Assembly: GCA_000432275.1 (NCBI GenBank)
Contig: HF995314.1
Location: 42,313-106,312, forward strand
DNA from: Proteobacteria bacterium CAG:495
GTDB taxonomy: Bacteria > Pseudomonadota > Alphaproteobacteria > RF32 > CAG-239
Reading direction: 5' to 3'
Length of the DNA: 64,000 nucleotides
Below are positions 1-64,000 of the stretch, piece after piece. How positions within the stretch are numbered: the stretch's first letter is position 1; each line of letters opens with the position of its first letter. The notes under the pieces were generated by a model, which ran no database searches, was not told where the DNA came from, and saw only the letters and a list, made by a program, of their open reading frames with translations. Position numbers and translations under genes: made by a program.

Positions 1-194
1 GGCAATATGCGCCGAGGCATGGTCGAGCAAAACTTTGGAACCGATGCGTACGGTTATGTCATTAATATCTATCATAACCGGTTTTATGGCATATGCGGTT
101 CAGACTGTCAAGAATTCTTGTCTGTCGGCAAAATGCAAAAACTTAGTTACTTTTTTAAAGTTTTGGGTTAAGTTGTCTGAATAAACTTTATATA

Positions 195-1631
195 TTGAGG
201 ATTTCGGTTATGAAACTAAATCAACTTGTTCCTTGCGACTATGATGTCGAAATCTGCGGATTGTCAGCTGATTCCCGAGAAATCAGGCCGGGGTTTCTGT
301 TCGGTTCGCTCAACGGAAGCCAATATCTCGAATCGGCAATAAACAACGGCGCGGCAGCGGTAATCGTGCCCAAGAACGACGATACGGCCGTTAAAGCAGG
401 CATTGCAGCTATTCCCGCAGCCAATCCGAACTTGCTTTTTGCCCGGGCGGCAGCCAAGTTTTACGGCGGGCAGCCGGAACACATCTGCGCCATTACCGGC
501 ACTAACGGCAAAACATCAATTGCCGATTTCATACGCCAGATTTTGACCATGATGGGGAAAAAAGCCGCCAGCATGGGAACCCTGGGCCTGATTAAAGGAA
601 CCGAAGCCCCTATTCCCTCGCCTAACACTACGCCCAACGCAGTTACCGTGCAAAGGGAACTAAGCGAGCTTAAAAACGAAGGTTATGAGTACGTCGCGAT
701 GGAAATGTCCAGCCACGGACTGGCGCAATACCGCGTCGGCGGCGTCAAAGTCAATGTTGCCGGTTTTACCAACCTGACCCGCGACCACCTTGACTATCAT
801 AAAACCTTTGAAAACTATCTGGCAGCCAAGATGATTTTGTTTACGGAACTTCTGGAAGAAGGAGGCGCTGCGGTTTTAAATGCAGACATTGAAGTTTACG
901 ACCGACTTAAGGAAAATTGCCTAAGATGCGGAAAAAGAGTCATTTCTTATGGATACAACGGCAAGGACATTAAGCTGTTGAAAGCAACGCCGCAAACTCA
1001 CGGACAGAAACTCAATATCATTTACTACGGCAAAGAACTGGAGCTTGACATTCCGCTGGCCGGCGAATTTCAGGCAATGAACATTTTATGCGCTCTGGGA
1101 ATGACTGCCGAAATAACCGGCAACAAAGACGAAGTCGTTAAATACGTCACAAAAATCAGAGGCGCCAAAGGCCGTCTTGAACTGGTCGGAACCATGCCAA
1201 ACGGCGCTGCCGTATATGTTGACTATGCGCATACGCCGGATGCCCTGGAGAATGTTATCAAAGCCCTGCGGCCGCACACCGCGGGCAAACTGCATGTGGT
1301 TTTCGGCTGCGGCGGCGACCGAGACGCCGGAAAACGTCCGATTATGGGCAAGCTGGCCAATGATTTGGCTGACGAGACCATTGTGACCGACGACAATCCG
1401 CGTACCGAAGATGCTGCCGGCATCCGGGCTCAGATTATGGCGGCCTGCCCCAAAGGCAAAGAAATCGGCGACCGGGCAGAAGCGATAAAACAGGCAATGC
1501 AAGCGTTAAACAAAGGAGACATCCTGATTGTTGCGGGAAAAGGCCACGAAACGGGACAATACATTAACGGAAAAATTTATCACTTCAGCGATCAGGAAGA
1601 AATCCTGAAAAACCTCAATGCAGGGTTTTGA
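195..1631 (+). CDS. murE: UDP-N-acetylmuramoyl-L-alanyl-D-glutamate--2,6-diaminopimelate ligase (MurE)
   Basis: Has the Mur-ligase P-loop GTNGKTS and a C-terminal DNPR (meso-DAP specificity) motif. The 478-aa length is typical. An alternative start at 210 (MKLNQL) is possible. Confidence 0.9.
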   Translation: MRISVMKLNQLVPCDYDVEICGLSADSREIRPGFLFGSLNGSQYLESAINNGAAAVIVPKNDDTAVKAGIAAIPAANPNLLFARAAAKFYGGQPEHICAITGTNGKTSIADFIRQILTMMGKKAASMGTLGLIKGTEAPIPSPNTTPNAVTVQRELSELKNEGYEYVAMEMSSHGLAQYRVGGVKVNVAGFTNLTRDHLDYHKTFENYLAAKMILFTELLEEGGAAVLNADIEVYDRLKENCLRCGKRVISYGYNGKDIKLLKATPQTHGQKLNIIYYGKELELDIPLAGEFQAMNILCALGMTAEITGNKDEVVKYVTKIRGAKGRLELVGTMPNGAAVYVDYAHTPDALENVIKALRPHTAGKLHVVFGCGGDRDAGKRPIMGKLANDLADETIVTDDNPRTEDAAGIRAQIMAACPKGKEIGDRAEAIKQAMQALNKGDILIVAGKGHETGQYINGKIYHFSDQEEILKNLNAGF

Positions 1632-1821
1632 TGTGATTAAACACTTCGCTGACAAAGGAACGATGGGCTCTGTTGACGGACTCTATTGAATGCGAAAAGC
1701 CCAAACGCTCAAGTTTTTTGACGATGCGTCCGTAATCATCATTCAGTTCGCTGATAAAACGTGTGAATTCCTGCTCGGACACGGGTTTATATTTAATATT
1801 TTGTTTCGTAGAGTTTGGCAT
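1615..1821 (-). CDS. hypothetical small protein (68 aa)
   Basis: Open ORF overlapping the 3' ends of murE (convergent) and of the GNAT gene on the same strand. No recognisable motif. Weak HicA-like resemblance (LERLGFSHS) was considered but is not convincing. Confidence 0.3.
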   Translation of the reverse strand: MPNSTKQNIKYKPVSEQEFTRFISELNDDYGRIVKKLERLGFSHSIESVNRAHRSFVSEVFNHIKTLH

Positions 1822-2440
1822 GTTTTATTTTCAGCAACATTGTTTGTTTAGCCTCTTCCGGCGTCAGGTTGGAAACGCCAGGCTTATTCTGCTTGTTGAC
1901 GGCAGAAGACTGTTGTTTCCGTTCATCATATTCCGCCCAATGACCAACCGGAGCATTGATGCGGTCAGGATGGTCTGTAATGCGCACGTGATTGTCGGGA
2001 ACATGAATCGGTAATGTGATTGCATAAAAGGTTTTGTTGGTCAGGTGCAAGGGAGGAGCATCAACGACGAGAGAAAATCCTTGTTCCTGCCAGTAAGGGA
2101 TAAGCTCTTTTTCACAAATGCCGTAGCCTTTGTCGTAACCCATCATTCCGGCAACGTCCAAGGCCTTTTTGAAAATGCGTGACGCTAAATCGGTTTTGCG
2201 GTATTTGGGAAGAACGCCCATTCTTTCCAATTTTGCAAAATCCTTAAACGGACGAAAGCGTATCAGGCCGACCGGCTCTCCTTCGTGTTGAGCCAAGATA
2301 AAAATGCTGCCTGCTTCGCTGGCATATTCATCTTTGAAACTAATTCCCTGTTCGCCGCCAAAGATGATGCCTCGCAAGTAGTTCAACTTGGCACTGTCTC
2401 TGTAGGGATCTGCTACATCTATTTCAATACCATCAAGCAT
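1793..2440 (-). CDS. GNAT-family N-acetyltransferase with about 70-aa C-terminal extension
   Basis: N-terminal 140 aa show a GNAT acetyl-CoA binding core (VGLIRFRP...LERMGVLPKYRKTDLASRIFKKALDVAGMMG). It is divergently transcribed from the LysR gene. Confidence 0.7.
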   Translation of the reverse strand: MLDGIEIDVADPYRDSAKLNYLRGIIFGGEQGISFKDEYASEAGSIFILAQHEGEPVGLIRFRPFKDFAKLERMGVLPKYRKTDLASRIFKKALDVAGMMGYDKGYGICEKELIPYWQEQGFSLVVDAPPLHLTNKTFYAITLPIHVPDNHVRITDHPDRINAPVGHWAEYDERKQQSSAVNKQNKPGVSNLTPEEAKQTMLLKIKHAKLYETKY

Positions 2441-2543
2441 CGGTTCGCCTTGACAAGTTTCAATAAATAGTTTAATTATTATTATAATAAAATTTATAGT
2501 TTAATGAGAAGACACTAATTTTATATAGCAGGTATATATTAAT

Positions 2544-3425
2544 ATGATTATAGCAAAAAAAATTACAACTATTAGGAGTTTATTTTACTTACTGGCGGCG
2601 GCTCAAGAGGGCAGCTACACTAGGGCTGCGGCAAAATTGTCAACACATCAGCCGGCTCTTTCCAAAGCGATAAAAGAACTTGAAATTTATACGGGATGCA
2701 AGCTGTTAAACCGGGTTGCACACGGCGTTGTTCTCACCGAATCCGGAAAACGACTCTGCGAAAGTGCCAACAAGATTAACGAAGTTTTGCATTACATTGA
2801 CAATTTTGCTTCCGACATCCAGCAGGTTTCGGGGAGCATCACGTTGTGGACGACGGACGGCTTCGGAGGTTTTTGCCTGCCGATAAACCTTAAGGAATTT
2901 TATAAAAACCATCCGAATATCTCCATTAACATCATCTGCTCCAACGAAGTTCCCAATATAGAGAAAGGCGAAGTCGACGTCGGCGTGGTTTACGAAGAGC
3001 CGGTTTCCAGCAACTCCTGCATCATTTCGCAGCACACAATGAAATTTGGCCTGTGCGCTTCCAAAGAATTTGTAAGCCTCAACGGCATGCCCGAAAACCT
3101 TGACGATTTGAGCAAAAACTTCAGTCTTTGCGACCGAGTCAATTATCAAACGGTCTGGCCGGAATGGAAAAACATTATAAAGAAAGCCAAGAACGTTAAG
3201 GTTCAGACCAATTCATCAGCCGTTTTCGTTCGTATGACCAAAGAAGGCGTCGGAATTTCACTTCAGCCTAAAATCGTCATTAAGGCAGAAAACGATTTGG
3301 TGCCGATTCTTCCGGAATTTGAACTTTGTCATGATTTTTGGATTATCAGCCATATCGGAAACAAAGACATTCCCAAGGTCCGTTCCCTGATTGACTACAT
3401 CAAACATATCAACGAACAAATTTAA
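2544..3425 (+). CDS. LysR-family transcriptional regulator
   Basis: N-terminal LysR HTH (LAAAQEGSYTRAAAKLSTHQPALSKAIKELE) and a 293-aa substrate-binding-domain architecture. Divergent from the GNAT gene in the classic LysR arrangement. Confidence 0.85.
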   Translation: MIIAKKITTIRSLFYLLAAAQEGSYTRAAAKLSTHQPALSKAIKELEIYTGCKLLNRVAHGVVLTESGKRLCESANKINEVLHYIDNFASDIQQVSGSITLWTTDGFGGFCLPINLKEFYKNHPNISINIICSNEVPNIEKGEVDVGVVYEEPVSSNSCIISQHTMKFGLCASKEFVSLNGMPENLDDLSKNFSLCDRVNYQTVWPEWKNIIKKAKNVKVQTNSSAVFVRMTKEGVGISLQPKIVIKAENDLVPILPEFELCHDFWIISHIGNKDIPKVRSLIDYIKHINEQI

Positions 3426-5380
3426 CGGTTGTTTTGAGCTTTGCCGTGCAGAGTGAAAACTTCCGCCTCAGGGTTATGTTTTGAGGTGAAATCGAGGCCT
3501 TTGCCTGCGGCCTGAGCGGCCAGCTTATAGAAATTGGCCCGCTCGGGATAAGTGCGGCGCTGCTCTTCCTGATGGCGCCGGCCGACAAGGCAGCTGGCGG
3601 TTTTATATTGACTCATATTCTGCAACTCTTTCAACAGGCTCCCCGAAAAAAGCCGGTTGATGCGCCGCTGCCGTTGTTCGCGAATAAGGCGGTAGGCTTT
3701 GTTTCGGCTTTCGCCCGGACCATAAATTGAAGACACCACCTTTCGATTATACGCGGCAATTCTGCCGTAATGCTTCATCAGCCCCATTATTATGCCGGTT
3801 TGGCGATTACAGACTTCGGCATAGGCAAATTCCATACAAGGCGCTTCTGCAACCTTTTGAGCAAAGGCCTCGAAACCGGCGGCATCATACCGGCGGTCCG
3901 GATTATGGGTAAGCTCGGCAAAACGGAGTATTTGTTTGAAATACGGCTTTTTATAAGCTTCAACCTGCCGTTCGTAATCCATATCGCTCAAAAAACGGGA
4001 CGTTATGCGCGAGGTCCATCCCAGATGGCTGAGCAACGAGGGCTCAATGCCTATGCGGCGGCTGCTCATAGCTTCTTCAACATAATCATTGACGGTTTTC
4101 AAATATTTTTCCAACCGGGAGCCGTTGACAAAAGGACTCTGCGCCACCTCCTCGGCCAGCACATTGACCGTTTCAATATTGGTCAACGGAGGCTTGTCGG
4201 TTTCTGGAACAGTATTAATCCGTAGCCGGCGCAAAACGGAAATTGCGCTTTCAGAATGCTTTTCGTCACCATGCCGGGGAAGCTGCCGGTCATAAAGCTC
4301 CAAATTCATCAGCAGACCGTCATCAAGGTTGTAGTCCAGCCCCCGAATCGCCTCCCGCAGTTTTTCCTTGGCCCGGCGGTGATGCTCGGGGATATCTTTC
4401 GCGGTGTCGTAATAGTCAACCATGGCGGCAATCAACTTATCGGTTCCGCAGCGCTGGTCATGGATACAGTCCCGCAGCGCCCCGAAAGTTCCGGAAAGGG
4501 TCAGACCGTCCCGGCGGTTGGTTTCGAAAACTTTAAAATCAGCGGTGGCAAACTCCTGTGAAACCAACAACATTTCATTAACCAGCGCCGGCGTGATTCT
4601 TGACGTTTTTGCACGATAATTGAAATCTCCGATGCCGTATTCAAACGGGTACATTCCCCACATATTTTCCTTTACAGAGAAAACCGGATTAATCTTGGCC
4701 TGAGGAATTACATTGCGAAGCAAGCCTTTCAGGAAGTCGTCGTTTAGGCGCCCGGGATCTCTGGTATAATTATCAAAACCGTCCAACAAGGCATAAAGCG
4801 TCTTACAATCGGTAATGTCATCGGCAACCGCCGCAGACATAAAACGAAGACAAAAAGCATCCCGCAGCGGCGTTGATTGGGAACGTCCGTAAATCCCGCG
4901 TATCACTTTGCTTTTTGACGAATAATCCCCCGCCGGCGCCTCTATTTTCTGAAACAGCATGGCATTCGTTTGAAAAAACTGCTCAGGAGTAATTTTCAAA
5001 CGCGCAGCTTTCATTTTCTTATAAAAATTGCTGATATTCAGAAAATCGTTGCCATAGAGATATTTATCCTCTTCGGAAATGGAAAATTGAGCATATATGC
5101 GGGAATACGCCGCCAACTCCGGCAAATCCGCCGGTGCCTGACGCAAAATGTCGCGATAAACGGAAAAACCGTCTATGCCGAAACGGGATTCCGGCATTTT
5201 GCTCATAAACAGCTTTTTGTAACCGAGGTTGTGCAGAATTTCCGCCACCTGGGCGGCCGCCGTCCCGGCATCAAACTCTTTTTCGGGAAAACGGAGCCGC
5301 AAAGCATTTGCGGTTTCTTCAAACAAACCGTTTTGCTGCCATTTTTTCAGATAAACAGGTATCCGCACCATCTTAACCAT
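3422..5380 (-). CDS. hypothetical protein, 652 aa, no recognisable domain
   Basis: Long uninterrupted ORF with no signal peptide. Convergent with the LysR gene (4-nt stop overlap) and divergent from the flagellar operon promoter region. Confidence 0.6.
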   Translation of the reverse strand: MVKMVRIPVYLKKWQQNGLFEETANALRLRFPEKEFDAGTAAAQVAEILHNLGYKKLFMSKMPESRFGIDGFSVYRDILRQAPADLPELAAYSRIYAQFSISEEDKYLYGNDFLNISNFYKKMKAARLKITPEQFFQTNAMLFQKIEAPAGDYSSKSKVIRGIYGRSQSTPLRDAFCLRFMSAAVADDITDCKTLYALLDGFDNYTRDPGRLNDDFLKGLLRNVIPQAKINPVFSVKENMWGMYPFEYGIGDFNYRAKTSRITPALVNEMLLVSQEFATADFKVFETNRRDGLTLSGTFGALRDCIHDQRCGTDKLIAAMVDYYDTAKDIPEHHRRAKEKLREAIRGLDYNLDDGLLMNLELYDRQLPRHGDEKHSESAISVLRRLRINTVPETDKPPLTNIETVNVLAEEVAQSPFVNGSRLEKYLKTVNDYVEEAMSSRRIGIEPSLLSHLGWTSRITSRFLSDMDYERQVEAYKKPYFKQILRFAELTHNPDRRYDAAGFEAFAQKVAEAPCMEFAYAEVCNRQTGIIMGLMKHYGRIAAYNRKVVSSIYGPGESRNKAYRLIREQRQRRINRLFSGSLLKELQNMSQYKTASCLVGRRHQEEQRRTYPERANFYKLAAQAAGKGLDFTSKHNPEAEVFTLHGKAQNNR

Positions 5381-5443
5381 TCCTGTTCAGGGTTTATACC
5401 CAATACTATACCCTCTTTTGCCAAACACGGCAACTGCAAAAAT

Positions 5444-5459
5444 TGGCACAAATATTGCA
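5444..5459 (+). promoter_or_regulatory. sigma-54 (RpoN) -24/-12 promoter, TGGCAC-N5-TTGCA, upstream of flgI
   Basis: Exact match to the TGGCAC-N5-TTGCW consensus at 5444-5459, about 44 nt upstream of the flgI start. Sigma-54 class III flagellar promoters are established in Alphaproteobacteria such as Caulobacter. Confidence 0.6.
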
Positions 5460-5502
5460 TATATTCCGTTTAGATTATTGACTTAATTTATGGGATCACA
5501 AG

Positions 5503-6630
5503 ATGATGATGCATCGAAATGCTATAAAATCTGCCGTTTTCTGCCTTATTGCGGCATTATCGATTTTTAACTGCGGGGAGGCTTTTGCCACTTCGCGGAT
5601 AAAAGATATTGCCGATTTTGAGGGCGTACGGGACAATCAGCTTATCGGTTACGGTCTGGTTGTTGGTTTGAACGGCACCGGTGACAACATCAAATCTGTC
5701 GACTTTACCAAAGAAAGTCTGATTTCAATGCTGGATAAAATCGGCATTAACGCCCGTGACGGACAGCTAAAGGCGAAAAACGTCGCCGCAGTTATGGTAA
5801 CGGCCAATCTGCCGGCGTTTGCGCGACAGGGCAGCCGCATTGATGTTATGGTCAGTGCGCTCGGCGATGCCAAAAACCTTCAGGGCGGTACTCTTCTGGC
5901 TACGCCGATGCAGGGTGCCGACGGTGAGATTTATGCCGTAGCCCAGGGACAAATTGCCGTCGGCGCGGTCAGTGCGCGCGGTACCAACGCCTCCGTCGTC
6001 AAAGGCGTTCCGACAGCCGGCAGAATAGCAAGCGGCGCCATTGTCGAGAACGAAATTCCGTTTGACCTCGACAGTCTGAAAACAATCCGCATTGCTTTGC
6101 GCAATCCCGACTTCACAACTTCCCGCCGGGTTGCCGACGCCATTAACGCCATGTTGGGAACGACAGCGGCTCAGGCTTTGGATCCGGCTACCATTTCGCT
6201 GGACATTCCCAAAAAATATCAGGGAAAAATCGTCGATTTAATGACCAGAGTGGAACAGCTGCAGGTTCAGCCTGACCAGCTGGCACGGGTCGTTATTGAC
6301 GAGAGCTCCGGCATTGTCGTTATCGGCAAGGACGTCAAAATCAACCGTCTGGCAATCGCTCAGGGAAATCTGACCATTAAGATTACGGACATTCCCTTTG
6401 TTTCCCAGCCTTTGCCTTTTTCTAACGGAACAACCGTCAGCGGCGTTACGACGGCCATAAACATCAACGAAGGCATTGACGCCAAACTGACGGTGGTCAA
6501 TACCGGCGTCAATCTACAAGAACTGGTTGACGGATTGAATGCTCTGGGCGTTACGCCGCGTGATTTAATCAGCATTTTGCAGGCGATTAAAGCCAGCGGA
6601 GCGCTGCAAGCCGAAATTGAGGTGATTTAA
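5503..6630 (+). CDS. flgI: flagellar P-ring protein FlgI
   Basis: Signal peptide followed by IADFEGVRDNQLIGYGLVVGLNGTGD. Full-length FlgI family, 375 aa. Confidence 0.93.
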   Translation: MMMHRNAIKSAVFCLIAALSIFNCGEAFATSRIKDIADFEGVRDNQLIGYGLVVGLNGTGDNIKSVDFTKESLISMLDKIGINARDGQLKAKNVAAVMVTANLPAFARQGSRIDVMVSALGDAKNLQGGTLLATPMQGADGEIYAVAQGQIAVGAVSARGTNASVVKGVPTAGRIASGAIVENEIPFDLDSLKTIRIALRNPDFTTSRRVADAINAMLGTTAAQALDPATISLDIPKKYQGKIVDLMTRVEQLQVQPDQLARVVIDESSGIVVIGKDVKINRLAIAQGNLTIKITDIPFVSQPLPFSNGTTVSGVTTAININEGIDAKLTVVNTGVNLQELVDGLNALGVTPRDLISILQAIKASGALQAEIEVI

Positions 6631-6631
6631 G

Positions 6632-6985
6632 ATGGAAGCATTAAACAGCGCAATGACCTTTGACAATGTCCTGTACGGGCTGAAAAAAGCCCCGCAGGCA
6701 AATGCGGCCGATCTGAAAAAAGAAAAGGATATGGCCAAAATAGAAAAGACGGCAGAAGACTTTGAAGCGTTTTTCATTACCAAAATGATGGAAAGCATGT
6801 TTGAAGGAATTTCCACCGACGGAATGTTCGGCGGTGGACATGCCGAAAAAATTTACCGCTCCATGCTTTTGGACGAATACGGCAAAGCAATGGCCAAAAC
6901 CGGAAGCATCGGTGTTAAAGACGAAGTTATGCGTTCTATTTTAGAAATGCAGGAAATGGAGACCAACGGATATATTCAAGGATAA
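6632..6985 (+). CDS. flgJ: flagellar rod-binding protein (FlgJ N-terminal domain type / CheL-like)
   Basis: 117-aa Rod_binding-type sequence (EAFFITKMMESMFEGI...GGHAEKIYRSMLLDEYGKAMAK) immediately after flgI, as in Alphaproteobacteria. Confidence 0.75.
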   Translation: MEALNSAMTFDNVLYGLKKAPQANAADLKKEKDMAKIEKTAEDFEAFFITKMMESMFEGISTDGMFGGGHAEKIYRSMLLDEYGKAMAKTGSIGVKDEVMRSILEMQEMETNGYIQG

Positions 6986-6996
6986 GGAGAAAAGCT

Positions 6997-7449
6997 ATGG
7001 AAGAATTACATACGACAGAAGTCAGCTCCAAAATTGCCGATTTTAAGGAAATCGTGACCAGTTTTTCCGAATTGCTGACATTGGAAAACAAGGCGCTTGA
7101 AGAGTTTGACGTGGAAACCGTAAGCAGCCTTTATGAACGCAAAGCCAAAACAATCAGCGCTTATCGTTCTCTGGTGGCCTATTTTATCAAAAACCAGCAG
7201 GAACTTGCAGCCCTGGCGGAACAAGAGCGGCAGGAAATGAAAGAAATTTCGACACGGCTGGACGAGCTTATCAAAACAAACGAACAGTTATTGAAGACCA
7301 GAATGGAAACCAGCAAAAACGTCATGGACACCATTGTCAATATTGCCAAGGTCAGCAATAACATCAACGCAACTTCTTACGGAGCGCAAGGACGATACAG
7401 TCCGCTGGACAACAGCAAGAATGCGCTGGCCGTCAACAGAACTTTGTAG
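6997..7449 (+). CDS. flagellar-operon protein, helical, FlgN-like (assignment uncertain)
   Basis: 150-aa helical, low-complexity protein between flgJ and flgK with 10-nt spacings and its own RBS (AAGGAGA). Confidence 0.5.
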   Translation: MEELHTTEVSSKIADFKEIVTSFSELLTLENKALEEFDVETVSSLYERKAKTISAYRSLVAYFIKNQQELAALAEQERQEMKEISTRLDELIKTNEQLLKTRMETSKNVMDTIVNIAKVSNNINATSYGAQGRYSPLDNSKNALAVNRTL

Positions 7450-7458
7450 GAGGGGACC

Positions 7459-9642
7459 ATGGCTTTAATACCTTCACTCGGAACGGCTCTCAGCGGAATG
7501 AAAACCGCCCAATCGCAGCTCAGCATCATCAGCAGCAACGTTGCCAATGTTGACACGGAAGGCTATACCCGCAAGATTGCCCAACAAAAAAACGTCATTC
7601 TGGCCGGATACAGCCAAGGCGTATCAATCGGGGAAGTTACCCGCAAAGTTAACGAAGGCCTGCTGAAAAGTTATCTGGCTGCCAATTCTCTGAACGGCAA
7701 CCTCGCTGCGCAAAACAGCTACCTGAGCAAAACCGAAATCCTGCTGGGAACGCCGGAAGGCGAAAACTCGGTTTCCGCCAATGTAGCAGCCTTGCAAACG
7801 GCGTTTGATTCCTTTGCTTCCGACGTTACCTCTTCCGCCGGCCGCTATAACCTTTTAAATCAGGCCGATACGCTGACCAGCCGGATGAACTACATTTCGG
7901 AAGAAATCCAAAAACTGCGCGGCGACGCAGATATGAACATTGCCGCCGACGTTGATGAAATCAACAAGCTTCTGGATACGCTTGACAACCTGAACGACCA
8001 GATTGTCAAATATACCCTTCTCGGCTACGACGGAACCGCCGATTTGCTCGACCAGCGCGATCAGGCGCTGCGTTCGCTCAGCGAAAAAATGGACATTACC
8101 TATTTTAAGAGGGACAACGGCGAAATCGTGGTTCAGACAACCAACGGCATTACCCTGCTTGACAATGATCCGCATTATCTGTCGCACAACGCCGTCGCAC
8201 AGGCCAGTCCTACGACAACATACGCTGCAGGCGGCATCGACGGTATTTATGTCAACGGGGAAGACATTACCGCTTCAATCAAAGACGGTTCAATCAAGGG
8301 GCTGATTGAAGTGCGCGACGTGATTTTGCCTTCGCTGCAGTCACAGTTGGACGAGTTGGCGGGAGCCTTAAAGGCGCAAATCAACTCCGTTCACAACCAA
8401 GGTACCGCATATCCCAATACGCCCAGCGAACTGACCGGTACCAGAACCTTCATTGACCCAGACAAGCAGCAAATCAAAATTGCCGAGGGCGACGTTCGTT
8501 TTGTGATTTTTGACACCAACGGCAAACAGGTTGCCACAACCTCGCTTAAAGGCGGCATCGGGTTTGACAGCGGTTCGATTTCCGAAATGGCGCAAGAAAT
8601 TCAGGACTGGCTGCGTTCAGCCGACGGTCCTAACCTGCCCCAAGCGGAAGTCGGCGTTGATAAAAACGGCAAGCTCTTTATTAATACGGGTGACAGCAAC
8701 TACACTTTCTCGATTATCGATGAAGCGGGTTCTGCCGCGGGAACAGCCCAACAACCGGCCAAAATAGAGTTTGATTCCAACGGTAACGGTTTATATGACC
8801 GCGAGTTTGAAGGATTTTCAAGCTTTTTCGGCTTAAATGACTTCTTTGTCGACAACAGCAGCGAATCCGTTTATGATTCCAAAGTTATGAGCCGTTCGGT
8901 CAATCTGGGGCTTAAAGATACGGTAACCTTAAGTTTTTCCAACAGTTCGAGCGGTCTCAACTTCGGAACGATTACGATCAGCCCGAACGACAGTCTGCAA
9001 GACATTGTAAACTCCATTAATGAAAATCCGGCCCTGAACGGACAAATCAGTGCCGCTTTGGTTCCCAACGGAGACGGCTATATGCTGCGGATTTCGAACG
9101 CTTCCGGCGAACAGCTTGAAATTGCCGAAAACGTAGCTCCGGGCGCACAGCCTTCCAACCTGCTGGAAAAAATCGGTTTACAGCCTTCTAACGTCAATGC
9201 GGCAATTTCGCTGGACATCCGCAGCGATTTGCAGACTTCGCCGGAAAAAATTGCGGGCGGTTCTCCGCAGTTTGACAGCGCAACCGGAGAATATGTCCAA
9301 AGCCCGGCAGCCAACAACATCGCCAATGCCTTGGGCGAAGTATTCTCGGCTTCGTTTGACTTCAAACAATCGGGAACGATTGCGCAGACCAAAACCAGCC
9401 TGTCCAATTACGCGGCAACGTTTGTCGGCAATATTGCCTCTCAGACCAGCAACTCGGAAGCCTCTTTGAGCTATCAGACCGAACTGACCAATTCCATTTC
9501 GTTAAAAGAAGCGCAAATCAGCGGCGTCGATATTGATGAAGAATTGGGACAAATGATTATATTTCAACAAACATATGCGGCTTGCGCCCAGGCATTCACC
9601 GCCTCCAAAGAAATTTTGGATATGTTGTTGAGCATCGTATAA
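7459..9642 (+). CDS. flgK: flagellar hook-associated protein 1 FlgK
   Basis: N-terminus MALIPSLGTALSGMKTAQSQLSIISSNVANVDTEGYTRK and C-terminal IIFQQTYAACAQAFTAS helices typical of FlgK. Confidence 0.9.
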   Translation: MALIPSLGTALSGMKTAQSQLSIISSNVANVDTEGYTRKIAQQKNVILAGYSQGVSIGEVTRKVNEGLLKSYLAANSLNGNLAAQNSYLSKTEILLGTPEGENSVSANVAALQTAFDSFASDVTSSAGRYNLLNQADTLTSRMNYISEEIQKLRGDADMNIAADVDEINKLLDTLDNLNDQIVKYTLLGYDGTADLLDQRDQALRSLSEKMDITYFKRDNGEIVVQTTNGITLLDNDPHYLSHNAVAQASPTTTYAAGGIDGIYVNGEDITASIKDGSIKGLIEVRDVILPSLQSQLDELAGALKAQINSVHNQGTAYPNTPSELTGTRTFIDPDKQQIKIAEGDVRFVIFDTNGKQVATTSLKGGIGFDSGSISEMAQEIQDWLRSADGPNLPQAEVGVDKNGKLFINTGDSNYTFSIIDEAGSAAGTAQQPAKIEFDSNGNGLYDREFEGFSSFFGLNDFFVDNSSESVYDSKVMSRSVNLGLKDTVTLSFSNSSSGLNFGTITISPNDSLQDIVNSINENPALNGQISAALVPNGDGYMLRISNASGEQLEIAENVAPGAQPSNLLEKIGLQPSNVNAAISLDIRSDLQTSPEKIAGGSPQFDSATGEYVQSPAANNIANALGEVFSASFDFKQSGTIAQTKTSLSNYAATFVGNIASQTSNSEASLSYQTELTNSISLKEAQISGVDIDEELGQMIIFQQTYAACAQAFTASKEILDMLLSIV

Positions 9643-9657
9643 TAAGGAGATTTTACC

Positions 9658-11565
9658 ATGGTTAGAGTTCCTACTTACGCAAGTTATATGTCGCTGCTGA
9701 ATCAGACGATGAACACCAAGTCCATGCTTGATTTATACAGCTATCAGTCTAATACCGGTATCAAGTCTCCCACTTATGCCGGTTTCGGGATGAGTGCGTA
9801 CAGCATTGTCAGTCTGGAAGCTTCATTGAAAGTCACCAGCAATTTTATGGAAAACAACAAAATTTTAAATACCGAGCTGGAAACGATGAATACGGCGATG
9901 GAATCCGTGTCAAAATCAGTCAGCGACTTTAAAAGTATGCTGAACTCTTTTTCCGGTATGGATTTGGAATCGCTGACTCCGGATTACACCGGCGGCGAAA
10001 TCAGCTTTACCAGCAACGATGACGTTTATCTGGGCAAGACCCTGACCCTTGACGGCATACAGTATACCTTTGCCGACAACGGAAACGGAAACAACATTGA
10101 CATTTCCGGTCTGACACCGGGAAGCGACACTTATGCCCAAGACGTTATGGACGCTCTGAAAGACAAAGTCGGAGCCACCAATCCTGACTTTAAATTTGAA
10201 GACAACAAGTTCAGTTTTCCGTTGTATACGGTGAACGGTTCATCTTCAGTTCTGAACAGCGAAGGCGTTAAAACCGGTGAACCGCATACGATGAGCCAGG
10301 ATCAGTATCAAAGCCTGCAGCAGCTGCAACGCCAAGCTTTTGCCACAATGTTGCAACTGGCTGACAGCCTTAACGTTTCGGCAAACGGAAAATATCTGTT
10401 CGGCGGCGGAGAAGCTTCTGAAGCTCCGGTCAGTTTTCCGTTCACCACACTGGAGGAATTTCAGCAATATTACGACGGGATGAACATCAAGTACCCGACC
10501 AACAGTGCCGCAAACCTGACCAGCCGGGAAACCACCGCCGAAAATACCGGCTCGCTGACCATTCAGAAAACCGAAGGCAATCAGGGAACAATCACCGCAG
10601 AAAAAACCGGCGGATTTCTGACCGAGGTTTTGACGTCCAATGCCGAAAATGCGGGAACCCTCACTTTCAATCAAGACGCCAACACCATTAATGCAACGCA
10701 ATACGGCGCTTTTAATACATTAAAGGCGGGTGACACGCTGGTTCTCGGAAATACCGGAGCCAACAACGGCGCTTATGTCATCAAATCAATTTCCGCCGAC
10801 GGCAAAACCATTACGCTGGAAGACAGCACCCCGCTGAAAGCCGACGAGACAGCCGGAGACGGCGTAAAATTCAGTACGTCGTACCCAATCGGTTCCGTGA
10901 TTGAAATGGACGGGTTTGACAAGAACATCGCTACTCAGGTTCAGGTTACCGGAATCAGTGATGACGGAACCACCCTTTACATTACGGCGGACCCCAACCG
11001 TCTGCCGGAAACGGCAACAACGGTTCAGGCATCCAGCAAGTGGAGCATGAGTTCGGAATCATATTATAAGGGCGGCAATCTGACATCAGAACGGCGAATT
11101 TCGAACAATCAATCGATTACAATGGACATTACCGCCAACAATCCGGCCTTTGAAAAGCTGTTTCGCGCGCTCGGACAGATTGCGCAGGGCAATGTTGTCG
11201 ATACCCGTAATCCGGCTGACGATTTTGACGGACTTATCAATGACCAGAACCCGGTTGACATTGTCGACGAAGCCGTCAAGCTCATTCAGGATGCTGTTTA
11301 CAGCGGCGGCAACACTACCGGCGAACTCAATCCAGATTTGTATACGGTAACGGCCAAAATAAGTTCTAACGCCGTTTTGCTGAAAACCAGCGACAGTAAT
11401 TTAAAGTTGGTTGAAAACAATCTGGAAAGCAGCGTAAGCGATTTGAAAAACGTAGACCAGACCGAAGCAGCCGTAAAAGCTTTGATGGCATTGAACAATT
11501 TGAACGCTTCTTATCAGATGCTCAACAGTATTTTGAATACTTCGCTCCTGAACTACTTGAAGTAA
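9658..11565 (+). CDS. flgL: flagellar hook-associated protein 3 FlgL (long form, 635 aa)
   Basis: Follows flgK. Flagellin-like N-terminal helix and C-terminal helix (ALMALNNLNASYQMLNSILNTS) with a long variable central insert. Confidence 0.75.
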   Translation: MVRVPTYASYMSLLNQTMNTKSMLDLYSYQSNTGIKSPTYAGFGMSAYSIVSLEASLKVTSNFMENNKILNTELETMNTAMESVSKSVSDFKSMLNSFSGMDLESLTPDYTGGEISFTSNDDVYLGKTLTLDGIQYTFADNGNGNNIDISGLTPGSDTYAQDVMDALKDKVGATNPDFKFEDNKFSFPLYTVNGSSSVLNSEGVKTGEPHTMSQDQYQSLQQLQRQAFATMLQLADSLNVSANGKYLFGGGEASEAPVSFPFTTLEEFQQYYDGMNIKYPTNSAANLTSRETTAENTGSLTIQKTEGNQGTITAEKTGGFLTEVLTSNAENAGTLTFNQDANTINATQYGAFNTLKAGDTLVLGNTGANNGAYVIKSISADGKTITLEDSTPLKADETAGDGVKFSTSYPIGSVIEMDGFDKNIATQVQVTGISDDGTTLYITADPNRLPETATTVQASSKWSMSSESYYKGGNLTSERRISNNQSITMDITANNPAFEKLFRALGQIAQGNVVDTRNPADDFDGLINDQNPVDIVDEAVKLIQDAVYSGGNTTGELNPDLYTVTAKISSNAVLLKTSDSNLKLVENNLESSVSDLKNVDQTEAAVKALMALNNLNASYQMLNSILNTSLLNYLK

Positions 11566-11588
11566 GACAAAGGGCTGACTACTTATAA

Positions 11589-11615
11589 AAGGAGGATTTT
11601 GTCCTCCTTTTTTTG
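11589..11615 (+). terminator. rho-independent terminator after flgL
   Basis: GGAGGA / TCCTCC stem followed by a T7 run. Confidence 0.6.
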
Positions 11616-11641
11616 TTACAGTGTTACACGAAAGCAAGCCT

Positions 11642-11676
11642 AAAAAAACACCTCCGTTACCGGAGGTGTTTTTTCT
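11642..11676. terminator. bidirectional rho-independent terminator (flgL operon and giant Cys-rich gene)
   Basis: 9-bp perfect stem ACACCTCCG / CGGAGGTGT with a TTAC loop, flanked by A7 on one side and T6 on the other. It lies directly 3' of the minus-strand stop at 11677. Confidence 0.7.
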
Positions 11677-14600
11677 TTACAGGCACTTGATATATTGCCA
11701 ATTGGTCGAGGTTGAGGTTTTGCAAACCAGAGCCGTCGTATTCGGACAAGAGGACGACGAGTAGCTCGGACCGTCACATTTACAATATTTTCCGTAAGTG
11801 ACGTTGGTCTCTTTATCTACGCAGACATCACTTTCATCCAGCCCCAGAATTGATCCGCAGGATGCCGGCGTAAATGTCGGATCGCTTCCGGATACCGGTT
11901 TGGAACGTTCAGAACAGACAATGTTCCCGGAGGCGCCTGCAACCTCAGAAGTATTGATATTTTTGCAGGTTGCGTCGGTTTTGTTATAAGCTGTGGGACA
12001 ACGGCAAACCTTATAACGGGTTTCAGTCGCGCCTCCGGCAAATTCAAAGGTTTTGCCATCGCTGAGTTCATTGGGTTCCGGACAATTTTCGCGGGTATAT
12101 TTCCAGGTACTTTCAATGTCAGCTTTGGGATACAGACAGGCATATTTTGTCGGCTGGTCGCATCCGGGACTGCAAGTGCTGTAGTTTTTGGGATGACCGC
12201 ATTGTCCGACAATAGCCGAAAGACTGGCAATGCTGTATGACGAACAGTCTGCCGGAACACACGGCTCCGGTTCCGGCTCGGGACAAGAGCCTGCAACATA
12301 TTTGGTCGACTTGGAGCCGTCGGCATTAATCGACGTGCAGGAATCCGCACCGGGCTGAATATTGGAGGTACAGGTTACCGTATATGAGCTGCCGCACAGA
12401 CAAGCCTTATAGCGTGTGACAGACTCTCCGTCGACCGTCGTCGTACAGCCGTTGGATAATGTATATTTGGCCGCATTGTTGGCGTCGTCTCCGTCATCGG
12501 TTCCGTCGCATTTGTACTTATAGGCTTCACCGCAACCGCAGCTTTTGTACTTTTGAGTCTGAACCTTCTGATTTCCGACATATTTTATCTCGGTGCAAAC
12601 CTCGCTCTTATCCGTGGGAATAGCTCCGGTTTCGGCACAGGTTTTAGAATACTCGTCTCCGCAGACGCAGGATTTGTAATAAGTTACGGTATCACCATCG
12701 GCATTGGTGGTTTGGCAGGCGTCATCTTCTGACCCCGGAGACTGGCCGTTGCCGTCACAAGTTTCGGAATACTGACTGCCGCATTCGCATTTGGAATAGA
12801 CGGTCTCCCCGCTTTCTCCCGTTGCCAGCAGCGGCGTACAGGGCGTACCCTTGACGTTTTTGGCGGGACATTGCAGATAATTTGCCGGGCATTTGCATTC
12901 CTTGAAAAGTTTGCTGCCGTTTTCGTCAATGCAGAAATCCTCACCCAGAGCGTCGGCCTGATAGCCGGAGCAGACATATTTATAGCCGTTGGCCTTGCAA
13001 TCTTTCGTATCCTGACATTCGGCGTATTTGGTGGTACCGTCCGAACTGGTACAGCTGCGCCCCATGCCCACCTGCTGTTTGGTACAGGTTTTGTAAATGC
13101 TTTCTTCGTCTTCGGTACAGGTATTTTCACCGGTACAGGCACTGTAAACCGTACCTCGTTCATTATCTACGCAGGTAGTGGCATTTTCGGCCGGAGAAGT
13201 TGAACTGCAACTGGTGTAGTTGGCCGGACAACGGCATTTATACATCATCTGATTGTCTTCTCCGAGGCACGGATCATATTTTTCCTGATTAGCGGCGCAA
13301 GCCTTTTGATGCTGATCGCTGCAGGCTGCCGCAGGTTTGGTACAGGACTGATAATAGGACACGCCGTCGACAACACAGGCCGAACCAACGCCGGTTTCAC
13401 CGTCTCCGCAGACTTTGTTATAGCCGGAGGCGCAGGTACAGCTTTCAAAATAAATCTTGTCGTTTTTGGTGCAGGGGTTAACGCCAACCTGCAAGGGATC
13501 GTTACAAGTCAGGTATTCGCCTTTGATGCACTCGCTTTGGGCTTTGCAGCTTTCATAGTAGTTTTCGCCGTTCAGAGAACAGGGCTTGCCCTCGCCAACC
13601 TGATTGGAAGAACATTTGCTCCAGCCGTCAGGACACTTACAGCTTTTATAGGCATAAATTTCACCCTGGTTATCCTGACAGGGGTCTACGCCTATCTGGA
13701 AATCGCCCTTGCATTGCTCGGTGTGCTGCCAGGTACACTGGCTGGCTTCACACTGGTAGTATTTTCCGCCGCAGCCGTTAGGTTTGGTGACGCCGGTCGG
13801 CTTGGCTCCGCCGGGACAGCCGTAATAATTGTCAACCCAGTTTTCCGGCAGTTCGTCTTTTTTGCATTCGCAGGCCTGATATTTGCCGTTGCAGGGTTCG
13901 CCAACGCCGACATACCGTTCTCCGTCGCAAACCTGATTGTAGTCTTCGGAACATTCACAGTAAGCGAAGAACTTCAGGCTGGTGACGCCGGCGGGAATGG
14001 TTCCGTCATTGTTTTCCGACGTAACCTCCTGCTCGCAGCCGCCGCCGTTTAACAGTCCGGCACAATTGTAGCGGTGATATTTATAGGCGGAATGACATTT
14101 GCACTCTTTATAGTAGCGTTTGCCGTTAATAACAATGCTGCCGCCGCCGAGAATGTGTCTGACCGGGCAGTTGTCGTCGGTCCACTTATATTCGCCGGGG
14201 TTAAAGTAGCAGTTAAAGCGGCGGATGTCGGGATCGTTGCGGTCTTCACACAAACGGGCTTCGGCACCGTCGCCGAGCTTCTGGCGGCATTCGCTTTCGC
14301 TCTTGGTTACAATAACCTGATAACCGTTGGTGTTGTCACCATCCTGATAACACTTTTCAAAGCTTCCGACTTTGCACATTCCCGTCTTATATTGCTTATC
14401 CGGGCTGGGATTGCTTGAAGCGTCGTATTTTCCGGCATAGCAGTATTTTTCGCCGCTCGGTTCTACCTGCGGATAGCGGCAAACTTCGCTGTAGACGGAA
14501 GTATCGCAGCTGCATTCATAATACGAAGTCGTTTCGTTGTCCTTGGTACAGGCTATTGCCGTTGCCGCGGTTCCCAACAATGTCTGGCAGGCGCCTTCAG

Positions 14601-16557
14601 AAGTTGCCAGAACGGCGCCCTCATTACATTTGCGCGCTTTACAAGACTGATAGTAGGTTATGCCGTCCACGGAACAAGCCGGGTGTTCGGCATCTACAAC
14701 CGGAGACAGATTATCTTCGCTGTCACAGGTCAGACGGCTGTCATAGGCGGAAGGACAATAACATTTATTGCGAATGACATGGTTGTCGCTGCATTGTTCA
14801 TAAACGGCACCCTGCCCCAGCTCCCACTGGCAGGCGCGATTATCGGAGATATCGTCTTCCATAATCGTGCCGTTGGACGACCCGCTGCTCGGCAACAGGC
14901 TGCACTTGGGATAACAATACTGATACTTGGTTTTGGCATAGGTTTCGCCCTCAAGCTGGCACATAAAACCGGTGCCTTCCTTATTGGCGGCGGCACACTG
15001 GGAATCAGTCAGATAGCTGGCCGGGCAATCGCAATAATAACGAACGTTCTCTTCCAAGGCCTGTCCGTTGGCATAACAGGTTTTGACATTAATTCCCTTA
15101 ACCCCGTCAAACGAGCAGGCATCTTCCGTGTAAAACAACGGGCGGTCCGCAGGACATCCCTCTTCATAGCTTTTAAACTTGGCATCGCCGTCATAAGTAC
15201 AAACTTCTCCGACACCGACTGCGGTATCAGAAGGAACTGCAGTGTAAGTGGAAGGACATCCGCATTCATAACGAACCTGCCCGTTGGTAACGCATACGGT
15301 TGTCGTTGCAGCATCTTCGCCTACTTTCGGACAACCGTCGGCAGTATCTACAACAGGACGGGCTGCCGTGTTAATACGACAATTTTTAGCGCAGGTTTCA
15401 TAATAGGTTTTACCCTGTTCCTGAACCTTACAACTGTCTCCGCCGCCGGCTTCGCCCTCGCCGCAGACTGAAAACGTATTGGGGCATTCGCACATATATT
15501 TGATTGTGGCAGGTTCGTCAGCCATATAGCACTGGGTTGCCGTAGTTGCGGTACCGCCCACCGTCTGACATTCAGCCATACTGTCCACCAATACCATATT
15601 TTCGTCACACTGAATAGCGCTGCGATTCAGCATACAGGCGGCATATTTTTCGCCACCGTCAAAAGTACAGGCCTGACCACCGCCCAAATTTCCGGGACAA
15701 ACGGTATAGTTTTCCGGACAGCTGCAACGATAACGCAGGCTTTGATCCGGCATAACGCACAAGACGGCATTCGGGGTATCAAAACTGTTTACCTTACATT
15801 CATCAATATTGGATTTAACGCTGCCGGCGGCAATATCCTCCTGAGAACAAGGTGCCGCGCAGATGTTTTTAACAATTCCGTCATAGTTGCAGGTGCTGAC
15901 GGCCGTCTGACCCGCGGGGCAGGCTCCTTCGGTATAATCCAAATCGGTAGGACAACTGCAGCTGTAAGAAGCCTTTTCGGCAAATTCTTCGGTAAAGCAC
16001 AAACCAGAATCAACGATGTTGTCTACAATTTTGCTGCAGGCTCCGGCTTCGTTCAACAACACAAAGTCCGAAGAGCATTCGGCATCTTCACTGGAAGTGT
16101 CGTTACCCTTGAAGCTACAGCACTGAGTTGCCGCGGCAGAGCAATCAGAGACTTTTTTCTTATTGTCATCGGCACAATAATCATAGGTATAAGAAAGCGG
16201 CGTTCCCTCGCTGCACAGCCCGGTCGCCTCATCGGTGATGAAAGTTCCCAGTCCCAGACAGCTGCTGTTAATTACAGCTCCCGAACTTTTGAACTGACAG
16301 CACATCTGAGTATCATTGCCGCATTTGTTTTTAAGCATAAAACTGTCGGCACAGTAATACGAAGCGTCTTCCTGACAGGTTCCGTCGGCGTTTACCTTGA
16401 ACGGTTCGTCAATACAGTCATATTTTGAACCATCCTTTTGGCGACAGCACTCTCGCCCGATAACATAACGGTTGTAATCATCACCGCTCTCGTTATCGGC
16501 AGCCAAAGGAGTTGCTTCGACCGCCCACGGAGAAATCGGGGGACTGATGCGCGACAA
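11677..16557 (-). CDS. giant Cys-rich repeat protein, C-terminal 1,626-aa fragment (frame open upstream to 16611; listed start is TTG inside a duplication)
   Basis: About 1 in 10 residues is Cys by eye. About 20 copies of the Y-x2-C-x-C-[PG]-x2-Y-x3-C module. No signal peptide of its own. Confidence 0.7.
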   Translation of the reverse strand: MSRISPPISPWAVEATPLAADNESGDDYNRYVIGRECCRQKDGSKYDCIDEPFKVNADGTCQEDASYYCADSFMLKNKCGNDTQMCCQFKSSGAVINSSCLGLGTFITDEATGLCSEGTPLSYTYDYCADDNKKKVSDCSAAATQCCSFKGNDTSSEDAECSSDFVLLNEAGACSKIVDNIVDSGLCFTEEFAEKASYSCSCPTDLDYTEGACPAGQTAVSTCNYDGIVKNICAAPCSQEDIAAGSVKSNIDECKVNSFDTPNAVLCVMPDQSLRYRCSCPENYTVCPGNLGGGQACTFDGGEKYAACMLNRSAIQCDENMVLVDSMAECQTVGGTATTATQCYMADEPATIKYMCECPNTFSVCGEGEAGGGDSCKVQEQGKTYYETCAKNCRINTAARPVVDTADGCPKVGEDAATTTVCVTNGQVRYECGCPSTYTAVPSDTAVGVGEVCTYDGDAKFKSYEEGCPADRPLFYTEDACSFDGVKGINVKTCYANGQALEENVRYYCDCPASYLTDSQCAAANKEGTGFMCQLEGETYAKTKYQYCYPKCSLLPSSGSSNGTIMEDDISDNRACQWELGQGAVYEQCSDNHVIRNKCYCPSAYDSRLTCDSEDNLSPVVDAEHPACSVDGITYYQSCKARKCNEGAVLATSEGACQTLLGTAATAIACTKDNETTSYYECSCDTSVYSEVCRYPQVEPSGEKYCYAGKYDASSNPSPDKQYKTGMCKVGSFEKCYQDGDNTNGYQVIVTKSESECRQKLGDGAEARLCEDRNDPDIRRFNCYFNPGEYKWTDDNCPVRHILGGGSIVINGKRYYKECKCHSAYKYHRYNCAGLLNGGGCEQEVTSENNDGTIPAGVTSLKFFAYCECSEDYNQVCDGERYVGVGEPCNGKYQACECKKDELPENWVDNYYGCPGGAKPTGVTKPNGCGGKYYQCEASQCTWQHTEQCKGDFQIGVDPCQDNQGEIYAYKSCKCPDGWSKCSSNQVGEGKPCSLNGENYYESCKAQSECIKGEYLTCNDPLQVGVNPCTKNDKIYFESCTCASGYNKVCGDGETGVGSACVVDGVSYYQSCTKPAAACSDQHQKACAANQEKYDPCLGEDNQMMYKCRCPANYTSCSSTSPAENATTCVDNERGTVYSACTGENTCTEDEESIYKTCTKQQVGMGRSCTSSDGTTKYAECQDTKDCKANGYKYVCSGYQADALGEDFCIDENGSKLFKECKCPANYLQCPAKNVKGTPCTPLLATGESGETVYSKCECGSQYSETCDGNGQSPGSEDDACQTTNADGDTVTYYKSCVCGDEYSKTCAETGAIPTDKSEVCTEIKYVGNQKVQTQKYKSCGCGEAYKYKCDGTDDGDDANNAAKYTLSNGCTTTVDGESVTRYKACLCGSSYTVTCTSNIQPGADSCTSINADGSKSTKYVAGSCPEPEPEPCVPADCSSYSIASLSAIVGQCGHPKNYSTCSPGCDQPTKYACLYPKADIESTWKYTRENCPEPNELSDGKTFEFAGGATETRYKVCRCPTAYNKTDATCKNINTSEVAGASGNIVCSERSKPVSGSDPTFTPASCGSILGLDESDVCVDKETNVTYGKYCKCDGPSYSSSSCPNTTALVCKTSTSTNWQYIKCL

Positions 16558-17848
16558 CGCCCATCGGGGTACTGATGCGCGACAACGCCTGGTTCGTTTC
16601 CTCCAACTCGGTCAAACATAAATGATAACTGCCGCGGACCGTCTTATCTCCGGCACATTCAGGCAGGCAAAGCTGATATTTGACATCAAGAGTGCGGGCC
16701 GAATTGCAGGTCCGTCCTCCGGCAACATATCCGACCGGGCAATCGCTCCGGCTTACGTAAGCGTCTTCTCCGTCCGCCGTTTGCGGGCAGCCGCAGTACT
16801 GAACCAACCGGTTATCGGAAATTACGCTTCCCTCAAGGACGCAGGTGTTCAGAACATCTCCGGCCATTTCACAGCTGTCGGTGCCTTCGGTTACCCGCGA
16901 CGGGCATTTGAGCTGGCAATATTCATAACGCCCCTGAGCTTCATCAATCAATGTCGCCTGTCCGTTTCGGTATGCGCCGTTCCAAATGCAGGCGCCGTTG
17001 AGCGCCGCTACGGCATAATCCGTTCCCTTAGCCGTTTTGCAGGAGGCTTCCGTATAGGGATAAACCTCTTCGTCGCATGCATATATCGTGCGCAGCTTAC
17101 GAGTGCCGTTGTTCATATTCTCGTAGCAGGAGCCGGCAACTTTGGTTCCCGCGAGCAATGCGGAAGTAGCCGGCGTGTCGTCGCCGAGGGTTTTGTTCAG
17201 TTGCTCCGAAGTACAGGCCGCATAATCACATTTCCAGAGCAAGGCTCCGTTCAGGGAACAACTCAATGCCGTTTTGCCGTCAGCGCAGGCCGGGCGTGAC
17301 GTTTCAGTATAAGAACTGTCGCACTGAAAATACAAATAGGGCGTATCATTACTGCTGCATCGACCGGCCTCGACACCCAAATTGTTGTCTACGTTGGTAT
17401 ACTTCTGAGCAATTGCCGATATTGAGCGGGAAATGGACACGCTGTCAGAGCCGGACACGGCCTCCCCCGTTCCGATGCCGCCGGTACAGGTTTCAAGATA
17501 GGTACAGGTTCCCTTGCTGCCGTCATCACAAAGCGTGTAGCTGACCTTATCGGTATCGACGCCCAAAGCCGTGGCGCAAAGGTTTTTGGCCGCAGCCTCG
17601 CCTCCTTCGGCAGAGATGGTTACCGGGCCGCAGGCAGGGAGATTGGCCCCTTCGTATGTTGACGTATGAGAAGTGTCTTCGTCGTCGGACGTACCGGCAC
17701 TGCCTGCAGAACCGGAGCTTCCGGCATTTTTGACGCTGAAGTTGCTGTTAAACGGAGTGTCCGCAATCGGCGTTACCGCCGCCAAAGCCAGTTCCGCCGC
17801 AGCAAAAAGTGACACTAAAACGAGGAGAATCTTCTTCATTTTCAACAT
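16493..17848 (-). CDS. giant Cys-rich repeat protein, N-terminal 451-aa fragment with signal peptide
   Basis: N-terminus MLKMKKILLVLVSLFAAAELALA (Sec signal), a GSSGSAGSAG linker, and a Cys-rich body containing YCGCPQT. The C-terminus runs into the 28-bp duplication. Confidence 0.7.
   Translation of the reverse strand: MLKMKKILLVLVSLFAAAELALAAVTPIADTPFNSNFSVKNAGSSGSAGSAGTSDDEDTSHTSTYEGANLPACGPVTISAEGGEAAAKNLCATALGVDTDKVSYTLCDDGSKGTCTYLETCTGGIGTGEAVSGSDSVSISRSISAIAQKYTNVDNNLGVEAGRCSSNDTPYLYFQCDSSYTETSRPACADGKTALSCSLNGALLWKCDYAACTSEQLNKTLGDDTPATSALLAGTKVAGSCYENMNNGTRKLRTIYACDEEVYPYTEASCKTAKGTDYAVAALNGACIWNGAYRNGQATLIDEAQGRYEYCQLKCPSRVTEGTDSCEMAGDVLNTCVLEGSVISDNRLVQYCGCPQTADGEDAYVSRSDCPVGYVAGGRTCNSARTLDVKYQLCLPECAGDKTVRGSYHLCLTELEETNQALSRISTPMGVVAHQSPDFSVGGRSNSFGCR
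16534..16589. repeat. 28-bp tandem direct duplication (2 mismatches) at the junction of the two Cys-rich ORFs
   Basis: Copy at 16534-16561 is aatcgggggactgatgcgcgacaacgcc. Copy at 16562-16589 is catcggggtactgatgcgcgacaacgcc. Period 28 = 3n+1. Confidence 0.85.
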
Positions 17849-18007
17849 TAAGGTACCCGTAGTTTGATATTAAAATGCATTTGGTTTTTATCTTAACATT
17901 TTATGAGGTTATTGCAATTGTAAAATAAGTTTTATGATAATTTTCCACAATTTTGGATAAATGGCTGATAAAGCTTATTTTACAATATAAATAATAATAT
18001 TTCGGAT

Positions 18008-18046
18008 AATAAAAAGCCCCTCGAAACGAGAGGCTTTTTTTATTTG
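18008..18046. terminator. weak bidirectional terminator-like hairpin 3' of the RND permease gene
   Basis: GCCCCTCG / CGAGAGGC imperfect stem flanked by A-run and T-run. Confidence 0.35.
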
Positions 18047-18048
18047 GC

Positions 18049-21000
18049 TTATTTGCCTTCCGGGTAGTTTCCGTAGGCTTTTTCCCGCCAGGTCTGGAAC
18101 AGGATATAAAGCAGAGGAATCACTATCAGTCCGGCAATGGTACCCAGCATCATTCCGTAGAATACGGGCACGCCGATGGCAATACGGCTGGATGCGCCGG
18201 CACCGGTAGCCACAATCATGGGCAAAACACCCAGGATGAACGTGAATGCAGTCATCAAAACGGCACGAAAACGTTCTTTGGTACCGATTACCGCAGCTTT
18301 AATAATGCTGCTGCCGCGTTCGTGTTCCTCCTTGGAGAACTCAACCACCAAAATAGCGTTCTTGGCAGCCAAGCCAACCAGCAGGATAAGACCCAGCTGA
18401 GCATAAATGCTCAACGGCAGACCGGTTATGAACAAACCGAGCAGTGCACCGAGCATCGCCACGGAAACCGAAGTCAAAACCGGAAGCGGCGTAGACCAGC
18501 TTTCATACTGGGCAACCAGGAACAGATAAGCAAACGTCATTGCCAAGGCAATCAAATAACCGATTTGACCGCCGCTGGATTTTTCCTGATAGCTCATACC
18601 GGACCAATCGTAGCTGAAGCCTTCGGGCAGCTTCTGAGACAACGTCTCCAATGCCCCCATGGCCTGACCGGTACTGGAAGCCGGGTTTTGTACTGCCGTC
18701 ACGGTAGCGCTGGGATACTGGTTGTAGCGGGTAACAACACGCGGAGCCAAAACCTTGCGGAGGCTGACCAGGGCATCAAGCGGCACCATTTCGCCGTTCT
18801 GGTTTTGAACATGGAGCTTTTTGAGACTTTCGATATCCTTACGATATTTCCAGTCAGCCTGAATCATTACCTTGTTAACCTGGGTACCGAAGTTAACGTC
18901 GTTGACATAGCTGGAACCCAGATAATTTTGCAGCACGCTGTAAATACTGCCGATGGAAACTTTCATCGCTTCGGCTTTTTCACGGTCGATGTCGATGTAA
19001 AAGTTCGGCGTTTGTGCCGTATACGTGGTATAGGCATACATAATATTAGGATCCTGATTAATCAGCATCAAAATATTGTTTAAGGCAGCTTCAATTTTTT
19101 GCGGGTTGTCCGTATTCAGAGACTGCAGACGATAATCCATACCGCCGCTCATACCAAGACCCATAATTGCCGGCGGTTCAAACAACTGAATATCGGCTTC
19201 CGGCATACCGATAAGTTTGGCACGAATCCGGTTTAAGATATTGGTTGAATACAGTTCGTCACCGGGACGCTGGTTCCAAGGCTTTAGGGTAATAATACCC
19301 ATTGCAACGTTCTCGCCGCTGCCGCCAATCATACTGTGGCCGATAATTCCCATAACGTTATCAACGCCGGCCTCCTCCTTAAGCAGCGGATAAATCTTGT
19401 CCATAAACTGCTGCGTACGCATACGGCTGGCACCTTCGGGAAGCTGGACGTTCATAAAGATAACGCCCTGATCCTCGGAAGGAATGAATGACGTCTGACT
19501 GATGTGCAGCAAACCGCCCACACCGGCAAACAGCAATACCATTAACAGGAAAATGACACTTACCTTGCGGCCCACAAAACCGACGACGGAAGCATATTTA
19601 TCGCGACTTTTGTTGACAATACGGTTAAACCAGAACAACGGTCCCGACTGGGCCGGTTTCAGCGGACGCAGCAATGTTGCGCACAATGCCGGCGACAACG
19701 TCAACGCGTTCAGGGCGGAAAATGCCACCGACGTAGAAATCGCAATTGCAAACTGCTGATAAATCTTACCGGTAATACCGCCGAGAAAGCCGACCGGCAC
19801 AAAGATGGCCAACAGAACCAACGTGGTTGCGACAATAGCGCTGGAAACCTGTTCCATAGCCTTAATCGTCGCCTCTTTCGGCGAAAGCTTTTCATACTCC
19901 ATCAAATACAAAACGCGTTCGACCACCACAATCGCGTCGTCCACCACCAGACCGATGGCCAACACCAAACCGAACAGCGTCAGCATATTCAGGCTGAAGC
20001 CCAGAGCCAGCATTACGGCAAACGTCGCAAACAACGACACCGGAATGGTCAGGGTCGGAATAAGGGTTGAGCGCCAGTCCTGCAAAAAGACATAACAAAC
20101 CAAAATAACCAAAGCAAACGTCAAAACCAACGTGAAAATAACTTCTTCGATGGAAGCTTTAATATATTCGGTAGAGTCATAGCCGACGGTATAAATCATA
20201 TCTTCGGGGAAGCGCTGAGACAGACGTTCAATCTCGGCTTTAACGCCGTTCATGGCGTCCAGTGCGTTTGCACCGGCCAACTGGTTGATTGCAATCGCAA
20301 CGTTGGGAGCGCCGTTGAATTTGGAAGTCGCATCATAACTTTCTTCACCAATTTCCACCCGGGCGATATCTTTCAGGTAAACAAGACCGCCCTGCTCGGC
20401 AGTGCGAACGATAATATTCTGAAAGTCCTCGACTTCATTAATACGACCCTGCGTCTGCAACGTGTAGACCATTTGCTGGGTTCCGTCGCCGGGCATAGCG
20501 CCGACGCTGCCCAGAGAAGGCTGATAGTTCTGCCCTTCAATGGCGGACTTAATCGTATCGACAGGTATATTCAGAGCGGTAATTTTGTCAGCGTCAAGCC
20601 AAACGCGCATACTTAACCGGGAAGAATAAACGTTGACTTCGCCAACGCCGGCCACACGGCTCAAACTGTCCTTGACGTTGTTTTGAACGTAGTCGGCCAG
20701 CTGTAACTGAGAATATGTGCCTTTGGGCGAAATAATGCTGATAAAGCCCAACATATTTGAAGAACGGCTTTTAACCGTCAATCCCTGGCGGGTAACCTCC
20801 GTCGGAAGTTTGGACTGAGCCTGCTGGATACGGTTTTGAACCTTAACCTGAGCCATATCGCGGTCCACACCGACTTTAAAGGTAACGGTCAGAGAATAAC
20901 TGGAGTTCTCCGAAGAAGAACTCATGTAAAGCATATCTTCAACACCGTTGATTTCCTCTTCCAGAGGGATACCGATTGTCTTTGCCACAACCTCAGCGCT

Positions 21001-21159
21001 GGCGCCGGGATAAGATGCGGAAACCACAACTTCCGGCGGCGTGATTTCGGGATAAAGAGAAATCGGCAGCGAGAAAACAGAGATAATACCGGCCAGCGTC
21101 AACACGATGGAAATAACCATCGCAAAACGCGGGCGCTCAATAAAAATGCGTGAAAACAT
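18049..21159 (-). CDS. RND multidrug efflux permease (AcrB/HAE1 family)
   Basis: 1,036 aa with 12-TM and two large periplasmic loops, typical of AcrB. Conserved N-terminus [24 protein letters not shown]. Confidence 0.92.
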
Positions 21160-21162
21160 GGA

Positions 21163-22413
21163 TTATTCTACCTCCGCGGTTTCAGTATCTGCATCATCAG
21201 CCGGAGACTGGACGTCCTCTTTCAGCGAATCAGCAACAATAACACGATTTTCGGCTTTTTCGTTTTTAATCTCGCCGACTTTTACCTTCTGGCCGTTGGT
21301 GACTTTTTGCAGACCTTGGATAATTACACGGTCATCAGCCGTCAGACCATCGGTAACGACCTGCTTGTCCTCGATAATATCACCAAGCAGAACGCGTCTT
21401 TCCTCGGCAATGTCTTCGTCGTTGACAACCATAACGTAGTTGCCGTGCTCGTCCTGGGCAATAGCTCCCTGCGGAACCAATACCGCCAGCTGCGGATCTT
21501 TCTTGCCGACGCGGATGTCAACATAGTTTCCGGGGATGAGCAGATTGCGTTCATTGCTGTACTCGGCATAGATTGCAATAGTTGCAGTATCCGAATTGAT
21601 TTCGTTGTCCGTAAAGCGGGACTTCAAATGATTGACCAAAATTTTGCCGTTGGGAAGCACCAGTTCCGTGCGGATGGGAGAAGAATCCGCACCGTTTTTG
21701 TACATCTCGCGCATATTCAACATATCTTTATCAGAAACGGAAAACGACACGCGAATCGGGTCGGTCTGAACGATGCGCGCAAGATTTTGCGTTGTTGAAT
21801 TGACGTAGTTTCCTTCGGTAACCAGAGCCTTACCGATGTAACCGGTAATCGGCGCCTTGATTTCGGTATAGTCCAAATCTATTTTTGCCAAATCGAGATT
21901 AGCCTCGGCCTGGGCAACCGCGGCCTTGGCCTGGAGATAGTTGCTTTCCGAAGTATCGAGCGTTGCCTTGGAAGCATAATTCTGACTGCTCAGGGACTTC
22001 TGGCGCTTATAATCACGCTCGGCACGAACCAGATTAGCCTTGGCGCTGGCCAGTTCCGCCTGGCGCAGCTCTACATTTGCGATATAGCGTTTTTGTTCTA
22101 TGATAAAGAGGATATCTCCTTCGTTTACCAGAGAACCTTCCTGAAACAGAACCTTTTCGACATAACCGGTAACCTGCGGTTTGAGGTTAACACTCTTGAT
22201 GGCTTCAACATGGCCGATATAAGAGGTGGCCGGAGAAATATTGCGGGTTTCAAGCTTCTGAACCAAAACATAAGGTTCGCCGGCTCCCATACCGCCCATC
22301 GGTGCCGATGACGGCGTTAACTTGCTTTTCAGAAACCATCCGAAAGCAACACATAAAACCAAAATAACAATCTGTCGAATAATGACGCGATTTTTAATTT
22401 TTCCTATAATCAT
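21163..22413 (-). CDS. RND efflux membrane fusion protein (AcrA-like periplasmic adaptor)
   Basis: 416 aa with lipoyl/hairpin/beta-barrel MFP organisation, directly upstream of the RND permease. Confidence 0.9.
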   Translation of the reverse strand: MIIGKIKNRVIIRQIVILVLCVAFGWFLKSKLTPSSAPMGGMGAGEPYVLVQKLETRNISPATSYIGHVEAIKSVNLKPQVTGYVEKVLFQEGSLVNEGDILFIIEQKRYIANVELRQAELASAKANLVRAERDYKRQKSLSSQNYASKATLDTSESNYLQAKAAVAQAEANLDLAKIDLDYTEIKAPITGYIGKALVTEGNYVNSTTQNLARIVQTDPIRVSFSVSDKDMLNMREMYKNGADSSPIRTELVLPNGKILVNHLKSRFTDNEINSDTATIAIYAEYSNERNLLIPGNYVDIRVGKKDPQLAVLVPQGAIAQDEHGNYVMVVNDEDIAEERRVLLGDIIEDKQVVTDGLTADDRVIIQGLQKVTNGQKVKVGEIKNEKAENRVIVADSLKEDVQSPADDADTETAEVE

Positions 22414-22415
22414 CT

Positions 22416-22868
22416 TTATTTCTTCTCCACTATAATACCATCCATAATCAGATCAAAAGCCTTAAGTACCATGACCGAAAAACATATTGGATACTGCTTT
22501 CCGATGTAAAGACCGAGGGTTCCCCGCCACGCACTTAAAAGGATTGACGCTAATTCATCGACATTAATATTGCTTGTTATTTGCTCACTTTTTTGCAACA
22601 AAGTCAATGTTTCTTTTGTTCTTTGCATAGGAAAATCACGAATCTCGCGAACCTGCTCGCCAATCTTCTGGGCAATGGCTTCAGACCATTCCATCTGATA
22701 AATCAAGAAAAATAAAAACTTGCAAAAATCAGGATCCTGTTCAATCGCCTGAGCGTGCAGCCTTATTTGTTCACGCAGGGCGTCAACCGTTAAAATCGTA
22801 TCCCGGGGCTCATTTTCGCGATGTTTGATGTCTATCCCGGGGCTCAATTTCGCGATGTTTGATGTCAA
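22416..22868 (-). CDS. TetR/AcrR-family regulator, C-terminal ligand-binding fragment
   Basis: Helical AcrR-like C-terminal domain. The N-terminus (MTSNIAKLSPGIDIKHRENEPRD) repeats the sequence at the end of the upstream fragment. Confidence 0.6.
   Translation of the reverse strand: MTSNIAKLSPGIDIKHRENEPRDTILTVDALREQIRLHAQAIEQDPDFCKFLFFLIYQMEWSEAIAQKIGEQVREIRDFPMQRTKETLTLLQKSEQITSNINVDELASILLSAWRGTLGLYIGKQYPICFSVMVLKAFDLIMDGIIVEKK
22800..22867. repeat. 34-bp tandem direct duplication (2 mismatches) inside the tetR/acrR gene
   Basis: Copy at 22800-22833 is atcccggggctcattttcgcgatgtttgatgtct. Copy at 22834-22867 is atcccggggctcaatttcgcgatgtttgatgtca. Period 34 = 3n+1. Confidence 0.85.
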
Positions 22869-23067
22869 ATTTTTGTTTAATCAGCGCCGCCAGCAAATCG
22901 GCCTTGTTGCGAAAATGCCAATAGACGGCTCCTTTAGTGAGGTTGATACGCTTGGCGACTTCGTCAAACGTCGTACGGGAAAAGCCTTTTTCATAAAATA
23001 TATCCAATGCGGATTTCAAAACCGCTTCACGGGTTTGCTCCGCCTCTTCTTTAGTCCTTCTAGCCAT
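22810..23067 (-). CDS. TetR/AcrR-family regulator, N-terminal HTH fragment
   Basis: TetR_N HTH (TREAVLKSALDIFYEKGFSRTTFDEVAKRINLTKGAVYWHFRNKADLL). Ends in ...DIKHREIEPRDRHQTSRK after the duplication. Confidence 0.65.
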   Translation of the reverse strand: MARRTKEEAEQTREAVLKSALDIFYEKGFSRTTFDEVAKRINLTKGAVYWHFRNKADLLAALIKQKFDIKHREIEPRDRHQTSRK

Positions 23068-23085
23068 TATTTATTCACTCGCAAT

Positions 23086-23115
23086 TATACATACTAAACT
23101 CGTGGTATGTATAAA
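23086..23115. promoter_or_regulatory. candidate TetR operator: perfect 10-bp inverted repeat TTATACATAC-N10-GTATGTATAA, with a third GTATGTATAA half-site at 23167-23176
   Basis: The palindrome lies 19-48 bp upstream of the tetR start codon, which is typical of autoregulated TetR operators overlapping their promoter. Confidence 0.45.
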
Positions 23116-23201
23116 CGAGCTATAAAAATTTGCAACAAAAAAATGAAAAGAAAATTTAAAAAATCGGTATGTATAATTAAAAAAACAGATATATACAGGC
23201 A

Positions 23202-23233
23202 AAGAAGCCGTTGATTTTCAACAACGGCTTCTT
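23202..23233. terminator. strong hairpin 3' of malQ (12-bp perfect stem AAGAAGCCGTTG / CAACGGCTTCTT); no U-run
   Basis: Perfect inverted repeat with an 8-nt loop immediately downstream of the malQ stop. The lack of a T-tract makes intrinsic termination uncertain. Confidence 0.4.
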
Positions 23234-23289
23234 ATAAACGAACAGTCAATCCCTAACCGCTACAAAGGCACAGCCGGCGGGCTGTCTGC

Positions 23290-25437
23290 CTATCGTTCCC
23301 TTTTTATTGCGGCAATGTTGCGGACATAGGCTATATCTGTCTCCAATCGCTCCAGCGACACCGGAAGCTTCCGCCGCCAGTTGGGATGTTTGTCACGATC
23401 GGTGCCCGGCAGGTTCTGCATTTTTTCAACATGAAGGATATCTTCCGGCTGAGCCAGGAACACCTGAGAGGCGCAGCGAGACATAAAGCGGTTTACCGCT
23501 TCTTCAATTCCTTCAGGATACCCTTCTCCGTAAATGTAATTGCTTTTACGCTGATTATCCTCCGGCCAAACGCCGTTGCCGTCCAGCGCCGACAAAAGCT
23601 TCCACCGGTCAAGCTCGCGTTTGTGATAAGCATTGCTGCGACCCTGCTCATCAGGAATCAGCCCCAGCAGATAACTGAGTTCAATGTCGTAACCAAACCA
23701 CCACATGCGCAACGGCGCCATATCATGCGTTCCGACAGAAGCAAAGGCAGCTTTAGGATAAGCCGACGGCGGTGCAAAATCGCCCCAGCCGGCGTCATAA
23801 CGCTCAGACCACAAAACGCTCAGCGGATGAATATTGCGCTCGGCCAAAATTTCCAAGAATCCTTCGGGAACGTTTCCGATACTTTCGCCGACAACGGCAC
23901 ACCGGTTAAGATGACTTTCCAGTGCAACCAGATTGAGCATATCTGCAAAATTATAAAAAACATAAGTGCCCTGTTCGCCCTCGTCGGGAATCAGATAAAG
24001 GCGCATCAGGCTCATTACATGGTCGATACGCAGCGCCCCGGCGTTTTTCATATTGGCCCGCAAAATTTTGATAAATGCCTCGTAGCGGTTCTCTTTTAAC
24101 TTAAACGGATTAAACGCTCCGAGACACCATTTTTGCCCCGCAGGAAAAAAGGCATCGGGCGGTGCACCGGCACCGGCATCGGCAAAGAACAATTCGGGCT
24201 GGCTCCACAATTCGGCGCTGTCTTTGCCTACGCCGACCGCAAGGTCCCGATAGAAACCGACGCCCAATCCGAGTTCCTTTACCAACCCCTGCGCTTTGTT
24301 AAACTGACGGTCAGCCTCAAATTGTAAAAATTTGAAAAAATCAACTCTCAGCTTATGCTCTTTCACATAAGCCTTTACCGCGGGAGAGTCCGGATGGCGG
24401 TATTCTTCGGGCCAGGCTCGCCAGCCGCCCCAGGACTGTATGTTCTCATCTTCATACAACGTCTGAAATGCGGCCAATTTTTCAAGATCTTTGCCCTGCT
24501 CTTTGCAAAACTGCTTGTAAGCGGCCAAACGTTCTTTGTTTCCGCCGTTTAAGAAACGGTTATAACAACGCTCAAGCATTTTAATTTTTAAAGGATAGAC
24601 TTCAGAATACTGAATCAGCTCGGAACTGCGCAGCTCTTCCAGCCGTCCTTCGACCTCATATTTGTCTTCCAGCGTAAACTCGGGAACCTCCTCCACATCA
24701 ATATAAATCGGATTGAGGAACAAACGGCTGATAGACGAGTATGGACTGGCATTTTCGGGGAAATTATGCATCAACACATTCAACGGATTGAGACCGATGA
24801 CCTGCGCTCCCGAACGGACACATATCTTAACCAGGCTGCATAAATCAGTAAAATCGCCGACGCCCCAGTTGCGGTCACTTTTAACGGAATAAAGCTGAAT
24901 TGAAAATCCCCAAAGCTTATGCGCCATCGCCGGCGCTTCATAACAGCGTTTGGGCGCCACGGCCAACAGCGTTTTGTAATGTTTGTTCTTTACATTCAGC
25001 CTGACGTCATAATAACCGATGTTCAGGGTTGTTTTAATGTTTATCTGCAAACGTAGCAGCTCTTGCCCGTCGACAAAAGCGGACTGTTCTTCATTTACAA
25101 CCTCATAGGACACGTCGACACGTTCGGCATCGTTTTGGCGAAAGATCTCCAAATCAAAATATTCGCCGGCCCAGGACGCAGGAACAATCACGTCAAAACT
25201 GACGTTTCCGGCTTCTACGACATAGATGTTTTCCAAGGCCTGATGCCAGCGCGCATTTTCCAATCTGTGCAGTGAATTGGCGATAGCTTCGTCGTTTGAG
25301 GCGTCATAGCCGAAACTATTGATGAAGAAACGCAGGGTTTCGTCAGAAACTTCATATTCCCGCCGTATCATTCCGGCATCAACAAACTTGGTTGCTATTC
25401 CCAGCCGTTTGGCAATTCCCTGCAAATCGTGCACCAT
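23290..25437 (-). CDS. malQ: 4-alpha-glucanotransferase (amylomaltase, GH77) MalQ
   Basis: GH77 motifs WGVGDFTDL, LNPL and SPYSSISRLFLNPIYID. 715 aa. Confidence 0.9.
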   Translation of the reverse strand: MVHDLQGIAKRLGIATKFVDAGMIRREYEVSDETLRFFINSFGYDASNDEAIANSLHRLENARWHQALENIYVVEAGNVSFDVIVPASWAGEYFDLEIFRQNDAERVDVSYEVVNEEQSAFVDGQELLRLQINIKTTLNIGYYDVRLNVKNKHYKTLLAVAPKRCYEAPAMAHKLWGFSIQLYSVKSDRNWGVGDFTDLCSLVKICVRSGAQVIGLNPLNVLMHNFPENASPYSSISRLFLNPIYIDVEEVPEFTLEDKYEVEGRLEELRSSELIQYSEVYPLKIKMLERCYNRFLNGGNKERLAAYKQFCKEQGKDLEKLAAFQTLYEDENIQSWGGWRAWPEEYRHPDSPAVKAYVKEHKLRVDFFKFLQFEADRQFNKAQGLVKELGLGVGFYRDLAVGVGKDSAELWSQPELFFADAGAGAPPDAFFPAGQKWCLGAFNPFKLKENRYEAFIKILRANMKNAGALRIDHVMSLMRLYLIPDEGEQGTYVFYNFADMLNLVALESHLNRCAVVGESIGNVPEGFLEILAERNIHPLSVLWSERYDAGWGDFAPPSAYPKAAFASVGTHDMAPLRMWWFGYDIELSYLLGLIPDEQGRSNAYHKRELDRWKLLSALDGNGVWPEDNQRKSNYIYGEGYPEGIEEAVNRFMSRCASQVFLAQPEDILHVEKMQNLPGTDRDKHPNWRRKLPVSLERLETDIAYVRNIAAIKRER

Positions 25438-25455
25438 AAAAAGTCTCCTTGATTA

Positions 25456-27534
25456 TCATTTTTTGATTTCGAAAACGAGAACGCTCCAAGCCGGCACTTT
25501 TATCTCAGCACCATTTGCGGCTTGCGCGTCATCAGCATATTTATCGGAACTGTCAAGCAGGAGGTTCCATTGGGCATCGGAACTCAGGGCCGGAAGTTTC
25601 CACATCACATCATTAAAATTGGCATTGAACAGGCACATAACAAATTTGCTGCCGGTGTAAACGCAGTAGGAAAGGCATTTGCGGCTGCCGTCGTGCCAGT
25701 CGTCAGGCGCAAATTCGGTTCCGCGTTCGGTAAACCAAGTTAAGTCCTTAAAACCGCTGCGGTCTATCGGGCGGCCGGTAAAAAACTTGCTCCGTTCAAA
25801 AATCTTGAGTTTTTTACGCAGCTTTATGACCTTTTTGGCATACCGGGTCAGGCTTTGATGCAAATCGTCTATTCCTTCCCACGTCAGCCACGTTAAAGCA
25901 TTATCCTGACAATAAGGATTGTTGTTGCCCATCTGAGTATGGGCAAATTCGTCTCCGGCAACCATCATCGGGGTTCCGAAGGAAAGCATCAGCGTCGTCA
26001 GCATGGCCTTGGCCCGCATAAAACGGTTTTCCAAAATAACCGAATTGTCCGTGTCGCCTTCGGTTCCGGAATTCCAGCTCCAGTTGGAATCATTTCCGTC
26101 GCGATTGTTTTCGCCATTGCTGGTATTGTGTTTATGATTATGGCTGACGAGGTCCCGCAGATTAAAACCGTCATGAGCGGTGATAAAGTTTACGCTGGCC
26201 CAGATATCGCGGTTGTTATAATCAAAAATATCGCTGGAGCCGGTCAAACGGCTGGCCATTTCGGCAGTCTGAAACTGGTCGCCTTTCCAGAAACGTCTGA
26301 TGTTATCACGGTATTTGTCATTCCATTCGGCCCAGCCGGGGAGAAAGGCACCGACCTGATATCCGCCAAAGCCGACATCCCACGGTTCGGCTATCATTTT
26401 GCTTTGGCGCAACAAGGGATCCTGAGCTACCGCGTACATAAAACCGCTTTCACGGGAAAACGACGTTCCCTGACGAGCCAGTGTGGGTGCAAGATCGAAA
26501 CGGAAACCATCAACATGCATTTGCTCAACCCAGTAGCGCAGGGAATCCATTACCAGACGCAACACATACGGATTTGACACATTAAACGATGCCCCACAAC
26601 CGGTGGAATCATAATAATAGCGTTTATTATCGGGATTGAGCGTGTAGTATGAACTGTTGTCTATGCCGCGATAACACAGGGTCGGCCCGAGCTGATTGCC
26701 CTCGCCGGTATGATTATAGACCACATCCATTATGACTTCAAGGCCGTGGGCGTGCATATTTTTGACAAGGTCTTTTATTTCATTCACGTTATTCGTGGCC
26801 AGATACGATTGTTCCGGCGCAAAAAAGCTAAAACTTTCATACCCCCAATAATTGTCGGTAATATAGCCTTTTTTGTGACGGTTTCCGAAAAAGGCGTGCA
26901 CCGGCAGAAATTCGACGGCGGTAACCCCCAGCCATTTGACGTAATTGATTACGCTTTTGTTGTTAAAGCCGGCAAAGGTTCCGCGTTTGGCCTCGGGAAC
27001 ATAAGGATGAAGTTTGGTATAACCGCGCAGATGGGTTTCATAAATAACGCTTTCTTCAAACTTGTGGCGGGGATGACGGTCATCGCCCCAATCATAAGCG
27101 TCGTCAACCACGACCGACTTCGGCACATAAGGCGCCGAATCAAGCGCACTGAACGACAAATCCTTGTCGGGACTGTCGATGTCATAACCGAAAATGGCCT
27201 TATTCCAAATCAGTTTGCCGATGAGCTTTTTGCCATACGGGTCAATCAGCAGCTTATGGTGGTTAAACCGCAGACCGGCCTCCGGCTTATACGGGCCGTA
27301 GACACGATAGCCATAAACCTGTTCAGGCTTAACCCCGGCCAGATAAATATGCCAAATGTTGTTGTCGTTTTCCGTGATGACGTAGCGTTCCAACTCTTCC
27401 GACCCGGAACGGTCAAACAGGCACAGTTCGACCTTTTCGGCATGAGCGGAGAACAAGGCAAAGTTTACTCCCTTCCCGTCATAACTCGAACCCAGTGGAT
27501 AAGCCGCGCCGCCTGAAGGTTTGAAACTCTGCAT
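25456..27534 (-). CDS. glgX: glycogen debranching enzyme GlgX (GH13)
   Basis: N-terminus PLGSSYDGKGVNFALFSAH and GH13 catalytic regions. 692 aa. Confidence 0.9.
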   Translation of the reverse strand: MQSFKPSGGAAYPLGSSYDGKGVNFALFSAHAEKVELCLFDRSGSEELERYVITENDNNIWHIYLAGVKPEQVYGYRVYGPYKPEAGLRFNHHKLLIDPYGKKLIGKLIWNKAIFGYDIDSPDKDLSFSALDSAPYVPKSVVVDDAYDWGDDRHPRHKFEESVIYETHLRGYTKLHPYVPEAKRGTFAGFNNKSVINYVKWLGVTAVEFLPVHAFFGNRHKKGYITDNYWGYESFSFFAPEQSYLATNNVNEIKDLVKNMHAHGLEVIMDVVYNHTGEGNQLGPTLCYRGIDNSSYYTLNPDNKRYYYDSTGCGASFNVSNPYVLRLVMDSLRYWVEQMHVDGFRFDLAPTLARQGTSFSRESGFMYAVAQDPLLRQSKMIAEPWDVGFGGYQVGAFLPGWAEWNDKYRDNIRRFWKGDQFQTAEMASRLTGSSDIFDYNNRDIWASVNFITAHDGFNLRDLVSHNHKHNTSNGENNRDGNDSNWSWNSGTEGDTDNSVILENRFMRAKAMLTTLMLSFGTPMMVAGDEFAHTQMGNNNPYCQDNALTWLTWEGIDDLHQSLTRYAKKVIKLRKKLKIFERSKFFTGRPIDRSGFKDLTWFTERGTEFAPDDWHDGSRKCLSYCVYTGSKFVMCLFNANFNDVMWKLPALSSDAQWNLLLDSSDKYADDAQAANGAEIKVPAWSVLVFEIKK

Positions 27535-27552
27535 ATAAACTCCTTTTTTTCA

Positions 27553-29799
27553 CTATCTCATCGGTTTTAGAACTATCGTTGCCAGCGGCGGAAGTTTCAC
27601 CCGGATAGAATAAGGTTTGCAATTCCATTCCTGATTTTCGGCATACATCATTCCGTCATTTTTGACGCCGCTTCCCCAGTAGTTTACATCATCACTGTTA
27701 AAGATTTCTTGATAACCGCAATTTTCGTTGACGCCGATGCGATAGTCTTCCCGGACGACGGGGGTAAAGTTTGAAATGACAATGAGGTAATCGCCCGGAT
27801 TAACGCCTTTGCGCATATAGGCAATTACGCTGTCGTCGGAATTGGAATGATCAATCCACTCAAAACCGCGATAGTCGAAATCCTGCTGATACAGCGGAGG
27901 ATTGCCCTTGTACATCAGGTTCAAATCACGCACACAATTCTGCATTCCCTTGTACATGGGATAATCCAGCAAGAACCAACGCAAGCCTTCTTCGGCATTC
28001 CATTCCCAATCCTGACCGAATTCACATCCCATAAACAAAAGCTTTTTGCCGGGGTGGGTAAACATAAAGCCGTAATAAGCGCGCAGGTTGGCAAACTTCT
28101 GCCACTCGTCGCCCGGCATTTTGGCCAGCATAGAACCTTTGCCGTGAACCACCTCGTCATGCGAAATCGGAAGAATAAAGTTTTCGTTAAAGGCATATAA
28201 CAATCCGAAAGTGAGCATTCCGTGATGATATTTGCGATGAACCGGATCATGCGAAATATATTTCAGAGTGTCGTTCATCCACCCCATATTCCACTTGTAG
28301 CCAAAACCAAGCCCGCCCATTGAAGTCGGACGGGAAACCATCGGCCAGGCAGTTGACTCTTCCGCTACGGTGAATGCGCCCTTGACTTCGGAATAAGCAA
28401 GCTCGTTCATCCGCCGCAAGAATGCAATCGCCTCTATGTTTTCATTGCCGCCGTAAATGTTGGGAATCCACTCGCCGTTTTTGCGGGAGTAGTCAAGATA
28501 GAGCATAGAGGCAACCGCGTCGACGCGAAGGCCGTCAATGTGAAACTCCTTGAGCCAGTAGACGGCGCTGGCACACAAGAAATTAGCGACTTCGGTACGG
28601 CCGTAGTTGTAAATCTTCGTTCCCCAGTCGGTGTGTTCTCCCTTACGGGGATCGGCATGCTCATACAGATGGGTGCCGTCAAATTCGTTAAGTCCGTGAC
28701 CGTCTTTGGGAAAATGGGCGGGAACCCAATCCATAATAACAGAAATGCCGGCCTGATGGAACTTGTCAATAAGATAACGAAAATCATCCGGATTACCGAA
28801 ACGGCTGGTGGGAGCAAACATACCGATAACCTGGTACCCCCAGGAACCGTCAAACGGATGCTCGGACACCGGCAAAAATTCAACATGGGTAAAGCCCATA
28901 TTTACAACGTAAGGCACCAAATGATCAGCCAGCTCACGATAGGTCAGATATTCGTTGTTTTCTTTGCGGCGCCATGATCCCAAATGAACCTCATAAACAG
29001 ACATCGGCTTGTCGAACGAATTATGCTCCTCACGGTAATTCATCCAATTGCCGTCATTCCAGTCATAGTGATTGATGTCATAGACCACAGATGCGGTATT
29101 GGGTCTTTTTTCGGCATAAAAAGCAACCGGGTCGGATTTTACCAGGATATAATCCTCCTGCGTTTTGACTTCAAATTTATAAAGCTCGCCCTCGCCGATA
29201 CCGGGAATAAAAATATCCCACACGCCGCAGGTCGGATGCTTGCGCATTACATTGATGCGGCCGTCCCAGTTGTTGAAATTTCCGACCACGCTGACACGTT
29301 TGGCATTGGGAGCCCAGACGGCAAAACTGACGCCTTTGACCCCGTTCATTTCGGCGGGATGGGCACCAAGTTTTTTATACATCTGAAGATGATTTCCCTC
29401 CGCGAGAAGATAGATATCCATATCGCCGAGGAAAGACGGAAAACGATATGGGTCTTCCGCTTCATAAACGCTTCCCATATCATTTTCAATTCGGAATTTG
29501 TAAGCGAAATTTTCTCTTGCGCCGAGGTTAATCTGGTAGAATCCACGATCATCCAAACGGGTCATAAACCCTAAGGAATTATTGTTGTTATCAAGTAGTT
29601 CAATGGCTTTAGAATGAGGCTGATAAGCTCGAATAAAAACTTCTTTGCTGCCCTTGTCTTTATGTATTCCGAGTACTGCAAAAACGTTGCCGTGATCACC
29701 GTTTATTACGGCTTCCATCTCTTCTTTTGATAATAAGTTTTCCATATAGATTTCCTTAAAATTAACAACATAATTCAGACCTAAATTCTTTAGGGACAC
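27553..29799 (-). CDS. glgB: 1,4-alpha-glucan branching enzyme GlgB
   Basis: GH13 branching-enzyme architecture (CBM48 + catalytic). The biological start is possibly the internal [10 protein letters not shown] at 29745. Confidence 0.9.
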
Positions 29800-29902
29800 G
29801 GTCTTTTTAAATATCTATAATTTCTTATAATTTTAAATGCAAGCTTTTTAAGCCCCCTGAAAAAAATATTTTAGAAAATCAAGAAATTCAGAGGATTAAT
29901 AG

Positions 29903-29931
29903 TTGACGTATTAAAATTTAATTGTATATTA
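29903..29931 (+). promoter_or_regulatory. putative sigma-70 promoter TTGACG-N16-TATATT for the DUF2934-like gene
   Basis: Hexamers at 29903-29908 and 29925-29930 in an AT-rich intergenic region, about 40 nt upstream of the ATG at 29971. Confidence 0.4.
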
Positions 29932-29970
29932 ATTATTGTTTACCAAAAATTTTATTTGGAGTTAGTGATT

Positions 29971-30222
29971 ATGATGAAAAATATCGAACAAGCTATCAGA
30001 GAAGCTGCTTATTACAACTGGCAAAACGCCGGCTGCCCGCAAGGTCAGGATGAGTACTTCTGGGCTATGGCTGTTGAGCAGTTTTCCAACAAAAGCAGCT
30101 GCAGCAAATCTTCTTGCAAATCATCATCTGCAAAGAAATGCTCTACTTCTTCTGCCAAGAAAACTTCTTCTTGCAAGTCCAGCTCGAGCAAAAGTTCAAG
30201 CGCTAAAAAATCTTCTAAATAG
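29971..30222 (+). CDS. DUF2934-like small protein with Ser/Lys/Cys-rich C-terminal tail
   Basis: IREAAYYNWQNAGCPQGQDEYFWAMA matches the DUF2934 signature (R-x-R-A-Y-x-x-W-x-x-G-x-P-x-G). The tail is KSSCSKSSCKSSSAKK... RBS GGAG precedes ATGATG. Confidence 0.6.
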   Translation: MMKNIEQAIREAAYYNWQNAGCPQGQDEYFWAMAVEQFSNKSSCSKSSCKSSSAKKCSTSSAKKTSSCKSSSSKSSSAKKSSK

Positions 30223-30289
30223 ATTTGTTTTAGCATCAAAAACAATAAAGAAAGTTCCTGTGTTTAAGGAACTTTTTTTATGTCCGGAA

Positions 30290-31609
30290 TCAGGGTTTCC
30301 GCAACGTAAAAATCCACCCCATAACTTCGGCCTCACCTTCGTTGCGAAGCTTTGCCTCACTTTGGTTTGCCAAGACAAAACCACTTTTTTCCGCACAGCT
30401 TTTGACATAGTTTTCGGCATGAGCAAAACGTCCGGAAAGATGCAGATAATAATCCTGCGAATCAAACACGTTACGGGTTACGGAAAAAATAAAATTTCCA
30501 CCCGGAGCGAGAATACGAAAAAACGAATCAAAAACGTTTTGCAGTTCACCAAAATAAGTAAGAACATCCGCGGCGACAATCATATCGTACGGCGTTTCGG
30601 CAACTGCGGAAAAATGCTCCAAATCATCAACAAACAATTGTTTATAAATGTTTTTTTTGCGAGCTTCCATAATCATTCGAACAGATAAATCAACCCCGAA
30701 AAAAGCAGCGTGCGGCAAAATTTCCGACAGCAGTTTGGCACACAGACCGGTGCCGCAACCGGCGTCCAAAACATTGAGAGCAGCCTCAGAATCCGTACCG
30801 TAAATTTTAGCTGCCGCAGAGCGAATCAGCTGAGGTACGCTATAGTTTAACGCCGCCAAAGAATCCTCAAACGTGTCGGCAAAAACATCAAAAATATTTT
30901 GCACATATGCGGAATCCGCCTTAGTGACTTTCGGACTGTGGCGGAGGGAATCCGCGACATATTTTACCACGGCATTTTCCGAATAAGCGTCGAGCCATTT
31001 TTGCAAAGCGTCATCAATGTATTTTTCGCCTTTTTCGATTGCTGCTTCGTAAAGCGTATAGGCAAAATTTATATGCTGGGAATCCGCGCCGCCGCTTAAG
31101 GTTACGGCCTGCCAGGCATGCTCTATTCCGCGCAAGTGGTCGCCGCTTTTCTGGTAGGCCTGCCCCAGATAATTGTGAAGCCAAAAATCAGAAGAATCGA
31201 GTTGCAGCGCCTGCTGAAAAACGGGAATGGAATCCGCATAATCGTCTTCTTCAAAAAAAGCATATGCAAGTGCGGTCAGAGCCGAGACGTTTTGGGAATC
31301 GGTTTTTAAAACTTCCTGCGCATAACGGCGCGCTTCCGCATAATTGCGCATAGCATGAAAAGTGTTGGCAATGTTGATTTTCAAACTAACATCCCCGGGC
31401 GCCACTTTCTGCATTTTGCGATACCATTCCAGCGCCTTTTCATAATTGCGGCGGAGATAAAAAATATTGCCCAGAATAAGCAGGGAATCCGCATTTTTTT
31501 TATCAACCCGCAAAGCCTGCAACGCCAATTGCTCTGCAGCGGCATAATCTCCGCGGCGATAGGCTGCATTGCTGTCATAACTTAATTGTACTGCTGTGGA
31601 CTGCGACAT
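30290..31609 (-). CDS. TPR-repeat protein fused to class I SAM-dependent methyltransferase
   Basis: N-terminal tandem TPRs. C-terminal methyltransferase motif I VLDAGCGTGLCAKLL and post-I acidic residue (FFGVDLS). Confidence 0.8.
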   Translation of the reverse strand: MSQSTAVQLSYDSNAAYRRGDYAAAEQLALQALRVDKKNADSLLILGNIFYLRRNYEKALEWYRKMQKVAPGDVSLKINIANTFHAMRNYAEARRYAQEVLKTDSQNVSALTALAYAFFEEDDYADSIPVFQQALQLDSSDFWLHNYLGQAYQKSGDHLRGIEHAWQAVTLSGGADSQHINFAYTLYEAAIEKGEKYIDDALQKWLDAYSENAVVKYVADSLRHSPKVTKADSAYVQNIFDVFADTFEDSLAALNYSVPQLIRSAAAKIYGTDSEAALNVLDAGCGTGLCAKLLSEILPHAAFFGVDLSVRMIMEARKKNIYKQLFVDDLEHFSAVAETPYDMIVAADVLTYFGELQNVFDSFFRILAPGGNFIFSVTRNVFDSQDYYLHLSGRFAHAENYVKSCAEKSGFVLANQSEAKLRNEGEAEVMGWIFTLRKP

Positions 31610-31855
31610 TGTTTCTGATATCCGATTGTTTGAAATTTTGATACGGGGTATAGCATAAAGAATCTAAATTAATATTAATAAAATTCCAAAGCGTCTTTTT
31701 TTTACCGACAAACGAAGAGACTTTTTCAGGGGCCATATTCGATTTGCCCCCCAAAAAAATTCATTGAACATTTTTCATTCTGACTCGGTATGCCAAGTAT
31801 TTGATATTTATATGAGGGAATTTGCGCTTTAAAGTCAGAATGGAATAGAGAAAAA

Positions 31856-31893
31856 AAATAAAAAGCCTTGATAAAAAACCAAGGCTTTTCAAT
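31856..31893 (-). terminator. rho-independent terminator 3' of tRNA-Leu
   Basis: AAAGCCTTG / CAAGGCTTT stem followed on the minus strand by a U-rich tract. Confidence 0.55.
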
Positions 31894-31894
31894 T

Positions 31895-31980
31895 TGGTAG
31901 GGGTAGTCAGACTCGAACTGACACGGCCTGAGGCCACAAGATTTTGAGTCTAGCGCGTCTACCAGTTCCGCCATACCCCC
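31895..31980 (-). tRNA. tRNA-Leu (anticodon CAA), class II with long variable arm
   Basis: Manual fold: acceptor GGGGGTA/TACCCCT, anticodon loop CUCAAAA, variable arm GGCC/GGCC hairpin, T-arm GTCAG-TTCGAGT-CTGAC. The 3' end is CCA. D-arm nearly identical to E. coli tRNA-Leu. Confidence 0.9.
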
Positions 31981-32070
31981 ACAAAGTATTTGCATAAATA
32001 ATATATTTAATTGGACTCGTCAACAGTTTTTTTATAATATCTGAGAAGTTTTTAAGATAAGGAGAAAATT

Positions 32071-33036
32071 ATGCATATTCTGGTCATCGGCGGCGCCGGG
32101 TATATCGGCAGCCATGTGGTTAAGGCTCTGCTGGACAAAGGGATGCGGGTCACCGTTTTTGACAACCTCTCCACCGGACTGAAAATCAATTTTTTTGAAA
32201 AAGCCGAATATGTTGTCGGCGATATTCTGAACTATGACGAAATCGCCTCTGCCATGCAGAAGAATGTCGACGGGGTTGTTTTGCTGGCTGCAAAAAAAGC
32301 CGTCGGAGAATCGATGTCGTTTCCGGAAAAATATGCTCTCAACAACATCAGCGGGACAATCAACGTCTTAAACGCGATGAGTGCGCATAATGTCAAAAAT
32401 CTGGTATTTTCTTCTTCTGCGGCGGTTTACGGAATGCCCGAATATTTGCCGATTGACGAGCAGCATCCGCTCAATCCCATCAATTTTTACGGTTTTACCA
32501 AATACGACATGGAAAAATACTTTGAATGGTACGACCGTCTGAAAGGTATAAAATATGTTTCGCTGCGCTATTTTAACGCCGTCGGCTACGACGAGGACGG
32601 AGATGTCAGAGGCTTGGAAAAGAATCCGCAAAACCTGCTGCCCATCGTGATGGAAACGGCTGTCGGCATACGCGAGAAAATGCAAATTTTCGGCAACGAC
32701 TACGACACCCGCGACGGCACATGCATTCGGGATTACATACACGTTACGGACCTTGCCGCGGCGCACATTGCCGCCTTGGATTTTTTGAGCCGAAAACAGC
32801 AAAGCGAAATTTTTAACCTGGGAACCGAAACGGGTATCAGCGTGTTGGAAATGGTGAATAAAACCGAAGAACTTTTAGGATTGAAAATTAACTATGAATT
32901 TGCGCCGAGACGCCCGGGAGACCCCGCCGTTCTGACCGCTTCCGTCGGCAAAGCCCGTAAAGTTTTAGGCTGGACAGCCACGCACAGCAGCCTTGAAAAC
33001 ATTATACTTTCAACTTGGCAAGCATATAAACATTAG
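32071..33036 (+). CDS. galE: UDP-glucose 4-epimerase GalE
   Basis: Rossmann GGAGYIGSH, YxxxK catalytic region. 321 aa. Confidence 0.9.
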   Translation: MHILVIGGAGYIGSHVVKALLDKGMRVTVFDNLSTGLKINFFEKAEYVVGDILNYDEIASAMQKNVDGVVLLAAKKAVGESMSFPEKYALNNISGTINVLNAMSAHNVKNLVFSSSAAVYGMPEYLPIDEQHPLNPINFYGFTKYDMEKYFEWYDRLKGIKYVSLRYFNAVGYDEDGDVRGLEKNPQNLLPIVMETAVGIREKMQIFGNDYDTRDGTCIRDYIHVTDLAAAHIAALDFLSRKQQSEIFNLGTETGISVLEMVNKTEELLGLKINYEFAPRRPGDPAVLTASVGKARKVLGWTATHSSLENIILSTWQAYKH

Positions 33037-33109
33037 TTATACACAACTTTTTAAGAAAAAATTAAGAATTATATTTAGCACATTCAAAGCCACGATGAGG
33101 AGGACGAGA

Positions 33110-33322
33110 ATGGCCAAAATGAATGTTGCGACTTTTTTGATGGGAAACATCAGCAGCCGGCTTCCCAATGAGCTGGGCGAACACGAACGCGGAATAATCA
33201 TTAATCAGATGATAGAAAGCTGGGAAGACCGCAAATACCTGCATCCGCTGCCGCGGCATGAGACCAAACGTTCGGCCAACCATTTTTCAGCCGAATACAA
33301 TTGGGGCTTCCGAAAGAATTAG
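33110..33322 (+). CDS. hypothetical small protein (70 aa)
   Basis: Strong RBS GAGGAGGA 5-12 nt upstream of the ATG at 33110. No recognisable domain. Convergent with flaF. Confidence 0.35.
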   Translation: MAKMNVATFLMGNISSRLPNELGEHERGIIINQMIESWEDRKYLHPLPRHETKRSANHFSAEYNWGFRKN

Positions 33323-33344
33323 ACGGGACCGCCGGCGGAATTTT

Positions 33345-33710
33345 CTATCCGCCGTTGCCAGCCAGTCCTTTAGCAATATTCATATTGATGTTTATCAATA
33401 CGTTAAGTTTTTCGGGAGTTGGGTTAATCAAAATCTCCACAGTTCTTTGGAAAATAAACATTGCCAAGTTCAGAATGCTTCTTCTGACCTCTTCTGGCTG
33501 AGGACAATCCGCTTCGCCCATGGCAGAAGCCAAAATCGTCCACAATTTGCGATTTTTTTCTAACGCTTCATCCAACTCACTTTTACGCTCATCCCAGTTT
33601 TCCATAATTGCATTCAGAGCCGAAGCGGTCCGAATAAGGGCGCGGCTTTCCAATTCTGTCTGCTCAAGCCCTAAAACCTGGTTTTGCGTATAGTTTTGAG
33701 ATGCGTCCAT
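33345..33710 (-). CDS. flaF: flagellar biosynthesis regulator FlaF
   Basis: 121 aa. The pattern RKLWTILASAMGEADCPQPEEVRRSILNLAMFIFQRT...INMNIAKGLAG parallels Caulobacter/Sinorhizobium FlaF (RLWxxLaxD...LPxELRaqI.sL..). No flbT partner downstream. Confidence 0.7.
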   Translation of the reverse strand: MDASQNYTQNQVLGLEQTELESRALIRTASALNAIMENWDERKSELDEALEKNRKLWTILASAMGEADCPQPEEVRRSILNLAMFIFQRTVEILINPTPEKLNVLININMNIAKGLAGNGG

Positions 33711-33826
33711 TTATATAATTTTCATCCTTATAAAATGTTTCTTAACCTAATTACAGTATGATGATAACATCGTTTAAGTTACGGAATGGTAAACATCCGC
33801 AGAAAAAAATATTAGGGACGAAACTA

Positions 33827-34717
33827 ATGAAAAAGATTATGTCATTTGGTTTGGCTGCCGCATTTATCGCCGTCAGCATTATGAGCGCACAGGCTATGGT
33901 CCGCTACGAAGACAAGTACCCGAAAAAAATCCGGGAAGTGCGAATCACCGGGTTTATCGACTATGCCCCGTTTGGTTACACCCAGCATCCGGACAGCAAA
34001 ATGCGCGGCAAATTTTTCTCGGTTTATCAGCCGATGATTGATACGTTTCAGAAAGAAAACAATCTGAAAATCATATACAACCTCAAGAAAAACGATTATG
34101 AAGACCTGGTTGCTGCCGTTCGCAGCGGCGACATCGACATGATTTTGGGAATGTATCACGAAACGGAATTATACAAAGGTCTGGAGGCGGTTTATCCGTC
34201 AATCATGAGCAATCCGATTACGGTTTTTATGCTGCCGAATCGCATTAACGAGGTTCAAAAAATAGAAGACTTGAAAAAGCTGAAAGGCGTCGGCATCACA
34301 AAAGAGCACTACAGCGACTATGTTGCGGAGCAGATTAAACAATATAATCTGGAAATGGTTGACACGCCTTATGAATTGTTTGAACGTTTATTTACCAAAA
34401 AAGCCGATTATATTATGGTCAGCCAGTACTATGGCCTGGTTGAGGCAATCAAACTGGGACTGAGGGAACAAATCAGCATCGCCAAGCAAACCCTTTGGAA
34501 GATGCCCCTGTTTATCGGCGTCTCAAAGATTTCGCCGCAGCGCAAGCTTATCACCCAGAAACTTACCCGTTTTTCCGAAGATCCGAAAAACCAACAGCTG
34601 ATTGAAGACTATCTCAAACAGATGATTGCCGATTTTGAAAAAGAATACAACGGCGTCGTACCGCCGACTTTCGGCCTGGAAAAAGACGCTCCGCAAAAAA
34701 ACGACGAACAGAAGTGA
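33827..34717 (+). CDS. periplasmic solute-binding protein (SBP family 3-like)
   Basis: Signal peptide MKKIMSFGLAAAFIAVSIMSAQA followed by a two-lobe SBP-like sequence. Confidence 0.7.
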   Translation: MKKIMSFGLAAAFIAVSIMSAQAMVRYEDKYPKKIREVRITGFIDYAPFGYTQHPDSKMRGKFFSVYQPMIDTFQKENNLKIIYNLKKNDYEDLVAAVRSGDIDMILGMYHETELYKGLEAVYPSIMSNPITVFMLPNRINEVQKIEDLKKLKGVGITKEHYSDYVAEQIKQYNLEMVDTPYELFERLFTKKADYIMVSQYYGLVEAIKLGLREQISIAKQTLWKMPLFIGVSKISPQRKLITQKLTRFSEDPKNQQLIEDYLKQMIADFEKEYNGVVPPTFGLEKDAPQKNDEQK

Positions 34718-34783
34718 TGTCTGCTTGACCTTTAAAATCTTGCAGGTAGAATAAATTAAACCAGTTTAGAAAAGGCGAATAAC

Positions 34784-35449
34784 ATGGTATTGCTGATACA
34801 TCATCCGGTTTCCCCGCACGCCAGAAAAATCAGAGCATTGATGAGCGAAAAAAAGATGCTGTTCATCCTAAAGGAAGAAGAGCCCTGGAAGCTTTCCGAC
34901 GATGTATACAAACTTAATCCGGCAGGAGAACTTCCGATATTTCTGAGCGACGGCAACGTGGTGGTGGGCAATTACGCAATCACCGAATATCTGGAAGAAA
35001 CCGGTTCCGAAGCGCCGATGATAAGCGGCGATGCCAAGCAACGAGCCGAAATCCGCCGTATTACGGAATGGTTTGACAACAAGTTTTACAAAGAGGTCTA
35101 CCGCAACATCGTTTACGAAAAGGTGCACAAGCGCTTTGCCCAGGGGAGCGCGCCGGATTCAAAAATTCTGAAAGTAGGCTTAAACAACCTTAACTTTCAT
35201 CTTGAATATCTTGACTGGCTGCTGGAACGCCGCACTTATCTGGCAACGGACGAATTTACGCTGGCCGACATTGCCGCCGCAGCGCATTTGTCTATCATCG
35301 ATTATCTCGGCGACGTTCCCTGGGACTTGTACCGCAATGTCAAACTTTGGTATTCCAAGGTCAAATCCCGCCCTTGCTTTAAAGACATCCTCAAGGATAA
35401 CATTCGCGGTATTCTGCCGGCAAAACATTATGCAAATTTAGATTTTTAA
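34784..35449 (+). CDS. glutathione S-transferase
   Basis: N-terminal thioredoxin-like GST fold (HHPVSPHARKIRAL...ELPIF...GNYAITEYLEE) and GST_C helices (LADIAAAAHLSIIDYL). Confidence 0.8.
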   Translation: MVLLIHHPVSPHARKIRALMSEKKMLFILKEEEPWKLSDDVYKLNPAGELPIFLSDGNVVVGNYAITEYLEETGSEAPMISGDAKQRAEIRRITEWFDNKFYKEVYRNIVYEKVHKRFAQGSAPDSKILKVGLNNLNFHLEYLDWLLERRTYLATDEFTLADIAAAAHLSIIDYLGDVPWDLYRNVKLWYSKVKSRPCFKDILKDNIRGILPAKHYANLDF

Positions 35450-35458
35450 GAGGAAGCA

Positions 35459-35923
35459 ATGAATAAAAAACTGCTGCTGACATTTATGGCCTGCGCCCTG
35501 AGTTCCTGCACTTACTTTCAAAAAGGCGCCGGGCAGGTCGTATATCACTGGGAAAAACCGCATACCGGCGTAGAAAAGTTTTCGCGGGATCATGCCGAGT
35601 GCCTGATGGCGGCAAAGGAATTCAAATTAATGCCGGACTTCCGCTCCTGGTTTTACACCGAAGAGACTAAACTCGACACCCGTGCCGACTGGAAGTCATC
35701 TAAGGGTATCTGGGCTTCTTACGTGCCCTACCCCGGCGCACAGCCGCTCATCGTAAACTCCCGTTATGACGACGACGACATCAGTCCCAAAAATTATCGT
35801 AAATGTATGCAAAGCAAAGGATACTGGGCAAGGGAGCACGACATCCCGGAAATTACCAACATCAACCTTTACAAAGCTCGTACGCCCTACTTGCGGCAGC
35901 CGTTCAGCTCACCCAATATCTGA
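35459..35923 (+). CDS. hypothetical lipoprotein
   Basis: Lipobox LSSC after an N-terminal signal. 154 aa, no known domain. Confidence 0.6.
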   Translation: MNKKLLLTFMACALSSCTYFQKGAGQVVYHWEKPHTGVEKFSRDHAECLMAAKEFKLMPDFRSWFYTEETKLDTRADWKSSKGIWASYVPYPGAQPLIVNSRYDDDDISPKNYRKCMQSKGYWAREHDIPEITNINLYKARTPYLRQPFSSPNI

Positions 35924-37329
35924 GGCAGAGTTTGGGGACAATAACCGCCGCCCACCGCTTTGTAAAAAGTGACGATGTTTTGATAAATTGCAGCATTGCT
36001 GGCTATCAGGGTGTTTTCGGATTCAAGGAGGTTTTGCTGCGAAGTCAGGACATCGCTGAAGTCTATCAACCCCTGTTTGTATTTTTCCAGCGTTAGCGAC
36101 GCGACTTCTTTCTGAGCCGTCACCGCTTCGTTTGAAGAACTGTTGCGTTCATATTCCTGCTCCAGCGCAACCACGGCATTGCGAATTTCCGCCGCAGCGT
36201 TCAGCAGCGCAGACTGGTACTGATACATTTTTTCACGCGTTGCAGATTTTTGCAATTCGACGTTTTCGCTTAGCTGTCCCCAATGGAACAAAGGAAGTCC
36301 GATTGCGGGCGAAATGCTGTACATATCATGCGAACTGCTTATCAGACTTGACAAGTTTCGAGACTGATAACCGAGAAAACCGCTGATGCTGACCGAGGGA
36401 AAAAGCTCTGCAATCGCCTGGCCGATTTTGGCATTCTGGGCAACAAGCTGCTGTTCGGTTATACGCACGTCGGGACGGTTACGGATGACCGATACGGGAA
36501 GGTTGTACAGCTGTTGAATATCATAATCAAAACGGCGGCGGACAAGATTGCGGGAAGCATCTTCGACATCGGCATTCAACTCTCCGGGCAATTTTCCGAC
36601 CAAAATGGCCAAAGCATTGCGGTAGGCCTCGAGTTGCGCCTTTAGCTGCGGAATGAGAGCCTGCGTCGTTTCAACAATGTAGCGCGATTGGTTCAAGGCG
36701 ACGTCATCAGCCAATCCGGCTTCGTTTTTGGCTTTTACCAGCTCATATATGTCTTGTTGCAGCTTGAGATTGCGTTCGGAAATACGCAGCTGTTCCTGAG
36801 CACGGCGCAGGTTAAAATAGTTATTGGCTATTTCCGCCGTCAGTGTCAGTTTGACGTTATCGAGGTTTGAGGCTGCCGCTCGCACCAAAGCCTGAGAACT
36901 TTCGGTCAACCTGCGGCCGCCGCCCCAAATGTCGAGTTCCCAGCTGGCATCCAATCCGGTCTGATAATAGTCAGTAGTAATCGGAACGCCGTAACTGACC
37001 GAATCTTTCACCTTATGATAACTGCCGTCAATATCGAGCATCGGAAAATTATTTACGGCATTAATACGCAAACTGTTGCGCGACTGGCGCAAATTTTCAA
37101 CCGCGGCAGAAACGTCAGGATTATGCTGTAACCCCTGAAGCACCATACGGTTCAGCAAAGTATCGTTAAACCGGCGATACCATTCGCGTTCTACCGGCTG
37201 CGCAACTTCATTCAACCGCAGGGACGCGCTAATCGCCTTGTCGGTATAGATTTCCGGTCGGCGGTAATCCGGGCCAAGGGTGCAAGACGACAGCAATGCC
37301 AAAGAAAACAGCGAAAAATATCTACGCAT
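35887..37329 (-). CDS. outer-membrane efflux lipoprotein (NodT/OprM OMF family)
   Basis: Start chosen at [16 protein letters not shown] (lipobox) with RBS AAAGGAGG. It overlaps the upstream RND stop by 8 nt (ATGCGTAG). Two OEP repeats are present. Confidence 0.85.
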
Positions 37330-40300
37330 TTTTGCCTCCTTTACCATTTTTTGCGGCCGTTGACGGGGTATAGCTGATGCCGAGGCGATTACCCTTCTTT
37401 TTGACCTCAGCCTGGATCTCGGCTTCTTCCCGGCCATGACCCGACCATTCCTTAATGCTCTCAAACAGTGCAAACAACGCGGGAATGAAAATAATTCCAA
37501 TGAACGTGGCCGCAATCATTCCGAAAAAGACCGAGGTTCCGATGGCAATTTGGCTGGACGCACCGGCGCCGGTGGCAATAATCATCGGGAACACGCCGAG
37601 AATAAAAGTCAACGCCGTCATCAAAACCGCCCGGAACCTTTCTCCGGCGCCTTTCTTCGACGCTTCAAGGATAGATGCTCCGTCATCCCGGTAAGCCTTG
37701 GTAAATTCAACAATTAAGATGGCGTTTTTGGCGGCAAGGCCGATAAGCATAATCAATCCCAGCTGAGCATAGATGCTGAGAGACTGTCCCATCAGATGAA
37801 GCCCGGCTATGGCTCCGAAGATAGCAAACACGGTTGAGAACATTACGGCAAAGGCCAGCATCCAGCTTTCGTACAAAGCAACCAGAAACAAATAGCAAAA
37901 GACAAGAGCCAGTGCAATCAAGAAAGTCGCCAGGCCGGCGGCCTCAACCTCCTGCAAGCTCAATCCGGTCCAGGCAATGGTGTAGCTCTTGGGCAGAATT
38001 TTCGCGGCAATATCCCTGATGCCGTCAATGGCGGTACCGGTACTTACACCGGTTTTTGAACTGGCAACAATAGAGGCATTGCTGTACTGGTTATAACGAT
38101 AAATGATTTTCGGAGAAACCGTGGTTTTAACCGTTGCAAAACTGTCTACCCGCACCAAGGTCCCGTCAGAAGAAGGCACATACAGTTTGCGTACATCCTC
38201 GATATTGCGGCGAAACGGGAAATCAGCCTGGATAATCACTTTGTTTACCTGCCCGCTCAAGGTAATGTTATTGACATAACGAGAGCCCAGATTATTTTGC
38301 AGAGCCTCAAACAAATTAGACACCGGCACCTTAAAAGATTCCAACTTGGTGCGGTCTATGTCCAAATACACGTGGGGCGTATCAGATGTGTAGGTCGAAA
38401 AGGCATAAGCCAAATCAGGAGAGCGGTTTAACTCCATCAAAAACCGTTCCAGGTTTGCAAAAAGTTCCGATGGCGGCGTATTGCCGTCGGTAGCCAGCAA
38501 TTCCAGAGACAAGCCGCTGCTTTGTCCGACACCGGGAATCGAAGGCGGTGCAAAAAAATTGACTTCAGCTCCGGGCGTTTTTCCGAAACGTTCCGACAAT
38601 TGTTCGGTCAGCGCTTCGATTGACAACGATTTTGACTTGCGTTTTGCCCAATCGTCCAAACCGACGACGCCCAGAGCGACGTTTTCACCACCGCCGCCGA
38701 GCAGCGAATAACCGGCAACTGAAATAAAATATTTAATTCCCTTCATTTTCAACGCCTGTTCGGAAATCTCCGCCAACGTCCGGTTGGTTTGGTTAATTCC
38801 GGCCGTATCTCCCAGCTGAATGTTGGCAAAAATGATTCCCTGGTCTTCTTCCGGCAGAAACGACGTAGCCGTCAGTTTAAAACCCAGCCCGACGACGGCA
38901 ATGGTTATCAGAACCACAACCGCAGTCAGTTTCACATATGCGGAAAAATAACCGACGACATCCAGATATTTTTGTTTGAAAAAGTCTATCGTATCATCAA
39001 ACCATTTAAAAAAACCGTGCGGATTTTCCTGTTTGTCGCCGCGCAGGAAAATGGCGCAAAGCGAAGGGCTAAGCGTCAGGGCATTAAAGGCGGAAAAAAC
39101 GACCGCGGTAGCAATGGTTACGGCAAACTGCTGATAAATCTTTCCGGTTATGCCGGCCATCAGTCCAACGGGAATAAATATCGACAGCAGAACAAACGTG
39201 GTGGCGATAATAGCGCTGGCAATCTGCTGCATCGCCTTGATTGAGGCCGTTTTGGAATCCATTTTTTCATAAACCATAAGATACTGGACGCGTTCCACCA
39301 CGATGATGGCGTCATCCACAACCAGCCCGATTGCCAAAATCATTGCAAACAGGGTCAGAATATTAATATCGAACCCGAGGATGTAGATAACCGCAAAAGT
39401 CGCAATCAAGGAAACCGGAATGGTAATTAACGGTATCAGCGTCGTTTTGAACTTTTGGAGAAAAACGTAAGTAACCAAAACGACAAGACTGAAAGTGATG
39501 ACCAGCGTTTCGACAATGCTCTGGATGGAAGCCCGGACATAATCGGTAGAATCGTATGCAACGCGAAACTCCATATCTTCAGGAAAGGTTTTGGCCAGCA
39601 CTTCAATTTCTTTTTTTACATCGTTCATTATGTTGAGGGAATTGGAATTCGGCGTCTGGCTCAAACCGATAATGACGGCGGGCGCATTATCAAAATGGGC
39701 CACCATATTATAACTGTCCGCTCCCAATTCAATCCGGGCGACATCTTTGAGGCGGACTATTCCCCCGTTAGAATCGGTGGTAACCACAATATTTTTGAAA
39801 TCTTCAACATTATTCAGCAATCCCTTGGCGGTCAAAGACAAAACCACTCCTGCACTTTGGGGACTGGGCGCAGCACCGATTTCGCCGATGGAGGCCTGAA
39901 TGTTTTGGGAGGAAATCGCGTTTACGATATCCGTACTGTTTAAACCGAGCGCGGCAAGCTTGTCAGGATTAAGCCACACGCGCATGGAATACTGCGGCCC
40001 GTAGATGGAAACATCGCCGATGCCGGGAACACGCGCCAGCGGATTTTGAATATTGGTATAGGCGAAATTGCTCAGGTACAAATCGTCATAAGTTTTGTTC
40101 GGAGAGCGTAAAACAAGCATACCCAATATGTTCGACATCTGCGTCTTTACGGTAACGCCTTCCTTTTGCACCAGTTCCGGGAGCTGCGACATCACCTGGG
40201 AAAGGCGGTTTTCAACTTTGACCTGAGCGATATCGGCATCGGTTCCGACATCAAAGGTGATTGTCAGCGTATAAGTTCCGTCGTCGTCTGAAGTTGAAGA

Positions 40301-40537
40301 CATATAAAGCATTCCCTCTACGCCGTTAATCTGGTTCTCAATCGGAACGGCGACGGTATCGACCAACACCTGAGCGTTTGAACCGGGATACGAGGTTTGC
40401 ACCACAATCTGCGGCGGCGTAATCTGCGGATACTGGGAGACCGGCAAAACGGCAATGGCAAGCAGTCCCAGCAAAATCATAACAATGGATATGACGCCGG
40501 CAAATCGCGGCTTATCGATAAAAAATTCCGAGAACAT
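37322..40537 (-). CDS. RND multidrug efflux permease (AcrB/HAE1 family), second copy
   Basis: 1,071 aa. N-terminus [24 protein letters not shown]. Paralogous to the 18049..21159 gene. Confidence 0.92.
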
Positions 40538-41727
40538 TATTTATTCTCCTTTGCCTTTGCAGACGGCGACACTACATTCAATTTGATTTTAACATTTTCC
40601 GGCAAGCGTCCGACTTTGTCCAAGACCAGATATTCGTCCTTGGCAAAACGATTGCCGAGAACATATCCGTCGTCAAGAGAGGCAACTATTTTGACCGGCG
40701 TTTTATATAGCTTGCTGCCGCGCACGGTATAGATGTAATTGCCCGAAGCATCCATCGTTACCAAATTTTGCTTTACCACATAGGCGTCCGGCATCGTACG
40801 TTCGACCAAAACGTCTACATATGCGTTGGCGACCAATATTTTGTCGGGATTGGGAAAATCGGCGTAAATAGCAATAGAATTTGTTGCCCGGTCAATTTCA
40901 TTGGCGGTAAAACGAAACTCTCCGTTATACGGATACTGCAAACCGCCGGCCAGCTTAAGACGAATGTTCTCTCCGGCAAAAAGCCGCTCGCGGTTACGGG
41001 CGGTTTCATCCAGATATTCTTTGTCGGTGATAGAAAAGACAACCCGTATGGGATCATACTGTATTATTTTCAGCAACGGCTGCGAAGCCGGCGACACATA
41101 ATTTCCGCGCGTCAGATCGACATTGCCTACAATACCGTCAATCGGGGCCTGCAACAGCGTATAATCGTAATTGACACGGGCCTGTTCCCGGTCAGCCTTG
41201 GCCTGAGACAAAGCCCCCTGAGCTGCCAGATATTTCGCTTTGGCATTATCGATTTCCGTTTTGGAAATAGCTTTGGCTCCGGCTTTTTTTATTCGCTGAT
41301 AATAAACGCTTGCATTGTTAAAATCCGCCTGAGCCTGGGTGACCGAAGCATTGGCGGCGTCAAGACGGGCTTTGTATTCATCCGGCTGAATGAGAATCAG
41401 GTTATCGCCGGCTGATACCTCCTGCCCTCCCTCTACCCAGACTGTTTCCAGATAACCGCTAATCTGGGGAACGACTTCAACGGATTTGACCGGGGTAACA
41501 TAACCGATGTATTGGTTTGAAAAAGTTACCTCACGAGGCTGCAGAGGCATTACGTTCAAAACCATTTCATTGGAAGGCGCCGGCGAAGTTTTGCTGTGTC
41601 CGGACCGCGGCCACAGCATATAGACGGCAGTTGCCGCTGCAATTATAATCAGCACCAGCAGCAAGCGGCTGTAAAACTTTTTCTCAATATCTCCGGTAAT
41701 CGGCTGACTTTTTTGCTTTTTCGGCAT
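40537..41727 (-). CDS. RND efflux membrane fusion protein (AcrA-like), second copy
   Basis: 396-aa MFP. Its stop overlaps the RND start. Confidence 0.9.
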
Positions 41728-41813
41728 GACATCCCCTGCATAAAGTTTGTTTCTTTGACGATTAAACTTTAAATAAGCGGGATTTGCCTGTATTCAAGAT
41801 AAGAAATTTAAGA

Positions 41814-42587
41814 TTACACCGACCTAATCATTTCCAAAAGGGCACCGAGGGAATGGTTGACCTCTGCCAAATCAGACTGGCTTTGCAGCCGGTGGTTGCC
41901 ATGTTTCAGCAACTTGACCGTCACTTTTTCAGAGGTCAGCCTGTCGGCGATTTCCAAAGCCCGCTTCCAGGGAACGCAGGCATCTTCCTGTCCGTGCAGC
42001 AGCTGAACGGGGCAATTGATTTCCAAAGGCTTGTCCAACAACGAGTTTTGGCGGCAGGAATCAATCAGTTTTTTGGTAAAGACATATGAGAAGTCTTTGG
42101 TACCGAACTCCAGACTTTCACCGCTTTCCAGCTTTGCAATCTGCTCCTCATTAAACGCATATGCATACAAATCTTTCTGATACTCGGGAGCCGCCGCAAG
42201 ACCTATCAGCCCTTTGACCCGTTCCGGACGTTCACGGGCGGCAATCAACGACAACCAACCGCCGATGGAAGAACCCACCATCAGCACGTCTCCCTCAACC
42301 AGCGTGTCTATCACTTCAAGCGTCTGCCGTTTCCAGACGTTAAAATCAGCTTTGGCATAGTTTGCAATGTCCGAACCGTGTCCGGCAAGCTCGAATCGCA
42401 AAAAGTCCAAACCGGCCGACAAAACCATTGCCTTAATTGCCTCGGGCTTTTCGCCCCAGGGGGAGGAACAAAGCCCGTGAAGATAGACAACCGTTAATTT
42501 CGGCGTATTTTTGTTAATGTTTGCGGTTTTTGCTTGGCTGTACTCAAATTCCGTTGTAAATTGGGTTTCATACGTGTAAAGTGGCAT
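41814..42587 (-). CDS. alpha/beta-fold hydrolase (esterase/peptidase-like)
   Basis: Nucleophile elbow G-S-S-I-G, HG oxyanion region (VYLHGLCSS) and a C-terminal His. Start trimmed to MPLYTYE at 42587 because the longer ORF overlaps the divergent GT4 gene. Confidence 0.75.
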   Translation of the reverse strand: MPLYTYETQFTTEFEYSQAKTANINKNTPKLTVVYLHGLCSSPWGEKPEAIKAMVLSAGLDFLRFELAGHGSDIANYAKADFNVWKRQTLEVIDTLVEGDVLMVGSSIGGWLSLIAARERPERVKGLIGLAAAPEYQKDLYAYAFNEEQIAKLESGESLEFGTKDFSYVFTKKLIDSCRQNSLLDKPLEINCPVQLLHGQEDACVPWKRALEIADRLTSEKVTVKLLKHGNHRLQSQSDLAEVNHSLGALLEMIRSV

Positions 42588-42639
42588 AAAACAGAATCCC
42601 CTGCGATTAGTTAAATTTGATAAGGATAGTAAAGTTAAT

Positions 42640-43791
42640 ATGGCTAAGAGTAAAGAGAAATCACCAGTCGTTTTGCAGGTGCTGCCGGAATTGGAAACCG
42701 GGGGCGTTGAAGTCGGCACCGTGGAAATCGCGACCGAACTGCAAAAACGCGGCATAAAAAACTTCGTTGCCTCCAAAGGCGGACGAATGGTTTACGATTT
42801 GGATAAAGTAAAAGTCAAACATCTGACTTTGCCGTTGAAAAGCAAAAATCCCTTTGTGATTCTGAGCAACGCCAAAAAACTTGAACAATTTATCAAAGAG
42901 AACGGCATCAACATTGTTCACGCCCGTTCCCGCGCCCCGGCCTGGAGCGCTTATCTGGCAGCCAAACGCGCCGGTGTGCATTTTATGACAACATTCCACG
43001 GCACATACGGTCTTGGCCCCTGGGGCATTAAAAAAGCCTATAACAAGGTGATGACTTTCGGCGAACGGATGATTGCCATCTCAAACCACATTAAACAGCA
43101 TGTGTTGAAAAATTACAAAATTTCCGAAGACAAAATCACGTTGATTCACCGCTGTGCAGACATTGAAAGATTTTCGCCCGAAGCGGTAACTCAAGAACGA
43201 ATGATTAACAAAATCAAGGAATACAACATTGCGGAAGACAAACCGGTGCTGTTGCTGCCGGGACGGGTTACCCGCTGGAAAGGCCAGCATTTGCTGATTG
43301 AGGCTCTGCATTTGATGAAGCATAAAAACTATTACTGCATTATCACCGGAGACGCCCAGGGACGGCAAAAATATCTGGATTATCTGGAAAAGCTGACCGT
43401 TAAATACAAACTGAAAAACAGAGTGGGCTTTTTTGGCCGTTACAGCGACGTTCCCGCGCTGATGATGGTATCCAACGTCATTTTGTCAACGGCAATCGAG
43501 CCGGAGGCTTTCGGCCGGATTTCGGTAGAGGGACAGGCTATGGGCAAAATCGTGGTCGCCTCAAACATCGGCGGTTCGCTTGACACCATCAAAGACGGCG
43601 TTACCGGAAAACTTTACCAATATGACAACCCGCAGGCCCTGGCGGACGCCCTCGACTGGGCATTAAGCCTTTCCGATGCGGAAAAGGCCGCTATCGGCAA
43701 AGCCGGCATTAAAAATGTAAAAGAAAACTTCACAAAAGAAATTATGTGTGATAAGACTATTAAGGTTTACAAGGAGTTAGTCAACTCCTGA
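42640..43791 (+). CDS. glycosyltransferase family 4 (GT-B, RfaG/WaaG-like)
   Basis: N-terminus VLPELETGGVEVGTVEIATEL and a C-terminal EPEAFGRISVEGQAMG (E-x7-E) GT4 motif. Confidence 0.85.
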   Translation: MAKSKEKSPVVLQVLPELETGGVEVGTVEIATELQKRGIKNFVASKGGRMVYDLDKVKVKHLTLPLKSKNPFVILSNAKKLEQFIKENGINIVHARSRAPAWSAYLAAKRAGVHFMTTFHGTYGLGPWGIKKAYNKVMTFGERMIAISNHIKQHVLKNYKISEDKITLIHRCADIERFSPEAVTQERMINKIKEYNIAEDKPVLLLPGRVTRWKGQHLLIEALHLMKHKNYYCIITGDAQGRQKYLDYLEKLTVKYKLKNRVGFFGRYSDVPALMMVSNVILSTAIEPEAFGRISVEGQAMGKIVVASNIGGSLDTIKDGVTGKLYQYDNPQALADALDWALSLSDAEKAAIGKAGIKNVKENFTKEIMCDKTIKVYKELVNS

Positions 43792-43812
43792 CAAGCGTTT
43801 TGCCTTACCGGA

Positions 43813-43843
43813 AGATTTGTCGGAACCGGTAAGGAGCGGCATA
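43813..43843 (+). promoter_or_regulatory. 9-bp perfect hairpin (CCTTACCGG-N13-CCGGTAAGG) in the thrS leader / 3' of the GT4 gene
   Basis: Seen directly in the sequence. Could be a terminator for the GT4 gene or a thrS translational operator. No T-tract immediately follows. Confidence 0.3.
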
Positions 43844-43919
43844 AAAAAGCCGTTGGGAGTCCCTTTTTTTCCGGCAGAATGTTTTAATAAAAAACAATAA
43901 GTTAATAAGGAAATTTAAA

Positions 43920-45851
43920 ATGGTTGCGATTAAATTACCCGATGGGTCAAGTATGAATATGGAGAGCGGTGTCAACGGCTTTGACATTGCCAATAAAATC
44001 AGTCCGAATCTCGCTAAAGCTGCTTTAGCTATCACCGTAAACGGCAAGACACAAGATTTGAGCACTCCTATCACTACCGACGCAACCGTAACAATCATTA
44101 CCGGTAAAGATAAAGAGGGCCTGCACATCATCCGTCACTCTTGCTCACACGTGATGGCCGAAGCCGTCAAAGAACTGTGGAAAGACGTTCAGGTTACCAT
44201 AGGCCCTGCTATTGAAAACGGCTTTTATTACGATTTTGCCCGCAAAGAACCGTTTACGACGGAGGATTTTGCCAAAATCGAAGAGAAAATGCACGAAATC
44301 GTTAAACGTGACGAAAAGGTCGAAAGAATTGTTATGCCGCGTAACGAAGCCATCAAGTTCTTCAAAGATATGGGAGAACATTATAAGGCCGAAATTATTG
44401 AGGATTTGCCGGAAGATGAAGTTATTTCCCTTTACAGACAGGGTGACTTTACCGATCTTTGCCGCGGTCCCCATGTTCCTTCGACCGGAAAAATCGGCGA
44501 TGCATTCAAACTGATGAAAGTTGCCGGCGCTTATTGGCGCGGCGATGCCAGCAAAGAGATGCTGCAACGCATTTATGCAACGGCCTGGGCCGACAAAAAA
44601 GATTTGAAAGCTTATCTGGAAATGTTGGAAGAAGCCGAAAAACGCGATCACCGCAAGCTCGGCAAAGAAATGGATTTGTTCCATTTTGAACCGGAATATG
44701 CCCCGGGTGCGGTTTTCTGGCATGACAAAGGCTACAAAATCTACCGCAAGCTGATTGAATATATGCGCAAACGCCAGGAAAACAACGGCTATATCGAAAT
44801 TGCAACGCCGCGCATTATGGACCGCTGCCTGTGGGAGACTTCCGGCCACTGGGATAAATACGGCGCTCACAACTATTCGGGCAAAACCGAAGACAACAAA
44901 CAATTTTGCGTTAAGCCGATGAACTGCCCGGGCGGTCTGCTGGTTTACAAGCAGGGAATTAAATCTTACCGCGACCTGCCGCTGCGTGTGGCCGAATTCG
45001 GTATGGTAAACCGTTATGAAGCTTCCGGCTCGCTCATGGGGTTGATGCGGGTGCGCGAATTTACCCAAGACGATGCTCACATCTTCTGCACCTTGGAACA
45101 AATGGAAGAAGAATGCGTCAAAACCATTAAACTGATTTTGGACATTTATAAAGATTTCGGCTTTAATGACGTTAAGATTTATCTGTCAACCCGTCCGGAG
45201 AGTGTTTACCGCATCGGCTCCGACGAGGTCTGGGACATTTCGGAAAAGGCTCTTGCCAACGCATTGGAACATAACGGTTACGAATATGAAATCAATCCGG
45301 GCGAAGGCGCATTTTACGGCCCCAAACTGGAATTTATCCTCAAAGACGCCATCGGCCGCGAATGGCAGTGCGGTACGGTTCAAATGGATATGAACCTGCC
45401 TCAGCGCTTTGACATCTCCTACATCGGCGAAGACGGCGAAAAACATCAGCCGGTTATGCTGCACCGTGCACTGTTTGGCTCTATTGAGCGCTTTCTCGGC
45501 ATTCTGATTGAAAATCATGCCGGCAAACTGCCGTTGTGGCTCTCTCCGGAACAGGTTGTGGTCGCACCGATTGTCAGCGACTTTGACGATTATGCCGAAG
45601 AAGTTGTAAGAAAACTCAAAGCTGCCGGAATTTATGCAAGAACTGATTTGCGCAATGAAAAAATCAACTACAAAATCAGAGAACATTCTGTAGCGAAAAT
45701 TCCGGTTATTGCCGTTGTCGGTGCAAAAGAAAAAGAAAACGGCACGGTTACCGTTCGCCGAATTGGCTCTGACAAACAGGAAGTTATGAAGTTGGACGAC
45801 TTTATTTCGGCATTGACAGAAGAGGCAAAAATGCCGTCACAAGACCGCTAA
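43920..45851 (+). CDS. thrS: threonine--tRNA ligase ThrS
   Basis: TGS domain N-terminus, class II aaRS motifs and a C-terminal anticodon-binding domain. 643 aa. Confidence 0.95.
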   Translation: MVAIKLPDGSSMNMESGVNGFDIANKISPNLAKAALAITVNGKTQDLSTPITTDATVTIITGKDKEGLHIIRHSCSHVMAEAVKELWKDVQVTIGPAIENGFYYDFARKEPFTTEDFAKIEEKMHEIVKRDEKVERIVMPRNEAIKFFKDMGEHYKAEIIEDLPEDEVISLYRQGDFTDLCRGPHVPSTGKIGDAFKLMKVAGAYWRGDASKEMLQRIYATAWADKKDLKAYLEMLEEAEKRDHRKLGKEMDLFHFEPEYAPGAVFWHDKGYKIYRKLIEYMRKRQENNGYIEIATPRIMDRCLWETSGHWDKYGAHNYSGKTEDNKQFCVKPMNCPGGLLVYKQGIKSYRDLPLRVAEFGMVNRYEASGSLMGLMRVREFTQDDAHIFCTLEQMEEECVKTIKLILDIYKDFGFNDVKIYLSTRPESVYRIGSDEVWDISEKALANALEHNGYEYEINPGEGAFYGPKLEFILKDAIGREWQCGTVQMDMNLPQRFDISYIGEDGEKHQPVMLHRALFGSIERFLGILIENHAGKLPLWLSPEQVVVAPIVSDFDDYAEEVVRKLKAAGIYARTDLRNEKINYKIREHSVAKIPVIAVVGAKEKENGTVTVRRIGSDKQEVMKLDDFISALTEEAKMPSQDR

Positions 45852-45872
45852 TCTGTAGCTTTTGTTTTAGAA

Positions 45873-45908
45873 AATCCCTTTCTTTTCCGAAAAGAGAGGG
45901 ATTTTTTT
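45873..45908 (+). terminator. rho-independent terminator after thrS
   Basis: 14-bp stem (one G-U) AATCCCTTTCTTTT / AAAAGAGAGGGATT followed by a T7 run. Confidence 0.75.
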
Positions 45909-46011
45909 GTCCTTAGGGGTTAAGTTATGATTGACTCGTTTTGGTCGTTTTGATATACTGAAAGAGGAACAGCGGGTTCCGGTTTTCTTTTATTATCTGA
46001 GGACGACGGCC

Positions 46012-47463
46012 ATGAGAAACAGCAAGCTTTTTACTTTTATGCTATGTATAGGCACTATTCATTCCGGAACGGTAAAAGGCTTTGTGCCTCCAGCTTCCAC
46101 CGATGATATAATTACACACACCGACCTTACGCCGGAACCCCTGGCCGCCGTCGACAACGCTTATCGCCTGGCCGCAACCTGGTGGCTTCCCGACTGGCAG
46201 GATTCTCAAAAGTCGCGCGGCAACCAATGTGAGGGCGGCGTATGCGAAGGCGGAGACCTTAAAGGCGACTGCGGTAACTATGGGTTATACCAAACCTGCC
46301 CTTCTCCAAAGCTTTCAACCGGCATTACTCATCCGACGTCAGATTTGACTTGTCAGAAGTCTTGCTACTGTCCGGCCAATTATCAGTACACTTCTTCCAA
46401 CTGTTCGGGCAACCGGGAGCCTTCCGGTGGTTCCTGTGACGGAAAATACAATGCCTGCAGTTGTAAAAAGGAATTTAAATATAACAGTTCAAACTGCAAC
46501 GGCGAAAACGAACTCGGCGGAACCTCTTGTGACGGAAATTACAATTCCTGTACGGTTCGTCCCGAATGTACGGTTTCTTCAAAATCATGCACTTACGGAT
46601 GCAAGACTTACAATTCATGCGACCGATGCACCGAATGCAAAACCAATCCCGACTGCGACGTGTCGTCAAAGTCCTGTACCTACGGCTGCGCTTCATACAA
46701 CAGTTGTTCCAAGTGTACTTCCTGCAAAGAGAATCCCGATTGCAGCGCGACGCCGGTTTCTTGTACTTACGGCTGCGCCTCAACCAACTCCTGCGGCATC
46801 TGTATCTCATGCGCGGGCAATCCGGACTGCAACGTCAGTTCCAAATCCTGCGATTACGGCTGTTCTTCTTACAACTCCTGCGACAAGTGCATTTCCTGTA
46901 AATCCTGTACGCCATACTCAGATGAGACAGGATGTTCTTACGGAAGTTACTCTTGTTCTGACGGATGCGGCGGTACCAGAACCTGTTGTTCGCCGAAACC
47001 GTCTGATCCTTGCGCATCCGTTTCCTGCGGGTCTAACGCATATTGTTCCGGCGGTTCCTGCTATTGTGATTCCGGTTATGAAGGCAATGCTTACAGCGGC
47101 TGCACCAAGACGGATCCCTGTGCCGGCATCAGCTGCCCCTCGAACAAGAGCTGCACTTACGGATGTGCTTCTTACTCCAGTGCTACATCCTGTTGTTCGT
47201 CTGTTTGTACCGCTTGTAAATCGGCACCGCAACCGGAGCCCAGTCCCTCCCCCAGCCCGAGTTCTTCTCCAGAACCGAGTTCATCGCCTGAACCTGTCGA
47301 GCCGTCCAAACCTTCTGAAGCTCAATGCCGAAAAATGTATCCGGACTATAATGAGTGTGTCTGGGGTGGCAGCGGTTGTAAGATATGTGACGACAGGTCT
47401 TTCCGTATGCCGGCTCCCTGTGATGACTATTTTTATCAAGAAGCCCGCTGTGCATCATGGTAA
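46012..47463 (+). CDS. secreted Cys-rich repeat protein (paralogous module to the giant protein) with 4 x 29-aa tandem repeats and a P/S/E-rich linker
   Basis: Start at MRNSKLFTFMLCIGTIHSG (signal-like) after GAGGA. Contains C-x-C-P-x-N-Y modules (SCYCPANYQY, ACSCKKEFKY), four NPDC-x5-SC-[TD]-YGC-x-S-[YT]-NSC-x2-C-x-SC repeats and a PQPEPSPSPSPSSSPEPSSSPEP linker. Confidence 0.7.
   Translation: MRNSKLFTFMLCIGTIHSGTVKGFVPPASTDDIITHTDLTPEPLAAVDNAYRLAATWWLPDWQDSQKSRGNQCEGGVCEGGDLKGDCGNYGLYQTCPSPKLSTGITHPTSDLTCQKSCYCPANYQYTSSNCSGNREPSGGSCDGKYNACSCKKEFKYNSSNCNGENELGGTSCDGNYNSCTVRPECTVSSKSCTYGCKTYNSCDRCTECKTNPDCDVSSKSCTYGCASYNSCSKCTSCKENPDCSATPVSCTYGCASTNSCGICISCAGNPDCNVSSKSCDYGCSSYNSCDKCISCKSCTPYSDETGCSYGSYSCSDGCGGTRTCCSPKPSDPCASVSCGSNAYCSGGSCYCDSGYEGNAYSGCTKTDPCAGISCPSNKSCTYGCASYSSATSCCSSVCTACKSAPQPEPSPSPSPSSSPEPSSSPEPVEPSKPSEAQCRKMYPDYNECVWGGSGCKICDDRSFRMPAPCDDYFYQEARCASW
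46558..46905 (+). repeat. four diverged in-frame tandem repeats of 87 bp (29-aa Cys-rich units)
   Basis: Peptide units RPECTVSSKSCTYGCKTYNSCDRCTECKT, NPDCDVSSKSCTYGCASYNSCSKCTSCKE, NPDCSATPVSCTYGCASTNSCGICISCAG and NPDCNVSSKSCDYGCSSYNSCDKCISCKS. Confidence 0.8.
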
Positions 47464-48236
47464 CGGAAAACGAGCTTATAGATAAGATTGCGGCATATAT
47501 GCAAAACAATGCAACGCTGTGCCCGCTTGTTTTTGACGAACATAATCTCGTCTATGATTATGTTCGTCAGGGACTGCTCAACATTGCCGATTTCTTTATT
47601 GAACAAACGCAAAAAGCTTTTGCTTCGCTTAAGGTTGAAGACATTGTTCTGGCCGGAGGCATTGTTTCTTATATTTACAACGACCAAACCGACATCGACC
47701 TCGGGATTGTTGTCTGCCCCGAAACCGACGGTTACAATCCAGATATGGTGCAGCAAATGTTTCGTTATGTTAACCGCGCCTTTCCCCAAAAGGGATACAG
47801 ATTTAACCTGTTTGCCAGAAACATTGATTACGGGCTGGTAGAACCATCCCACTTTTTTCATGGAAGCGGAACATACTCACTCTCCGAAAACCGCTGGCGG
47901 CAAATGCCGGTACACCGCGAGTTTACTTATTCTCCGCAAGAGTTATTCGAATACTACAAAGATTACTGTGACAAAGTACATCACTTTGTAAACACTTTAC
48001 CGAAAGTGGAAGACAAATGGCTGACTTTTGAGAGCTGCCGGAGGCTGGAGGCTCATTTGGACGCCCTTAAGAAAGACGCCCTGCTGCTCAAAGAAAACGG
48101 ACCGGAACAAGAATACGGCATGGAATACAACTGTCACAGAATCTTCAACAAATTAGGCGTTTACGGACATTTCAAATCAATTATAACCGAAGCGCATTAC
48201 CAACTCGTCAATGTTTTGGAGCTCCGCGATGAATGA
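47457..48236 (+). CDS. nucleotidyltransferase-fold protein 1 (Pol-beta superfamily; ANT(4')/Lnu-like size and motif)
   Basis: The motif G-G-I-V-S-Y-I-Y-N-D-Q-T-D-I-D fits hG[GS]-x9-13-D-h-[DE]. 259 aa. Its start overlaps the stop of the upstream Cys-rich gene (ATGGTAA). Confidence 0.65.
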   Translation: MVTENELIDKIAAYMQNNATLCPLVFDEHNLVYDYVRQGLLNIADFFIEQTQKAFASLKVEDIVLAGGIVSYIYNDQTDIDLGIVVCPETDGYNPDMVQQMFRYVNRAFPQKGYRFNLFARNIDYGLVEPSHFFHGSGTYSLSENRWRQMPVHREFTYSPQELFEYYKDYCDKVHHFVNTLPKVEDKWLTFESCRRLEAHLDALKKDALLLKENGPEQEYGMEYNCHRIFNKLGVYGHFKSIITEAHYQLVNVLELRDE

Positions 48237-48975
48237 CGACAATGACGACTTAATCCGCTTTGCCTCGGAGATTTTAACCGTACGCGACGAACTTGACCCC
48301 AGGGTGTTCAACCGGAATGGGGCCGTTCACGAACACTTGCGGCTGCGGATGCTGGACCGGGCAGACTATCTGGTTAAGGAGACGGTCGGGATGATTGACG
48401 GTCTGCTGACCGGCGACGTTGTGCTGTTAGGGTCTTCCGCCTCTTATTTTTACCGCCCGGGCTCTGACTTTGACGTCAAGGTGGAAATCATCAATCAAAA
48501 CTGCCCTTACCTGCCCAAAGACACCAACGGGATGGACAAGTTTCTGGCTTTGGCGGGAGGAGAATTCTATACCCGGAACAAATATTTTTACATCGGCAAC
48601 CGTTTTTTGGATATGAAGCTGGCGGCCTATATTATGGACGTGGCGTGGACCGGGGTTTATTCCCTGAATGAAAACAAGTGGCGGATTGAACCGAAAAACA
48701 ATCTGACGAAAGGTTTTACGGTCGACTCGCTGATAGATTACTACCACCAGCGTTGTGCGGAGATTGACGCCTTTATGGGGTCGCTGCCGCAAAAGGACGG
48801 AAAGTACGGCAAGGAAGAATGCCAGAAGATGTTTGACTATTACCGCACCCAGGTGCTGGGAAGAAACCAGACGATTGAGGACTATCTCGCCTTTAAGCTG
48901 ATTAAGGCCACCAGAAAACTTAAAAACCTCGGCGGCTTCATCTTCGCTCAACAGATGAAGATTTTTGATTTCTAG
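48229..48975 (+). CDS. nucleotidyltransferase-fold protein 2, paralog of protein 1
   Basis: LLGSSASYFYRPGSDFDVKV NTase motif. Conserved blocks shared with protein 1 (YSL-S/N-ENRWR, DYY..C..IDAFMGSLP). Start ATG at 48229 overlaps the upstream stop (ATGAATGA). Confidence 0.65.
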   Translation: MNDDNDDLIRFASEILTVRDELDPRVFNRNGAVHEHLRLRMLDRADYLVKETVGMIDGLLTGDVVLLGSSASYFYRPGSDFDVKVEIINQNCPYLPKDTNGMDKFLALAGGEFYTRNKYFYIGNRFLDMKLAAYIMDVAWTGVYSLNENKWRIEPKNNLTKGFTVDSLIDYYHQRCAEIDAFMGSLPQKDGKYGKEECQKMFDYYRTQVLGRNQTIEDYLAFKLIKATRKLKNLGGFIFAQQMKIFDF

Positions 48976-49067
48976 GCCTGTTTTTATTGCACTTTGTCAA
49001 AAACTATGATAGTGGCTTGATATCAAAATTATAGATATCTGAATTATTAATTTAAACTTCAAAAAAA

Positions 49068-49835
49068 ATGAAAACTTTTAGATTTAGAAAAACAACAACG
49101 TCTGAGATTGCTTCAAAGATTATGTCTGTCAAACGGCGCAAGGGCCGTTATGAACTGAAACTGGAAAACGGCAAAACCTATTTTCTGCCTCAGGAAACAT
49201 TGCCCAAAGACGTTGCTCCCGCATACGGAGACATTTTTGCTCTGGGGTTCTGTATGGATATGATTACGATAATCCGTCTTAACGACCGTATCGTTTTTGA
49301 ACTCACTCCGGAACAGCTTGTCGAAAAACTCGAGAACAACTGTAAATTACTGGCAAACATTATCCGCAAGCAGGAAGAAAAGGCAATTTCGCTGCAAAAT
49401 CAAATTGAAATCAGAAAACTGCCGGCCTTGTTGCAATTGTGGCTCGCGGAAGCGCGTCTGGCATACCTCGGCGCGTATGCGGAAAAAGAACTTCGCCTGG
49501 TTGAAACCTGCAAAAAAGCGTTTGTCTTGTACAGGTATTTTCAAAATCTAAATAAAACATCGTTTTCGCGCGAAGATGACGACTTTATCAATCTAATCAA
49601 AACGCCCAACAACGAAATTTGGCCGAATCCGGGCAATGAGAGTTATCCTCTGGTCTGCGAAGCCGCAGACTTGGCAAACAGACTGCTGGCTGACGCTTTT
49701 GACAACGGAATCGATATTTTCGACCGGAACGATTGTCTGCGACGGAAACAACATTCTGCCACTCTCGGTTACCGGACCGAAGAGATGAAAAAACATCTTG
49801 CGACGAAGGAAATTCAGACAGCCGAACGACTTTAA
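49068..49835 (+). CDS. hypothetical protein (255 aa), possible distant member of a local paralog family
   Basis: Uninterrupted ORF after an AT-rich intergenic region. The helical KLPALLQLWLAEARLAYLG segment resembles the LPAIF(Q/R)HR block of the two downstream genes. Confidence 0.55.
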   Translation: MKTFRFRKTTTSEIASKIMSVKRRKGRYELKLENGKTYFLPQETLPKDVAPAYGDIFALGFCMDMITIIRLNDRIVFELTPEQLVEKLENNCKLLANIIRKQEEKAISLQNQIEIRKLPALLQLWLAEARLAYLGAYAEKELRLVETCKKAFVLYRYFQNLNKTSFSREDDDFINLIKTPNNEIWPNPGNESYPLVCEAADLANRLLADAFDNGIDIFDRNDCLRRKQHSATLGYRTEEMKKHLATKEIQTAERL

Positions 49836-49974
49836 TCCGACGTTTGAAATCCAATTATCAAAAAATGTGAAAGAGCCGTTTCAAAACGGCTCTTTTTTTA
49901 TTGCTTTTAGCCGAGGATATGATGTAATTGTAATAAATTCACATATTATAAATTCACTATTATATTAAAATCTT

Positions 49975-50715
49975 ATGATAACATCCAAAATTACATCCGT
50001 TATTAAAAAGGCGGAACGACTTAACACCTCGTTTAACCTTTTGCTGACTTGCGGTATCAGCCTCGAGTTAAGCTTTTTAGATGCAAAAGACTTTCAACCG
50101 AAAGCGGGAATGCGTGCAGAAGCGACATTTTTAAATTACATTCCGATGATGCTGACGATAAACGGAAACGTTATGTTCTCGCGCAGCAAAACCGACGTTT
50201 TTTATGAGATGAGGCATTTGCTTTCTGCTCTGGAAACAGAAATTCAAGCCGAAAAAATAGAACAAGGGCGACTGGAATTTCAGGAGAGGAAGTCTCATCT
50301 GCCGGCCATTTTTCAGCACCGGATACTGCTGTTGCAATCTGCAATCGGCAGCCGGTATACCCAAGAGGAATGGAAAGACGAGCTTTGCGGAATGGAGCTG
50401 GCACAGAAAATTCATACCGACACCGTGTTTCAATCTAAACGGGCACCTTTGAGCTTTTATGCAAAAAGCGCCATAATCCGCAGATATCCGGAAGCGGCGG
50501 CCTATCACAGCGGCGTGGTGGAATATGCCATCCAGTTGTCCAACACGCTTTCCGAAGACGAAGCATCGGGAATTAAAACAGATGATTTTGAGCAGATAAA
50601 AGAGAAGACTTCTTTCAGCAGAACCTTGCGACAGGAAACGCTGAAGGGAGACGTTCCTTCAATCTCAGACATTATCCGTTATCACCAATCTCTGATTTAT
50701 CAGAACAAATCGTAA
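49975..50715 (+). CDS. hypothetical protein (246 aa), paralog of 50724..51197
   Basis: Shares HLPAIFQHR...YPEAAAY blocks with the next gene. Confidence 0.55.
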   Translation: MITSKITSVIKKAERLNTSFNLLLTCGISLELSFLDAKDFQPKAGMRAEATFLNYIPMMLTINGNVMFSRSKTDVFYEMRHLLSALETEIQAEKIEQGRLEFQERKSHLPAIFQHRILLLQSAIGSRYTQEEWKDELCGMELAQKIHTDTVFQSKRAPLSFYAKSAIIRRYPEAAAYHSGVVEYAIQLSNTLSEDEASGIKTDDFEQIKEKTSFSRTLRQETLKGDVPSISDIIRYHQSLIYQNKS

Positions 50716-50723
50716 TCTGCCGT

Positions 50724-51197
50724 ATGGAAACAAGTATCTCCTGCGGATTCAACAAGATTATCCGCGAAAAGATAGCGGCCTACCGGCGGGAAGAACACCA
50801 ACTGAAACAGCGTTTGTCCGCCCTTCCCGCCATTTTCAGGCACAGATTTAAATCTTGCGAAATGCACATCAAGGGATTTAACTATTTTTTTGCAGCGACG
50901 GAAATCGCCTGTTGCGAGTTGGCTCTGGCATTGTACAAAACGGTGCCGGCAGAAGCATATTCCCGGATAGGGGACAAAGAGCTGCAAAAATTCGGCGGTT
51001 GTCTGAATACGGAACAGCGTTGGTATGCCCTGAGCCTGGCCAATGCCCTGTCTGCCGACGGAATTACCAAACCGGCGCTGCCGCATTTGGAGAAGTTTCA
51101 TGTTATGAGGCTTCACCCTTTGGGAACGTACGAGAGTTATGCTGACATGATTGTGCGTATTTTCCGTTATCGGAAAAGTTCTGCCTTTGCGGCGTAA
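50724..51197 (+). CDS. hypothetical protein (157 aa), short paralog of 49975..50715
   Basis: ALPAIFRHR...VPAEAY blocks. Starts 9 nt after the preceding stop. Confidence 0.55.
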   Translation: METSISCGFNKIIREKIAAYRREEHQLKQRLSALPAIFRHRFKSCEMHIKGFNYFFAATEIACCELALALYKTVPAEAYSRIGDKELQKFGGCLNTEQRWYALSLANALSADGITKPALPHLEKFHVMRLHPLGTYESYADMIVRIFRYRKSSAFAA

Positions 51198-51344
51198 AAA
51201 CAATCTTATTAATCAACAGTCCGGAACCTTTTATTCCGGGCTGTTTTTTTACGGACAATATTTCACGCTTGATATTTAGATAAGGAAAGCCTAAATTTAT
51301 AGGAAGATATTATGAATCAAAGTAAAGCAAAGGCATGACAGGTT

Positions 51345-51797
51345 ATGAATGAAAACTTACCGGAATTGCGGGATATTCATCTGCCGGACGGCGTTTCGGC
51401 CTGGCCGCCGGCTTATGGCTGGTGGGTCATTCTGCTGGGTATTGTCGCCGTTGTCATCCTTGTGGAGCTGGTGACGGTTATCCGCCGAAAGTCTAAGAAG
51501 CTCTATGCTCTGCATCTGCTCAAAGGCATTCACTGCAACAACTCTATCCGCTCTGCCGCTGACATGTCCGCCATTTTGCGCAGGATATGCGTGTATAAAT
51601 ACAAAGAAGCTTCCGTCCTGATGGGAAAAGAATGGCTGAGCTTTCTTAACGAACACAGCAAACACAAGCTGGAGGGCAAAGCGGCACAGCTGCTTTTGGA
51701 TGCGCCGTACATCCAGCCGGGCGCAAAAGGGTATCGAACCGAAGACGTTGCCGCTTTGAGGCTGTTCTGCCAACAGTGGATTGGAGAAAACCTATGA
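51345..51797 (+). CDS. membrane-anchored protein of Bat-operon type (DUF4381-like)
   Basis: Single TM (WWVILLGIVAVVILVELVTVI), about 150 aa. Its stop overlaps the batA start (ATGA). This position is characteristic of BatA-operon leaders. Confidence 0.5.
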   Translation: MNENLPELRDIHLPDGVSAWPPAYGWWVILLGIVAVVILVELVTVIRRKSKKLYALHLLKGIHCNNSIRSAADMSAILRRICVYKYKEASVLMGKEWLSFLNEHSKHKLEGKAAQLLLDAPYIQPGAKGYRTEDVAALRLFCQQWIGENL

Positions 51798-52807
51798 ATC
51801 AGTTTGCTTATCCGTGGGCTTTCGTATTGTTGCTGCTGCCTTTTGCCGTCCGCTTTGCATTGCCGGTGGTCAAGGGGCTTCACGGCGATGCGCTGAAAAT
51901 CCCCTTTTTGAAAGATTTGGAAAAAATATCCATTAAATCCGGCAGCTTATGGCAGATGGGAAGCGCCTCCGACGAGAAACATTTTTCCAAATTCTTCTGG
52001 ATGCTCATGATTGTCTGGGCCTTGCTGGTGACGGCCGCAGCCCGGCCGCAATGGGTCGGCGAGCCAATCAGAATCAAAAACGAGAGCAGAGACATTTTAA
52101 TGGTTTTGGACATTTCAACCTCGATGTTGGAAAGGGATTTTGCATTTCAGGGGCAGGCCATTGACCGTTTGACGGCGGTAAAACTGGTGGCCGGCGATTT
52201 TATCAAAAAACGAGCCAATGACAGAATCGGGCTGATATTGTTCGGAACCCGGGCTTATTTGCAGGCTCCGCTGACTTTTGACCATCAATCGGTTAACAAA
52301 ATCTTGTGGGAAATGGATGCCGGAATGGCGGGAAACTCTACTGCAATCGGCGACGCTTTGGGACTGGCCCTGAAAAACCTGAAAGACGTGCCGAATCCGG
52401 ACAATAAAGTTATTATCCTGCTCACCGACGGAGAAAACAACGACGGAAGCATGTCGCTGGCGCAGGCCGTCAAACTGGCCCGTGACGCAGGGATTAAGGC
52501 TTATACCATCGGGGTTGGCAGTCCGAACAACTTTTTTGCCTCTTTTATGGGGATGAAAATGTCCGGTTTTCAGCAGGGGTTGGATGAAAAAGGCCTTAAA
52601 GAACTTGCCGACGCCACCAAAGGGGCGTACTTTAAAGCGGAAGATACCGCCGGTTTGCTTAAAATTTACCAGACGATTGACAGTTTGGAACCCAGTCAAA
52701 ACGACGCCAAATTCGTGAGAGAAACCAAAGAACTTTACTACATTCCCCTGTTGGCGGCGATTTTGACGGGTTTTGCCCTGGTTGTCGCTTTGCGGAGGAT
52801 CAGCTGA
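51794..52807 (+). CDS. batA: vWA-domain aerotolerance-type protein BatA
   Basis: N-terminal TM pair and a vWA domain with MIDAS residues (DISTSM...LTDGENNDG). Confidence 0.8.
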   Translation: MNQFAYPWAFVLLLLPFAVRFALPVVKGLHGDALKIPFLKDLEKISIKSGSLWQMGSASDEKHFSKFFWMLMIVWALLVTAAARPQWVGEPIRIKNESRDILMVLDISTSMLERDFAFQGQAIDRLTAVKLVAGDFIKKRANDRIGLILFGTRAYLQAPLTFDHQSVNKILWEMDAGMAGNSTAIGDALGLALKNLKDVPNPDNKVIILLTDGENNDGSMSLAQAVKLARDAGIKAYTIGVGSPNNFFASFMGMKMSGFQQGLDEKGLKELADATKGAYFKAEDTAGLLKIYQTIDSLEPSQNDAKFVRETKELYYIPLLAAILTGFALVVALRRIS

Positions 52808-54570
52808 TGCAAGAGTTTATCAACGCTTTTCATTTTTTGCGTCCGTGGTGGCTGTTGCTTTTGGTCATTCCGCTGTTTTTTTACGGAAGGTACCTGCGCG
52901 GTGCCAGCAACCAATCCTCTTGGGAAAAAGTTTGCGACAAAAGGCTGCTGGATTATCTTTTAATCAGGGGTTCTTCGACACAGCGCAAAGTTATGGCCTG
53001 GACGGCCTTAATCGGCCTGGTAACCGGCATTGTCGCCGCCGCGGGACCGAGTTGGAAAAAGATTGAAATTCCCTCTCTGGCTCCGGAAAATCCTCTGATG
53101 ATTGTTCTTAACCTTTCGACGGACATGAAGGGAAAAGACCTGACGCCCAGTCGTCTGGAACGAGCCAAATTTAAAATCCAGGATTTGTTAAAGCTTATTC
53201 CCGACAGTCAGAGCGGTTTGATTGTTTACACCAATGAACCATTTTTAATTTCTCCGCTGACCAGCGACGGCGAAATTCTGACCAACCTGCTGCCGGCCGT
53301 CAGTTATGACATTATGCCGGCTAACGGCGATCGGCCGGACCGGGCTATCGCCCTTGCCGTAGAGAAAATGAAAGCGGCCGGTTTTAACCACGGCGAAATT
53401 TTACTGTTGGCTCCCGAAGCCGGGCAGAAATTCAACCTGACGCTGGATGAAGCCAGAAAAGCCCTGAGCGCCGGTTTTAACGTTAACGTTTTAGCGGTTC
53501 GCGCCGCAAAAGACGAACGGCTGCAAATGATTGCCGAAGCGGGCGGCGGCAGCTATTGGAATCTGGCTCCCGGAGACGAAAAATTAAAAACGTTTGCCGA
53601 AAAGATAAGCTCAAATCAGGATGAACTGACGGAAAGCAAAAACTGGCAATCCGTATGGTTGGATTACGGATATTATCTGTTAATCATCCCCTTGGCGTGT
53701 TGTTTATATTTCTTTCGGCGGGGAATTTTGGCGGTTGCGTTTCTCTGGGCGGCACAACCGGCGGAAGCGGCTTTTTTCTTAAACAGCAATCAAGAGGCGC
53801 TGCGTGATTTTAATCAGGAAGACTATCAACGCGCCGGAGAAAAGTTTACTGACAGCAATTGGAAAGCAGCGGCCTATTATCGTATGGGCGATTATGACAA
53901 AGCCTTGGAAGAATATAGCAAAGGGCAAGGAGAAACAGCGCTTTACAATCAGGGAAACGCTTTGGCCAAAAGCGGAAAAATTGAGGAAGCCATTGCGAAA
54001 TACGAAGAAGTTTTAGAACAAAACCCCAATCACGAAGATGCCAAATTTAACCTGGAATACCTTAAACAACAGCAGCAACAAAGCCAACAGCAAAATCAGC
54101 AGCAACAACAAAATCAAAATCAGGACGAGCAGCAAAAGGAATCTCAACAGGACCAAAGCAACGGCGGTGACAACGAACAAAAAGAGCAGCCGCAGGACAA
54201 CTCCGAATCCAACCAACCTCAGAACCAAAATCAAAATGAGGACGGAGCCGAACAGAATAATCCTGACCAAAACGACAATTCAAAAGCTGATGCAAACAGT
54301 CAGCAGGAACAGGAACGACAGCAAAACCCTCAGGACAACGACCAAAATTCAGCCTCTGATTCCGAACTGAAGCAAGGAGAACAGAACAAGGAACGGCCGC
54401 AACAGCAGGGAGAAAGCGGAGCCTTGCAAAAAGAAGGGAAAGCTCCTAAATATGATGAAGAAGTGCAGGCCCGCGCCCAGCAGTACCGGGAAATTCCCGA
54501 AGACCCGGGAGGGCTGCTGAAAGCCTTTATCCGCAAAGAATATAACCGCAACCGTTATAACGAAAAATAA
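52807..54570 (+). CDS. batB: BatB/BatC-like fusion: TM + vWA + TPR + long Q/N/D/E-rich acidic tail
   Basis: vWA domain, TPR-like segment (AAYYRMGDYDKALEEYSKGQ...GKIEEAIAKYEEVLEQNPNH), then about 120 aa of QQQNQ.../DNEQ low complexity. Its start overlaps the batA stop (TGATG). Confidence 0.8.
   Translation: MQEFINAFHFLRPWWLLLLVIPLFFYGRYLRGASNQSSWEKVCDKRLLDYLLIRGSSTQRKVMAWTALIGLVTGIVAAAGPSWKKIEIPSLAPENPLMIVLNLSTDMKGKDLTPSRLERAKFKIQDLLKLIPDSQSGLIVYTNEPFLISPLTSDGEILTNLLPAVSYDIMPANGDRPDRAIALAVEKMKAAGFNHGEILLLAPEAGQKFNLTLDEARKALSAGFNVNVLAVRAAKDERLQMIAEAGGGSYWNLAPGDEKLKTFAEKISSNQDELTESKNWQSVWLDYGYYLLIIPLACCLYFFRRGILAVAFLWAAQPAEAAFFLNSNQEALRDFNQEDYQRAGEKFTDSNWKAAAYYRMGDYDKALEEYSKGQGETALYNQGNALAKSGKIEEAIAKYEEVLEQNPNHEDAKFNLEYLKQQQQQSQQQNQQQQQNQNQDEQQKESQQDQSNGGDNEQKEQPQDNSESNQPQNQNQNEDGAEQNNPDQNDNSKADANSQQEQERQQNPQDNDQNSASDSELKQGEQNKERPQQQGESGALQKEGKAPKYDEEVQARAQQYREIPEDPGGLLKAFIRKEYNRNRYNEK
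54064..54420 (+). repeat. in-frame low-complexity CAG/CAA-rich coding tract (poly-Q/N/E/D)
   Basis: Seen directly in the sequence as cagcagcaacaa... runs inside batB. Confidence 0.7.
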
Positions 54571-54582
54571 GGCAGAGAAGAA

Positions 54583-56322
54583 ATGTTGAAAAAACTGACA
54601 ATATTTTTGATATGTGCACTGACAATCGCGTTTAACGTTCAGGCTCAGACTTTTGAGGCCAAGGTCAACCGAACGGAAATTCCCGAGGGCGAAACATTTT
54701 TGCTGACCTTGGATTTGAGCGGCGCGCAAACGAATAAAACTCCGGACTTGGGCGTTTTAGACAAGGATTTTATCATTTACTCCGTATCAAATGCATATAC
54801 GACAAAGGTCATAAACAACGACATTTCACAGACCCGCCAGTGGAATTTGGTTTTGATGCCGAAAAACACCGGCGCTTTACAGATTCCGTCGATTAAGCTG
54901 GACCAATATCAAACCGAACCGATTACGGTTACGGTTCGCAAAGCAGGAGAGACGCTTAGTCCGCAACAACAAGGACAACAGGGACAGCCCCGTTTCAAAA
55001 TCGACGGTAAAATAGACAATGACAATCCGTATGTCCAACAGCAAATAAACTATACGCTGACCATTTACGACACCGGCGGCCTGCAAGGAGAAGAACCGGT
55101 ATTTTTAGCCGGCGGCAACGACGAGTGGATTATAAAGAATCTGGGCGAACCACAAGTTAAAACCAAAGTCATTAACGGCAGAAACATCCGCGAGATTAAA
55201 TTTTTCTATGCCCTTTTCCCGCAGAAAAGCGGCGAGCTGACGGTTCCCGAAGTACGCTTTAACGGTTTTTATCTGACCAGGGACAGCCGTAGGGATCCTT
55301 TCGGCGGATTGTTCGGCGACGATATGTTCATTGCCGGTTTTGGAATGACGGACATGTTTGCAACCCGCAATCCGGTCGTTCTAAACACCAAGCCGATAAA
55401 AGTGACCGTTCTTCCGGCACCGGCGCAAAACGGCGGGAAGTGGTGGCTGCCGGCTACGGATGTCGAATTGTATGCCCAATTTGAACCGGCCAATCCGCAG
55501 TTTAAGACCGGCGAAGCGGTCAGCAGAACCATTTATCTGAAAGCGGTCGGCGTTATCGACACGCAGCTGCCGGAAATCAACTTCGGAGAAGTTTCCGGGT
55601 TAAAACAATATCCGGAAAAACCGGAAACACAAATGAAAGTAGAAAACGGACAAGTCGTTTCTTTGGAGAAAATATCCAACGTTTACATTCCCAGCAGCGA
55701 AGGCGACATGACCCTGCCGGAAATCAGCGTCGACTGGTTTAACGTTAAAACCAACAAAATGGAGACGGCCGTTCTTCCGCCGTTAAACATCAAAGTCCGG
55801 GCCGGACAGAGCCTGCCGGAAGAAAAACGCCAGACGCAGCAGACGGCAGCTCCGGACAGCAGCACGCTGCCGATTGCGGCTGACGTTCAGACAGAAGAGA
55901 CAAACAGCCTGCCGCAGCAGAACATCTATCTGCTGCTGGGCGGTGCATTTATTTTAGGCATTGCGGTCAGTTATGCTCTGATGCGGTTGTTTTCCAACAA
56001 AAAAGACGGGAAAATAAGAAATTACAAAAAATATATTATAGAAAAGGCCAGAGAAAAGGATTTGAGAGCGTTGCGCGATGCCATTTTGGCCTGGGCCGCA
56101 GAAAAATATCAGCGCCCGGACATCAACAGCCTGAAAGAAGTAGAAGAGCTTACCAATGTTCCCGAGTTTGAATGTGAACTCGAAAAATTGACGGAAGCCT
56201 TATATGCACGCGACAACAAAGATTGGAAATCAGGCAGTTTTATCAAAGTTTTTGAGAAAGTATACGCGAAAAAATACAAAAGAAAGGACGACAATGAACC
56301 ATTGCCCAAACTCTACAAATAA
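54583..56322 (+). CDS. batD: BatD-like oxygen-tolerance protein
   Basis: Signal peptide, about 400-aa periplasmic BatD-type domain, C-terminal TM (IYLLLGGAFILGIAVSYALM) and a cytoplasmic tail. It follows batA/batB. Confidence 0.75.
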   Translation: MLKKLTIFLICALTIAFNVQAQTFEAKVNRTEIPEGETFLLTLDLSGAQTNKTPDLGVLDKDFIIYSVSNAYTTKVINNDISQTRQWNLVLMPKNTGALQIPSIKLDQYQTEPITVTVRKAGETLSPQQQGQQGQPRFKIDGKIDNDNPYVQQQINYTLTIYDTGGLQGEEPVFLAGGNDEWIIKNLGEPQVKTKVINGRNIREIKFFYALFPQKSGELTVPEVRFNGFYLTRDSRRDPFGGLFGDDMFIAGFGMTDMFATRNPVVLNTKPIKVTVLPAPAQNGGKWWLPATDVELYAQFEPANPQFKTGEAVSRTIYLKAVGVIDTQLPEINFGEVSGLKQYPEKPETQMKVENGQVVSLEKISNVYIPSSEGDMTLPEISVDWFNVKTNKMETAVLPPLNIKVRAGQSLPEEKRQTQQTAAPDSSTLPIAADVQTEETNSLPQQNIYLLLGGAFILGIAVSYALMRLFSNKKDGKIRNYKKYIIEKAREKDLRALRDAILAWAAEKYQRPDINSLKEVEELTNVPEFECELEKLTEALYARDNKDWKSGSFIKVFEKVYAKKYKRKDDNEPLPKLYK

Positions 56323-57184
56323 CACCAGCCACCTCATTTTGGGAAAAAACACCTATCCCGGAGACGATGTTGAAAGTTATTATGTTGCCGCCGACGATGT
56401 TAACAAAGTTTTCCAAAGCGGCAAAATTCCGCTGATTACGACAGAAAAGCCTGCAAATGACGGAAAACCGGTAATTGCCATTGTTCTGGCTCAAGACAAA
56501 GCCCCCGAACGGGAGGAAAAAGATTACAGCATTCACCCCGACTATATCCGCGCAATCAAAGACGCCGGAGGATATCCGGCATTGATCGCCTACGATGAAG
56601 TGACGGCTCAGCTGAACGCCTGGGAACCGGACGGCATGATGCTTATCGGCGGCTTTTTCCATTCGCCGAAAGAATGGTATGAAACAATGCCGGAAACGGA
56701 CGTCGACAAAAGAGGCCTGGCTTATCTGACAATGCTTCAATATGCCAAAGCGCACAAACTTCCGCTGTTGGGGATTTGCGGCGGAGAACAAATGCTGGCG
56801 GGCAGCGAAGGCGCCATGATGAAGATGGGCATCAAAGGGCATAAAATCGGCGGAGAAGTGATTGCCCACAAAGTTCAAATAGAACCGGGAAGCCTGTTGG
56901 CTTCGGTAATCGGCGCACCGGAAATTATGACCAATTCCGCCCACAGCGAAGCCGTAATCAACGAAAAATGCGGCAATTGCATAATAACGGCAGTGGCGGA
57001 AGACGGCACCGCAGAAGCGGTGGAATTAAAACAGCCGTGGAATGACTTTGTTCTCGGTGTTCAGTGGCATCCGGAACGTTTTGTAAAAAAAGGAGACCAG
57101 CCTTCCATAAAAATATTTTCCAGCTTCATCGAAAGTGCAAAAGGCTATCAAAGCCAGAAAAAGCATCCGGACCAAAGCAATTGA
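56294..57184 (+). CDS. class I glutamine amidotransferase / peptidase C26 (PuuD-like gamma-glutamyl hydrolase)
   Basis: Catalytic Cys in LLGICGGEQML and a His in the C-terminal GVQWHPE motif. Start chosen at MNHCPNS (56294). Overlaps the batD 3' end by 29 nt. Confidence 0.75.
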   Translation: MNHCPNSTNNTSHLILGKNTYPGDDVESYYVAADDVNKVFQSGKIPLITTEKPANDGKPVIAIVLAQDKAPEREEKDYSIHPDYIRAIKDAGGYPALIAYDEVTAQLNAWEPDGMMLIGGFFHSPKEWYETMPETDVDKRGLAYLTMLQYAKAHKLPLLGICGGEQMLAGSEGAMMKMGIKGHKIGGEVIAHKVQIEPGSLLASVIGAPEIMTNSAHSEAVINEKCGNCIITAVAEDGTAEAVELKQPWNDFVLGVQWHPERFVKKGDQPSIKIFSSFIESAKGYQSQKKHPDQSN

Positions 57185-57265
57185 TATTTAAAATTTACAG
57201 GTTATGCTGAGGTCATTGAGAAGTGACAATTGTGTATGTATTTTAATAAAAAAATTTGAAAAGCT

Positions 57266-57883
57266 ATGAAAATGACGAATCCTAATCTGATTGAAATCAA
57301 CGACCCGCATTTTATTGTAGAGTTAATGTATGCGGGGACTAACCACAATATGACCGGACAGCCCGTTTATCAGCAAATCGGCTTCGGCAACAAGGCGTTT
57401 GTGCATAAAGACCTTTGGGACAAACTGAAAAATCTGATTCCGTTTCTGGAGCAAAAAGGCTGGAAGCTTAAAATTTATGACGCATACCGACCGCCGCTGG
57501 CGCATCAGAAATTGCGCGAGGTCATTCCCCAACCGGGATTTTTTGCACTTGATCCCGCTATTTCGCCTCATTGCAGAGCTACGGCCATAGATGTGGCCCT
57601 GATTGACGAAAACGGCCGTGAATTTGTTTATCCGACCGCCGTCGACGCTTATGACGCCTATTACGCCAAAGAAGTTCAGGCCGGACGCAGCGACGAATTT
57701 TTTAATTATTTGAAAAAGGCGCGGCATGATTACGAAGACGCCGACAATTCAACAGCAATCGCAAACCGCAGGCTGCTGAAAGAGACAATGGAAAGCATCG
57801 GTTTGAAAGCCCTGCCCCACGAATGGTGGCACTATGAGCTTCCGGACGGTCGTACGGAAAAGTATCCGATGATTCAGAATTAA
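57266..57883 (+). CDS. D-Ala-D-Ala dipeptidase-like zinc peptidase (M15D, VanX/DdpX family)
   Basis: ELMYAGTNHNMTG (VanX-like) and the Zn ligand block SPHCRATAIDVAL (S-x-H-x2-G-x-A-x-D). Confidence 0.8.
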   Translation: MKMTNPNLIEINDPHFIVELMYAGTNHNMTGQPVYQQIGFGNKAFVHKDLWDKLKNLIPFLEQKGWKLKIYDAYRPPLAHQKLREVIPQPGFFALDPAISPHCRATAIDVALIDENGREFVYPTAVDAYDAYYAKEVQAGRSDEFFNYLKKARHDYEDADNSTAIANRRLLKETMESIGLKALPHEWWHYELPDGRTEKYPMIQN

Positions 57884-57918
57884 AAAAAATCCCCCCGTTT
57901 TTACGAGGGGATTTTTTT
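57882..57918. terminator. bidirectional rho-independent terminator between the M15 peptidase gene and secB
   Basis: AAATCCCC / GGGGATTT stem flanked by A8 upstream and T-runs downstream. Confidence 0.7.
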
Positions 57919-57924
57919 GTTTTT

Positions 57925-58413
57925 TTAATTCTTGGCTGCTGCAGAAGGTTCCGCTTTGGCGTTACGGGCACGATTTTGATACATTGCCATAAAGTCAATC
58001 GGCGTCAGCATCAGGGGCGGCAGGCCGCCGTTGAACAAAATGGTGCTGATTGCCTGGCGGGCATAAGGGAACAGCATATGCGGAATTTCTATCATCAAGA
58101 CCGGTTCAACGTGTTCCTGAGGAACATTAAGCGAAACAACGCAGGAATAAACCATTTCCAAAATAAAGAATTTTTTAGAAGGAACATCGCCGTCAATACG
58201 GAAGCTCAAGTCGACGCTGAACTGATTGTCCTGAATATGGTCGGCGTTTATATTAACGTCGATGTTAATTTGCGGCTGGCTCTTAACCTCGCTGAAGATT
58301 CCGGGAGCGTGGGGGATTTCCAAAGACAAGTCTTTGATAAATTGTGAATGAATCATAATCGGGGGCTGCGGCTGCTGATTGTTTTCAGGGGTTTGAGCTT
58401 CTTTTTTAGCCAT
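57925..58413 (-). CDS. secB: protein-export chaperone SecB
   Basis: MLFPYARQAISTILFNGGLPPLMLTPIDFMAMY aligns with E. coli SecB [33 protein letters not shown]. 162 aa. Confidence 0.9.
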   Translation of the reverse strand: MAKKEAQTPENNQQPQPPIMIHSQFIKDLSLEIPHAPGIFSEVKSQPQINIDVNINADHIQDNQFSVDLSFRIDGDVPSKKFFILEMVYSCVVSLNVPQEHVEPVLMIEIPHMLFPYARQAISTILFNGGLPPLMLTPIDFMAMYQNRARNAKAEPSAAAKN

Positions 58414-58546
58414 AATAAAATTCTCCTATGTATTAGATATCAGTTAAGTTTTACACTCAAAATTTGTTAAGGTCAAATAATAATAACAGTTGATAATAGT
58501 TATAAATAAGCTATATTTATGATAACGAAAAGAGGGATAAAAAATA

Positions 58547-59227
58547 ATGATGTCACATTTGGATATTATCATTCTGCTGGTTGTTGTTTTTGTCGTTTTT
58601 CAAAAGCTGAAGAGCTTGTTGGGAACCAGGCCGGAAGAAGAAAAAAGAGTTCACCTGAGCAAAGAAAGCGCCGAAAAGCTTTATGACCTGCTTATCAAGG
58701 AAGCCGAGGAAAAGGGCCTGCGCTCACATCAGGCAGCCGAGGTTGCAGAGCCGGAAGAGCTTACGCCGGTCGACACCGAAGAAATGAGCGAGCTGGATAA
58801 AACCCTGGCAGAAATTCCAAATTTCAGCAAAGTCCGCTTTGTAGATTCCGCGCAACAGGCGTTTCAAGTTATTACCGAGGCCTTTAACAATGCCGACGTT
58901 GAAACTTTGGAAATGCTGGTAAGCAAAAATATTCTGAAAAAATTTCAGGAAGTTATTGAAAAGCGCAAGGGCGAAAACATTTCCGCCGAAACCGACTTCA
59001 TTTGTTTTGACAAAGTGGAAATCACCAAAGCGGAAATCACCGCCAAAGGAATTGCGCGCATCAGCGTAGAGTTTGTCTCCGAACAGGTTAACGTTCTGCG
59101 CGACGCCGAAGGCAACGTTATCGAGGGCGACGAAAATTATATTCAGAACATTACCGACGTATGGACTTTTGAACGGGCATTGACCTCCACAACCCCTAAC
59201 TGGATTTTGGTATCGACTAAAAAATAA
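58547..59227 (+). CDS. Tim44-like domain protein
   Basis: N-terminal TM, charged linker and C-terminal NTF2-like Tim44 domain (VDSAQQAFQVITEAF...ITDVWTFER). The conserved alphaproteobacterial position is next to secB and mltA. Confidence 0.8.
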   Translation: MMSHLDIIILLVVVFVVFQKLKSLLGTRPEEEKRVHLSKESAEKLYDLLIKEAEEKGLRSHQAAEVAEPEELTPVDTEEMSELDKTLAEIPNFSKVRFVDSAQQAFQVITEAFNNADVETLEMLVSKNILKKFQEVIEKRKGENISAETDFICFDKVEITKAEITAKGIARISVEFVSEQVNVLRDAEGNVIEGDENYIQNITDVWTFERALTSTTPNWILVSTKK

Positions 59228-60411
59228 TGTTAAAAAAACTTTTGCAATTGACCCTGGTAAGCCTGCTGTTCAGCGCCTGCGGCGAAGAACAGAAAAGCGT
59301 TTCTCCGCAAACGCAGGAAAAACCGGAGCTGCAGTTGCAGCAAGCCAGTTTCAGAGAACTTAACGGTTTTTCACAAGACAATCTGACCGAGGCTTTTCAC
59401 GCATTTGAGCTCAGCTGCAACGCTATAGACAAGATAAAAACCCCTTATCTGGGAACGTCGGAAATCAAAGTTCCGACCAAAGAATATCAAAAAGTATGCG
59501 CCCGTTTTCGGAAAACGCCGCCCAAGAATTTTCGCACCTTTCTGGAACAAACGTTTCAACCGTATCTTGTCGTTTTTCAGGGCAGCAGCGAAGGAAAATT
59601 TACATCATATTATGAGGCGGCACTGTATGCTTCCCGTACTCCCAGCGAGCGCTATAAGTATCCCATTTACGGTAAGCCGGATGACCTCATTGAGTTTAAT
59701 CCCCGGGATTTTGACCCGGAAATGCCCTCCCGCAGACTGGTGGGCAGAGTGGAAGGCCAAAAGCTGGTTCCTTATTATACCCGGAGGGAAATTGTAAGCG
59801 GAACGTTTGACGCCCCGGTTATTTTATGGGCAGACAGCTATGTCGACATTTACGTGATGCAGATTCAAGGCTCTGCCGTTGCAAGGCTTGACGACGGCAG
59901 TGACGTTCGCATCGGCTTTGCCGACACTAACGGCCGCGAGTTTAAGGGAATCGGCAGCATCCTTTTGGAGAACAAATTAATTCCGCCGGGACAGGCTTCC
60001 ATGGGCAACATTAAACGCTGGCTGAAAGAAAACGCCGCGGCGGCACTCGACCATATGAACGACAACAAACGCTACGTATTTCATCGGCTGGTTGAAGCGG
60101 AAGGACCTATCGGCGCCTTGGGCGTTCCGCTGACGGCAGGGCGTTCGCTGGCCGTTGACAAAAGATACATTCCGCTGGGTGTTCCGTTATGGCTGGAAAC
60201 AACCGGGCCTCATCACGAAAAGATTGAAAGACTGGTTATGGCCCAAGACATTGGCGGGGCAATCAAAGGTGGTGTCCGAGGCGATTATTTTTGGGGCAGC
60301 GGCGACGACAGCGTTTTGGAACTGGCGGGAAAAATGAATTCTAAAGGACGTTACTTTATCCTGTTGCCCAAAAACGTTCAACTTCAAGGATTAATGACAA
60401 ATGAGCGCTAA
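59227..60411 (+). CDS. mltA: membrane-bound lytic murein transglycosylase A (MltA) lipoprotein
   Basis: Lipobox LLFSAC. The size of about 390 aa, conserved Asp-containing blocks and the synteny tim44-mltA-smr support the call. Confidence 0.75.
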   Translation: MLKKLLQLTLVSLLFSACGEEQKSVSPQTQEKPELQLQQASFRELNGFSQDNLTEAFHAFELSCNAIDKIKTPYLGTSEIKVPTKEYQKVCARFRKTPPKNFRTFLEQTFQPYLVVFQGSSEGKFTSYYEAALYASRTPSERYKYPIYGKPDDLIEFNPRDFDPEMPSRRLVGRVEGQKLVPYYTRREIVSGTFDAPVILWADSYVDIYVMQIQGSAVARLDDGSDVRIGFADTNGREFKGIGSILLENKLIPPGQASMGNIKRWLKENAAAALDHMNDNKRYVFHRLVEAEGPIGALGVPLTAGRSLAVDKRYIPLGVPLWLETTGPHHEKIERLVMAQDIGGAIKGGVRGDYFWGSGDDSVLELAGKMNSKGRYFILLPKNVQLQGLMTNER

Positions 60412-60910
60412 AAAGATTTTTAACCGTGCCGACCAATTGGCGTATCACGCCTTGCAAAAGGCCATAGAGCAAGACAAGCTTCGCATTTATCTGGATTACG
60501 GAAAAGTCAACCGTCCGCTTTCGCCGGTTTATGACCCTTGGGAAACACTGCTGCCGATACTGATTCCGATTTTGATTGGTTTGATTTTCATTGTCGCGGT
60601 CGGCGTTATCTTCGGGCTGCTTTTCATTGTGGGAATGATTTTCGTTTATTCCGGAGTTGTCAAAAAACGTCTGCATCAGAGAATTATTCAGCGAACCAAA
60701 GACTGCATCATCTCTGGATATGACAATTTTATCAACCTTTGGACATTCGGCGGAATCGTGCTGGTAAACGCAGCCAATAAAAAAATAGGCTGCGTGGCTC
60801 CCGAGGGTGACTGGAAAGAATTTGTGGTTATTAACTATGCCGATTTGATGATTGACCATAAAGAAGAAAAAAACGATGAAAAATCTGACAAGCAACCTAA
60901 AGCCGATTGA
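60401..60910 (+). CDS. hypothetical membrane protein (2 TM)
   Basis: Hydrophobic core LLPILIPILIGLIFIVAVGVIFGLLFIVGMIFVY. Overlaps the mltA stop by 11 nt. Confidence 0.5.
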   Translation: MSAKKIFNRADQLAYHALQKAIEQDKLRIYLDYGKVNRPLSPVYDPWETLLPILIPILIGLIFIVAVGVIFGLLFIVGMIFVYSGVVKKRLHQRIIQRTKDCIISGYDNFINLWTFGGIVLVNAANKKIGCVAPEGDWKEFVVINYADLMIDHKEEKNDEKSDKQPKAD

Positions 60911-61421
60911 TGACGGCGCATGGGAAGAGGCATTGAAAGGCGTAAAAAAGCTCCCGCAGAAAGAAGTCCCTCCCGAAGCACCGCTGATAATCGACGACAT
61001 TGAACCGACAGTCAATTACGCCAAGGCTTACAGCGGCGCGTCGTTAAAACCCCTAGGCGTAGGAGAAACTGACAATATTGACCGCAGGACCGCCGAAAAA
61101 TTCAAGCGCGGCGAATTTCCCATCCAACGGACGCTCGACTTACACGGCTTGACGGAAAAAGATGCCTTTGACGCAGTTGAAGCGTTTATAAAAAACGTTT
61201 ACTTGGACGGTTTGCGGTGTGTTTTAATCATTACCGGAAAAGGTACCCGGCGGGAAGACGACGACTGGTTTGAGAGCAAAGGCATATTGAAAGACAGGGT
61301 ACCGCAATGGCTTAACACTCCCGAACTTCGCCCGCTGATTTTGAGCTTTTCCCACGCCATGCCGGCTGACGGCGGCGAAGGCGCATTATACGTTTTGCTG
61401 CGCCGTCACCGCAACGGTTAA
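60852..61421 (+). CDS. Smr-domain protein (possible later start at 60876)
   Basis: C-terminal Smr core LDLHGLTEKDAFDAVEAFIKNVYLDGLRCVLIITGKG. Confidence 0.75.
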   Translation: MTIKKKKTMKNLTSNLKPIDDGAWEEALKGVKKLPQKEVPPEAPLIIDDIEPTVNYAKAYSGASLKPLGVGETDNIDRRTAEKFKRGEFPIQRTLDLHGLTEKDAFDAVEAFIKNVYLDGLRCVLIITGKGTRREDDDWFESKGILKDRVPQWLNTPELRPLILSFSHAMPADGGEGALYVLLRRHRNG

Positions 61422-63203
61422 CTAATCCCGTTTGTTTTTAAACTGCGCGTTATAAAGTGCACGATAGGCGCCGTCTTCCAGTTCCAGAAGCTGCTCATGC
61501 GTTCCCTGCTCCACGATTTCGCCATCATTGACGACGATAATTTCATCGGCATTGCGGATGGTTGACAAGCGGTGCGCAATGACAAACACGGTGCGATCCT
61601 GCATCAGGTTTTCAATTGCCTTTTGAACCACGGCCTCAGCCTTGTTGTCGAGTGCAGAGGTTGCCTCATCAAGAATTACTATCGGCGCGTTTTTAATGAA
61701 TGCCCGCGCTATTGCCAAACGCTGCCGCTGGCCGCCGGAAAGCAGCGCGCCGCGCTCGCCGATGTCCGTATCCAGGCCGCTTTCCTGTTCGCTGACAAAT
61801 TCATCAAGATACGCCATTTGCAACGCATGATGTATTTCGGCATCCGTCGCGTCCGGTTTGCCCAGCAAAATATTGTCGCGAATGGTTCCCGAAAACAGGA
61901 AATTGTCTTGAAAAACCACGGCAATCTTATTACGCAAGCTTTCCAGGGTCAAATCCCGGATGTCGTGCCCGTCAATTTTAACAGAGCCGGATGCTACGTC
62001 ATAAAAACGGGGAATCAAATTGACGAAAGTGGATTTGCCGCCGCCGGAGTTTCCGACCAGGGCCAACGTCGTTCCCGCTTTTACCGTCAGATTAATGTTT
62101 TTGAGTACCGGCGTACCGGGATTGTATTCAAAAGAAACATCTTTGAAAACAATGTTTTTGGAAACCTTTTTCAGTTCGAGGGCTTCCGGCTTGTTTTTAA
62201 TATCAGGTTCAAGAGCCAGAATATCCGCGACGCGCTCGATTGCAAGAAAAGATACCTGAACCGCGCTAAAGTTTTTGCCGATATTCTTAATCGGGTTGTA
62301 GAGCATAATCAATGCGGTTATGAACGAAACGAAGTTACCGCTGGTGATGCTGCCGTTAACAATCAAATAGCTGCCATAGCCAATAACGGCACCGACACCG
62401 ATAGAAACGACGACGTGAAGCATGGGCGTCATCCAGGCAGTCTTCTGAACCATTTTAATGCCCAGCTTAAAAAGTTTGCGCAGGGTTTCATCATATTTGG
62501 CAAAAATCCGCTGCTGGAGGTTATAGGAGGCAATGGTCTTGTTGCCGGCATAAGTTTCGTTGTAGTTGGTGAAAATGGTCGAGTTTTCCTGCACGGTTTT
62601 GTAAATAACGTCCTTAATCATCCGACGCACCTGAGCCAGCGGCAGCAGTGCAAAACAAAGCACGACGATGGCGATGATGGAAAGCTGCCAGGAATTGTAA
62701 ATCAAGACGCCTATAAGCGACAAAGAAGAAAAGATGCGGGAACTGAACAAGCGGACATTTTCTATCAACCCGGTACAAGAGGCGTCGGCGTCGGCAGAAA
62801 AGCGCTGAATGATATAACCGGAATCATTTTTGTCATAAAACGAAGGCGACAAAAACAACAGTTTTTTAAATAAGGCCCGTTTAACGTCCATATTGATTTT
62901 GGCGCCGACCCAGGAGTTCATATAAGTCGCAATGTAGTTCAACGCTCCCTGGACCACGGTAAAGGCGACAATCAACAACGGAATATAAGCAGGAGACTGC
63001 GCAGTCTTATCGACCAGCACAATATCCATATACGGTTTTAACGCCAAAGCAACGACGGCATCCAGCGCACCGATGGGAATGCTCAGAAAGACTGCAAAAA
63101 TAGCACGAAACAGATAAGGACGCACAAACGGCCACATGGTTCGATAATGGTCCATAAATTTTAATTTCGGCGCCTGTACCTGCTTTGATAATTTTTCCAT
63201 CAT
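61422..63203 (-). CDS. ABC exporter, fused permease-ATPase (MsbA/lipid A export-like)
   Basis: Six-TM N-terminal domain. Walker A GNSGGGKST, signature LSGGQRQRLAIARA and Walker B IVILDEATSALD. Confidence 0.9.
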   Translation of the reverse strand: MMEKLSKQVQAPKLKFMDHYRTMWPFVRPYLFRAIFAVFLSIPIGALDAVVALALKPYMDIVLVDKTAQSPAYIPLLIVAFTVVQGALNYIATYMNSWVGAKINMDVKRALFKKLLFLSPSFYDKNDSGYIIQRFSADADASCTGLIENVRLFSSRIFSSLSLIGVLIYNSWQLSIIAIVVLCFALLPLAQVRRMIKDVIYKTVQENSTIFTNYNETYAGNKTIASYNLQQRIFAKYDETLRKLFKLGIKMVQKTAWMTPMLHVVVSIGVGAVIGYGSYLIVNGSITSGNFVSFITALIMLYNPIKNIGKNFSAVQVSFLAIERVADILALEPDIKNKPEALELKKVSKNIVFKDVSFEYNPGTPVLKNINLTVKAGTTLALVGNSGGGKSTFVNLIPRFYDVASGSVKIDGHDIRDLTLESLRNKIAVVFQDNFLFSGTIRDNILLGKPDATDAEIHHALQMAYLDEFVSEQESGLDTDIGERGALLSGGQRQRLAIARAFIKNAPIVILDEATSALDNKAEAVVQKAIENLMQDRTVFVIAHRLSTIRNADEIIVVNDGEIVEQGTHEQLLELEDGAYRALYNAQFKNKRD

Positions 63204-63264
63204 AAGTCCTTAAGTGTTTTAACAATGTTCATAATAAAGAAAGTTTGAAAAGTTGCAAGCCCGA

Positions 63265-63702
63265 TTAAAGCAAGTGCAAAAACTTCAAAATGACCCATAC
63301 GGCAACAAATTCCATTACAATCATCAGCAGATACATTGCCTGATAGCTTTTCTTGGAAATTTTGTGGCGAAAAAACCTTTGCGCCAGATATGCTCCCAGC
63401 CAGCCGCCGAGAAACTCCAGCGTATGGAGCTGGATTTCGGGAACACGCCAGTTTCCCCTGACGGCAGCACGCTTGTCGACGCCATAGGCTATGAAAGTAA
63501 CGACATTAATCGAAATCAGCTGAAACACCAGAAAAAGCATTATGGTTTTATAGCTAAAAACGCTGGCGGTAAAATAATGCGTCTCGATAAAATAAGCCGC
63601 CCCAATAATCAACGCGCTGTTCAAGATAAAAAAACGATTGCGCTGCAACGGGCGAATCAAAGCTATCAGCCCCAAAAGAATCGTCGAAAACGTGATAACC
63701 AT
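63265..63702 (-). CDS. DUF1294-family membrane protein
   Basis: YGVDKRAAVRGNWRVPEIQLHTLEFLGGWLGAYLAQRFFRHK matches the DUF1294 signature. Confidence 0.7.
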   Translation of the reverse strand: MVITFSTILLGLIALIRPLQRNRFFILNSALIIGAAYFIETHYFTASVFSYKTIMLFLVFQLISINVVTFIAYGVDKRAAVRGNWRVPEIQLHTLEFLGGWLGAYLAQRFFRHKISKKSYQAMYLLMIVMEFVAVWVILKFLHLL

Positions 63703-63853
63703 AAAATTTCCTCATGTTTTAATAACCGGAGGGAGTTTAGTATAATTTAATTTAAAATGCAAATAGTGAATAAGTAAAAAATTATAATGTGAATTTGTAA
63801 AATAGCCGATATAATCCGGATTAAGAAATGATGAAACGCAAAGGATGATTTTG

Positions 63854-64000
63854 ATGAAAAAACAAAGCTTATGGCTTCTGCTGTTGGTTGCCGCCTGCAC
63901 TGCGGGAAATGTCCGTTATGAAGAACGCATTATCATAGAAGAGCCTTATCTTCCGGAATCCGAAAAGCGCTATATCGGCGCACCGGAGCGCGATTTGGGC
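63854..64000 (+). CDS. lipoprotein, N-terminal fragment (runs off window)
   Basis: MKKQSLWLLLLVAACTAG contains a lipobox. The ORF is open to the window end. Confidence 0.4.
   Translation, partial: MKKQSLWLLLLVAACTAGNVRYEERIIIEEPYLPESEKRYIGAPERDLG

Follow-up and report, generated by a model that had tools for sequence, protein, structure and literature searches.

The question raised by this locus is what is encoded by a long cysteine-rich stretch on the minus strand of a 64,000-nucleotide piece of DNA from Proteobacteria bacterium CAG:495 (the window). The original prediction, made from the sequence alone, treated positions 11677..17848 as one giant ORF; the stretch in fact consists of two ORFs of 451 aa and 1626 aa that lie one base out of frame and are split by a short duplication.

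16493..17848, minus strand: ORF 1, 451 aa, with the signal peptide and the N-terminal Cys-rich region
11677..16557, minus strand: ORF 2, 1626 aa, with a nominal TTG start and the remainder of the giant gene
16534..16589, minus strand: imperfect 28-bp tandem duplication in two copies, the cause of the frameshift

The two 28-bp copies are identical at 26 of 28 positions by direct comparison (96% matches in Tandem Repeats Finder) and lie in a Cys-free, poorly conserved linker at residues about 420-440, beyond which ORF 1 runs through a 28-codon out-of-frame tail to a stop. The giant gene is split here because the duplication shifts the frame, and deletion of either copy restores that frame exactly to give a 2047-aa ORF. 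We regard as evenly balanced the reading that the locus is a mere pseudogene here, or two unrelated genes, so that a giant protein over-reads the sequence. This reading draws on the frame offset itself, on a second ORF that lacks a signal peptide and whose TTG start is only nominal, and on the absence from the records of any protein identical to the 1626-aa ORF. It is opposed by the exact recovery of the frame on removal of 28 bp and by the collinearity of both ORFs, at 99% identity, with intact 2041-2047-aa proteins that form a 986-member protein cluster. It is further opposed by the intact gene, with a single 28-bp copy, in every one of the five other assemblies of this species, and by full-length uninterrupted proteins from 24 of 27 related genome loci, the remaining three running off contig ends. 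No further decay was seen in either ORF. The exact duplication junction was absent from the public metagenome contigs searched, among which the control pattern recovered four single-copy contigs. Moreover, the two copies differ by SNPs and additional mismatches cluster around them, a pattern also expected had an assembler joined two strain haplotypes in series. Since the frame is shifted after residue about 430, the window copy either represents an inactive (off) allele or arose as an artefact of assembly, and it may not be expressed at all. The long spurious antisense ORFs that had been ascribed to codon bias do exist on the plus strand (13306..14052, 14683..15471, 15742..16428 and 16622..17299); they occupy the codon-aligned antisense frame and owe their length to the rarity of sense TTA/CTA/TCA codons (11/1627).

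The restored protein (about 2,050 aa, 216 kDa, pI 4.5) contains 182 Cys in 2047 residues (8.9%), close to the one in ten originally estimated, and 6.1% Tyr. Its N-terminus carries the following elements.

17777..17848, minus strand: Sec signal peptide MLKMKKILLVLVSLFAAAELALA with an A-x-A cleavage site
17747..17776, minus strand: conserved mature N-terminal motif AVTPIADTPF, directly after the signal-peptide cleavage site

The signal peptide is of typical Sec type, as first proposed, and homologue P0001 begins at the second ATG, at 17839. Kyte-Doolittle hydrophobicity over 19 residues reached its maximum of 2.59 at this peptide and 1.09 elsewhere, making it the sole hydrophobic stretch, in agreement with the earlier view that transmembrane segments are lacking. 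The motif that follows, with the family consensus [AKRSG][VI]x[PSN][IL]x[DE][TY]x[FY], is common to the giant proteins and their small distant relatives and, within about 0.7 Mb of fetched loci, is confined to them; it may be a sorting or anchoring signal.

The mature chain is divided as follows.

15937..17746, minus strand: variable, Cys-rich N-terminal region, residues 35-628, not composed of CxC di-units
12661..15936, minus strand: array of 11 eight-Cys di-units, residues 629-1720
12889..13950, minus strand: most conserved, nearly indel-free core, residues 1291-1644, comprising 10 four-Cys units
13750..13851, minus strand: near-invariant block LPENWvDNYYGCPGGaKPTGVtKpNGCGGKYYQC, residues 1324-1357
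12283..12660, minus strand: single four-Cys units of the type ...YKSCxCG..Y..C, residues 1721-1846
12259..12285, minus strand: C-PEPEPEP-C segment, residues 1846-1854
11680..12282, minus strand: variable C-terminal Cys-rich region, residues 1847-2047, its end not conserved in the family

Four cysteines within about 30-45 aa make up the basic module, and two such modules often pair as eight-Cys di-units of 66-80 aa with the consensus xxYxxC-x5-GxGxxC-x3-Gx2KYx2C-x3-C-x8-C-x12-C-x11-CxC, each comprising two four-Cys beta-hairpin units. The two halves of the di-unit align to one another (hhalign, E = 1.3e-4). An HMM of the unit identified 31 units, 17 of them strong, and an HMM of the di-unit identified 11 strong di-units over residues 629-1720; overall about 45 four-Cys units were counted. 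The tandem Cys-rich module of the original prediction is thus genuine and far above chance, whereas its definition and its copy number of about 20 needed revision, the latter because many units end in C-x4-6-C instead of CxC. All 17 motif instances listed there occur in the translation, as does the C-P-E-P-E-P-E-P-C segment, and the strict form Y-x2-C-x-C-[PG]-x2-Y-x3-C has only four matches. The pattern CxC[PG]xx[YFW] was observed 13 times against 0.17 expected in 2000 shuffles (an enrichment of more than 70-fold) and [YF]x1-2CxC[PGHAD]xx[YFW] 14 times against 0.06 expected; bare CxC, at 21 observed against 16.1 +/- 3.6, is not significant alone. Residues 35-628 contain three CC-containing repeats of about 60 aa together with the duplication-bearing linker. 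The near-invariant block is still recognisable in the distant relatives P0070 and P0071 and may be a partner-binding or anchoring site. The 28-bp duplication is the sole DNA-level tandem repeat in the giant gene, for which reason copy-number variation through DNA repeats was rejected, within species included. No other ORFs bearing the module were found within the window.

The pairing of the cysteines was addressed through their conservation. Of 49 family proteins, 45 have an even number of Cys in the mature chain, with 26 different counts represented (p = 4e-10, for members that are related and hence not independent samples). Cys positions hardly vary in the alignment, although identity over the rest of the protein falls to 35-40%, and natural losses come as i/i+2 pairs: C1396 and C1414 are both absent in L005 and L012, C1078 and C1103 are both absent in the L014-L025 clade, the unit at 857-932 lacks C1 and C3, and the unit at 1216-1290 lacks C2 where the preceding unit lacks its last Cys. 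The even counts and paired losses indicate that the modules carry a ladder of 1-3/2-4 disulfides, in line with the disulfide stabilisation first proposed; the exact map is a prediction from these patterns. AlphaFold models, calculated from two alignments, one of orthologues (10 rows) and one of paralogous di-units (85 rows), gave all-beta hairpins of moderate confidence, with a mean pLDDT of 71 for residues 1291-1644 (354 aa) and a pLDDT of 81.7 for one di-unit.

Searches of Pfam with the whole ORFs, with eight segments (E<=10) and with 85 isolated modules (E<=1) assigned no family. The segment search returned a weak match to Zn_ribbon_TFIIS (E = 0.058), and DUF3797, matched by 5 of the 85 modules with a best E of 0.0017, fell below the cut-off and was judged spurious. 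For P0001, no families were found in NCBIfam at E<=1 or in Pfam. A PDB sequence search with two profiles (A4 and A6) gave no match, and Foldseek gave no PDB fold match for the modules, its weak top list consisting mostly of OPG, CD40, TNFR2, 4-1BB, HVEM, DR5, DLL4 EGF, the EphA2 cysteine-rich domain and MSP1-19, with TNFR-family structures at E>1 and TM-scores of about 0.1. Literature searches yielded no description of the giant protein or of the four-Cys module. The hairpin module corresponds to no described domain, as the original prediction had supposed in calling it undescribed, and to no solved structure; the best reading is that it represents a new family of stalk domain within a secreted or surface protein that evolves fast.

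The furin/TNFR likeness suggested at the outset holds in architecture, because the predicted 1-3/2-4 ladder and the weak Foldseek list fit it, but not in family membership. The rods of TNFR, of furin-like EGFR CR1-CR2 and of laminin-type EGF domains likewise consist of tandem beta-hairpin modules of about 30-45 aa with overlapping 1-3/2-4 disulfides, and these eukaryotic receptor rods are elongated and extracellular, a shape that the giant protein may share. It differs from them in its four-Cys signature Y-x2-C / GxGxxC / G-x2-YY-x2-C-x-C, in its bacterial host and in matching no profile. Specifically, TNFR_c6 (PF00020) has six Cys and three disulfides in about 40 aa where the present unit has four Cys and no profile match; the furin-like/growth-factor-receptor Cys-rich families (PF00757, PF14843) were matched in neither Pfam nor PDB sequence searches; and the protein lacks the features of EGF or laminin-type EGF domains (six or eight Cys, pairing 1-3, 2-4 and 5-6, and a profile match). 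The Myxococcus cysteine-rich repeat (TIGR02232 / DUF4215) is a bacterial, secreted, tandem repeat of disulfide type. It was matched in neither NCBIfam nor Pfam, and it and other bacterial Cys-rich repeats differ from the module in Cys spacing and taxa.

A parallel in overall design is provided by fibrillar adhesins and periscope proteins (PMC8286594, PMC8201768), which are also very long, secreted, fast-evolving proteins with tandem small stalk-type domains and lengths that vary between species. The window protein, at 2047 aa and about 45 units, is a long protein with tandem stalk repeats in the sense used for fibrillar adhesins, but has no Pfam domain and hence none of the recognised adhesive domains that also characterise them (PMC8286594). 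In known adhesins of this kind the stalk consists of Ig-like, Rib, SHIRT, cadherin-like or similar domains that contain no cysteine, whereas the stalk here would be a disulfide ladder, without a known adhesive domain or a cell-wall or outer-membrane anchor. In contrast to fibrillar adhesins and periscope proteins, the giant gene shows neither DNA-level repeats nor within-species copy-number variation.

Loci from 27 MAG species, all labelled either Alphaproteobacteria or unclassified proteobacterium, each contained one copy of the giant gene, and those MAGs whose titles name a source came from human, mouse or roe-deer gut, which bears out the suggestion that its phylogenetic profile might be restricted to host-associated relatives. 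A search of 1.84 billion representative proteins recovered only 43 relatives; little was gained from a further profile search (A1) or from one started with a distant member, as the word filter saturated. Their lengths range from 1559 to 3014 aa, and between-species identity is 35-40% for the giant protein as compared with 75-88% for AcrB and 58-70% for FlgK. Conservation is concentrated in the centre, with variable N- and C-terminal ends, an arrangement that fits a stalk-plus-tips model without proving it. In the distant relatives P0070, P0076 and P0077, the modules are fused to an Lcl_C-like domain matched at 28-31.5 bits (E 1e-6 to 1e-7), below the Pfam gathering score of 34.9 bits. Lcl_C is the head of the Legionella GAG-binding adhesin Lcl (PMC11162425). 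Like Lcl (PF07603, Lcl_C / DUF1566), these relatives combine a signal peptide, a repetitive stalk and at least one C-terminal Lcl_C-like domain, with Cys modules where Lcl has collagen repeats; the window protein has neither the collagen-like GXY stalk nor the Lcl_C domain of Lcl-type adhesins. The fusion is thus a sub-threshold lead towards an adhesin role.

Two hairpins bound the giant gene.

18011..18040, minus strand: hairpin and T-run (AAAAAAGCCTCTCGTTTCGAGGGGCTTTTT), just past the acrB stop codon
11587..11611, no strand assigned: palindromic hairpin with flanking A-runs/T-runs, between the convergent flgL-like gene and the giant gene

The former was read directly in the sequence and is not listed by the consensus terminator scan; the latter is likely a bidirectional terminator. 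Because the acrB hairpin is followed by an AT-rich gap of 160 bp, the giant gene looks like a transcription unit of its own. It lies directly downstream of TetR-MFP-AcrB across species in which AcrB is only 75% identical, although in L034 an opposite-strand nitroreductase gene intervenes and the context of P0070 is unrelated. Membership of the acrAB operon was rejected, since a terminator-like hairpin and the AT-rich gap lie between the genes and synteny is interrupted in L034.

Taking these results together, we consider it somewhat probable that the frameshifted locus encodes a giant Sec-exported disulfide-ladder protein that serves as a surface-bound or released fibrillar stalk or adhesin. 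In this scheme, a single giant protein, of a family confined to uncultured, flagellated gut Alphaproteobacteria, would be exported by Sec, its signal peptide cleaved and the chain oxidatively folded outside the cytoplasm. About 45 small four-Cys beta-hairpin modules would be strung in a long chain, each held by a pair of overlapping disulfides (Cys i bonded to Cys i+2; about 91 disulfides in total), giving a stiff, protease-resistant stalk in which a strongly conserved core (residues about 1200-1700) lies between fast-evolving N- and C-terminal regions. The protein would be displayed on, or released from, the cell surface, with the mature N-terminal motif acting in sorting or anchoring, and its probable role is that of a stiff stalk or an adhesin at the surface. 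Neither in the window protein nor consistently among the neighbours of the giant gene did we find a secretion system, an outer-membrane anchor or a recognised binding domain.

The giant protein could, however, stay in the periplasm as a structural scaffold, a spacer or a redox/thiol buffer, its adjacency to the RND pump reflecting an envelope function. The Sec signal without an identifiable outer-membrane route or anchor, the location of disulfide formation in the periplasm, and the constant slot downstream of TetR-MFP-AcrB, where an outer-membrane factor gene often sits, all favour such a role. We nevertheless consider it unlikely: the pump genes are separated from the giant gene by the hairpin and gap, and their adjacency is broken in L034 and P0070; the very fast divergence of both ends and the variable lengths are typical of exposed proteins; distant relatives carry the adhesin-type Lcl_C head; and a string of about 45 modules would greatly exceed the width of the periplasm. 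Reducing conditions prevail in the gut lumen, which makes it an odd place for a protein relying on about 91 disulfides. This habitat, the CxC motifs frequent in metallothioneins, the weak Zn_ribbon_TFIIS match, conserved His residues in the unit at 1216-1260 and the adjoining efflux pump gene would suit cysteines that bind Zn, Cu or Fe in metallothionein- or zinc-ribbon-like clusters for metal storage or detoxification. Such a function is very improbable for a Sec-exported protein with 9% Cys, not about 30%, abundant Tyr and other aromatics, modules modelled as beta-hairpins and no match to a metal-binding family; the even counts and paired i/i+2 gain and loss of Cys predict disulfides and not four-ligand metal sites. 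A flagellum-associated structure, such as a sheath or hair resembling eukaryotic mastigonemes, appears extremely improbable. In closer species a flagellar gene block (flgK, flgL, flgI, flgJ, flgN) adjoins the giant gene, and the top, non-significant Foldseek match is a Chlamydomonas mastigoneme protein (E = 0.17), yet the TM-score of that match is 0.07, and a flagellar link was rejected as the block is convergent in the window, co-directional in L037 and absent within 10 kb in the L014-L025 clade, L034 and L032.

The stalk or adhesin reading admits a further extension, possible but doubtful, in which the module and the post-signal motif together mark an unrecognised class of bacterial surface fibril with a eukaryote-style disulfide ladder as its stalk and its own pathway of export or anchoring. 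The uncultured gut Alphaproteobacteria would use such fibrils to present variable tips (Lcl_C heads in some relatives) to host mucus or other cells, and a conserved partner would dock at the near-invariant central block.

Giant surface proteins of bacteria usually consist of Ig-like stalk domains without cysteine. If the present reading is true, a Gram-negative gut anaerobe would here have a stalk constructed in a new way, as a 90-disulfide ladder of TNFR/EGF-like mini-modules, which raises the questions of how the chain is oxidatively folded and how a pre-folded 216-kDa rod is exported across the outer membrane. The relatives amount to a clean seed alignment from which a new domain family could be built. 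Theirs is nearly the only large gene seen here that is specific to the lineage, a widespread, uncultured clade of Alphaproteobacteria of the gut; in public metagenomes, the cluster of this species by itself counts 986 members. The giant gene evolves at several times the rate of the genes around it, which makes it a useful marker of strains and a plausible determinant of how the cell interacts with host or phage.

The original prediction treated 11677..17848 on the minus strand as a single ORF and overlooked a break in the giant gene. Two ORFs were found there, overlapping by 65 nt in frames one base apart and split by a short duplication:

16493..17848, minus strand: ORF 1, 451 aa, ATG start
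11677..16557, minus strand: ORF 2, 1626 aa, nominal TTG start
16534..16589, minus strand: imperfect 28-bp tandem duplication at the ORF junction (copies 16589..16562 and 16561..16534; 26 of 28 positions identical by direct comparison)

The same 28-bp array was detected by Tandem Repeats Finder (96% matches), and removal of either copy yielded a single ORF of 2047 aa with one stop, to which all residue numbers refer. The intact same-species match P0001 (2044 aa, 99% identical in the protein search) represents a cluster of 986 sequences, the full-length members listed being 2041-2047 aa long. Five further assemblies of the species (four are contigs from human-gut metagenomes) have the 28-mer just once, the exact duplication junction had no match in the metagenome contig collection, and several extra mismatches or SNPs between the window and these five assemblies were clustered around the duplication, indicating that the break is private to the window's assembly. 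Either the frameshift allele is real, or the assembler placed two strain haplotypes one after the other. The duplication lies in a gap-rich, little conserved linker without Cys. A different truncated variant in the same species cluster, P0019 (475 aa), carries a frameshift after RECCRQ at an A-run.

In the restored protein Cys accounts for 182 residues (8.9%), and Ser, Gly, Ala, Thr, Asp, Glu and Tyr are abundant. The protein has a pI of 4.5 and a mature chain of 216 kDa; its signal peptide (MLKMKKILLVLVSLFAAAELALA, followed by AV after the cleavage site) is the sole hydrophobic segment. About 20 copies of a Y-x2-C-x-C-[PG]-x2-Y-x3-C module had been proposed, and all 17 instances named in support, together with the C-PEPEPEP-C segment, were located in the translation. 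The repeat is real, the extended motif CxC[PG]xx[YFW] occurring 13 times against 0.17 expected (0 of 2000 shuffles as high), but it had been under-counted and mis-framed: the strict proposed pattern has only four matches, bare CxC is not significantly enriched (21 observed vs 16.1 +/- 3.6 in shuffles), and the recurring element is a four-Cys unit. Cutting at CxC gave segments of 76-90 aa with 6-8 Cys each in the first half, 67-68 aa with 8 Cys each in the centre and 36-46 aa with 4 Cys each across residues 1645-1809, sharing the unit x2-Y-x2-3-C1, x3-5-G-x-G-x2-C2, x3-G-x2-Y-[YK]-x2-C3, x1-6-C4. An HMM of this unit identified 31 copies, 17 of them with i-E < 1e-5. The units are mostly paired, one ending in C-x3-6-C being followed by one ending in C-x-C, and an HMM of the resulting eight-Cys di-unit covers residues 629-1720 in 11 copies, so that the 77-aa and 67-aa repeats are the same thing. 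An 85-member di-unit alignment gave a clean eight-Cys consensus, the two halves of which align to each other (hhalign: probability 54%, E = 1.3e-4). The N-terminal ~600 residues and the last 200 are Cys-rich with other spacings, including three CC-containing repeats; taking all 182 Cys together, the full length corresponds to about 45 four-Cys units. No DNA-level repeats were found in the giant gene, which implies that the modules are old and their copy number constant within the species. Long plus-strand ORFs within the gene occupy the codon-aligned antisense frame; they owe their existence to the near absence of TTA, CTA and TCA from the sense codons (11 of 1627) and had rightly been dismissed as spurious. 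One module stands apart:

13870..14160, minus strand: module at residues ~1221-1252, RHILGGG...CKCHSAYKYHRYNC, with conserved Arg, His and Asn and without one Cys pair

Weak DUF3797 matches were obtained for this module in five orthologues, and it may be a specialised site.

Three observations indicate pairing of the cysteines. The Cys columns are almost the sole invariant columns among orthologues that are otherwise 35-40% identical. Of 49 family members, whose mature Cys counts span 86-246 and take 26 different values, 45 have an even count (binomial p = 4e-10, a value that is indicative rather than exact since the 49 sequences are related). Finally, loss of a conserved Cys goes with loss of a second, the next but one in the Cys order: loci L005 and L012 have replaced both C1396, which ends a CxC, and C1414, which is C2 in the following unit; the clade of loci L014-L025 has replaced both C1078 and C1103 (C5 and C7); C1 and C3 of unit 857-932 are absent in five orthologues; and unit 1216-1290 lacks C2 and the preceding unit its final Cys. 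The C688/C699 pair is an exception to this i/i+2 scheme and sits in a less well aligned region. This pattern fits a putative continuous ladder of overlapping 1-3/2-4 disulfides, each structural module of which would begin at the second Cys of a CxC and end at the first Cys of the CxC that follows. Set against these paired losses and even counts, metal binding as the role of the cysteines is very improbable, and a modular disulfide ladder is held with good confidence to be the right description of the protein.

The core (residues 1291-1644) was modelled with AlphaFold2 from a 10-row alignment, giving short beta-hairpins in succession and hardly any helix (mean pLDDT 71, pTM 0.38), and a single di-unit was modelled from the 85-row paralogue alignment, giving eight short strands in four hairpins (pLDDT 81.7, pTM 0.55). 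A low pTM combined with a reasonable pLDDT is what would be expected of a predicted beads-on-a-string rod. Pfam returned no family for the whole ORFs and only scattered chance-level matches for eight segments (E<=10) and 85 isolated di-units (E<=1), and there was no match in the NCBIfam search or in PDB sequence searches with two profiles. Foldseek searches of the PDB reached no E-value lower than 0.17 with the 354-aa model or lower than 5 with the di-unit model. Among the weak matches are the Chlamydomonas mastigoneme protein, the EGF repeats of DLL4, the cysteine-rich domain of EphA2, MSP1-19 and follistatin, as well as the TNFR-family receptors OPG, CD40, TNFR2, 4-1BB, HVEM and DR5. The suggested resemblance to furin-like and TNFR repeats thus holds for the building principle but not for family membership, for which there was no profile match. 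As far as the libraries searched show, the module is undescribed, as had been claimed, no confident match to an existing repeat having been found in Pfam, NCBIfam or the PDB.

When 185,579 species, each represented by one genome, were scanned by pattern, 27 loci emerged, all in MAGs labelled Alphaproteobacteria, Azospirillaceae or unclassified proteobacterium. Where a record title gives the source, it is a gut sample (Hadza human gut, mouse gut catalogue, roe-deer caecum), and human-gut metagenomes supplied four more contigs of the window's species. A single intact ORF with a signal peptide (1985-2697 aa) is present at 24 loci; at three others the ORF is cut off where the contig stops, leaving 1933-2100 aa, and one locus has just a fragment of 820 aa at the edge of its contig. 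The core profile, run exhaustively with HMMER against 1.84 billion representative proteins, found only 43 at E<=1e-3, 22 of them at E<=1e-30: 20 full-size family members (1559-3014 aa) and two shorter proteins, the 1692-aa P0070 and a fragment of 476 aa. Proteins P0070-P0075, of 1,000-2,000 aa, form a second tier of relatives, P0071 sharing the glgX-malQ-MFP-acrB neighbourhood (MFP, membrane fusion protein), and a third tier (365-1,500 aa) has a few copies of the same Cys module. In P0070, P0076 and P0077 the Cys modules are joined to C-terminal Lcl_C (DUF1566) domains scoring 28-31.5 bits (E 1e-6 to 1e-7), just under Pfam's cut-off of 34.9 bits. Lcl_C is the head domain of the Legionella collagen-like adhesin, which is extracellular and binds glycosaminoglycans (PMC11162425). 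These three and P0089 (loci L029-L033) combine a few Cys modules with one or several Lcl_C/DUF1566-like domains bearing a WYLP..EL motif; the organism of P0077 has ~40% GC vs 47.6% in the window.

Between the same genome pairs, identity was 75-88% for AcrB, 58-70% for FlgK and 35-40% for the giant protein, whose ends are variable and gap-filled, whereas the centre (residues 1200-1700) is conserved with almost no indels. Conservation peaks at residues 1300-1400, where LPENWxDNYYGCPGGxKPTGVxKxNGCGGKYYQC hardly varies and can be made out even in P0070 and P0071; no conservation of the C-terminus was found across the family. The ten residues following signal-peptide cleavage are also conserved (AVxPIxDTxF) and are common to the small Lcl_C-bearing relatives:

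17747..17776, minus strand: post-signal motif [AKRSG][VI]x[PSN][IL]x[DE][TY]x[FY], also at L029:6001-7338 and in proteins P0065-P0089

This motif is common to giant and small Cys-module proteins and, within ~0.7 Mb of related loci, occurs on Cys-module proteins only. It resembles a sorting or anchoring signal, one for which no counterpart is known.

In the window, and wherever a related locus has enough upstream flank (23 of 27 genome loci, and L028, L036 and L037), the giant gene comes after tetR, the MFP gene and acrB, all in one orientation. An operon with acrB was rejected because a hairpin and T-run directly follow acrB, with a 160-bp AT-rich gap before the giant gene, an opposite-strand nitroreductase gene intervenes in locus L034, and P0070 lies in an unrelated context. 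A flagellar block (flgI, flgJ, flgN, flgK and a flgL-like gene) is convergent with the giant gene in the window, co-directional in locus L037, and absent from its flanks in the more distant clade. Features of the surroundings were as follows:

11587..11611: probable palindromic terminator closing both convergent genes
18049..22413, minus strand: RND efflux system beside the giant gene, TetR-MFP-AcrB, without an outer-membrane factor gene
35887..41727, minus strand: second RND efflux system, HlyD-AcrB-OEP, with an outer-membrane factor gene
9658..11565, plus strand: 635-aa protein downstream of flgK, ~2x the usual FlgL length
3422..5380, minus strand: 652-aa ORF without a Pfam family, between a LysR regulator gene and flgI; same position in locus L028
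45931..49835: several ORFs without a Pfam match, ahead of the Bat-like cluster
51776..56322, plus strand: Bat-like (aerotolerance) cluster of VWA protein, VWA+TPR protein and BatD
31898..31980, minus strand: single tRNA gene, the sole Rfam match in the window

The 635-aa protein is probably FlgL; it has no Pfam flagellin domain, and its NCBIfam flagellin/FlgL matches are far below cut-offs. The rest of the window is ordinary chromosome (murein ligase, glycogen genes, ThrRS, MltA, Bat-like operon), and within it no secretion system, dsb gene or further module-bearing ORF was found.

Export by Sec, a very long run of small beta-hairpin modules in tandem, rapid evolution at either end and confinement to a single clade of gut bacteria characterise the giant protein. 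The exported chain would be oxidised to a disulfide ladder, forming a stiff rod resistant to proteases and bile, which the cell would carry on its surface or release from it as a stalk. Contacts would be made by the variable ends and, in relatives, by the Lcl_C heads, and the N-terminal motif and central block may serve sorting, anchoring or assembly. A periplasmic location is considered unlikely; the role of a putative surface stalk or adhesin, to which the variable ends and the Lcl_C-bearing relatives point, is favoured over it, at somewhat short of even odds. The protein is best classed among the giant repetitive secreted bacterial proteins, a kind already known, the novelty being its putative stalk domain, a eukaryote-style disulfide ladder.

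Follow-up and report, generated by a model that had tools for sequence, protein, structure and literature searches.

A 28-nt tandem duplication that splits a giant Cys-rich protein gene in the CAG:495 record is probably a local misassembly

The window analyzed here, the whole 64,000-nucleotide stretch taken from contig HF995314.1 of the 2013 assembly of Proteobacteria bacterium CAG:495, carries on its minus strand two overlapping ORFs that look like the two parts of one secreted protein, and a short tandem duplication lies where they meet. Is the gene broken in the bacterium, or only in the deposited record? The duplication reported by the sequence-only reading of this DNA is present in the deposited record: 28 nt, 2.0 copies, with 2 mismatches, at 16534-16589. 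On the minus strand, GGCGTTGTCGCGCATCAGTACCCCGATG (16589..16562) is followed immediately by GGCGTTGTCGCGCATCAGTCCCCCGATT (16561..16534). The expectation of finding such a repeat by chance in 64 kb is ~6e-9. The features at this site are the following.

16562..16589, minus strand: 28-nt duplication, copy A; lies upstream with respect to the gene
16534..16561, minus strand: 28-nt duplication, copy B; lies downstream with respect to the gene
16493..17848, minus strand: N-terminal fragment ORF, 451 aa, with a Sec-type signal peptide; identical to CCZ31142.1
11677..16557, minus strand: body ORF, 1,626 aa, with a nominal TTG start inside copy B; frame open to 16611
11677..17848, minus strand: probable true gene, encoding one secreted Cys-rich protein of 2,047/2,044 aa; intact in all other assemblies

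Both ORFs exist as first described, and the body frame is indeed open up to 16611. The extra 28 nt amount to +1 mod 3 and shift the frame, and deletion of either copy fuses the two ORFs, as had been predicted, although the joined protein is not ~2,070 aa long but 2,047 aa, or 2,044 aa if counted from the second Met. The 451-aa ORF had been said to stop 60 nt after the repeat; it actually continues for 22 codons (66 nt) after copy A. Its last 23 residues are non-native, starting from a Met encoded at the end of copy A, and 22 of these 23 are out-of-frame read-through. Promoter consensus matches are at background level, and no promoter-like site was found near the junction upstream of the body start on the minus strand, which speaks against a body initiated at its own TTG.

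Several base changes cluster at the duplication. The last base of copy A (16562, minus strand) is G in the window, against T in the population allele. In copy B alone, position 16542, the 20th base counted from the junction, carries an A>C change on the minus strand that gives T427P, and another private substitution (16526, TTG>TGG, L432W) lies 8 nt past copy B. Two further private changes, both synonymous (AGT and ACC/CCC), are common to the two copies, which indicates that the copies come from the lineage's own DNA. Over 59,795 nt the window has 65 private substitutions, six of whose listed positions fall in 16526-16571. These six represent four distinct changes, since two of them occur in both copies, and the probability of at least four in such an interval is ~2.5e-7; base 16562, which is also copy-specific, falls outside the blastn alignments. 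The changes specific to the junction are nonsynonymous. Of the other private changes in the gene, 7/8 are synonymous, and the gene thus shows no sign of decay.

Comparison with the same species and with related species showed that the two ORFs are one gene broken by the duplication, as the sequence-only reading had held. One copy of the unit and an intact gene of 2,041-2,047 aa were found in ~50 independent same-species loci, drawn from ENA, Logan, JGI and NCBI and including two contigs of ~1.9 Mb; the two-copy allele was present in none of these other assemblies. A scan of metagenome contigs for the unit pattern returned 4 loci, each with one copy. The exact 451-aa product has no record in a 153-billion-gene index, and CCZ31142.1, deposited under the name "Proteobacteria bacterium CAG:495", is found on one contig only. 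Orthologues from related species (38-57% identity) are single ORFs with the same gene order; the orthologues in our tests measure 2,041-2,526 aa, and representative homologues are single proteins of 2,000-3,000 aa. At the position of the 28-nt site these related-species orthologues have a variable Cys-free linker with no repeat. A naturally split two-gene arrangement was rejected, as the tested relatives (L016, L017 and L024) each have one continuous ORF at the locus.

The window contains one other lesion of the same kind, 6.3 kb away. When the whole window was searched with TRF, the only other long two-copy repeat was a 34-nt unit in a TetR-family regulator gene.

22799..22866, minus strand: 34-nt unit in two tandem copies, the second such duplication; 1 mismatch, at 22813; shifts the frame of the TetR regulator gene
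22416..23066, minus strand: TetR-family gene, 205 aa elsewhere; intact in all other assemblies, split in the window

This duplication also adds +1 mod 3. Its junction lies at 22832/22833, and its mismatch at 22813 is the 20th base from that junction, so that in both duplications the copy-specific mismatch (16542 and 22813) is base 20 of the downstream copy. The novel junctions of the window duplications read CCCCGATG|GGCGTTGTC and CCGGGATA|GACATCAAAC; the junction words for the two duplications were CCCCGATGGGCGTTGTC and CCGGGATAGACATCAAAC, and the single-copy words CCCCGATTTCTCCGTTGGCGG and CCGGGATACGATTTTAAC. The start of the unit shares no microhomology with what follows the unit at either the 28-nt or the 34-nt junction. 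From 1677 to 32457, blastn collinearity with other strains is broken only at the two duplication sites, and outside this interval it breaks only in a length-variable gene at ~46-47 kb.

The same clone has been assembled independently three times (L059, L060 and L061, located via a lineage-specific protein), and each of these assemblies has one copy of the 34-nt unit and an intact TetR gene. To one side of the 34-nt site, identity with the window is 100.000% over 6,840 nt for L059 and over 2,739 nt for L061, while L060 has 0 substitutions in 6,787 aligned nt and two 1-nt gaps. On the other side there is 1 mismatch in each, in 4,933 nt (L059), 4,832 nt (L060) and 1,358 nt (L061), and in all three this single mismatch is 22813, within the duplicated 34-nt copy. 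From these comparisons, the evidence that the 34-nt duplication would be an assembly error is near-direct. A chimera, in which the segment between the duplications came from a different strain than its flanks, was rejected. The same-clone contigs match both sides of the 34-nt site, and the strain split of 96.9% versus 99.3% stems from a divergent block in an RND gene at ~19.5-21 kb and is unrelated to the junctions.

The 28-nt site is covered by no same-clone contig: L073 ends at window position 12290, and L059 and L060 end at ~17900-18001. Look-ups with a lineage-specific 652-aa protein and with a FlgL-like protein reached only window positions 12290 and 15380, or other strains. An exact look-up of four candidate intact same-clone proteins gave no match, which is uninformative because the samples are of low coverage. 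The artefact verdict for this site consequently draws on the analogy with the 34-nt twin and on the population data.

On these grounds, the 28-nt duplication is very probably a local misassembly in the CAG:495 contig, either an uncollapsed overlap of contig ends or a gap-filling error, and not a feature of the organism. The evidence thus points to the artefact that the sequence-only reading had associated with a single copy and an intact gene. In the mechanism we propose, two sequence pieces of the same clone would have overlapped by ~28 nt, and the overlap would have been left uncollapsed at a contig join or a gap-filling step, and so written twice, because the error-bearing ends of the pieces matched imperfectly. 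The extra 28 nt would then split the 2,044/2,047-aa gene into two apparent ORFs, and the same event, with a 34-nt overlap, would have occurred 6.3 kb away in the TetR gene. We infer both this common origin and the software step responsible. A fixed k-1 overlap fails to account for the two duplications, as the overlap lengths differ (28 versus 34 nt). A pipeline following the CAG method used Velvet scaffolds and SOAPdenovo GapCloser (PMC4563136), and the concept of "negative gaps" arising from overlapping contig ends has been described (PMC4091766); our literature search for documented GapCloser duplication artefacts gave indirect support only. The window resembles known false tandem duplications at contig joins and closed gaps in having two head-to-tail copies of tens of bases in one assembly only, with recurrence in the same contig and base errors beside the junction, and in breaking, within polymorphism-dense sequence, genes that are unbroken in every other assembly. 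It differs from them in that former gaps have left no runs of N. When 60-nt windows are ranked by strain polymorphism, both duplication sites come within the highest ~4-6%, and it is in such sequence that metagenome assemblers break contigs.

Could the duplication nevertheless be real? A tandem duplication private to this strain could be so recent that the gene has only now become a pseudogene in the sampled population, with the TetR duplication as a second event. This would fit the public record in which the sequence stands, the two private synonymous changes common to both copies, and the downstream 1,626 codons that are still open, as expected if the event is recent. As in known frameshift pseudogenes created by tandem duplication, a +1 mod 3 insertion has left a signal-peptide fragment and a body. 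But here constraint is not relaxed, no other sample shows the allele, and the same clone lacks the twin lesion. This explanation would need two independent frameshifting duplications within 6.3 kb, neither with microhomology at its junction and neither present in any other assembly, each accompanied by extra point changes in or beside the new copy, with the 20-nt offset shared by both. All this would have happened in a clone with no other substitutions over 11.7 kb against independent assemblies lacking the TetR duplication. We consider it unlikely. Slightly less likely again is the variant in which both duplications are real and mark a template-switch or duplication process specific to this clone. 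If true, such a process would knock out two genes together, one for the giant Cys-rich secreted protein and one for the TetR repressor that belongs to the neighboring RND pump. This might be reversible, and would then give a common, uncultured alphaproteobacterium of the gut a switch acting on two genes.

Another explanation is phase variation: the locus would be a reversible on/off switch worked by gain and loss of a 28-nt copy, and populations would contain both alleles. The giant protein is secreted and probably exposed at the surface, a class whose genes are often phase-variable, and a change of one 28-nt copy shifts the frame by +1. To that extent the locus is like a contingency locus, since gaining or losing a repeat copy would switch the reading frame of a secreted protein. 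However, contingency loci are built of short units in long, error-free tracts that vary in populations, whereas the window has a 28-nt unit in two imperfect copies, differing at 2/28 bases, in a single assembly. The two-copy state occurs in 0 of the ~50 loci, with the 451-aa product limited to one assembly; orthologues have no repeat in the variable linker; and the same lesion also strikes a cytoplasmic TetR regulator. Such a switch, with the two coexisting alleles that the sequence-only reading had proposed to look for, is very improbable, given these ~50 assemblies and the absence of the twin TetR duplication from the same-clone assemblies. Programmed +1 ribosomal frameshifting or translational coupling, by which the full-length protein would be made from the two ORFs, has in its favor that the frames overlap by ~118 nt and that a +1 shift would join them. 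Nonetheless, it is the least probable of the explanations: direct inspection of the overlap revealed no recognizable slippery or stop-codon context, and in all orthologues the insertion is missing and a single frame encodes the protein, so that there is no conserved frameshift site.

If the 28-nt duplication is the misassembly that we favor, the split is in all likelihood not real and the bacterium itself carries an unbroken gene. The main value of the case is then one of caution: the public CAG:495 record, including entries such as CCZ31142.1, would contain two or more artificially split genes, each split being due to a tandem duplication of tens of bases with base errors at the junction. Scans of early metagenome-assembled genomes for "split genes", "pseudogenes" or "phase-variable repeats" will catch such artefacts.

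The underlying intact gene of ~2,044 aa (9% Cys) is of some interest in its own right. The repaired protein, with 182 Cys (8.9%) and 18 [YF]xxCxC[PG]xx[YFW]xxxC modules, is a full-length member of a family of giant, Cys-rich secreted proteins found in uncultured Alphaproteobacteria of the gut. No relatives were detectable outside a small clade of gut Alphaproteobacteria, the family has no sequence matches in Pfam, NCBIfam or PDB, and a word-index search with its conserved core returned fragments only. Our search of the literature on CAG-495/RF32 biology found nothing useful. An AlphaFold model of a 505-aa core (pLDDT 71.6) predicts small all-beta modules with no significant PDB fold match; the best match (E = 2e-3, probability 0.21) is to eukaryotic disulfide-rich bead-like proteins. 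The relatives, of 2,000-3,000 aa, have invariant Cys columns, and the position of the gene is conserved, always between an RND efflux operon and flagellar genes.

Read along the minus strand, positions 16589..16562 of the window are GGCGTTGTCGCGCATCAGTACCCCGATG, and positions 16561..16534, which come next, are GGCGTTGTCGCGCATCAGTCCCCCGATT. Tandem Repeats Finder describes a repeat of period 28 with 2.0 copies and 96% matches, and direct comparison counts 2 mismatches between the copies, confirming the tandem duplication described in the sequence-only reading; ~6e-9 such 28-nt tandem matches with 2 or fewer mismatches are expected by chance per 64 kb. Both open reading frames claimed to meet there are in the ORF list:

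16493..17848, minus strand, 451-aa ORF with an ATG start
11677..16557, minus strand, 1,626-aa ORF with a TTG start

The 451-aa ORF carries a Sec-type signal peptide and ends in ...NQALSRISTPM followed by out-of-frame read-through to a stop, which we measured at 66 nt past the upstream copy rather than the 60 nt first given. The frame of the 1,626-aa ORF is open to 16611, as claimed, and translates as ...ALSRISPPISPW... Removal of either 28-nt copy yields a single ORF of 6,144 nt and 2,047 aa, compared with the ~2,070 aa proposed for the joined protein. CCZ31142.1 (Proteobacteria bacterium CAG:495, placed in unclassified Pseudomonadota by NCBI) has the same sequence as the 451-aa product, which is known from one contig and has no exact match in a 153-billion-gene index.

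The proposal that one gene has been split in two is borne out by this deletion and by the orthologues. The 90%-identity cluster of the 451-aa product has 986 members; 13 of the 15 listed are 2,041-2,047 aa long, the exceptions being the query fragment and a 475-aa form (P0013), and the junction of the members listed reads NQAL[S/P]RISTPISPL[A/T][V/A]EATPL, with the unit present once. In three related species (L016, L017, L024) a single ORF encodes the homologue; the lengths are 2,056, 2,526 and 2,456 aa. The orthologues are thus naturally single genes, which excludes a native two-gene arrangement, the case that had been named as counting against a split gene. The 475-aa P0013, which comes from short contigs, owes its truncation to a frameshift in a CAAAAGG run.

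We then compared the window with ~50 independent same-species loci, two of them contigs of ~1.9 Mb, drawn from Logan, ENA, JGI and NCBI. In all loci covering the 28-nt site the unit is single-copy and the gene is intact at 2,041-2,047 aa, and a pattern search for the unit returned four metagenome contigs with one match each. When these loci were aligned by blastn over 1677-32457, collinearity was broken at 16561/16563 and 22832/22833 only. Outside the two breaks, the only departures from collinearity with other strains are ~1-nt gaps in some alignments and a length-variable gene at ~46-47 kb. This repeat-containing gene (~45931-47463) encodes 502-568 aa between strains, and collinearity is lost at ~46.6-47.2 kb.

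The second break coincides with the sole other long two-copy repeat that Tandem Repeats Finder reports in the window:

22799-22866, minus strand, two-copy duplication of period 34, with 1 mismatch at 22813

The 34-nt duplication splits a TetR gene (22416-23066, minus strand), the regulator of the adjacent RND pump, which encodes 205 aa and is intact in every other assembly. Like the 28-nt insertion, it is +1 modulo 3. Contigs of the same clone were recognized through the GH77 protein of the window (23290-25437), which is lineage-specific and found on six contigs, three of them from Logan: L059 (ERR4090656), L060 (ERR4090657) and L061 (ERR011169, presumably a MetaHIT-era run). In one flank of the 34-nt site, identity to the window is 100.000% over 6,840 nt in L059 and 2,739 nt in L061, and L060, despite two 1-nt gaps, has no substitutions in 6,787 aligned nt. 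In the opposite flank each contig has 1 mismatch, in 4,933, 4,832 and 1,358 nt for L059, L060 and L061, respectively. This one difference falls at 22813, the position at which the two 34-nt copies disagree, and in all three contigs the unit is single-copy and the TetR gene intact. The window therefore equals the clone sequence plus an extra 34-nt copy with one base error. Were the event natural, the chance that the sole point difference in ~11.7 kb falls inside the copy would be ~0.3%. At the end of a contig that carries errors, such a position is expected. Independent assemblies of the clone lack the 34-nt duplication, which is therefore most probably an assembly artefact.

The two junctions share a signature. 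In both duplications, base 20 of the downstream copy carries the copy-specific mismatch (16561-19 = 16542; 22832-19 = 22813), and neither junction has microhomology between the unit start and the sequence after it. Scoring 59,795 positions, each covered by at least five other strains, gave 65 substitutions private to the window, six of the listed ones within 16526-16571; at least four distinct private sites within 46 nt have P ~2.5e-7. AGC>AGT and ACT>ACC, synonymous and found in both 28-nt copies, are likely to be genuine variants of the clone. The nonsynonymous changes, grouped as copy-specific, are at 16542 (T427P), 16526 (L432W) and 16562 at the end of the upstream copy (I>M). Elsewhere in the gene seven of eight private changes are synonymous, indicating that it is under purifying selection in this lineage and not decaying. 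A private nonsynonymous change at 17784, signal-peptide codon 22, turns the ELAWA of all other strains into ELALA in the cleavage region. Ranked by between-strain polymorphism among 60-nt windows, both duplication sites fall within the top ~4-6%, and it is in such polymorphism-dense sequence that metagenome graphs branch and contigs stop.

These observations bear on how the split arose. Programmed frameshifting, which would join the two ORFs during translation, is contradicted by the encoding of the orthologues in a single frame, which excludes a conserved event of this kind. Phase variation of the protein through the repeat is contradicted as well, since a second two-copy allele appears nowhere among the loci covering the site and a cytoplasmic regulator, TetR, is struck by the same lesion. 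Independent expression of the 1,626-aa body from its TTG finds no support: near the junction there are no minus-strand promoter-like sites, matches being at background level. A real and recent duplication in the clone keeps a small probability at the 28-nt site, which lies beyond the reach of the same-clone contigs, L073 ending at 12290 and L059/L060 at ~17900-18001; looking up the predicted intact same-clone protein by exact sequence gave no hit, a result that carries no information because the samples are low-coverage. Such an origin would require two separate events sharing the same unusual traits, of which one is already contradicted, and we regard it as improbable.

The split is, in our judgement, very probably an assembly artefact. 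In a study applying the CAG method, reads were mapped to CAG contigs, assembled with Velvet, scaffolded, and gap-filled with SOAPdenovo GapCloser (PMC4563136). Two pieces of the same clone may have overlapped by 28 nt at the first site and 34 nt at the second; errors in the last 20-36 bases of the pieces would have blocked merging, and a joining or gap-closing step, as we infer, would have written the overlap twice. Runs of N are absent from the window, consistent with closed gaps. The 28-nt repeat is genuine in the sequence record and most probably not a real feature of the organism, which most likely carries an intact 2,044/2,047-aa gene and, again most likely, an intact TetR gene.

The repaired gene (11677-17848) encodes 182 Cys (8.9%) and 18 [YF]xxCxC[PG]xx[YFW]xxxC modules, and the protein has no sequence match in Pfam, NCBIfam or PDB. 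The gene is flanked by a TetR/membrane-fusion/AcrB-type RND operon on one side and flagellar genes (FlgL-like, FlgK, FlgN, rod-binding, FlgI) on the other. Searched exhaustively with HMMER, 1.84 billion representatives yielded only 43 relatives of a 505-aa conserved core, ~20 of them full-length at 2,000-3,000 aa; when one genome per species was scanned, 15 loci were found, all in MAGs of uncultured gut Alphaproteobacteria. The three related-species homologues are among these 15, and all lie between AcrB-type and flagellar genes, with FlgK in all three and FlgI also in L017. An AlphaFold model of the core (21-sequence alignment, mean pLDDT 71.6) predicts small, disulfide-rich all-beta modules arranged in a string, with no significant Foldseek match in the PDB. 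Family members, including P0002-P0004 and P0021-P0037, are giant secreted proteins of 2,000-3,000 aa with ~9% Cys and ~18 CxC[PG]xx[YFW] modules; the family is limited to uncultured gut Alphaproteobacteria, and its position between RND efflux and flagellar genes holds in the three related species examined. Near the C-terminus (window ~12000; P0009, P0016), PEPEPEPC versus PEPEC is a natural in-frame length polymorphism, giving 2,044 and 2,041 aa, respectively.

In the neighbouring AcrB-type gene (18049-21159), a block at ~19500-21000 divides the population into two haplogroups, with 26-79 mismatches per 500 nt versus 0-5 per 500 nt between close strains, both in the block and over the remainder of the gene; the block looks like a recombination tract. 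In L043/L064 (GCA_046970505.1, a 1.85-Mb contig of an otherwise complete-looking genome), gene calling divides the same gene into 689 + 311 aa, probably through an indel error of that assembly.

Follow-up and report, generated by a model that had tools for sequence, protein, structure and literature searches.

Is the TetR/AcrR-family regulator of an efflux operon broken in the uncultured bacterium behind the assembly of Proteobacteria bacterium CAG:495, or is it broken only in the deposited sequence? The question arises in a 64-kb stretch of this assembly (the whole stretch of DNA analysed here, hereafter the window), in which a short tandem duplication shifts the reading frame of the regulator gene. 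The features at issue are the following:

22416..23067, minus strand: gene of the TetR/AcrR-family regulator, 652 nt in the deposit; without the extra copy, 618 nt (205 aa).
22810..23067, minus strand: ORF of the N-terminal fragment, 85 aa, consisting of the HTH and a 7-residue frameshift tail.
22416..22868, minus strand: ORF of the C-terminal remainder, 150 aa from a mechanical TTG start, not an independent gene.
22833..22866, minus strand: copy 1 of the 34-nt unit, GACATCAAACATCGCGAAATTGAGCCCCGGGATA, genuine sequence (identical to the single copy of the same-strain contigs).
22832-22799, minus strand: copy 2 of the 34-nt unit, GACATCAAACATCGCGAAAATGAGCCCCGGGATA, the extra and probably artefactual copy.

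The repeat spans 22799-22866 (TRF: period 34, 2.0 copies, 97% matches, score 129), far beyond what is expected by chance. The initial annotation had recognised the 34-bp tandem duplication, placing it one position off (22800-22867). It had also counted two mismatches; the copies differ at 22813 alone, where a T to A change turns Ile into Asn. The repeat measures exactly 2 x 34 nt, with sharp edges and no microhomology, and it hits the linker of the protein (tetR nt 202-235). The ORF list gives the two fragments at the coordinates first reported, and both do read D-I-K-H-R-E-x-E-P-R-D in adjacent frames. The translation of copy 1 is ...DIKHREIEPRD..., as in the 205-aa orthologues. Removing one copy, whichever it is, yields a single open gene of 618 nt, as had been foreseen, although its product has 205 aa and not ~224. 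A GAG codon private to the strain is present in both copies, which shows that the extra copy derived from the window strain's own sequence.

The restored protein belongs to the TetR/AcrR family. It matches TetR_N (PF00440) over residues 17-62 (Pfam, 59.7 bits for a cutoff of 24, E 2.3e-16) and aligns end to end with homologues of 201-215 aa, 969 of them at E <= 1e-3. The nearest homologue, P0001, has 205 aa and is 99% identical; the exact 205-aa protein (P0148, with a strain-private Met188) is encoded in 12 contigs. The 85-aa fragment retains the TetR_N HTH (61.8 bits, E 5e-17). It is identical to CCZ31146.1, 'transcriptional regulator TetR family [Proteobacteria bacterium CAG:495]', which is the single record known. 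Other proteins of the window in the CAG:495 record, a contig of 118,614 bp, are the MFP (CCZ31144.1), MalQ (CCZ31147.1) and a 451-aa fragment discussed below (CCZ31142.1). The best PDB matches are TtgR (E 9.5e-17), the SmeT-type repressor 2w53, NalD, MtrR and AcrR, and they cover mainly the HTH (query residues 1-85). The top NCBIfam models all score far below their equivalog cutoffs (MtrR 97.5 vs 280, EnvR-type 84.7 vs 274, AcrR 72.0 vs 271), and thus, judged by these scores, the protein is a TetR/AcrR-family member close to the efflux-repressor group and not an orthologue of any named repressor. It resembles the TtgR/SmeT/NalD/MtrR/AcrR subgroup in size (~205-220 aa) and in adjoining an MFP-RND operon, but the similarity is essentially restricted to the N-terminal HTH. 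The genes acrR, mtrR and ttgR are divergently transcribed, whereas the tetR of the window lies directly upstream of the pump genes in the same orientation. The neighbouring features are:

21163..22413, minus strand: RND periplasmic adaptor (MFP), 416 aa, intact; TIGR01730 at 265.8 bits for a cutoff of 94.9.
18049..21159, minus strand: RND inner-membrane permease (HAE-1 type), 1036 aa, intact; PF00873 at 1046 bits, TIGR00915 at 1133 bits for a cutoff of 940.
23085..23114, no strand: operator-like perfect inverted repeat I4, TTATACATAC-N10-GTATGTATAA, with a presumed function.
23113..23084, minus strand: sigma-70-like promoter site, 10/12 matches, overlapping the inverted repeat just upstream of tetR.

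The regulator gene does adjoin an RND efflux operon, as first described: tetR is the first gene of a tetR-MFP-RND operon, with 2 nt between its stop and the ATG of the MFP gene, and the two downstream genes are intact and above family thresholds. In the protein collection, 3939 blocks list this exact MFP. A third copy of the inverted-repeat motif lies at 23166-23176. From this arrangement we infer that the intact 205-aa regulator is probably an autoregulated repressor of the operon, acting at the upstream palindrome.

Several observations concern the operon itself. Its promoter region is polymorphic among assemblies (23153-23196 and 23178-23186), with a 9-bp indel (TGTTTTTTT) and a block of SNPs that adjoin three copies of the motif TATACATAC. 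The longer form of the indel is shared by the window and L008, L011, L013, L014, L018, and L035, and the indel could alter the spacing of the operator. The 5' part of the RND gene (19961-21000) has ~150 SNPs per kb between two haplotype groups (5 of the 10 conspecific loci), on a background that is otherwise 99% identical, and looks like a recombination tract in the permease gene. The operon has no OMF gene of its own. A second, complete MFP-RND-OEP operon lies at 35887-41727 on the minus strand (396, 1071, and ~480 aa), with the OEP gene (PF02321 in conspecifics) in last position, and its outer-membrane factor may be borrowed by the tetR-linked operon.

If the duplication were a property of the organism, it should be present in other sequences of the same strain. 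We found ten same-strain contigs (L050-L052 and L053-L059) by searching for the exact MalQ allele of the window, which is rare (six contigs), and for the exact one-copy TetR. Each of them has in common with the window every window-private SNP that it covers. They include contigs from other MetaHIT-era runs, Logan assemblies of ERR011169 and ERR321143, and re-assemblies labelled CHAT13 and NIEL14. The strain was seen in ERR4090656, ERR4090657, SAMEA2042096 and SAMEA2162530 as well. Their matches to the window are:

L050 (Logan ERR4090656, 11.7 kb): 6840/6840 and 4932/4933 nt.
L052 (Logan ERR011169): 2739/2739 and 1357/1358 nt.
L053 (Logan ERR13983163): 10,235/10,235 nt upstream of the junction.
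L051, L054 (GCA_900521105.1), L056, L057 (ERR321143), L058 (CHAT13), and L059 (NIEL14): comparable matches.

All ten carry one 34-mer, identical to copy 1, and encode an intact 205-aa repressor. Near tetR, the extra 34 nt and position 22813 are all that separates them from the window, except for a few bases in three shorter contigs; over its 11.7 kb, L050 has no mismatch to the window besides the repeat site. This is as close to single-copy resequencing as assembled contigs allow.

The comparison with the rest of the species gave the same picture. A second copy of the 34-mer is absent from all 50 conspecific loci examined, each of which has exactly one. Eight metagenome contigs with the 99%-identical protein of P0001 type have the order debranching-type enzyme, MalQ, tetR, MFP, RND, and one 34-mer; ten long contigs with the exact MFP protein of the window and ten with its exact RND protein show the same synteny and also one 34-mer. 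With one-copy 205-aa orthologues in equal synteny in every other assembly examined, the proposal that a single TetR/AcrR gene was broken by the 34-nt duplication stands. The Asn variant of the TetR protein is absent from a collection of 15 billion proteins. Neither duplication junction (a second one is described below) had a match in species-representative genomes or JGI metagenomes; the single-copy 41-mer was likewise unmatched in the species-representative genomes, where its source is probably masked. Exact look-ups of the 85-aa and 451-aa fragment proteins gave no retrievable contigs.

The sequence of the window is otherwise excellent, since the 73.6-kb same-strain contig L019 matches it without a mismatch over 30537-46098 and 47111-51610. 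We tiled the whole window against conspecific contigs (~99% identity), and its private gene-breaking indels were two duplications only: the one in tetR and another at 16.5 kb, 6.3 kb away in an unrelated gene. The features there are:

16535..16589, minus strand: second duplication, a 27-nt unit present twice with one extra G between the copies; 28 nt inserted.
11677..17848, minus strand: gene of a giant Cys-rich secreted protein of 2044 aa, split here into ORFs of 451 and 1626 aa.

TRF describes the second duplication (16535-16589) as period 28, 2.0 copies, and 96% matches, and like the first it lacks flanking microhomology. It comes with three window-only substitutions (16562, 16542, 16526). 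At the same place in other loci the giant protein is intact, with 2041-2047 aa, and the 451-aa fragment (CCZ31142.1) occurs in the CAG:495 record only. Neither the same-strain contig L055 nor any other locus covering the site has the 28-nt insertion; they all have a single copy. L055 (9.4 kb) extends across both duplications and has one copy at each; its sole differences from the window are the two insertions and positions 22813, 17784, 16542, and 16526. As to 17784, near the N-terminus of the giant protein, the window has T whereas the same-strain L054 and L055 and all other loci have G; this may be a further base error in the assembly.

Since the gene is intact, with a single copy of the unit, in other assemblies of the same strain, we consider the 34-nt duplication very likely to be an artefact of the deposited CAG:495 assembly, and not a mutation of the organism. 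The bacterium itself almost certainly encodes the intact 205-aa TetR/AcrR-family regulator, as far as assembled sequences can tell. The assembly dates from 2013-14 and is a short-read, metagenomic-species one; the CAG assemblies in general are presumably the short-read metagenomic-species assemblies of MetaHIT samples (Nielsen et al., 2014). The duplications could have arisen there as follows. At 22.8 kb, two adjacent pieces of the assembly would have shared 34 nt at their ends; at 16.5 kb, another such pair would have shared ~28 nt. On the plus strand, each left-hand piece would have had its 3' end built from the error-bearing tail of a read, making the overlap imperfect. As for the exact assembler step, we infer one of scaffolding or gap closing that butted the pieces together with no merging. 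The tail errors would explain why the pieces were concatenated instead of merged, and the unmerged overlap would then read as a near-perfect, frameshifting tandem duplication.

The distribution of the errors is consistent with such joins. On the plus strand, the right-hand copy is error-free in both events (22833-22866 and 16563-16589), and the window-only substitutions are confined to the left-hand piece, to its last 20 nt in one case (22813) and its last 37 nt in the other (16562, 16542, 16526). The joins thus have one substitution in 34 nt and three in 37 nt, whereas L050 has 0 other differences over 11.7 kb, so the mismatches cannot be ordinary mutations that followed a duplication. They look like the low-quality tail of a read at the end of a contig. 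Similar base errors at contig ends are also seen at the same locus in other assemblies, at the start of L059 (first 18 nt) and of L056 (first 12 nt). The lengths of the overlaps differ (34 vs 27-28 nt). There is thus no fixed k-mer overlap length, and the joins do not correspond to a simple de Bruijn k-overlap.

Unmerged overlaps of contig ends, leading to false tandem duplications, are a well-known class of artefacts in short-read assemblies. The window resembles this class in having near-perfect tandem duplications of a few tens of bases that recur within one assembly, show errors at only one of the joined ends, are missing from independent same-strain assemblies, and cause spurious frameshifts and split gene calls. 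It differs in the variable length of the overlap (34 vs 27-28 nt) and in the lack of a run of N at the joins. A literature search on CAG groups and gap-closer duplications returned nothing usable.

Other origins of the duplications were rejected. A chimeric join of two strains is not the cause at tetR, because the same haplotype continues across the junction; the haplotype of the window switches elsewhere, between ~23157 and 23056 and at the RND-internal block (19.96-21.0 kb). Overall poor quality, such as the homopolymer errors of long reads, does not fit a window that has no other private gene-breaking indels in 64 kb and is identical to L019, with 0 mismatches, over 20 kb. The 6.27-kb segment between the duplications is also not an imported or recombined cassette, given that its identity to L055 is uniform across both junctions.

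That this repressor should lose its function is biologically plausible, given the different lesions found in the same linker in other assemblies. L034 (3001-3577) has a 41-bp deletion of tetR nt 192-232. Four contigs from two run series (L035-L038; L035:3001-3617) lack 1 nt at tetR nt 226, in a run of C. The products P0136, P0138, and P0142 end in frameshifts at runs of T, and P0140 (80 aa) and P0149 (a 92-aa C-terminal fragment with Met188) represent a broken allele on the background of the window strain. The lesions cluster in the poorly conserved linker that follows the HTH (tetR nt 192-240). They are apparently real alleles, different from that of the window, that inactivate the repressor and segregate in human gut metagenomes. 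We discarded P0144 and P0145 as real truncations: they have Nextera-adapter tails and are plainly artefacts. In L037, the MFP gene is split too.

Frameshifts, deletions, and duplications in efflux repressor genes are known to derepress the pump. The locus resembles the loci with such alleles (acrR, mtrR, mexR/nalC/nalD, ramR, smeT, ttgR) in that a TetR/AcrR-type regulator adjoins an MFP-RND pump and in that genuine-looking frameshift and deletion alleles of this tetR exist in other metagenome assemblies. It differs in that the allele of the window is unsupported as real, and in that the organism is not a clinical isolate but an uncultured gut alphaproteobacterium.

The rival explanation that survives best is a real and very recent duplication in a sub-lineage, made for example when a staggered break was filled in and its ends were joined, with the mismatch produced in the same error-prone event. 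The TetR would then be truncated after the HTH and the MFP-RND pump derepressed. A lone TetR-family HTH without a dimerisation domain is expected to be non-functional, which fits this scenario, as does the strain-private GAG codon in both copies. The same linker is struck by natural lesions elsewhere (L034, L035-L038); the 80-aa P0140 ends in a T4 run just past the unit, and the C-terminal P0149 bears Met188. Furthermore, two of the substitutions lengthen an adjacent homopolymer (AAATT to AAAAT, TACCCC to TCCCCC), which would match polymerase dislocation during error-prone repair. However, ten same-strain contigs have a single copy, and the allele is found in no other assembly, its 85-aa product being on record from the CAG:495 deposit only. 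A fresh copy should also be perfect, yet this one has a unique substitution where the 11.7-kb flanks have none. The ends lack microhomology, and 6.3 kb away there is a second frameshifting duplication with three clustered substitutions and the same left-side polarity of errors. Taken together, we regard a real duplication of tetR, whether in a sub-lineage or as a minority allele of the sample behind the assembly, as unlikely.

The same evidence contradicts what had been deduced from the duplication, namely a truncated repressor in the organism, a derepressed pump with a phenotype of the acrR/mexR/ramR type, and reversion by recombination between the repeats. The independent same-strain assemblies are all single-copy with an intact repressor, the substitution of the extra copy occurs in no other sequence, and there is a second duplication of the same type nearby.

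One may also imagine a real and common origin of the two duplications in a sub-lineage, through an error-prone process independent of microhomology that hit two sites 6.3 kb apart, flanking the MFP-RND genes, and inactivated the pump repressor. We find this quite improbable. The route would be fill-in of staggered breaks of ~28-34 nt, end joining, and dislocation-type substitutions in the new copy, a sequence of events to which we give equally little credence. If it were true, then together with the other linker alleles it would suggest that derepression of efflux has been selected repeatedly within the host in an uncultured commensal. Slipped-strand duplication was rejected separately, for lack of flanking microhomology at either event.

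A contingency (phase-variable) locus, in which the number of repeat copies would switch the expression of the repressor on and off, is hardly credible. Direct repeats can indeed gain and lose copies through recombination or slippage, and the length of the unit is not divisible by three. Nonetheless, all 50 conspecific loci have exactly one copy, with no polymorphism in copy number; the unit lies in ordinary coding sequence that is non-repetitive in relatives, and there are only two copies, imperfect ones. Finally, it is next to inconceivable that the two ORFs are separate genes, one for a stand-alone HTH protein and the other for an independent ligand-domain protein: each is open in the sequence as deposited, but the C-terminal one has no Pfam match on its own and is colinear in alignments with residues 68-205 of the full-length orthologues, among hundreds of homologues of 201-215 aa, and all syntenic unbroken loci encode one 205-aa protein, so that the comparison of orthologues places this ORF within a single gene, as the initial annotation had assumed.

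Other structural features in and around the window were noted. The gene at 45931-47463 is hypervariable: its product, of 510 aa in the window, ranges over 494-568 aa in other assemblies. Compared with L019, this gene is 117 bp shorter (in frame) in the window, with a cluster of 9 SNPs, and several short-read contigs end in it; a collapsed repeat, true variation, or a further problem of assembly could each be the reason. The parts of the window at 1-32 kb and 47-64 kb are ~257 kb apart in two contigs of ~1.9 Mb (GCA_046970505.1 and ERZ28761944 contig_2; L024/L009 vs L030, and L028 vs L033), rather than ~50 kb. The arrangement of the window is backed by L019 and by four shorter contigs up to ~46-51 kb. 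Either the structure is polymorphic here, or pieces were misjoined close to the variable gene. In L030, a Y1 transposase has inserted near the place that corresponds to 49 kb in the window. In the long-contig MAG GCA_046970505.1 (L009:11255-14367), the RND permease is broken into two parts, of 689 and 311 aa, and L048 has both MalQ and the debranching enzyme broken. Such breaks are probably due to indel errors in long-read assembly and not to biology.

The very probable artefact has consequences for the use of the record. The CAG:495 deposit carries false frameshifts that lead to split or "pseudogene" calls (CCZ31146.1, CCZ31142.1), and reading efflux derepression, pseudogenisation, or a resistance genotype from it would mislead. 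Its probable masking in the species-representative collection suggests that this assembly may be the reference genome of a very prevalent uncultured alphaproteobacterium of the human gut. Should two events per 64 kb be typical of the whole genome, CAG:495 and its sister CAG assemblies may have dozens of affected genes. A useful by-product of the analysis is the set of different, apparently real loss-of-function alleles of the repressor in human gut metagenomes, which could be compared with metadata on antibiotic exposure.

Follow-up and report, generated by a model that had tools for sequence, protein, structure and literature searches.

In the HMW1C/HMW1, Aah/AIDA-I and EtpC/EtpA systems, a Sec-exported adhesin is modified before its translocation by an operon-mate enzyme that carries no signal peptide; HMW1C and Aah are cytoplasmic glycosyltransferases which act on the adhesins encoded alongside. 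Among nucleotidyltransferases (NTases), ANT(4′) is a dimer with shared active sites. In the type VII toxin–antitoxin system MntA/HepT, MntA modifies HepT, its operon partner (PMC7641770).

The DNA analyzed here is a stretch of 64,000 nucleotides (hereafter, the window). It comes from a human gut bacterium, "Proteobacteria bacterium CAG:495". The window carries a gene for a Cys-rich, predicted exported protein followed by two paralogous NTase genes (NT1 and NT2). This arrangement is a new conserved cassette in uncultured Alphaproteobacteria.

By analogy, what the cassette may share with the adhesin systems is their logic only; HMW1C, Aah and EtpC are glycosyltransferases and have no homology to the NTs. 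In MntA/HepT the partner is a cytoplasmic HEPN RNase, whereas that of the cassette is a Cys-rich repeat protein, predicted to be Sec-exported and with no PADLOC or Pfam match; HEPN is absent from the window genes and from the partner loci. The minimal NTase of MNT-HEPN pairs (~100–140 aa) also differs from the NTs (248–259 aa with a large helical C-terminal domain, in 2–7 paralogues), and its likeness to them is confined to the GS...DxD segment. All matches to the non-canonical poly(A)/(U) polymerases (GLD-2, TENT5/FAM46, TUT4/7 and MTPAP) are below family thresholds. With respect to the domains of these enzymes (PF22600/PF01909 plus PF03828), the PF22600 poly(A)-polymerase palm matches NT2 at a sub-threshold level (E = 0.05; 14.1 bits, the cut-off being 27), and no PAP-associated match was obtained. 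In contrast to these polymerases, the NTs have no conserved RNA-related neighbor and are acidic (NT1 has a pI of 5.2, the family median being 5.8; NT2 is near neutral).

ANT(4′), ANT(6), AAD(9) and Lnu resemble the NTs in size (~250 aa) and in combining NTase and helical domains, but no curated model matches and the context of the cassette is unrelated to resistance. The combination of a cGAS/DncV-like match and an adjacent Cap effector, which marks CD-NTase/CBASS systems, was not found. Neither PF08843 nor PADLOC relates the NTs to AbiEii/MenT (DUF1814), and in the place of an AbiEi-type antitoxin the upstream gene encodes a Cys-rich, predicted exported protein. An earlier note on this DNA considered ANT(4′), Lnu, AbiEii, CD-NTase and GlnE as possible relatives; a special relationship to any of them was not borne out, the structural likeness being at superfamily level only. 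Polymorphic toxin systems combine a variable C-terminal toxin domain with a conserved trafficking/repeat body and have a small immunity protein downstream, whereas conserved 250-aa enzymes occupy that position in the cassette, which is reversed with respect to those systems; its repeats vary and its C-terminal domain is conserved.

A coupled three-gene unit

The three genes lie on the + strand at positions 46012–48975 of the window and, according to ORFs and translations, are translationally coupled. Gene 1 (46012..47463, +), encoding the Cys-rich modular protein of 483 aa that is predicted to be exported, starts with the ATG at 46012, with GAGGA 8 nt upstream, and ends with the TAA at 47461–47463. 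This stop is overlapped by the start codon (47457) of NT1 (47457..48236, +), which encodes a 259-aa NTase-fold protein; the overlap reads ATGGTAA. The stop codon of NT1 (TGA, 48234–48236) is in turn overlapped by the start codon of NT2 at 48229 (ATGAATGA). NT2 (48229..48975, +) encodes a 248-aa paralogue of NT1, and its start at 48229 is favored over an alternative ATG at 48211 by the N-termini of orthologues. The three-gene coupled unit put forward in the earlier note is real, with stop/start overlaps at both junctions, and it is conserved.

Upstream, the unit is limited by the intrinsic terminator of thrS (45869..45907, +), an 18-bp hairpin with a U-run behind it (–20 kcal/mol, z = –4.2; none of 200 shuffles was equally stable). 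Downstream, the conserved cassette ends at an AT-rich gap of 24% GC (48976..49067). Both boundaries had been proposed beforehand and were found in place. About 50 nt 5′ of gene 1 there is a promoter-like site, TTGACT-17-TGnTATACT (45931..45959, +), with 10 of 12 consensus matches and an extended –10 TG; being a match to consensus only, its function is putative. No stable or convincing terminator hairpin was found in the gap 48976–49067, and the Rfam scan of 45700–49300 returned no RNA element. The genes past the gap are not beside the cassette in other species. Three of them (49068–51197), which show no significant similarity among themselves, were considered as cassette members and rejected as lying outside the conserved cassette.

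The Cys-rich protein and the paired NTases

The product of gene 1 contains 65 Cys in 483 aa (13.5%). Its N-terminus, as read from the sequence (MRNSKLFTFMLCIGTIHSG; MRNSK / LFTFMLCIGTI / HSG; 46012..46068, +), is signal-peptide-like, and comparable N-termini are present in the partners of L001, L004, L007, L010, L011, L015, L016 and L242. Two 31-aa C-x-C-P-x-x-Y-x-Y modules (CYCPANYQY... and CSCKKEFKY...; aa 118–179; 46363..46548, +) were recognized by motif counts against shuffles. Four 29-aa Cys repeats with the pattern C-x5-6-C-x5-6-C-x-YGC-x4-5-C-x2-C follow (aa 180–295; 46549..46896, +). Further downstream, a Pro/Ser-rich linker (PEPSPSPS; PEPSPSPSPSSSPEPSSSPEPVEPSKP; aa 408–434; 47233..47313, +) leads to a conserved six-Cys C-terminal domain or "knot" (SEAQCRKMY...CASW; aa 435–483; 47314..47460, +; alignments A3 and A5). 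P/S or G/S linkers are likewise found 5′ of the C-terminal domain in L001, L007, L012, L018 and L198. The signal-peptide-like start, the PEPS linker and the Cys-rich C-terminus described earlier hold in the sequence. The claim of four 29-aa repeats stands at the protein level but not as a DNA tandem array: Tandem Repeats Finder gave no array over them, and the sole repeat that it returned over the cassette is one of 18 nt in the linker. It had also been claimed that gene 1 shares a module with a giant ORF of the window (11677–16557, –). The C-x-C-[P..]-x-x-[YF] motif is indeed more frequent than expected from composition in gene 1 (3 against 0.24) and more frequent than expected in the giant ORF (9 against 0.35), but the direct BLAST similarity of both is marginal (E = 4e-4).

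The six-Cys domain is common to the closer relatives of the cassette. In nine sequences from seven species, C5, Y9, C36, C46 and S48 are invariant, and both the invariant Tyr and the invariant Ser adjoin invariant Cys residues. Its conservation does not extend to the most distant systems (L015, L016, L198 and L011), so that no single universal acceptor site is evident. The profile of the domain found no match in an index of 5.8 billion proteins, because no 5-mer words were shared. The repeat region of gene 1 varies between strains, yielding proteins of 483, 522 and 528 aa. The gene 1 product could not be placed in any family of Pfam, NCBIfam, PHROG or PADLOC, and Pfam, NCBIfam and PADLOC gave no match on ten other Cys-rich partners. 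The best explanation of its predicted features is a Sec-exported, disulfide-rich, modular, adhesin-like protein. The cassette flags a family of unannotated, strain-variable, probable surface proteins rich in Cys in these Alphaproteobacteria.

NT1 and NT2 are 27% identical over 181 aa (E = 6e-20), and both retain the Pol-β nucleotidyltransferase signature hG[GS]x9-13DxD as well as the third Asp. The corresponding residues are G67-G68, D79 (in D79-I-D81), D81 and D124 in NT1 and, in its own numbering, G68-S69, D80, D82 (as D-F-D) and D128 in NT2; in both proteins [DE]x[DE] is located 9–13 residues after hG[GS]. Among 15 NT1 and NT2 orthologues, both paralogue groups show no variation at G67, D79, D81 and D124. 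The NT1 model, obtained by AlphaFold with a 15-sequence alignment (a single-sequence run gave a pLDDT of 40), displays the α/β NTase core fold, and the third carboxylate D124, within RxxD, is placed on strand 121–128. In the ~250 aa of the NTs, an N-terminal NTase domain precedes a helical C-terminal domain; neither a signal peptide nor a membrane segment was found in NT1 or NT2. The two proteins belong to an uncharacterised branch of the Pol-β nucleotidyltransferase superfamily with an intact metal-binding triad, in agreement with the earlier description of two paralogous NTase-fold proteins. No Pfam, NCBIfam or PADLOC family matches them. They do belong with phrog_36119, whose profile matches NT1 (E = 3.6e-8; residues 10–204 to profile positions 14–203 of 247) and NT2 (E = 1.4e-4). 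Weaker profile matches are those to the minimal NTase 2rff (E = 0.003) and to two protein AMPylators, DrrA (E = 0.013) and MNT (E = 0.06).

From the sequences it is plausible that NT1 and NT2 form a heterodimer or hetero-oligomer. NT1-type and NT2-type proteins co-occur and are equally frequent, with 85 and 81 members among the family representatives, and NT1–NT2 fusions exist; that of P0027 has the order NT1–NT2 and is located 3′ of a Cys-rich tail. The first paralogue lacks the triad in the distant systems L015, L017, L018 and L011, a partner retaining it. A 129-aa N-terminal extension of P0003 was rejected as a fusion, since it results from reading the Cys-rich gene out of frame.

Recurrence of the cassette and phage relatives

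Linkage of Cys-rich and NTase genes in other genomes had been set beforehand as a check, and the outcome was positive: in 15 distinct systems of uncultured Alphaproteobacteria, a Cys-rich protein with predicted export is encoded directly 5′ of the NTase array, with different surroundings each time. The flanking genes are thrS in the window, der in L001, an ABC-F gene and lepA in L007, ymdB/zapA in L002, hslVU/addAB in L004, bamE/plsX in L012, hflKC/degP/holC in L198 and gltX in L242. Across systems with different flanks, NT1 identity goes down to ~30%. The distance from the Cys-rich stop to the NT1 start ranges from –7 to +63 nt in the other systems, and NT1/NT2 overlap is usual. Bacterial arrays comprise 2–7 NT paralogues, so far only in uncultured Alphaproteobacteria; this number does not track that of Cys-rich genes (1–3). 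Since the cassette is also present in uncultured Alphaproteobacteria other than CAG:495, about 15 in number, its genes very probably share one job.

For the scans we used a degenerate DNA pattern that encodes D[IV]xLxG[GS]xx[ST]YxYxxx[ST]DxD, which matches 51 of 166 representatives and has a specificity of 99% in viral contigs and 96% in metagenome contigs. The metagenome scan yielded 18 loci with at least two NT domains. In 15 of these multi-NT loci the sequence extends 300 nt or more upstream, and 14 of the 15 have a Cys-rich ORF directly upstream; in the background, 16 of 743 ORFs reach 7% Cys or more. A Cys-rich neighbor accompanies 1 of 87 single-NT loci (L170, a truncated array). In L017, a flavodoxin-like gene is upstream of the NT pair in place of the Cys-rich gene. 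L122, the fifteenth of these multi-NT loci and an NT pair with no Cys-rich gene, was rejected as an exception; it is a chimeric 2.2-kb contig, and its similarity to the window begins at NT1 residue 2 and ends at NT2 residue 132.

At 50% identity the NTase family falls into 3,516 clusters. It is unnamed, Pfam, NCBIfam and the defence-system collections have no model for it, and none of its structures has been solved. Phage NTases (phrog_36119 and others) belong to the same family as NT1 and NT2, as supported by BFVD models (E = 5e-17 to 1e-13; TM 0.70–0.75) and also by tblastn matches. They occur in Lak megaphages, the T4-like cyanophages S-CRM01 (g125) and DSL-LC03, and uncultured Caudovirales. 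In viral contigs the NT genes are single-copy in 99 of 99 cases and never have a Cys-rich neighbor; unlike those of the cassette, they are often part of large multi-domain proteins (DUF5824; DUF5662 plus SAM lyase; BspA LRR). Stand-alone members are also present in Legionella. The Cys-rich gene is the first strongly conserved genomic partner of the family, and its product is hence a concrete candidate substrate.

Possible roles of the NTase pair

Our best guess, held tentatively, is that NT1 and NT2 modify the Cys-rich partner, and we consider this the most plausible reading of the sequence data. The NTs would form a hetero-oligomer acting on the partner, and a nucleoside monophosphate (in an AMPylation-type reaction, possibly oligomeric) would be transferred to a hydroxyl-bearing residue in the C-terminal part of that protein. 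As the NTs lack a signal peptide, and export is predicted for the partner, modification would precede export; transfer would take place while the C-terminal region is still cytoplasmic, before or during Sec export. The start/stop coupling, the linkage despite changed flanks, the intact triad, the invariant Tyr and Ser and the weak AMPylator matches count in favor, as do the difference between multi-NT and single-NT loci in the scan, the single-copy state of the viral genes and the indications of a hetero-oligomer. Against it, the predicted locations of NTs (cytoplasmic) and partner (exported) allow contact only before translocation, the C-terminal domain is lost in distant systems, L017 has its flavodoxin-like neighbor, the phage relatives are partnerless, and the numbers of paralogues and Cys-rich genes are uncorrelated.

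The nearest sequence and fold neighbors of the NTs are RNA-tailing enzymes (GLD-2, TENT5, TUT4/7 and Tailor) or CD-NTases as often as protein AMPylators, which also counts against modification of the partner, as does the exoribonuclease fusion of P0142 (below). In a rival reading, the pair would act on RNA 3′ ends or free nucleotides, either as non-canonical poly(A)/(U) polymerase-like tailing enzymes or as a synthase of signal or defence nucleotides. The tie to the Cys-rich gene would in that case be indirect and lie in shared regulation, in control of the operon's own mRNA, or in an island combining surface receptor and phage defence. Among PDB sequences, GLD-2 is matched best by the family profile (E = 0.077), the sub-threshold PF22600 matches are to an MTPAP-like palm, P0142 has its NT domain fused to an Rv2179c-like 3′-5′ exoribonuclease, and the phage members sit amid replication/early genes or inside large multi-domain proteins. 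We nevertheless find this possibility rather doubtful: the pI values of NT1 and NT2 are unusual among RNA-binding tailing enzymes, a PAP-associated domain, an effector gene and a PADLOC match are all missing, and it does not explain why arrays, and not single-copy genes, are tied to the Cys-rich protein in 15 systems.

The loss of catalytic residues in some paralogues would suit a role of the NTs as binding partners of the Cys-rich protein instead of modifiers, whether as cytoplasmic chaperones or holdases in its export or as proteins that confer immunity to a secreted Cys-knot toxin. An array of 2–7 paralogues directly 3′ of a secreted repeat protein resembles one of immunity genes, translational coupling suggests stoichiometric production, and a Collar domain of phage tails (PF07484) is present in the L242 partner. 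Tail-fibre chaperones or polymorphic toxin–immunity arrays would be the parallels. Such a role is unlikely: G[GS]...DxD...D is invariant in both paralogues in the window and in all closer relatives, and therefore points to catalysis; moreover, the C-terminal domain shows conservation and not polymorphism, and the NTs, 250 aa in length, come from a widespread family of enzymes with stand-alone members, too, in phages and Legionella. Phospho-linked group transfer (LicD- or fukutin-like), nucleotidylation of a small molecule, or the hitch-hiking ANT/Lnu resistance module offered as an alternative in the earlier note, which also allowed for a toxin module, appear very improbable. ANT(4′), ANT(6), AAD(9) and ANT(3′′)(9) are among the Foldseek PDB matches, and the ~250-aa layout of NTase plus helical domain resembles that of kanamycin nucleotidyltransferase, but these matches have E values of 4e-3 or worse and a TM of ~0.2. 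Neither NCBIfam, resistance models included, nor Pfam gives a match, and glycan or CDP-alcohol genes are not conserved in the neighborhood. The strictly conserved Cys-rich linkage in 15 systems disfavors hitch-hiking. The ANT/Lnu resistance reading was rejected.

If the enzymes modify the Cys-rich protein, the reading that we prefer, a new kind of surface-protein modification would be at hand; otherwise, the strict linkage would call for another explanation. In its full form, that phage-related, hetero-oligomeric NTases nucleotide-tag the C-terminal region of disulfide-rich surface proteins prior to export, in a previously unrecognised pathway, the proposal is speculative and somewhat unlikely. 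Were it true, common uncultured Alphaproteobacteria of the human gut would display nucleotide-tagged adhesins, and the arrays, which reach seven paralogues, would serve to vary the tag or the specificity for the acceptor. CAG:495 and its RF32-type relatives among the Alphaproteobacteria have never been cultured and are widespread in human gut metagenomes; their sequences form clusters of 469–534 members, and a related species is found on at least 1,000 contigs.

Organization of the cassette and of its Cys-rich gene

The interval 46012-48975 is made up of three ORFs on the + strand, in the genome of the human-gut metagenomic species "Proteobacteria bacterium CAG:495". Gene 1 (46012-47463) encodes a 483-aa protein with 65 Cys residues and is preceded by a Shine-Dalgarno sequence (GAGGA) located 8 nt before the ATG. 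Two genes encoding nucleotidyltransferase (NTase)-fold proteins follow: the start of NT1 (47457-48236) overlaps the final codons of gene 1 (ATGGTAA), and that of NT2 (48229-48975) the final codons of NT1 (ATGAATGA). Both are labeled "hypothetical protein" at NCBI. Upstream of the cassette, a strong terminator hairpin lies 3′ of thrS, whose product is identical to CCZ31163.1, and a promoter-like site, consensus-like only, is located at 45931-45959. The 92-nt gap 3′ of NT2 has a GC content of 24%; a convincing terminator was searched for in this gap and not found. The thrS terminator and the AT-rich gap at the end of the cassette, both pointed out in an earlier note on this DNA, are hence confirmed. 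The sequence description in that note (three ORFs with overlapping stops and starts, modules, repeats, linker and C-terminal domain) also proved correct, while its interpretation is supported only in part.

From the N-terminus, the gene 1 product comprises a signal-peptide-like sequence, two 31-aa C-x-C-P-x-x-Y-x-Y modules and four 29-aa Cys repeats, followed in this order by an EGF-like stretch, a Pro/Ser linker and a 49-aa six-Cys C-terminal domain. The body of the protein is variable in its repeats and the tail is conserved. CAG:495 strains differ in this gene by indels of a 45-aa module (DPCAG...SSATSCCS.VC..C plus P/S linker; window 46012-47463 compared with L154 819-2486 and L162 7299-8948), which results in proteins of 483, 522 or 528 aa, while their NT genes remain 91-100% identical. 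In the closer systems the C-terminal domain is kept, preceded by a P/S- or G/S-rich linker, and contains, besides invariant Cys residues, one Tyr and one Ser that are likewise invariant.

Relative to the expectation from composition, the C-x-C-P-x-x-Y motif is more than tenfold overrepresented in gene 1 and also in a giant Cys-rich ORF of the window (11677-16557, - strand), in agreement with the common module proposed previously. The giant ORF (1,626 aa, 9.6% Cys, nine such modules) has neither the C-terminal six-Cys domain nor an NTase neighbor. It is directly preceded and overlapped by ORF 16493-17848 (- strand), which encodes a signal peptide, contains 6% Cys and has no C-x-C-P-x-x-Y motif; the two may be one frameshift-split gene or two adjacent genes. 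Directly downstream of the cassette (49068-51197, + strand) there are three ORFs of 255, 246 and 157 aa without matches in Pfam, NCBIfam, PHROGs or PADLOC. The first two are not significantly similar to one another, and in other species these genes do not adjoin the cassette.

Fold and family of NT1 and NT2

NT1 and NT2 are paralogous proteins that are 27% identical (E=6e-20). Neither of them is matched by any Pfam, NCBIfam or PADLOC model, and the sole family match, when PHROGs is also considered, is phrog_36119, a phage family without known function. In the alignment of NT1 and NT2 orthologues, residues G67, D79, D81 and D124 (NT1 numbering) are invariant in both groups, and correspond to the hG[GS]...DxD signature and third carboxylate of Pol-beta nucleotidyltransferases. 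The AlphaFold model built from the orthologue alignment is confident (pLDDT 91.5, pTM 0.83). When it was compared with the PDB by Foldseek, the 50 best matches were NTase-fold proteins almost without exception, and all had E >1e-3 and TM <0.3; predicted phage structures match it along its full length (E=5e-17 to 1e-13, TM 0.70-0.75). Profile searches of PDB sequences gave marginal matches at the catalytic motif only (GLD-2, 2rff, DrrA, MNT). The invariant signature, the model and the Foldseek and profile matches establish the NTase fold of NT1 and NT2. The ANT(4′), Lnu, AbiEii, CD-NTase and GlnE types had been named in the earlier note as families to compare; the remote homology search placed the pair in no characterized family. 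With no model match and marginal likeness to PDB entries, membership in the ANT, Lnu, CD-NTase, AbiEii, MNT or ncPAP groups was not established. In a full HMMER search the family amounts to 3,516 clusters when grouped at 50% identity, of which 2,212 have E <=1e-10; the PF01909 threshold is exceeded by some of its distant members. Signal peptides and hydrophobic segments are absent from NT1 and NT2, whose pI values of 5.2 and 6.0 lie in the acidic to neutral range. Judging from their sequences, both look cytoplasmic, and both window enzymes look active.

The family also occurs outside the cassette. Legionella septentrionalis carries a single-copy member (P0131, L243 6001-6810) that has a clear signal peptide at its N-terminus and keeps the GS...DxD...E residues; its gene stands by itself, flanked by a Rieske protein gene and greA. 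The protein is an exported member of this NTase family and may be a host-directed effector. A different conserved pair is present on phage-like contigs (L128 8803-11257, L131, L177, L178, L206, L216, L220): a protein of about 250-450 aa ending in ...NNPEPY...G.CCDACN.KFVIPARL and, immediately downstream, a single NT of about 386-534 aa. Pfam gave nothing for either protein except weak NTase matches. On viral contigs (L025, L024, L041, L085, L092) the NT domain is often part of 900-1,400-aa proteins, with partner domains that include DUF5824, DUF5662 plus SAM lyase, and BspA-type LRR. Further fusions in BFVD are annotated as amidoligase and LETM1-like, and in P0142 the NT domain is fused to an Rv2179c-like 3′-5′ exoribonuclease.

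Linkage of Cys-rich genes to NT arrays

Viral and metagenome collections were scanned with a degenerate DNA pattern that represents the catalytic motif. True family members accounted for 99 of 100 matches on viral contigs, every one single-copy, and for 115 of 120 on metagenome contigs. Two or more NT domains were found in 18 loci, and a Cys-rich ORF lies directly upstream in 14 of the 15 with upstream sequence; as many loci belong to the same few species, the relevant number is about 15 distinct systems. The fifteenth locus is not a genuine exception; its contig is chimeric. At single-NT loci a Cys-rich ORF was found upstream in 1 of 87, itself a truncated array, and the background of ORFs reaching 7% Cys is 16 of 743. 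The contrast between multi-NT and single-NT loci shows that the linkage is specific to paralogue arrays.

All closer homologues that could be placed have the same gene order in different surroundings. An NT pair follows a 590-aa Cys-rich protein downstream of der (L001/L006), one of 613 aa between an ABC-F gene and lepA (L007), one of at least 554 aa near ymdB/zapA (L002), three Cys-rich genes between hslVU and addAB (L004), and two in L010. In L011 (381-6636) a 589-aa Cys-rich protein is followed by at least five NT paralogues. More distant representatives, L242 (see below) among them, show this order too: a Cys-rich protein precedes the pair in L015 and L016, and Cys-rich tails precede three NTs in L012, a pair in L018 and an NT1-NT2 fusion in L241. 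The sole real exception is L017, with a flavodoxin-like gene before the NT pair. A variant cassette is present in a very common gut alphaproteobacterium (L198 298-7323, L138, L215, L127, L150): the C-terminus of its Cys-rich protein (543 aa) consists of a Gly-rich linker and ...WGSSYDDSMGFCDVWSSYC, and its six NT genes encode seven NT domains, the final gene being a fused double; the L011 array is alike.

Assignable systems all belong to uncultured Alphaproteobacteria, among them this seven-domain gut species and a 35%-GC activated-sludge MAG. The linkage persists despite extensive genome rearrangement and NT1 divergence to about 30% identity. The gene neighborhood expected from the earlier note is thus conserved in about 15 distinct systems, and the cassette is a real, conserved association of an unnamed NTase family with unannotated Cys-rich exported proteins, undescribed as far as we could find, in abundant uncultured gut Alphaproteobacteria. 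In the activated-sludge contig (L134 4128-11612, 35% GC), which carries a Cys-rich protein and an NT pair, further exported Cys-containing proteins of 1,049 aa (3.9% Cys) and 384 aa (7.3% Cys) are encoded nearby, and such proteins may cluster there.

Proposed activity of the NT pair

In distant systems the catalytic triad is often lost in the first paralogue (D-N-N in L015, D-S-H in L017, E-S-H in L018, S-D-N in L011) and its neighbor keeps it. Representatives divide equally into NT1-type (85) and NT2-type (81) proteins, and fused double-domain proteins exist, one of them in NT1-NT2 order. NT1 and NT2 probably act together; the equal frequencies and the fusions fit a hetero-oligomer, which would sometimes combine one catalytic and one degenerate subunit. 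Cytoplasmic glycosyltransferases modify adhesins encoded alongside them, an equivalent step to the one considered here. The cassette would be a variation on a known arrangement in which an NTase gene accompanies that of its target protein: MntA carries out an AMPylation-type transfer onto HepT (PMC7641770). The most economical reading, which we hold tentatively, is that the NT complex would modify the C-terminal region of its Cys-rich partner before or during Sec export, likely by an AMPylation-type transfer.

The pair might instead act on RNA or a nucleotide and be linked to the Cys-rich gene indirectly. GLD-2, TENT5 and TUT neighbors of the family, the exoribonuclease fusion in one relative and the phage context of family members point in this direction; we consider it rather unlikely, and it leaves the strict Cys-rich linkage without explanation. 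A non-catalytic role as chaperone or immunity protein, which would fit the arrays and their degenerate copies, is at odds with both the invariant catalytic residues and the conserved, non-polymorphic C-terminal domain of the partner, and appears improbable. Least probable of all are small-molecule or resistance enzymes: the ANT/Lnu-like alternative raised previously was not borne out, the similarity being at the superfamily level of the fold and nothing beyond.

Regarding the partners, L242 encodes two Cys-containing exported proteins and three NTs. The protein directly 5′ of the NT genes (2825-3904) carries, in addition to Cys modules (C..P.C..LGY......C......CPFD..K..C), a phage tail Collar domain (PF07484), which suggests that Cys-rich partners are receptor-binding or adhesin-like proteins. 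Several partners also share a short W-L-P-D-[WY] motif in their N-terminal region, and in those with an intact N-terminus it lies soon after the signal peptide. The motif reads ATWWLPDWQD in gene 1 (aa 82-92, window about 46250-46290), IQWLPDYAGDW in the N-terminally truncated L002 protein (3-1667) and KVYWLPDYLQ in L242 (1949-2785).
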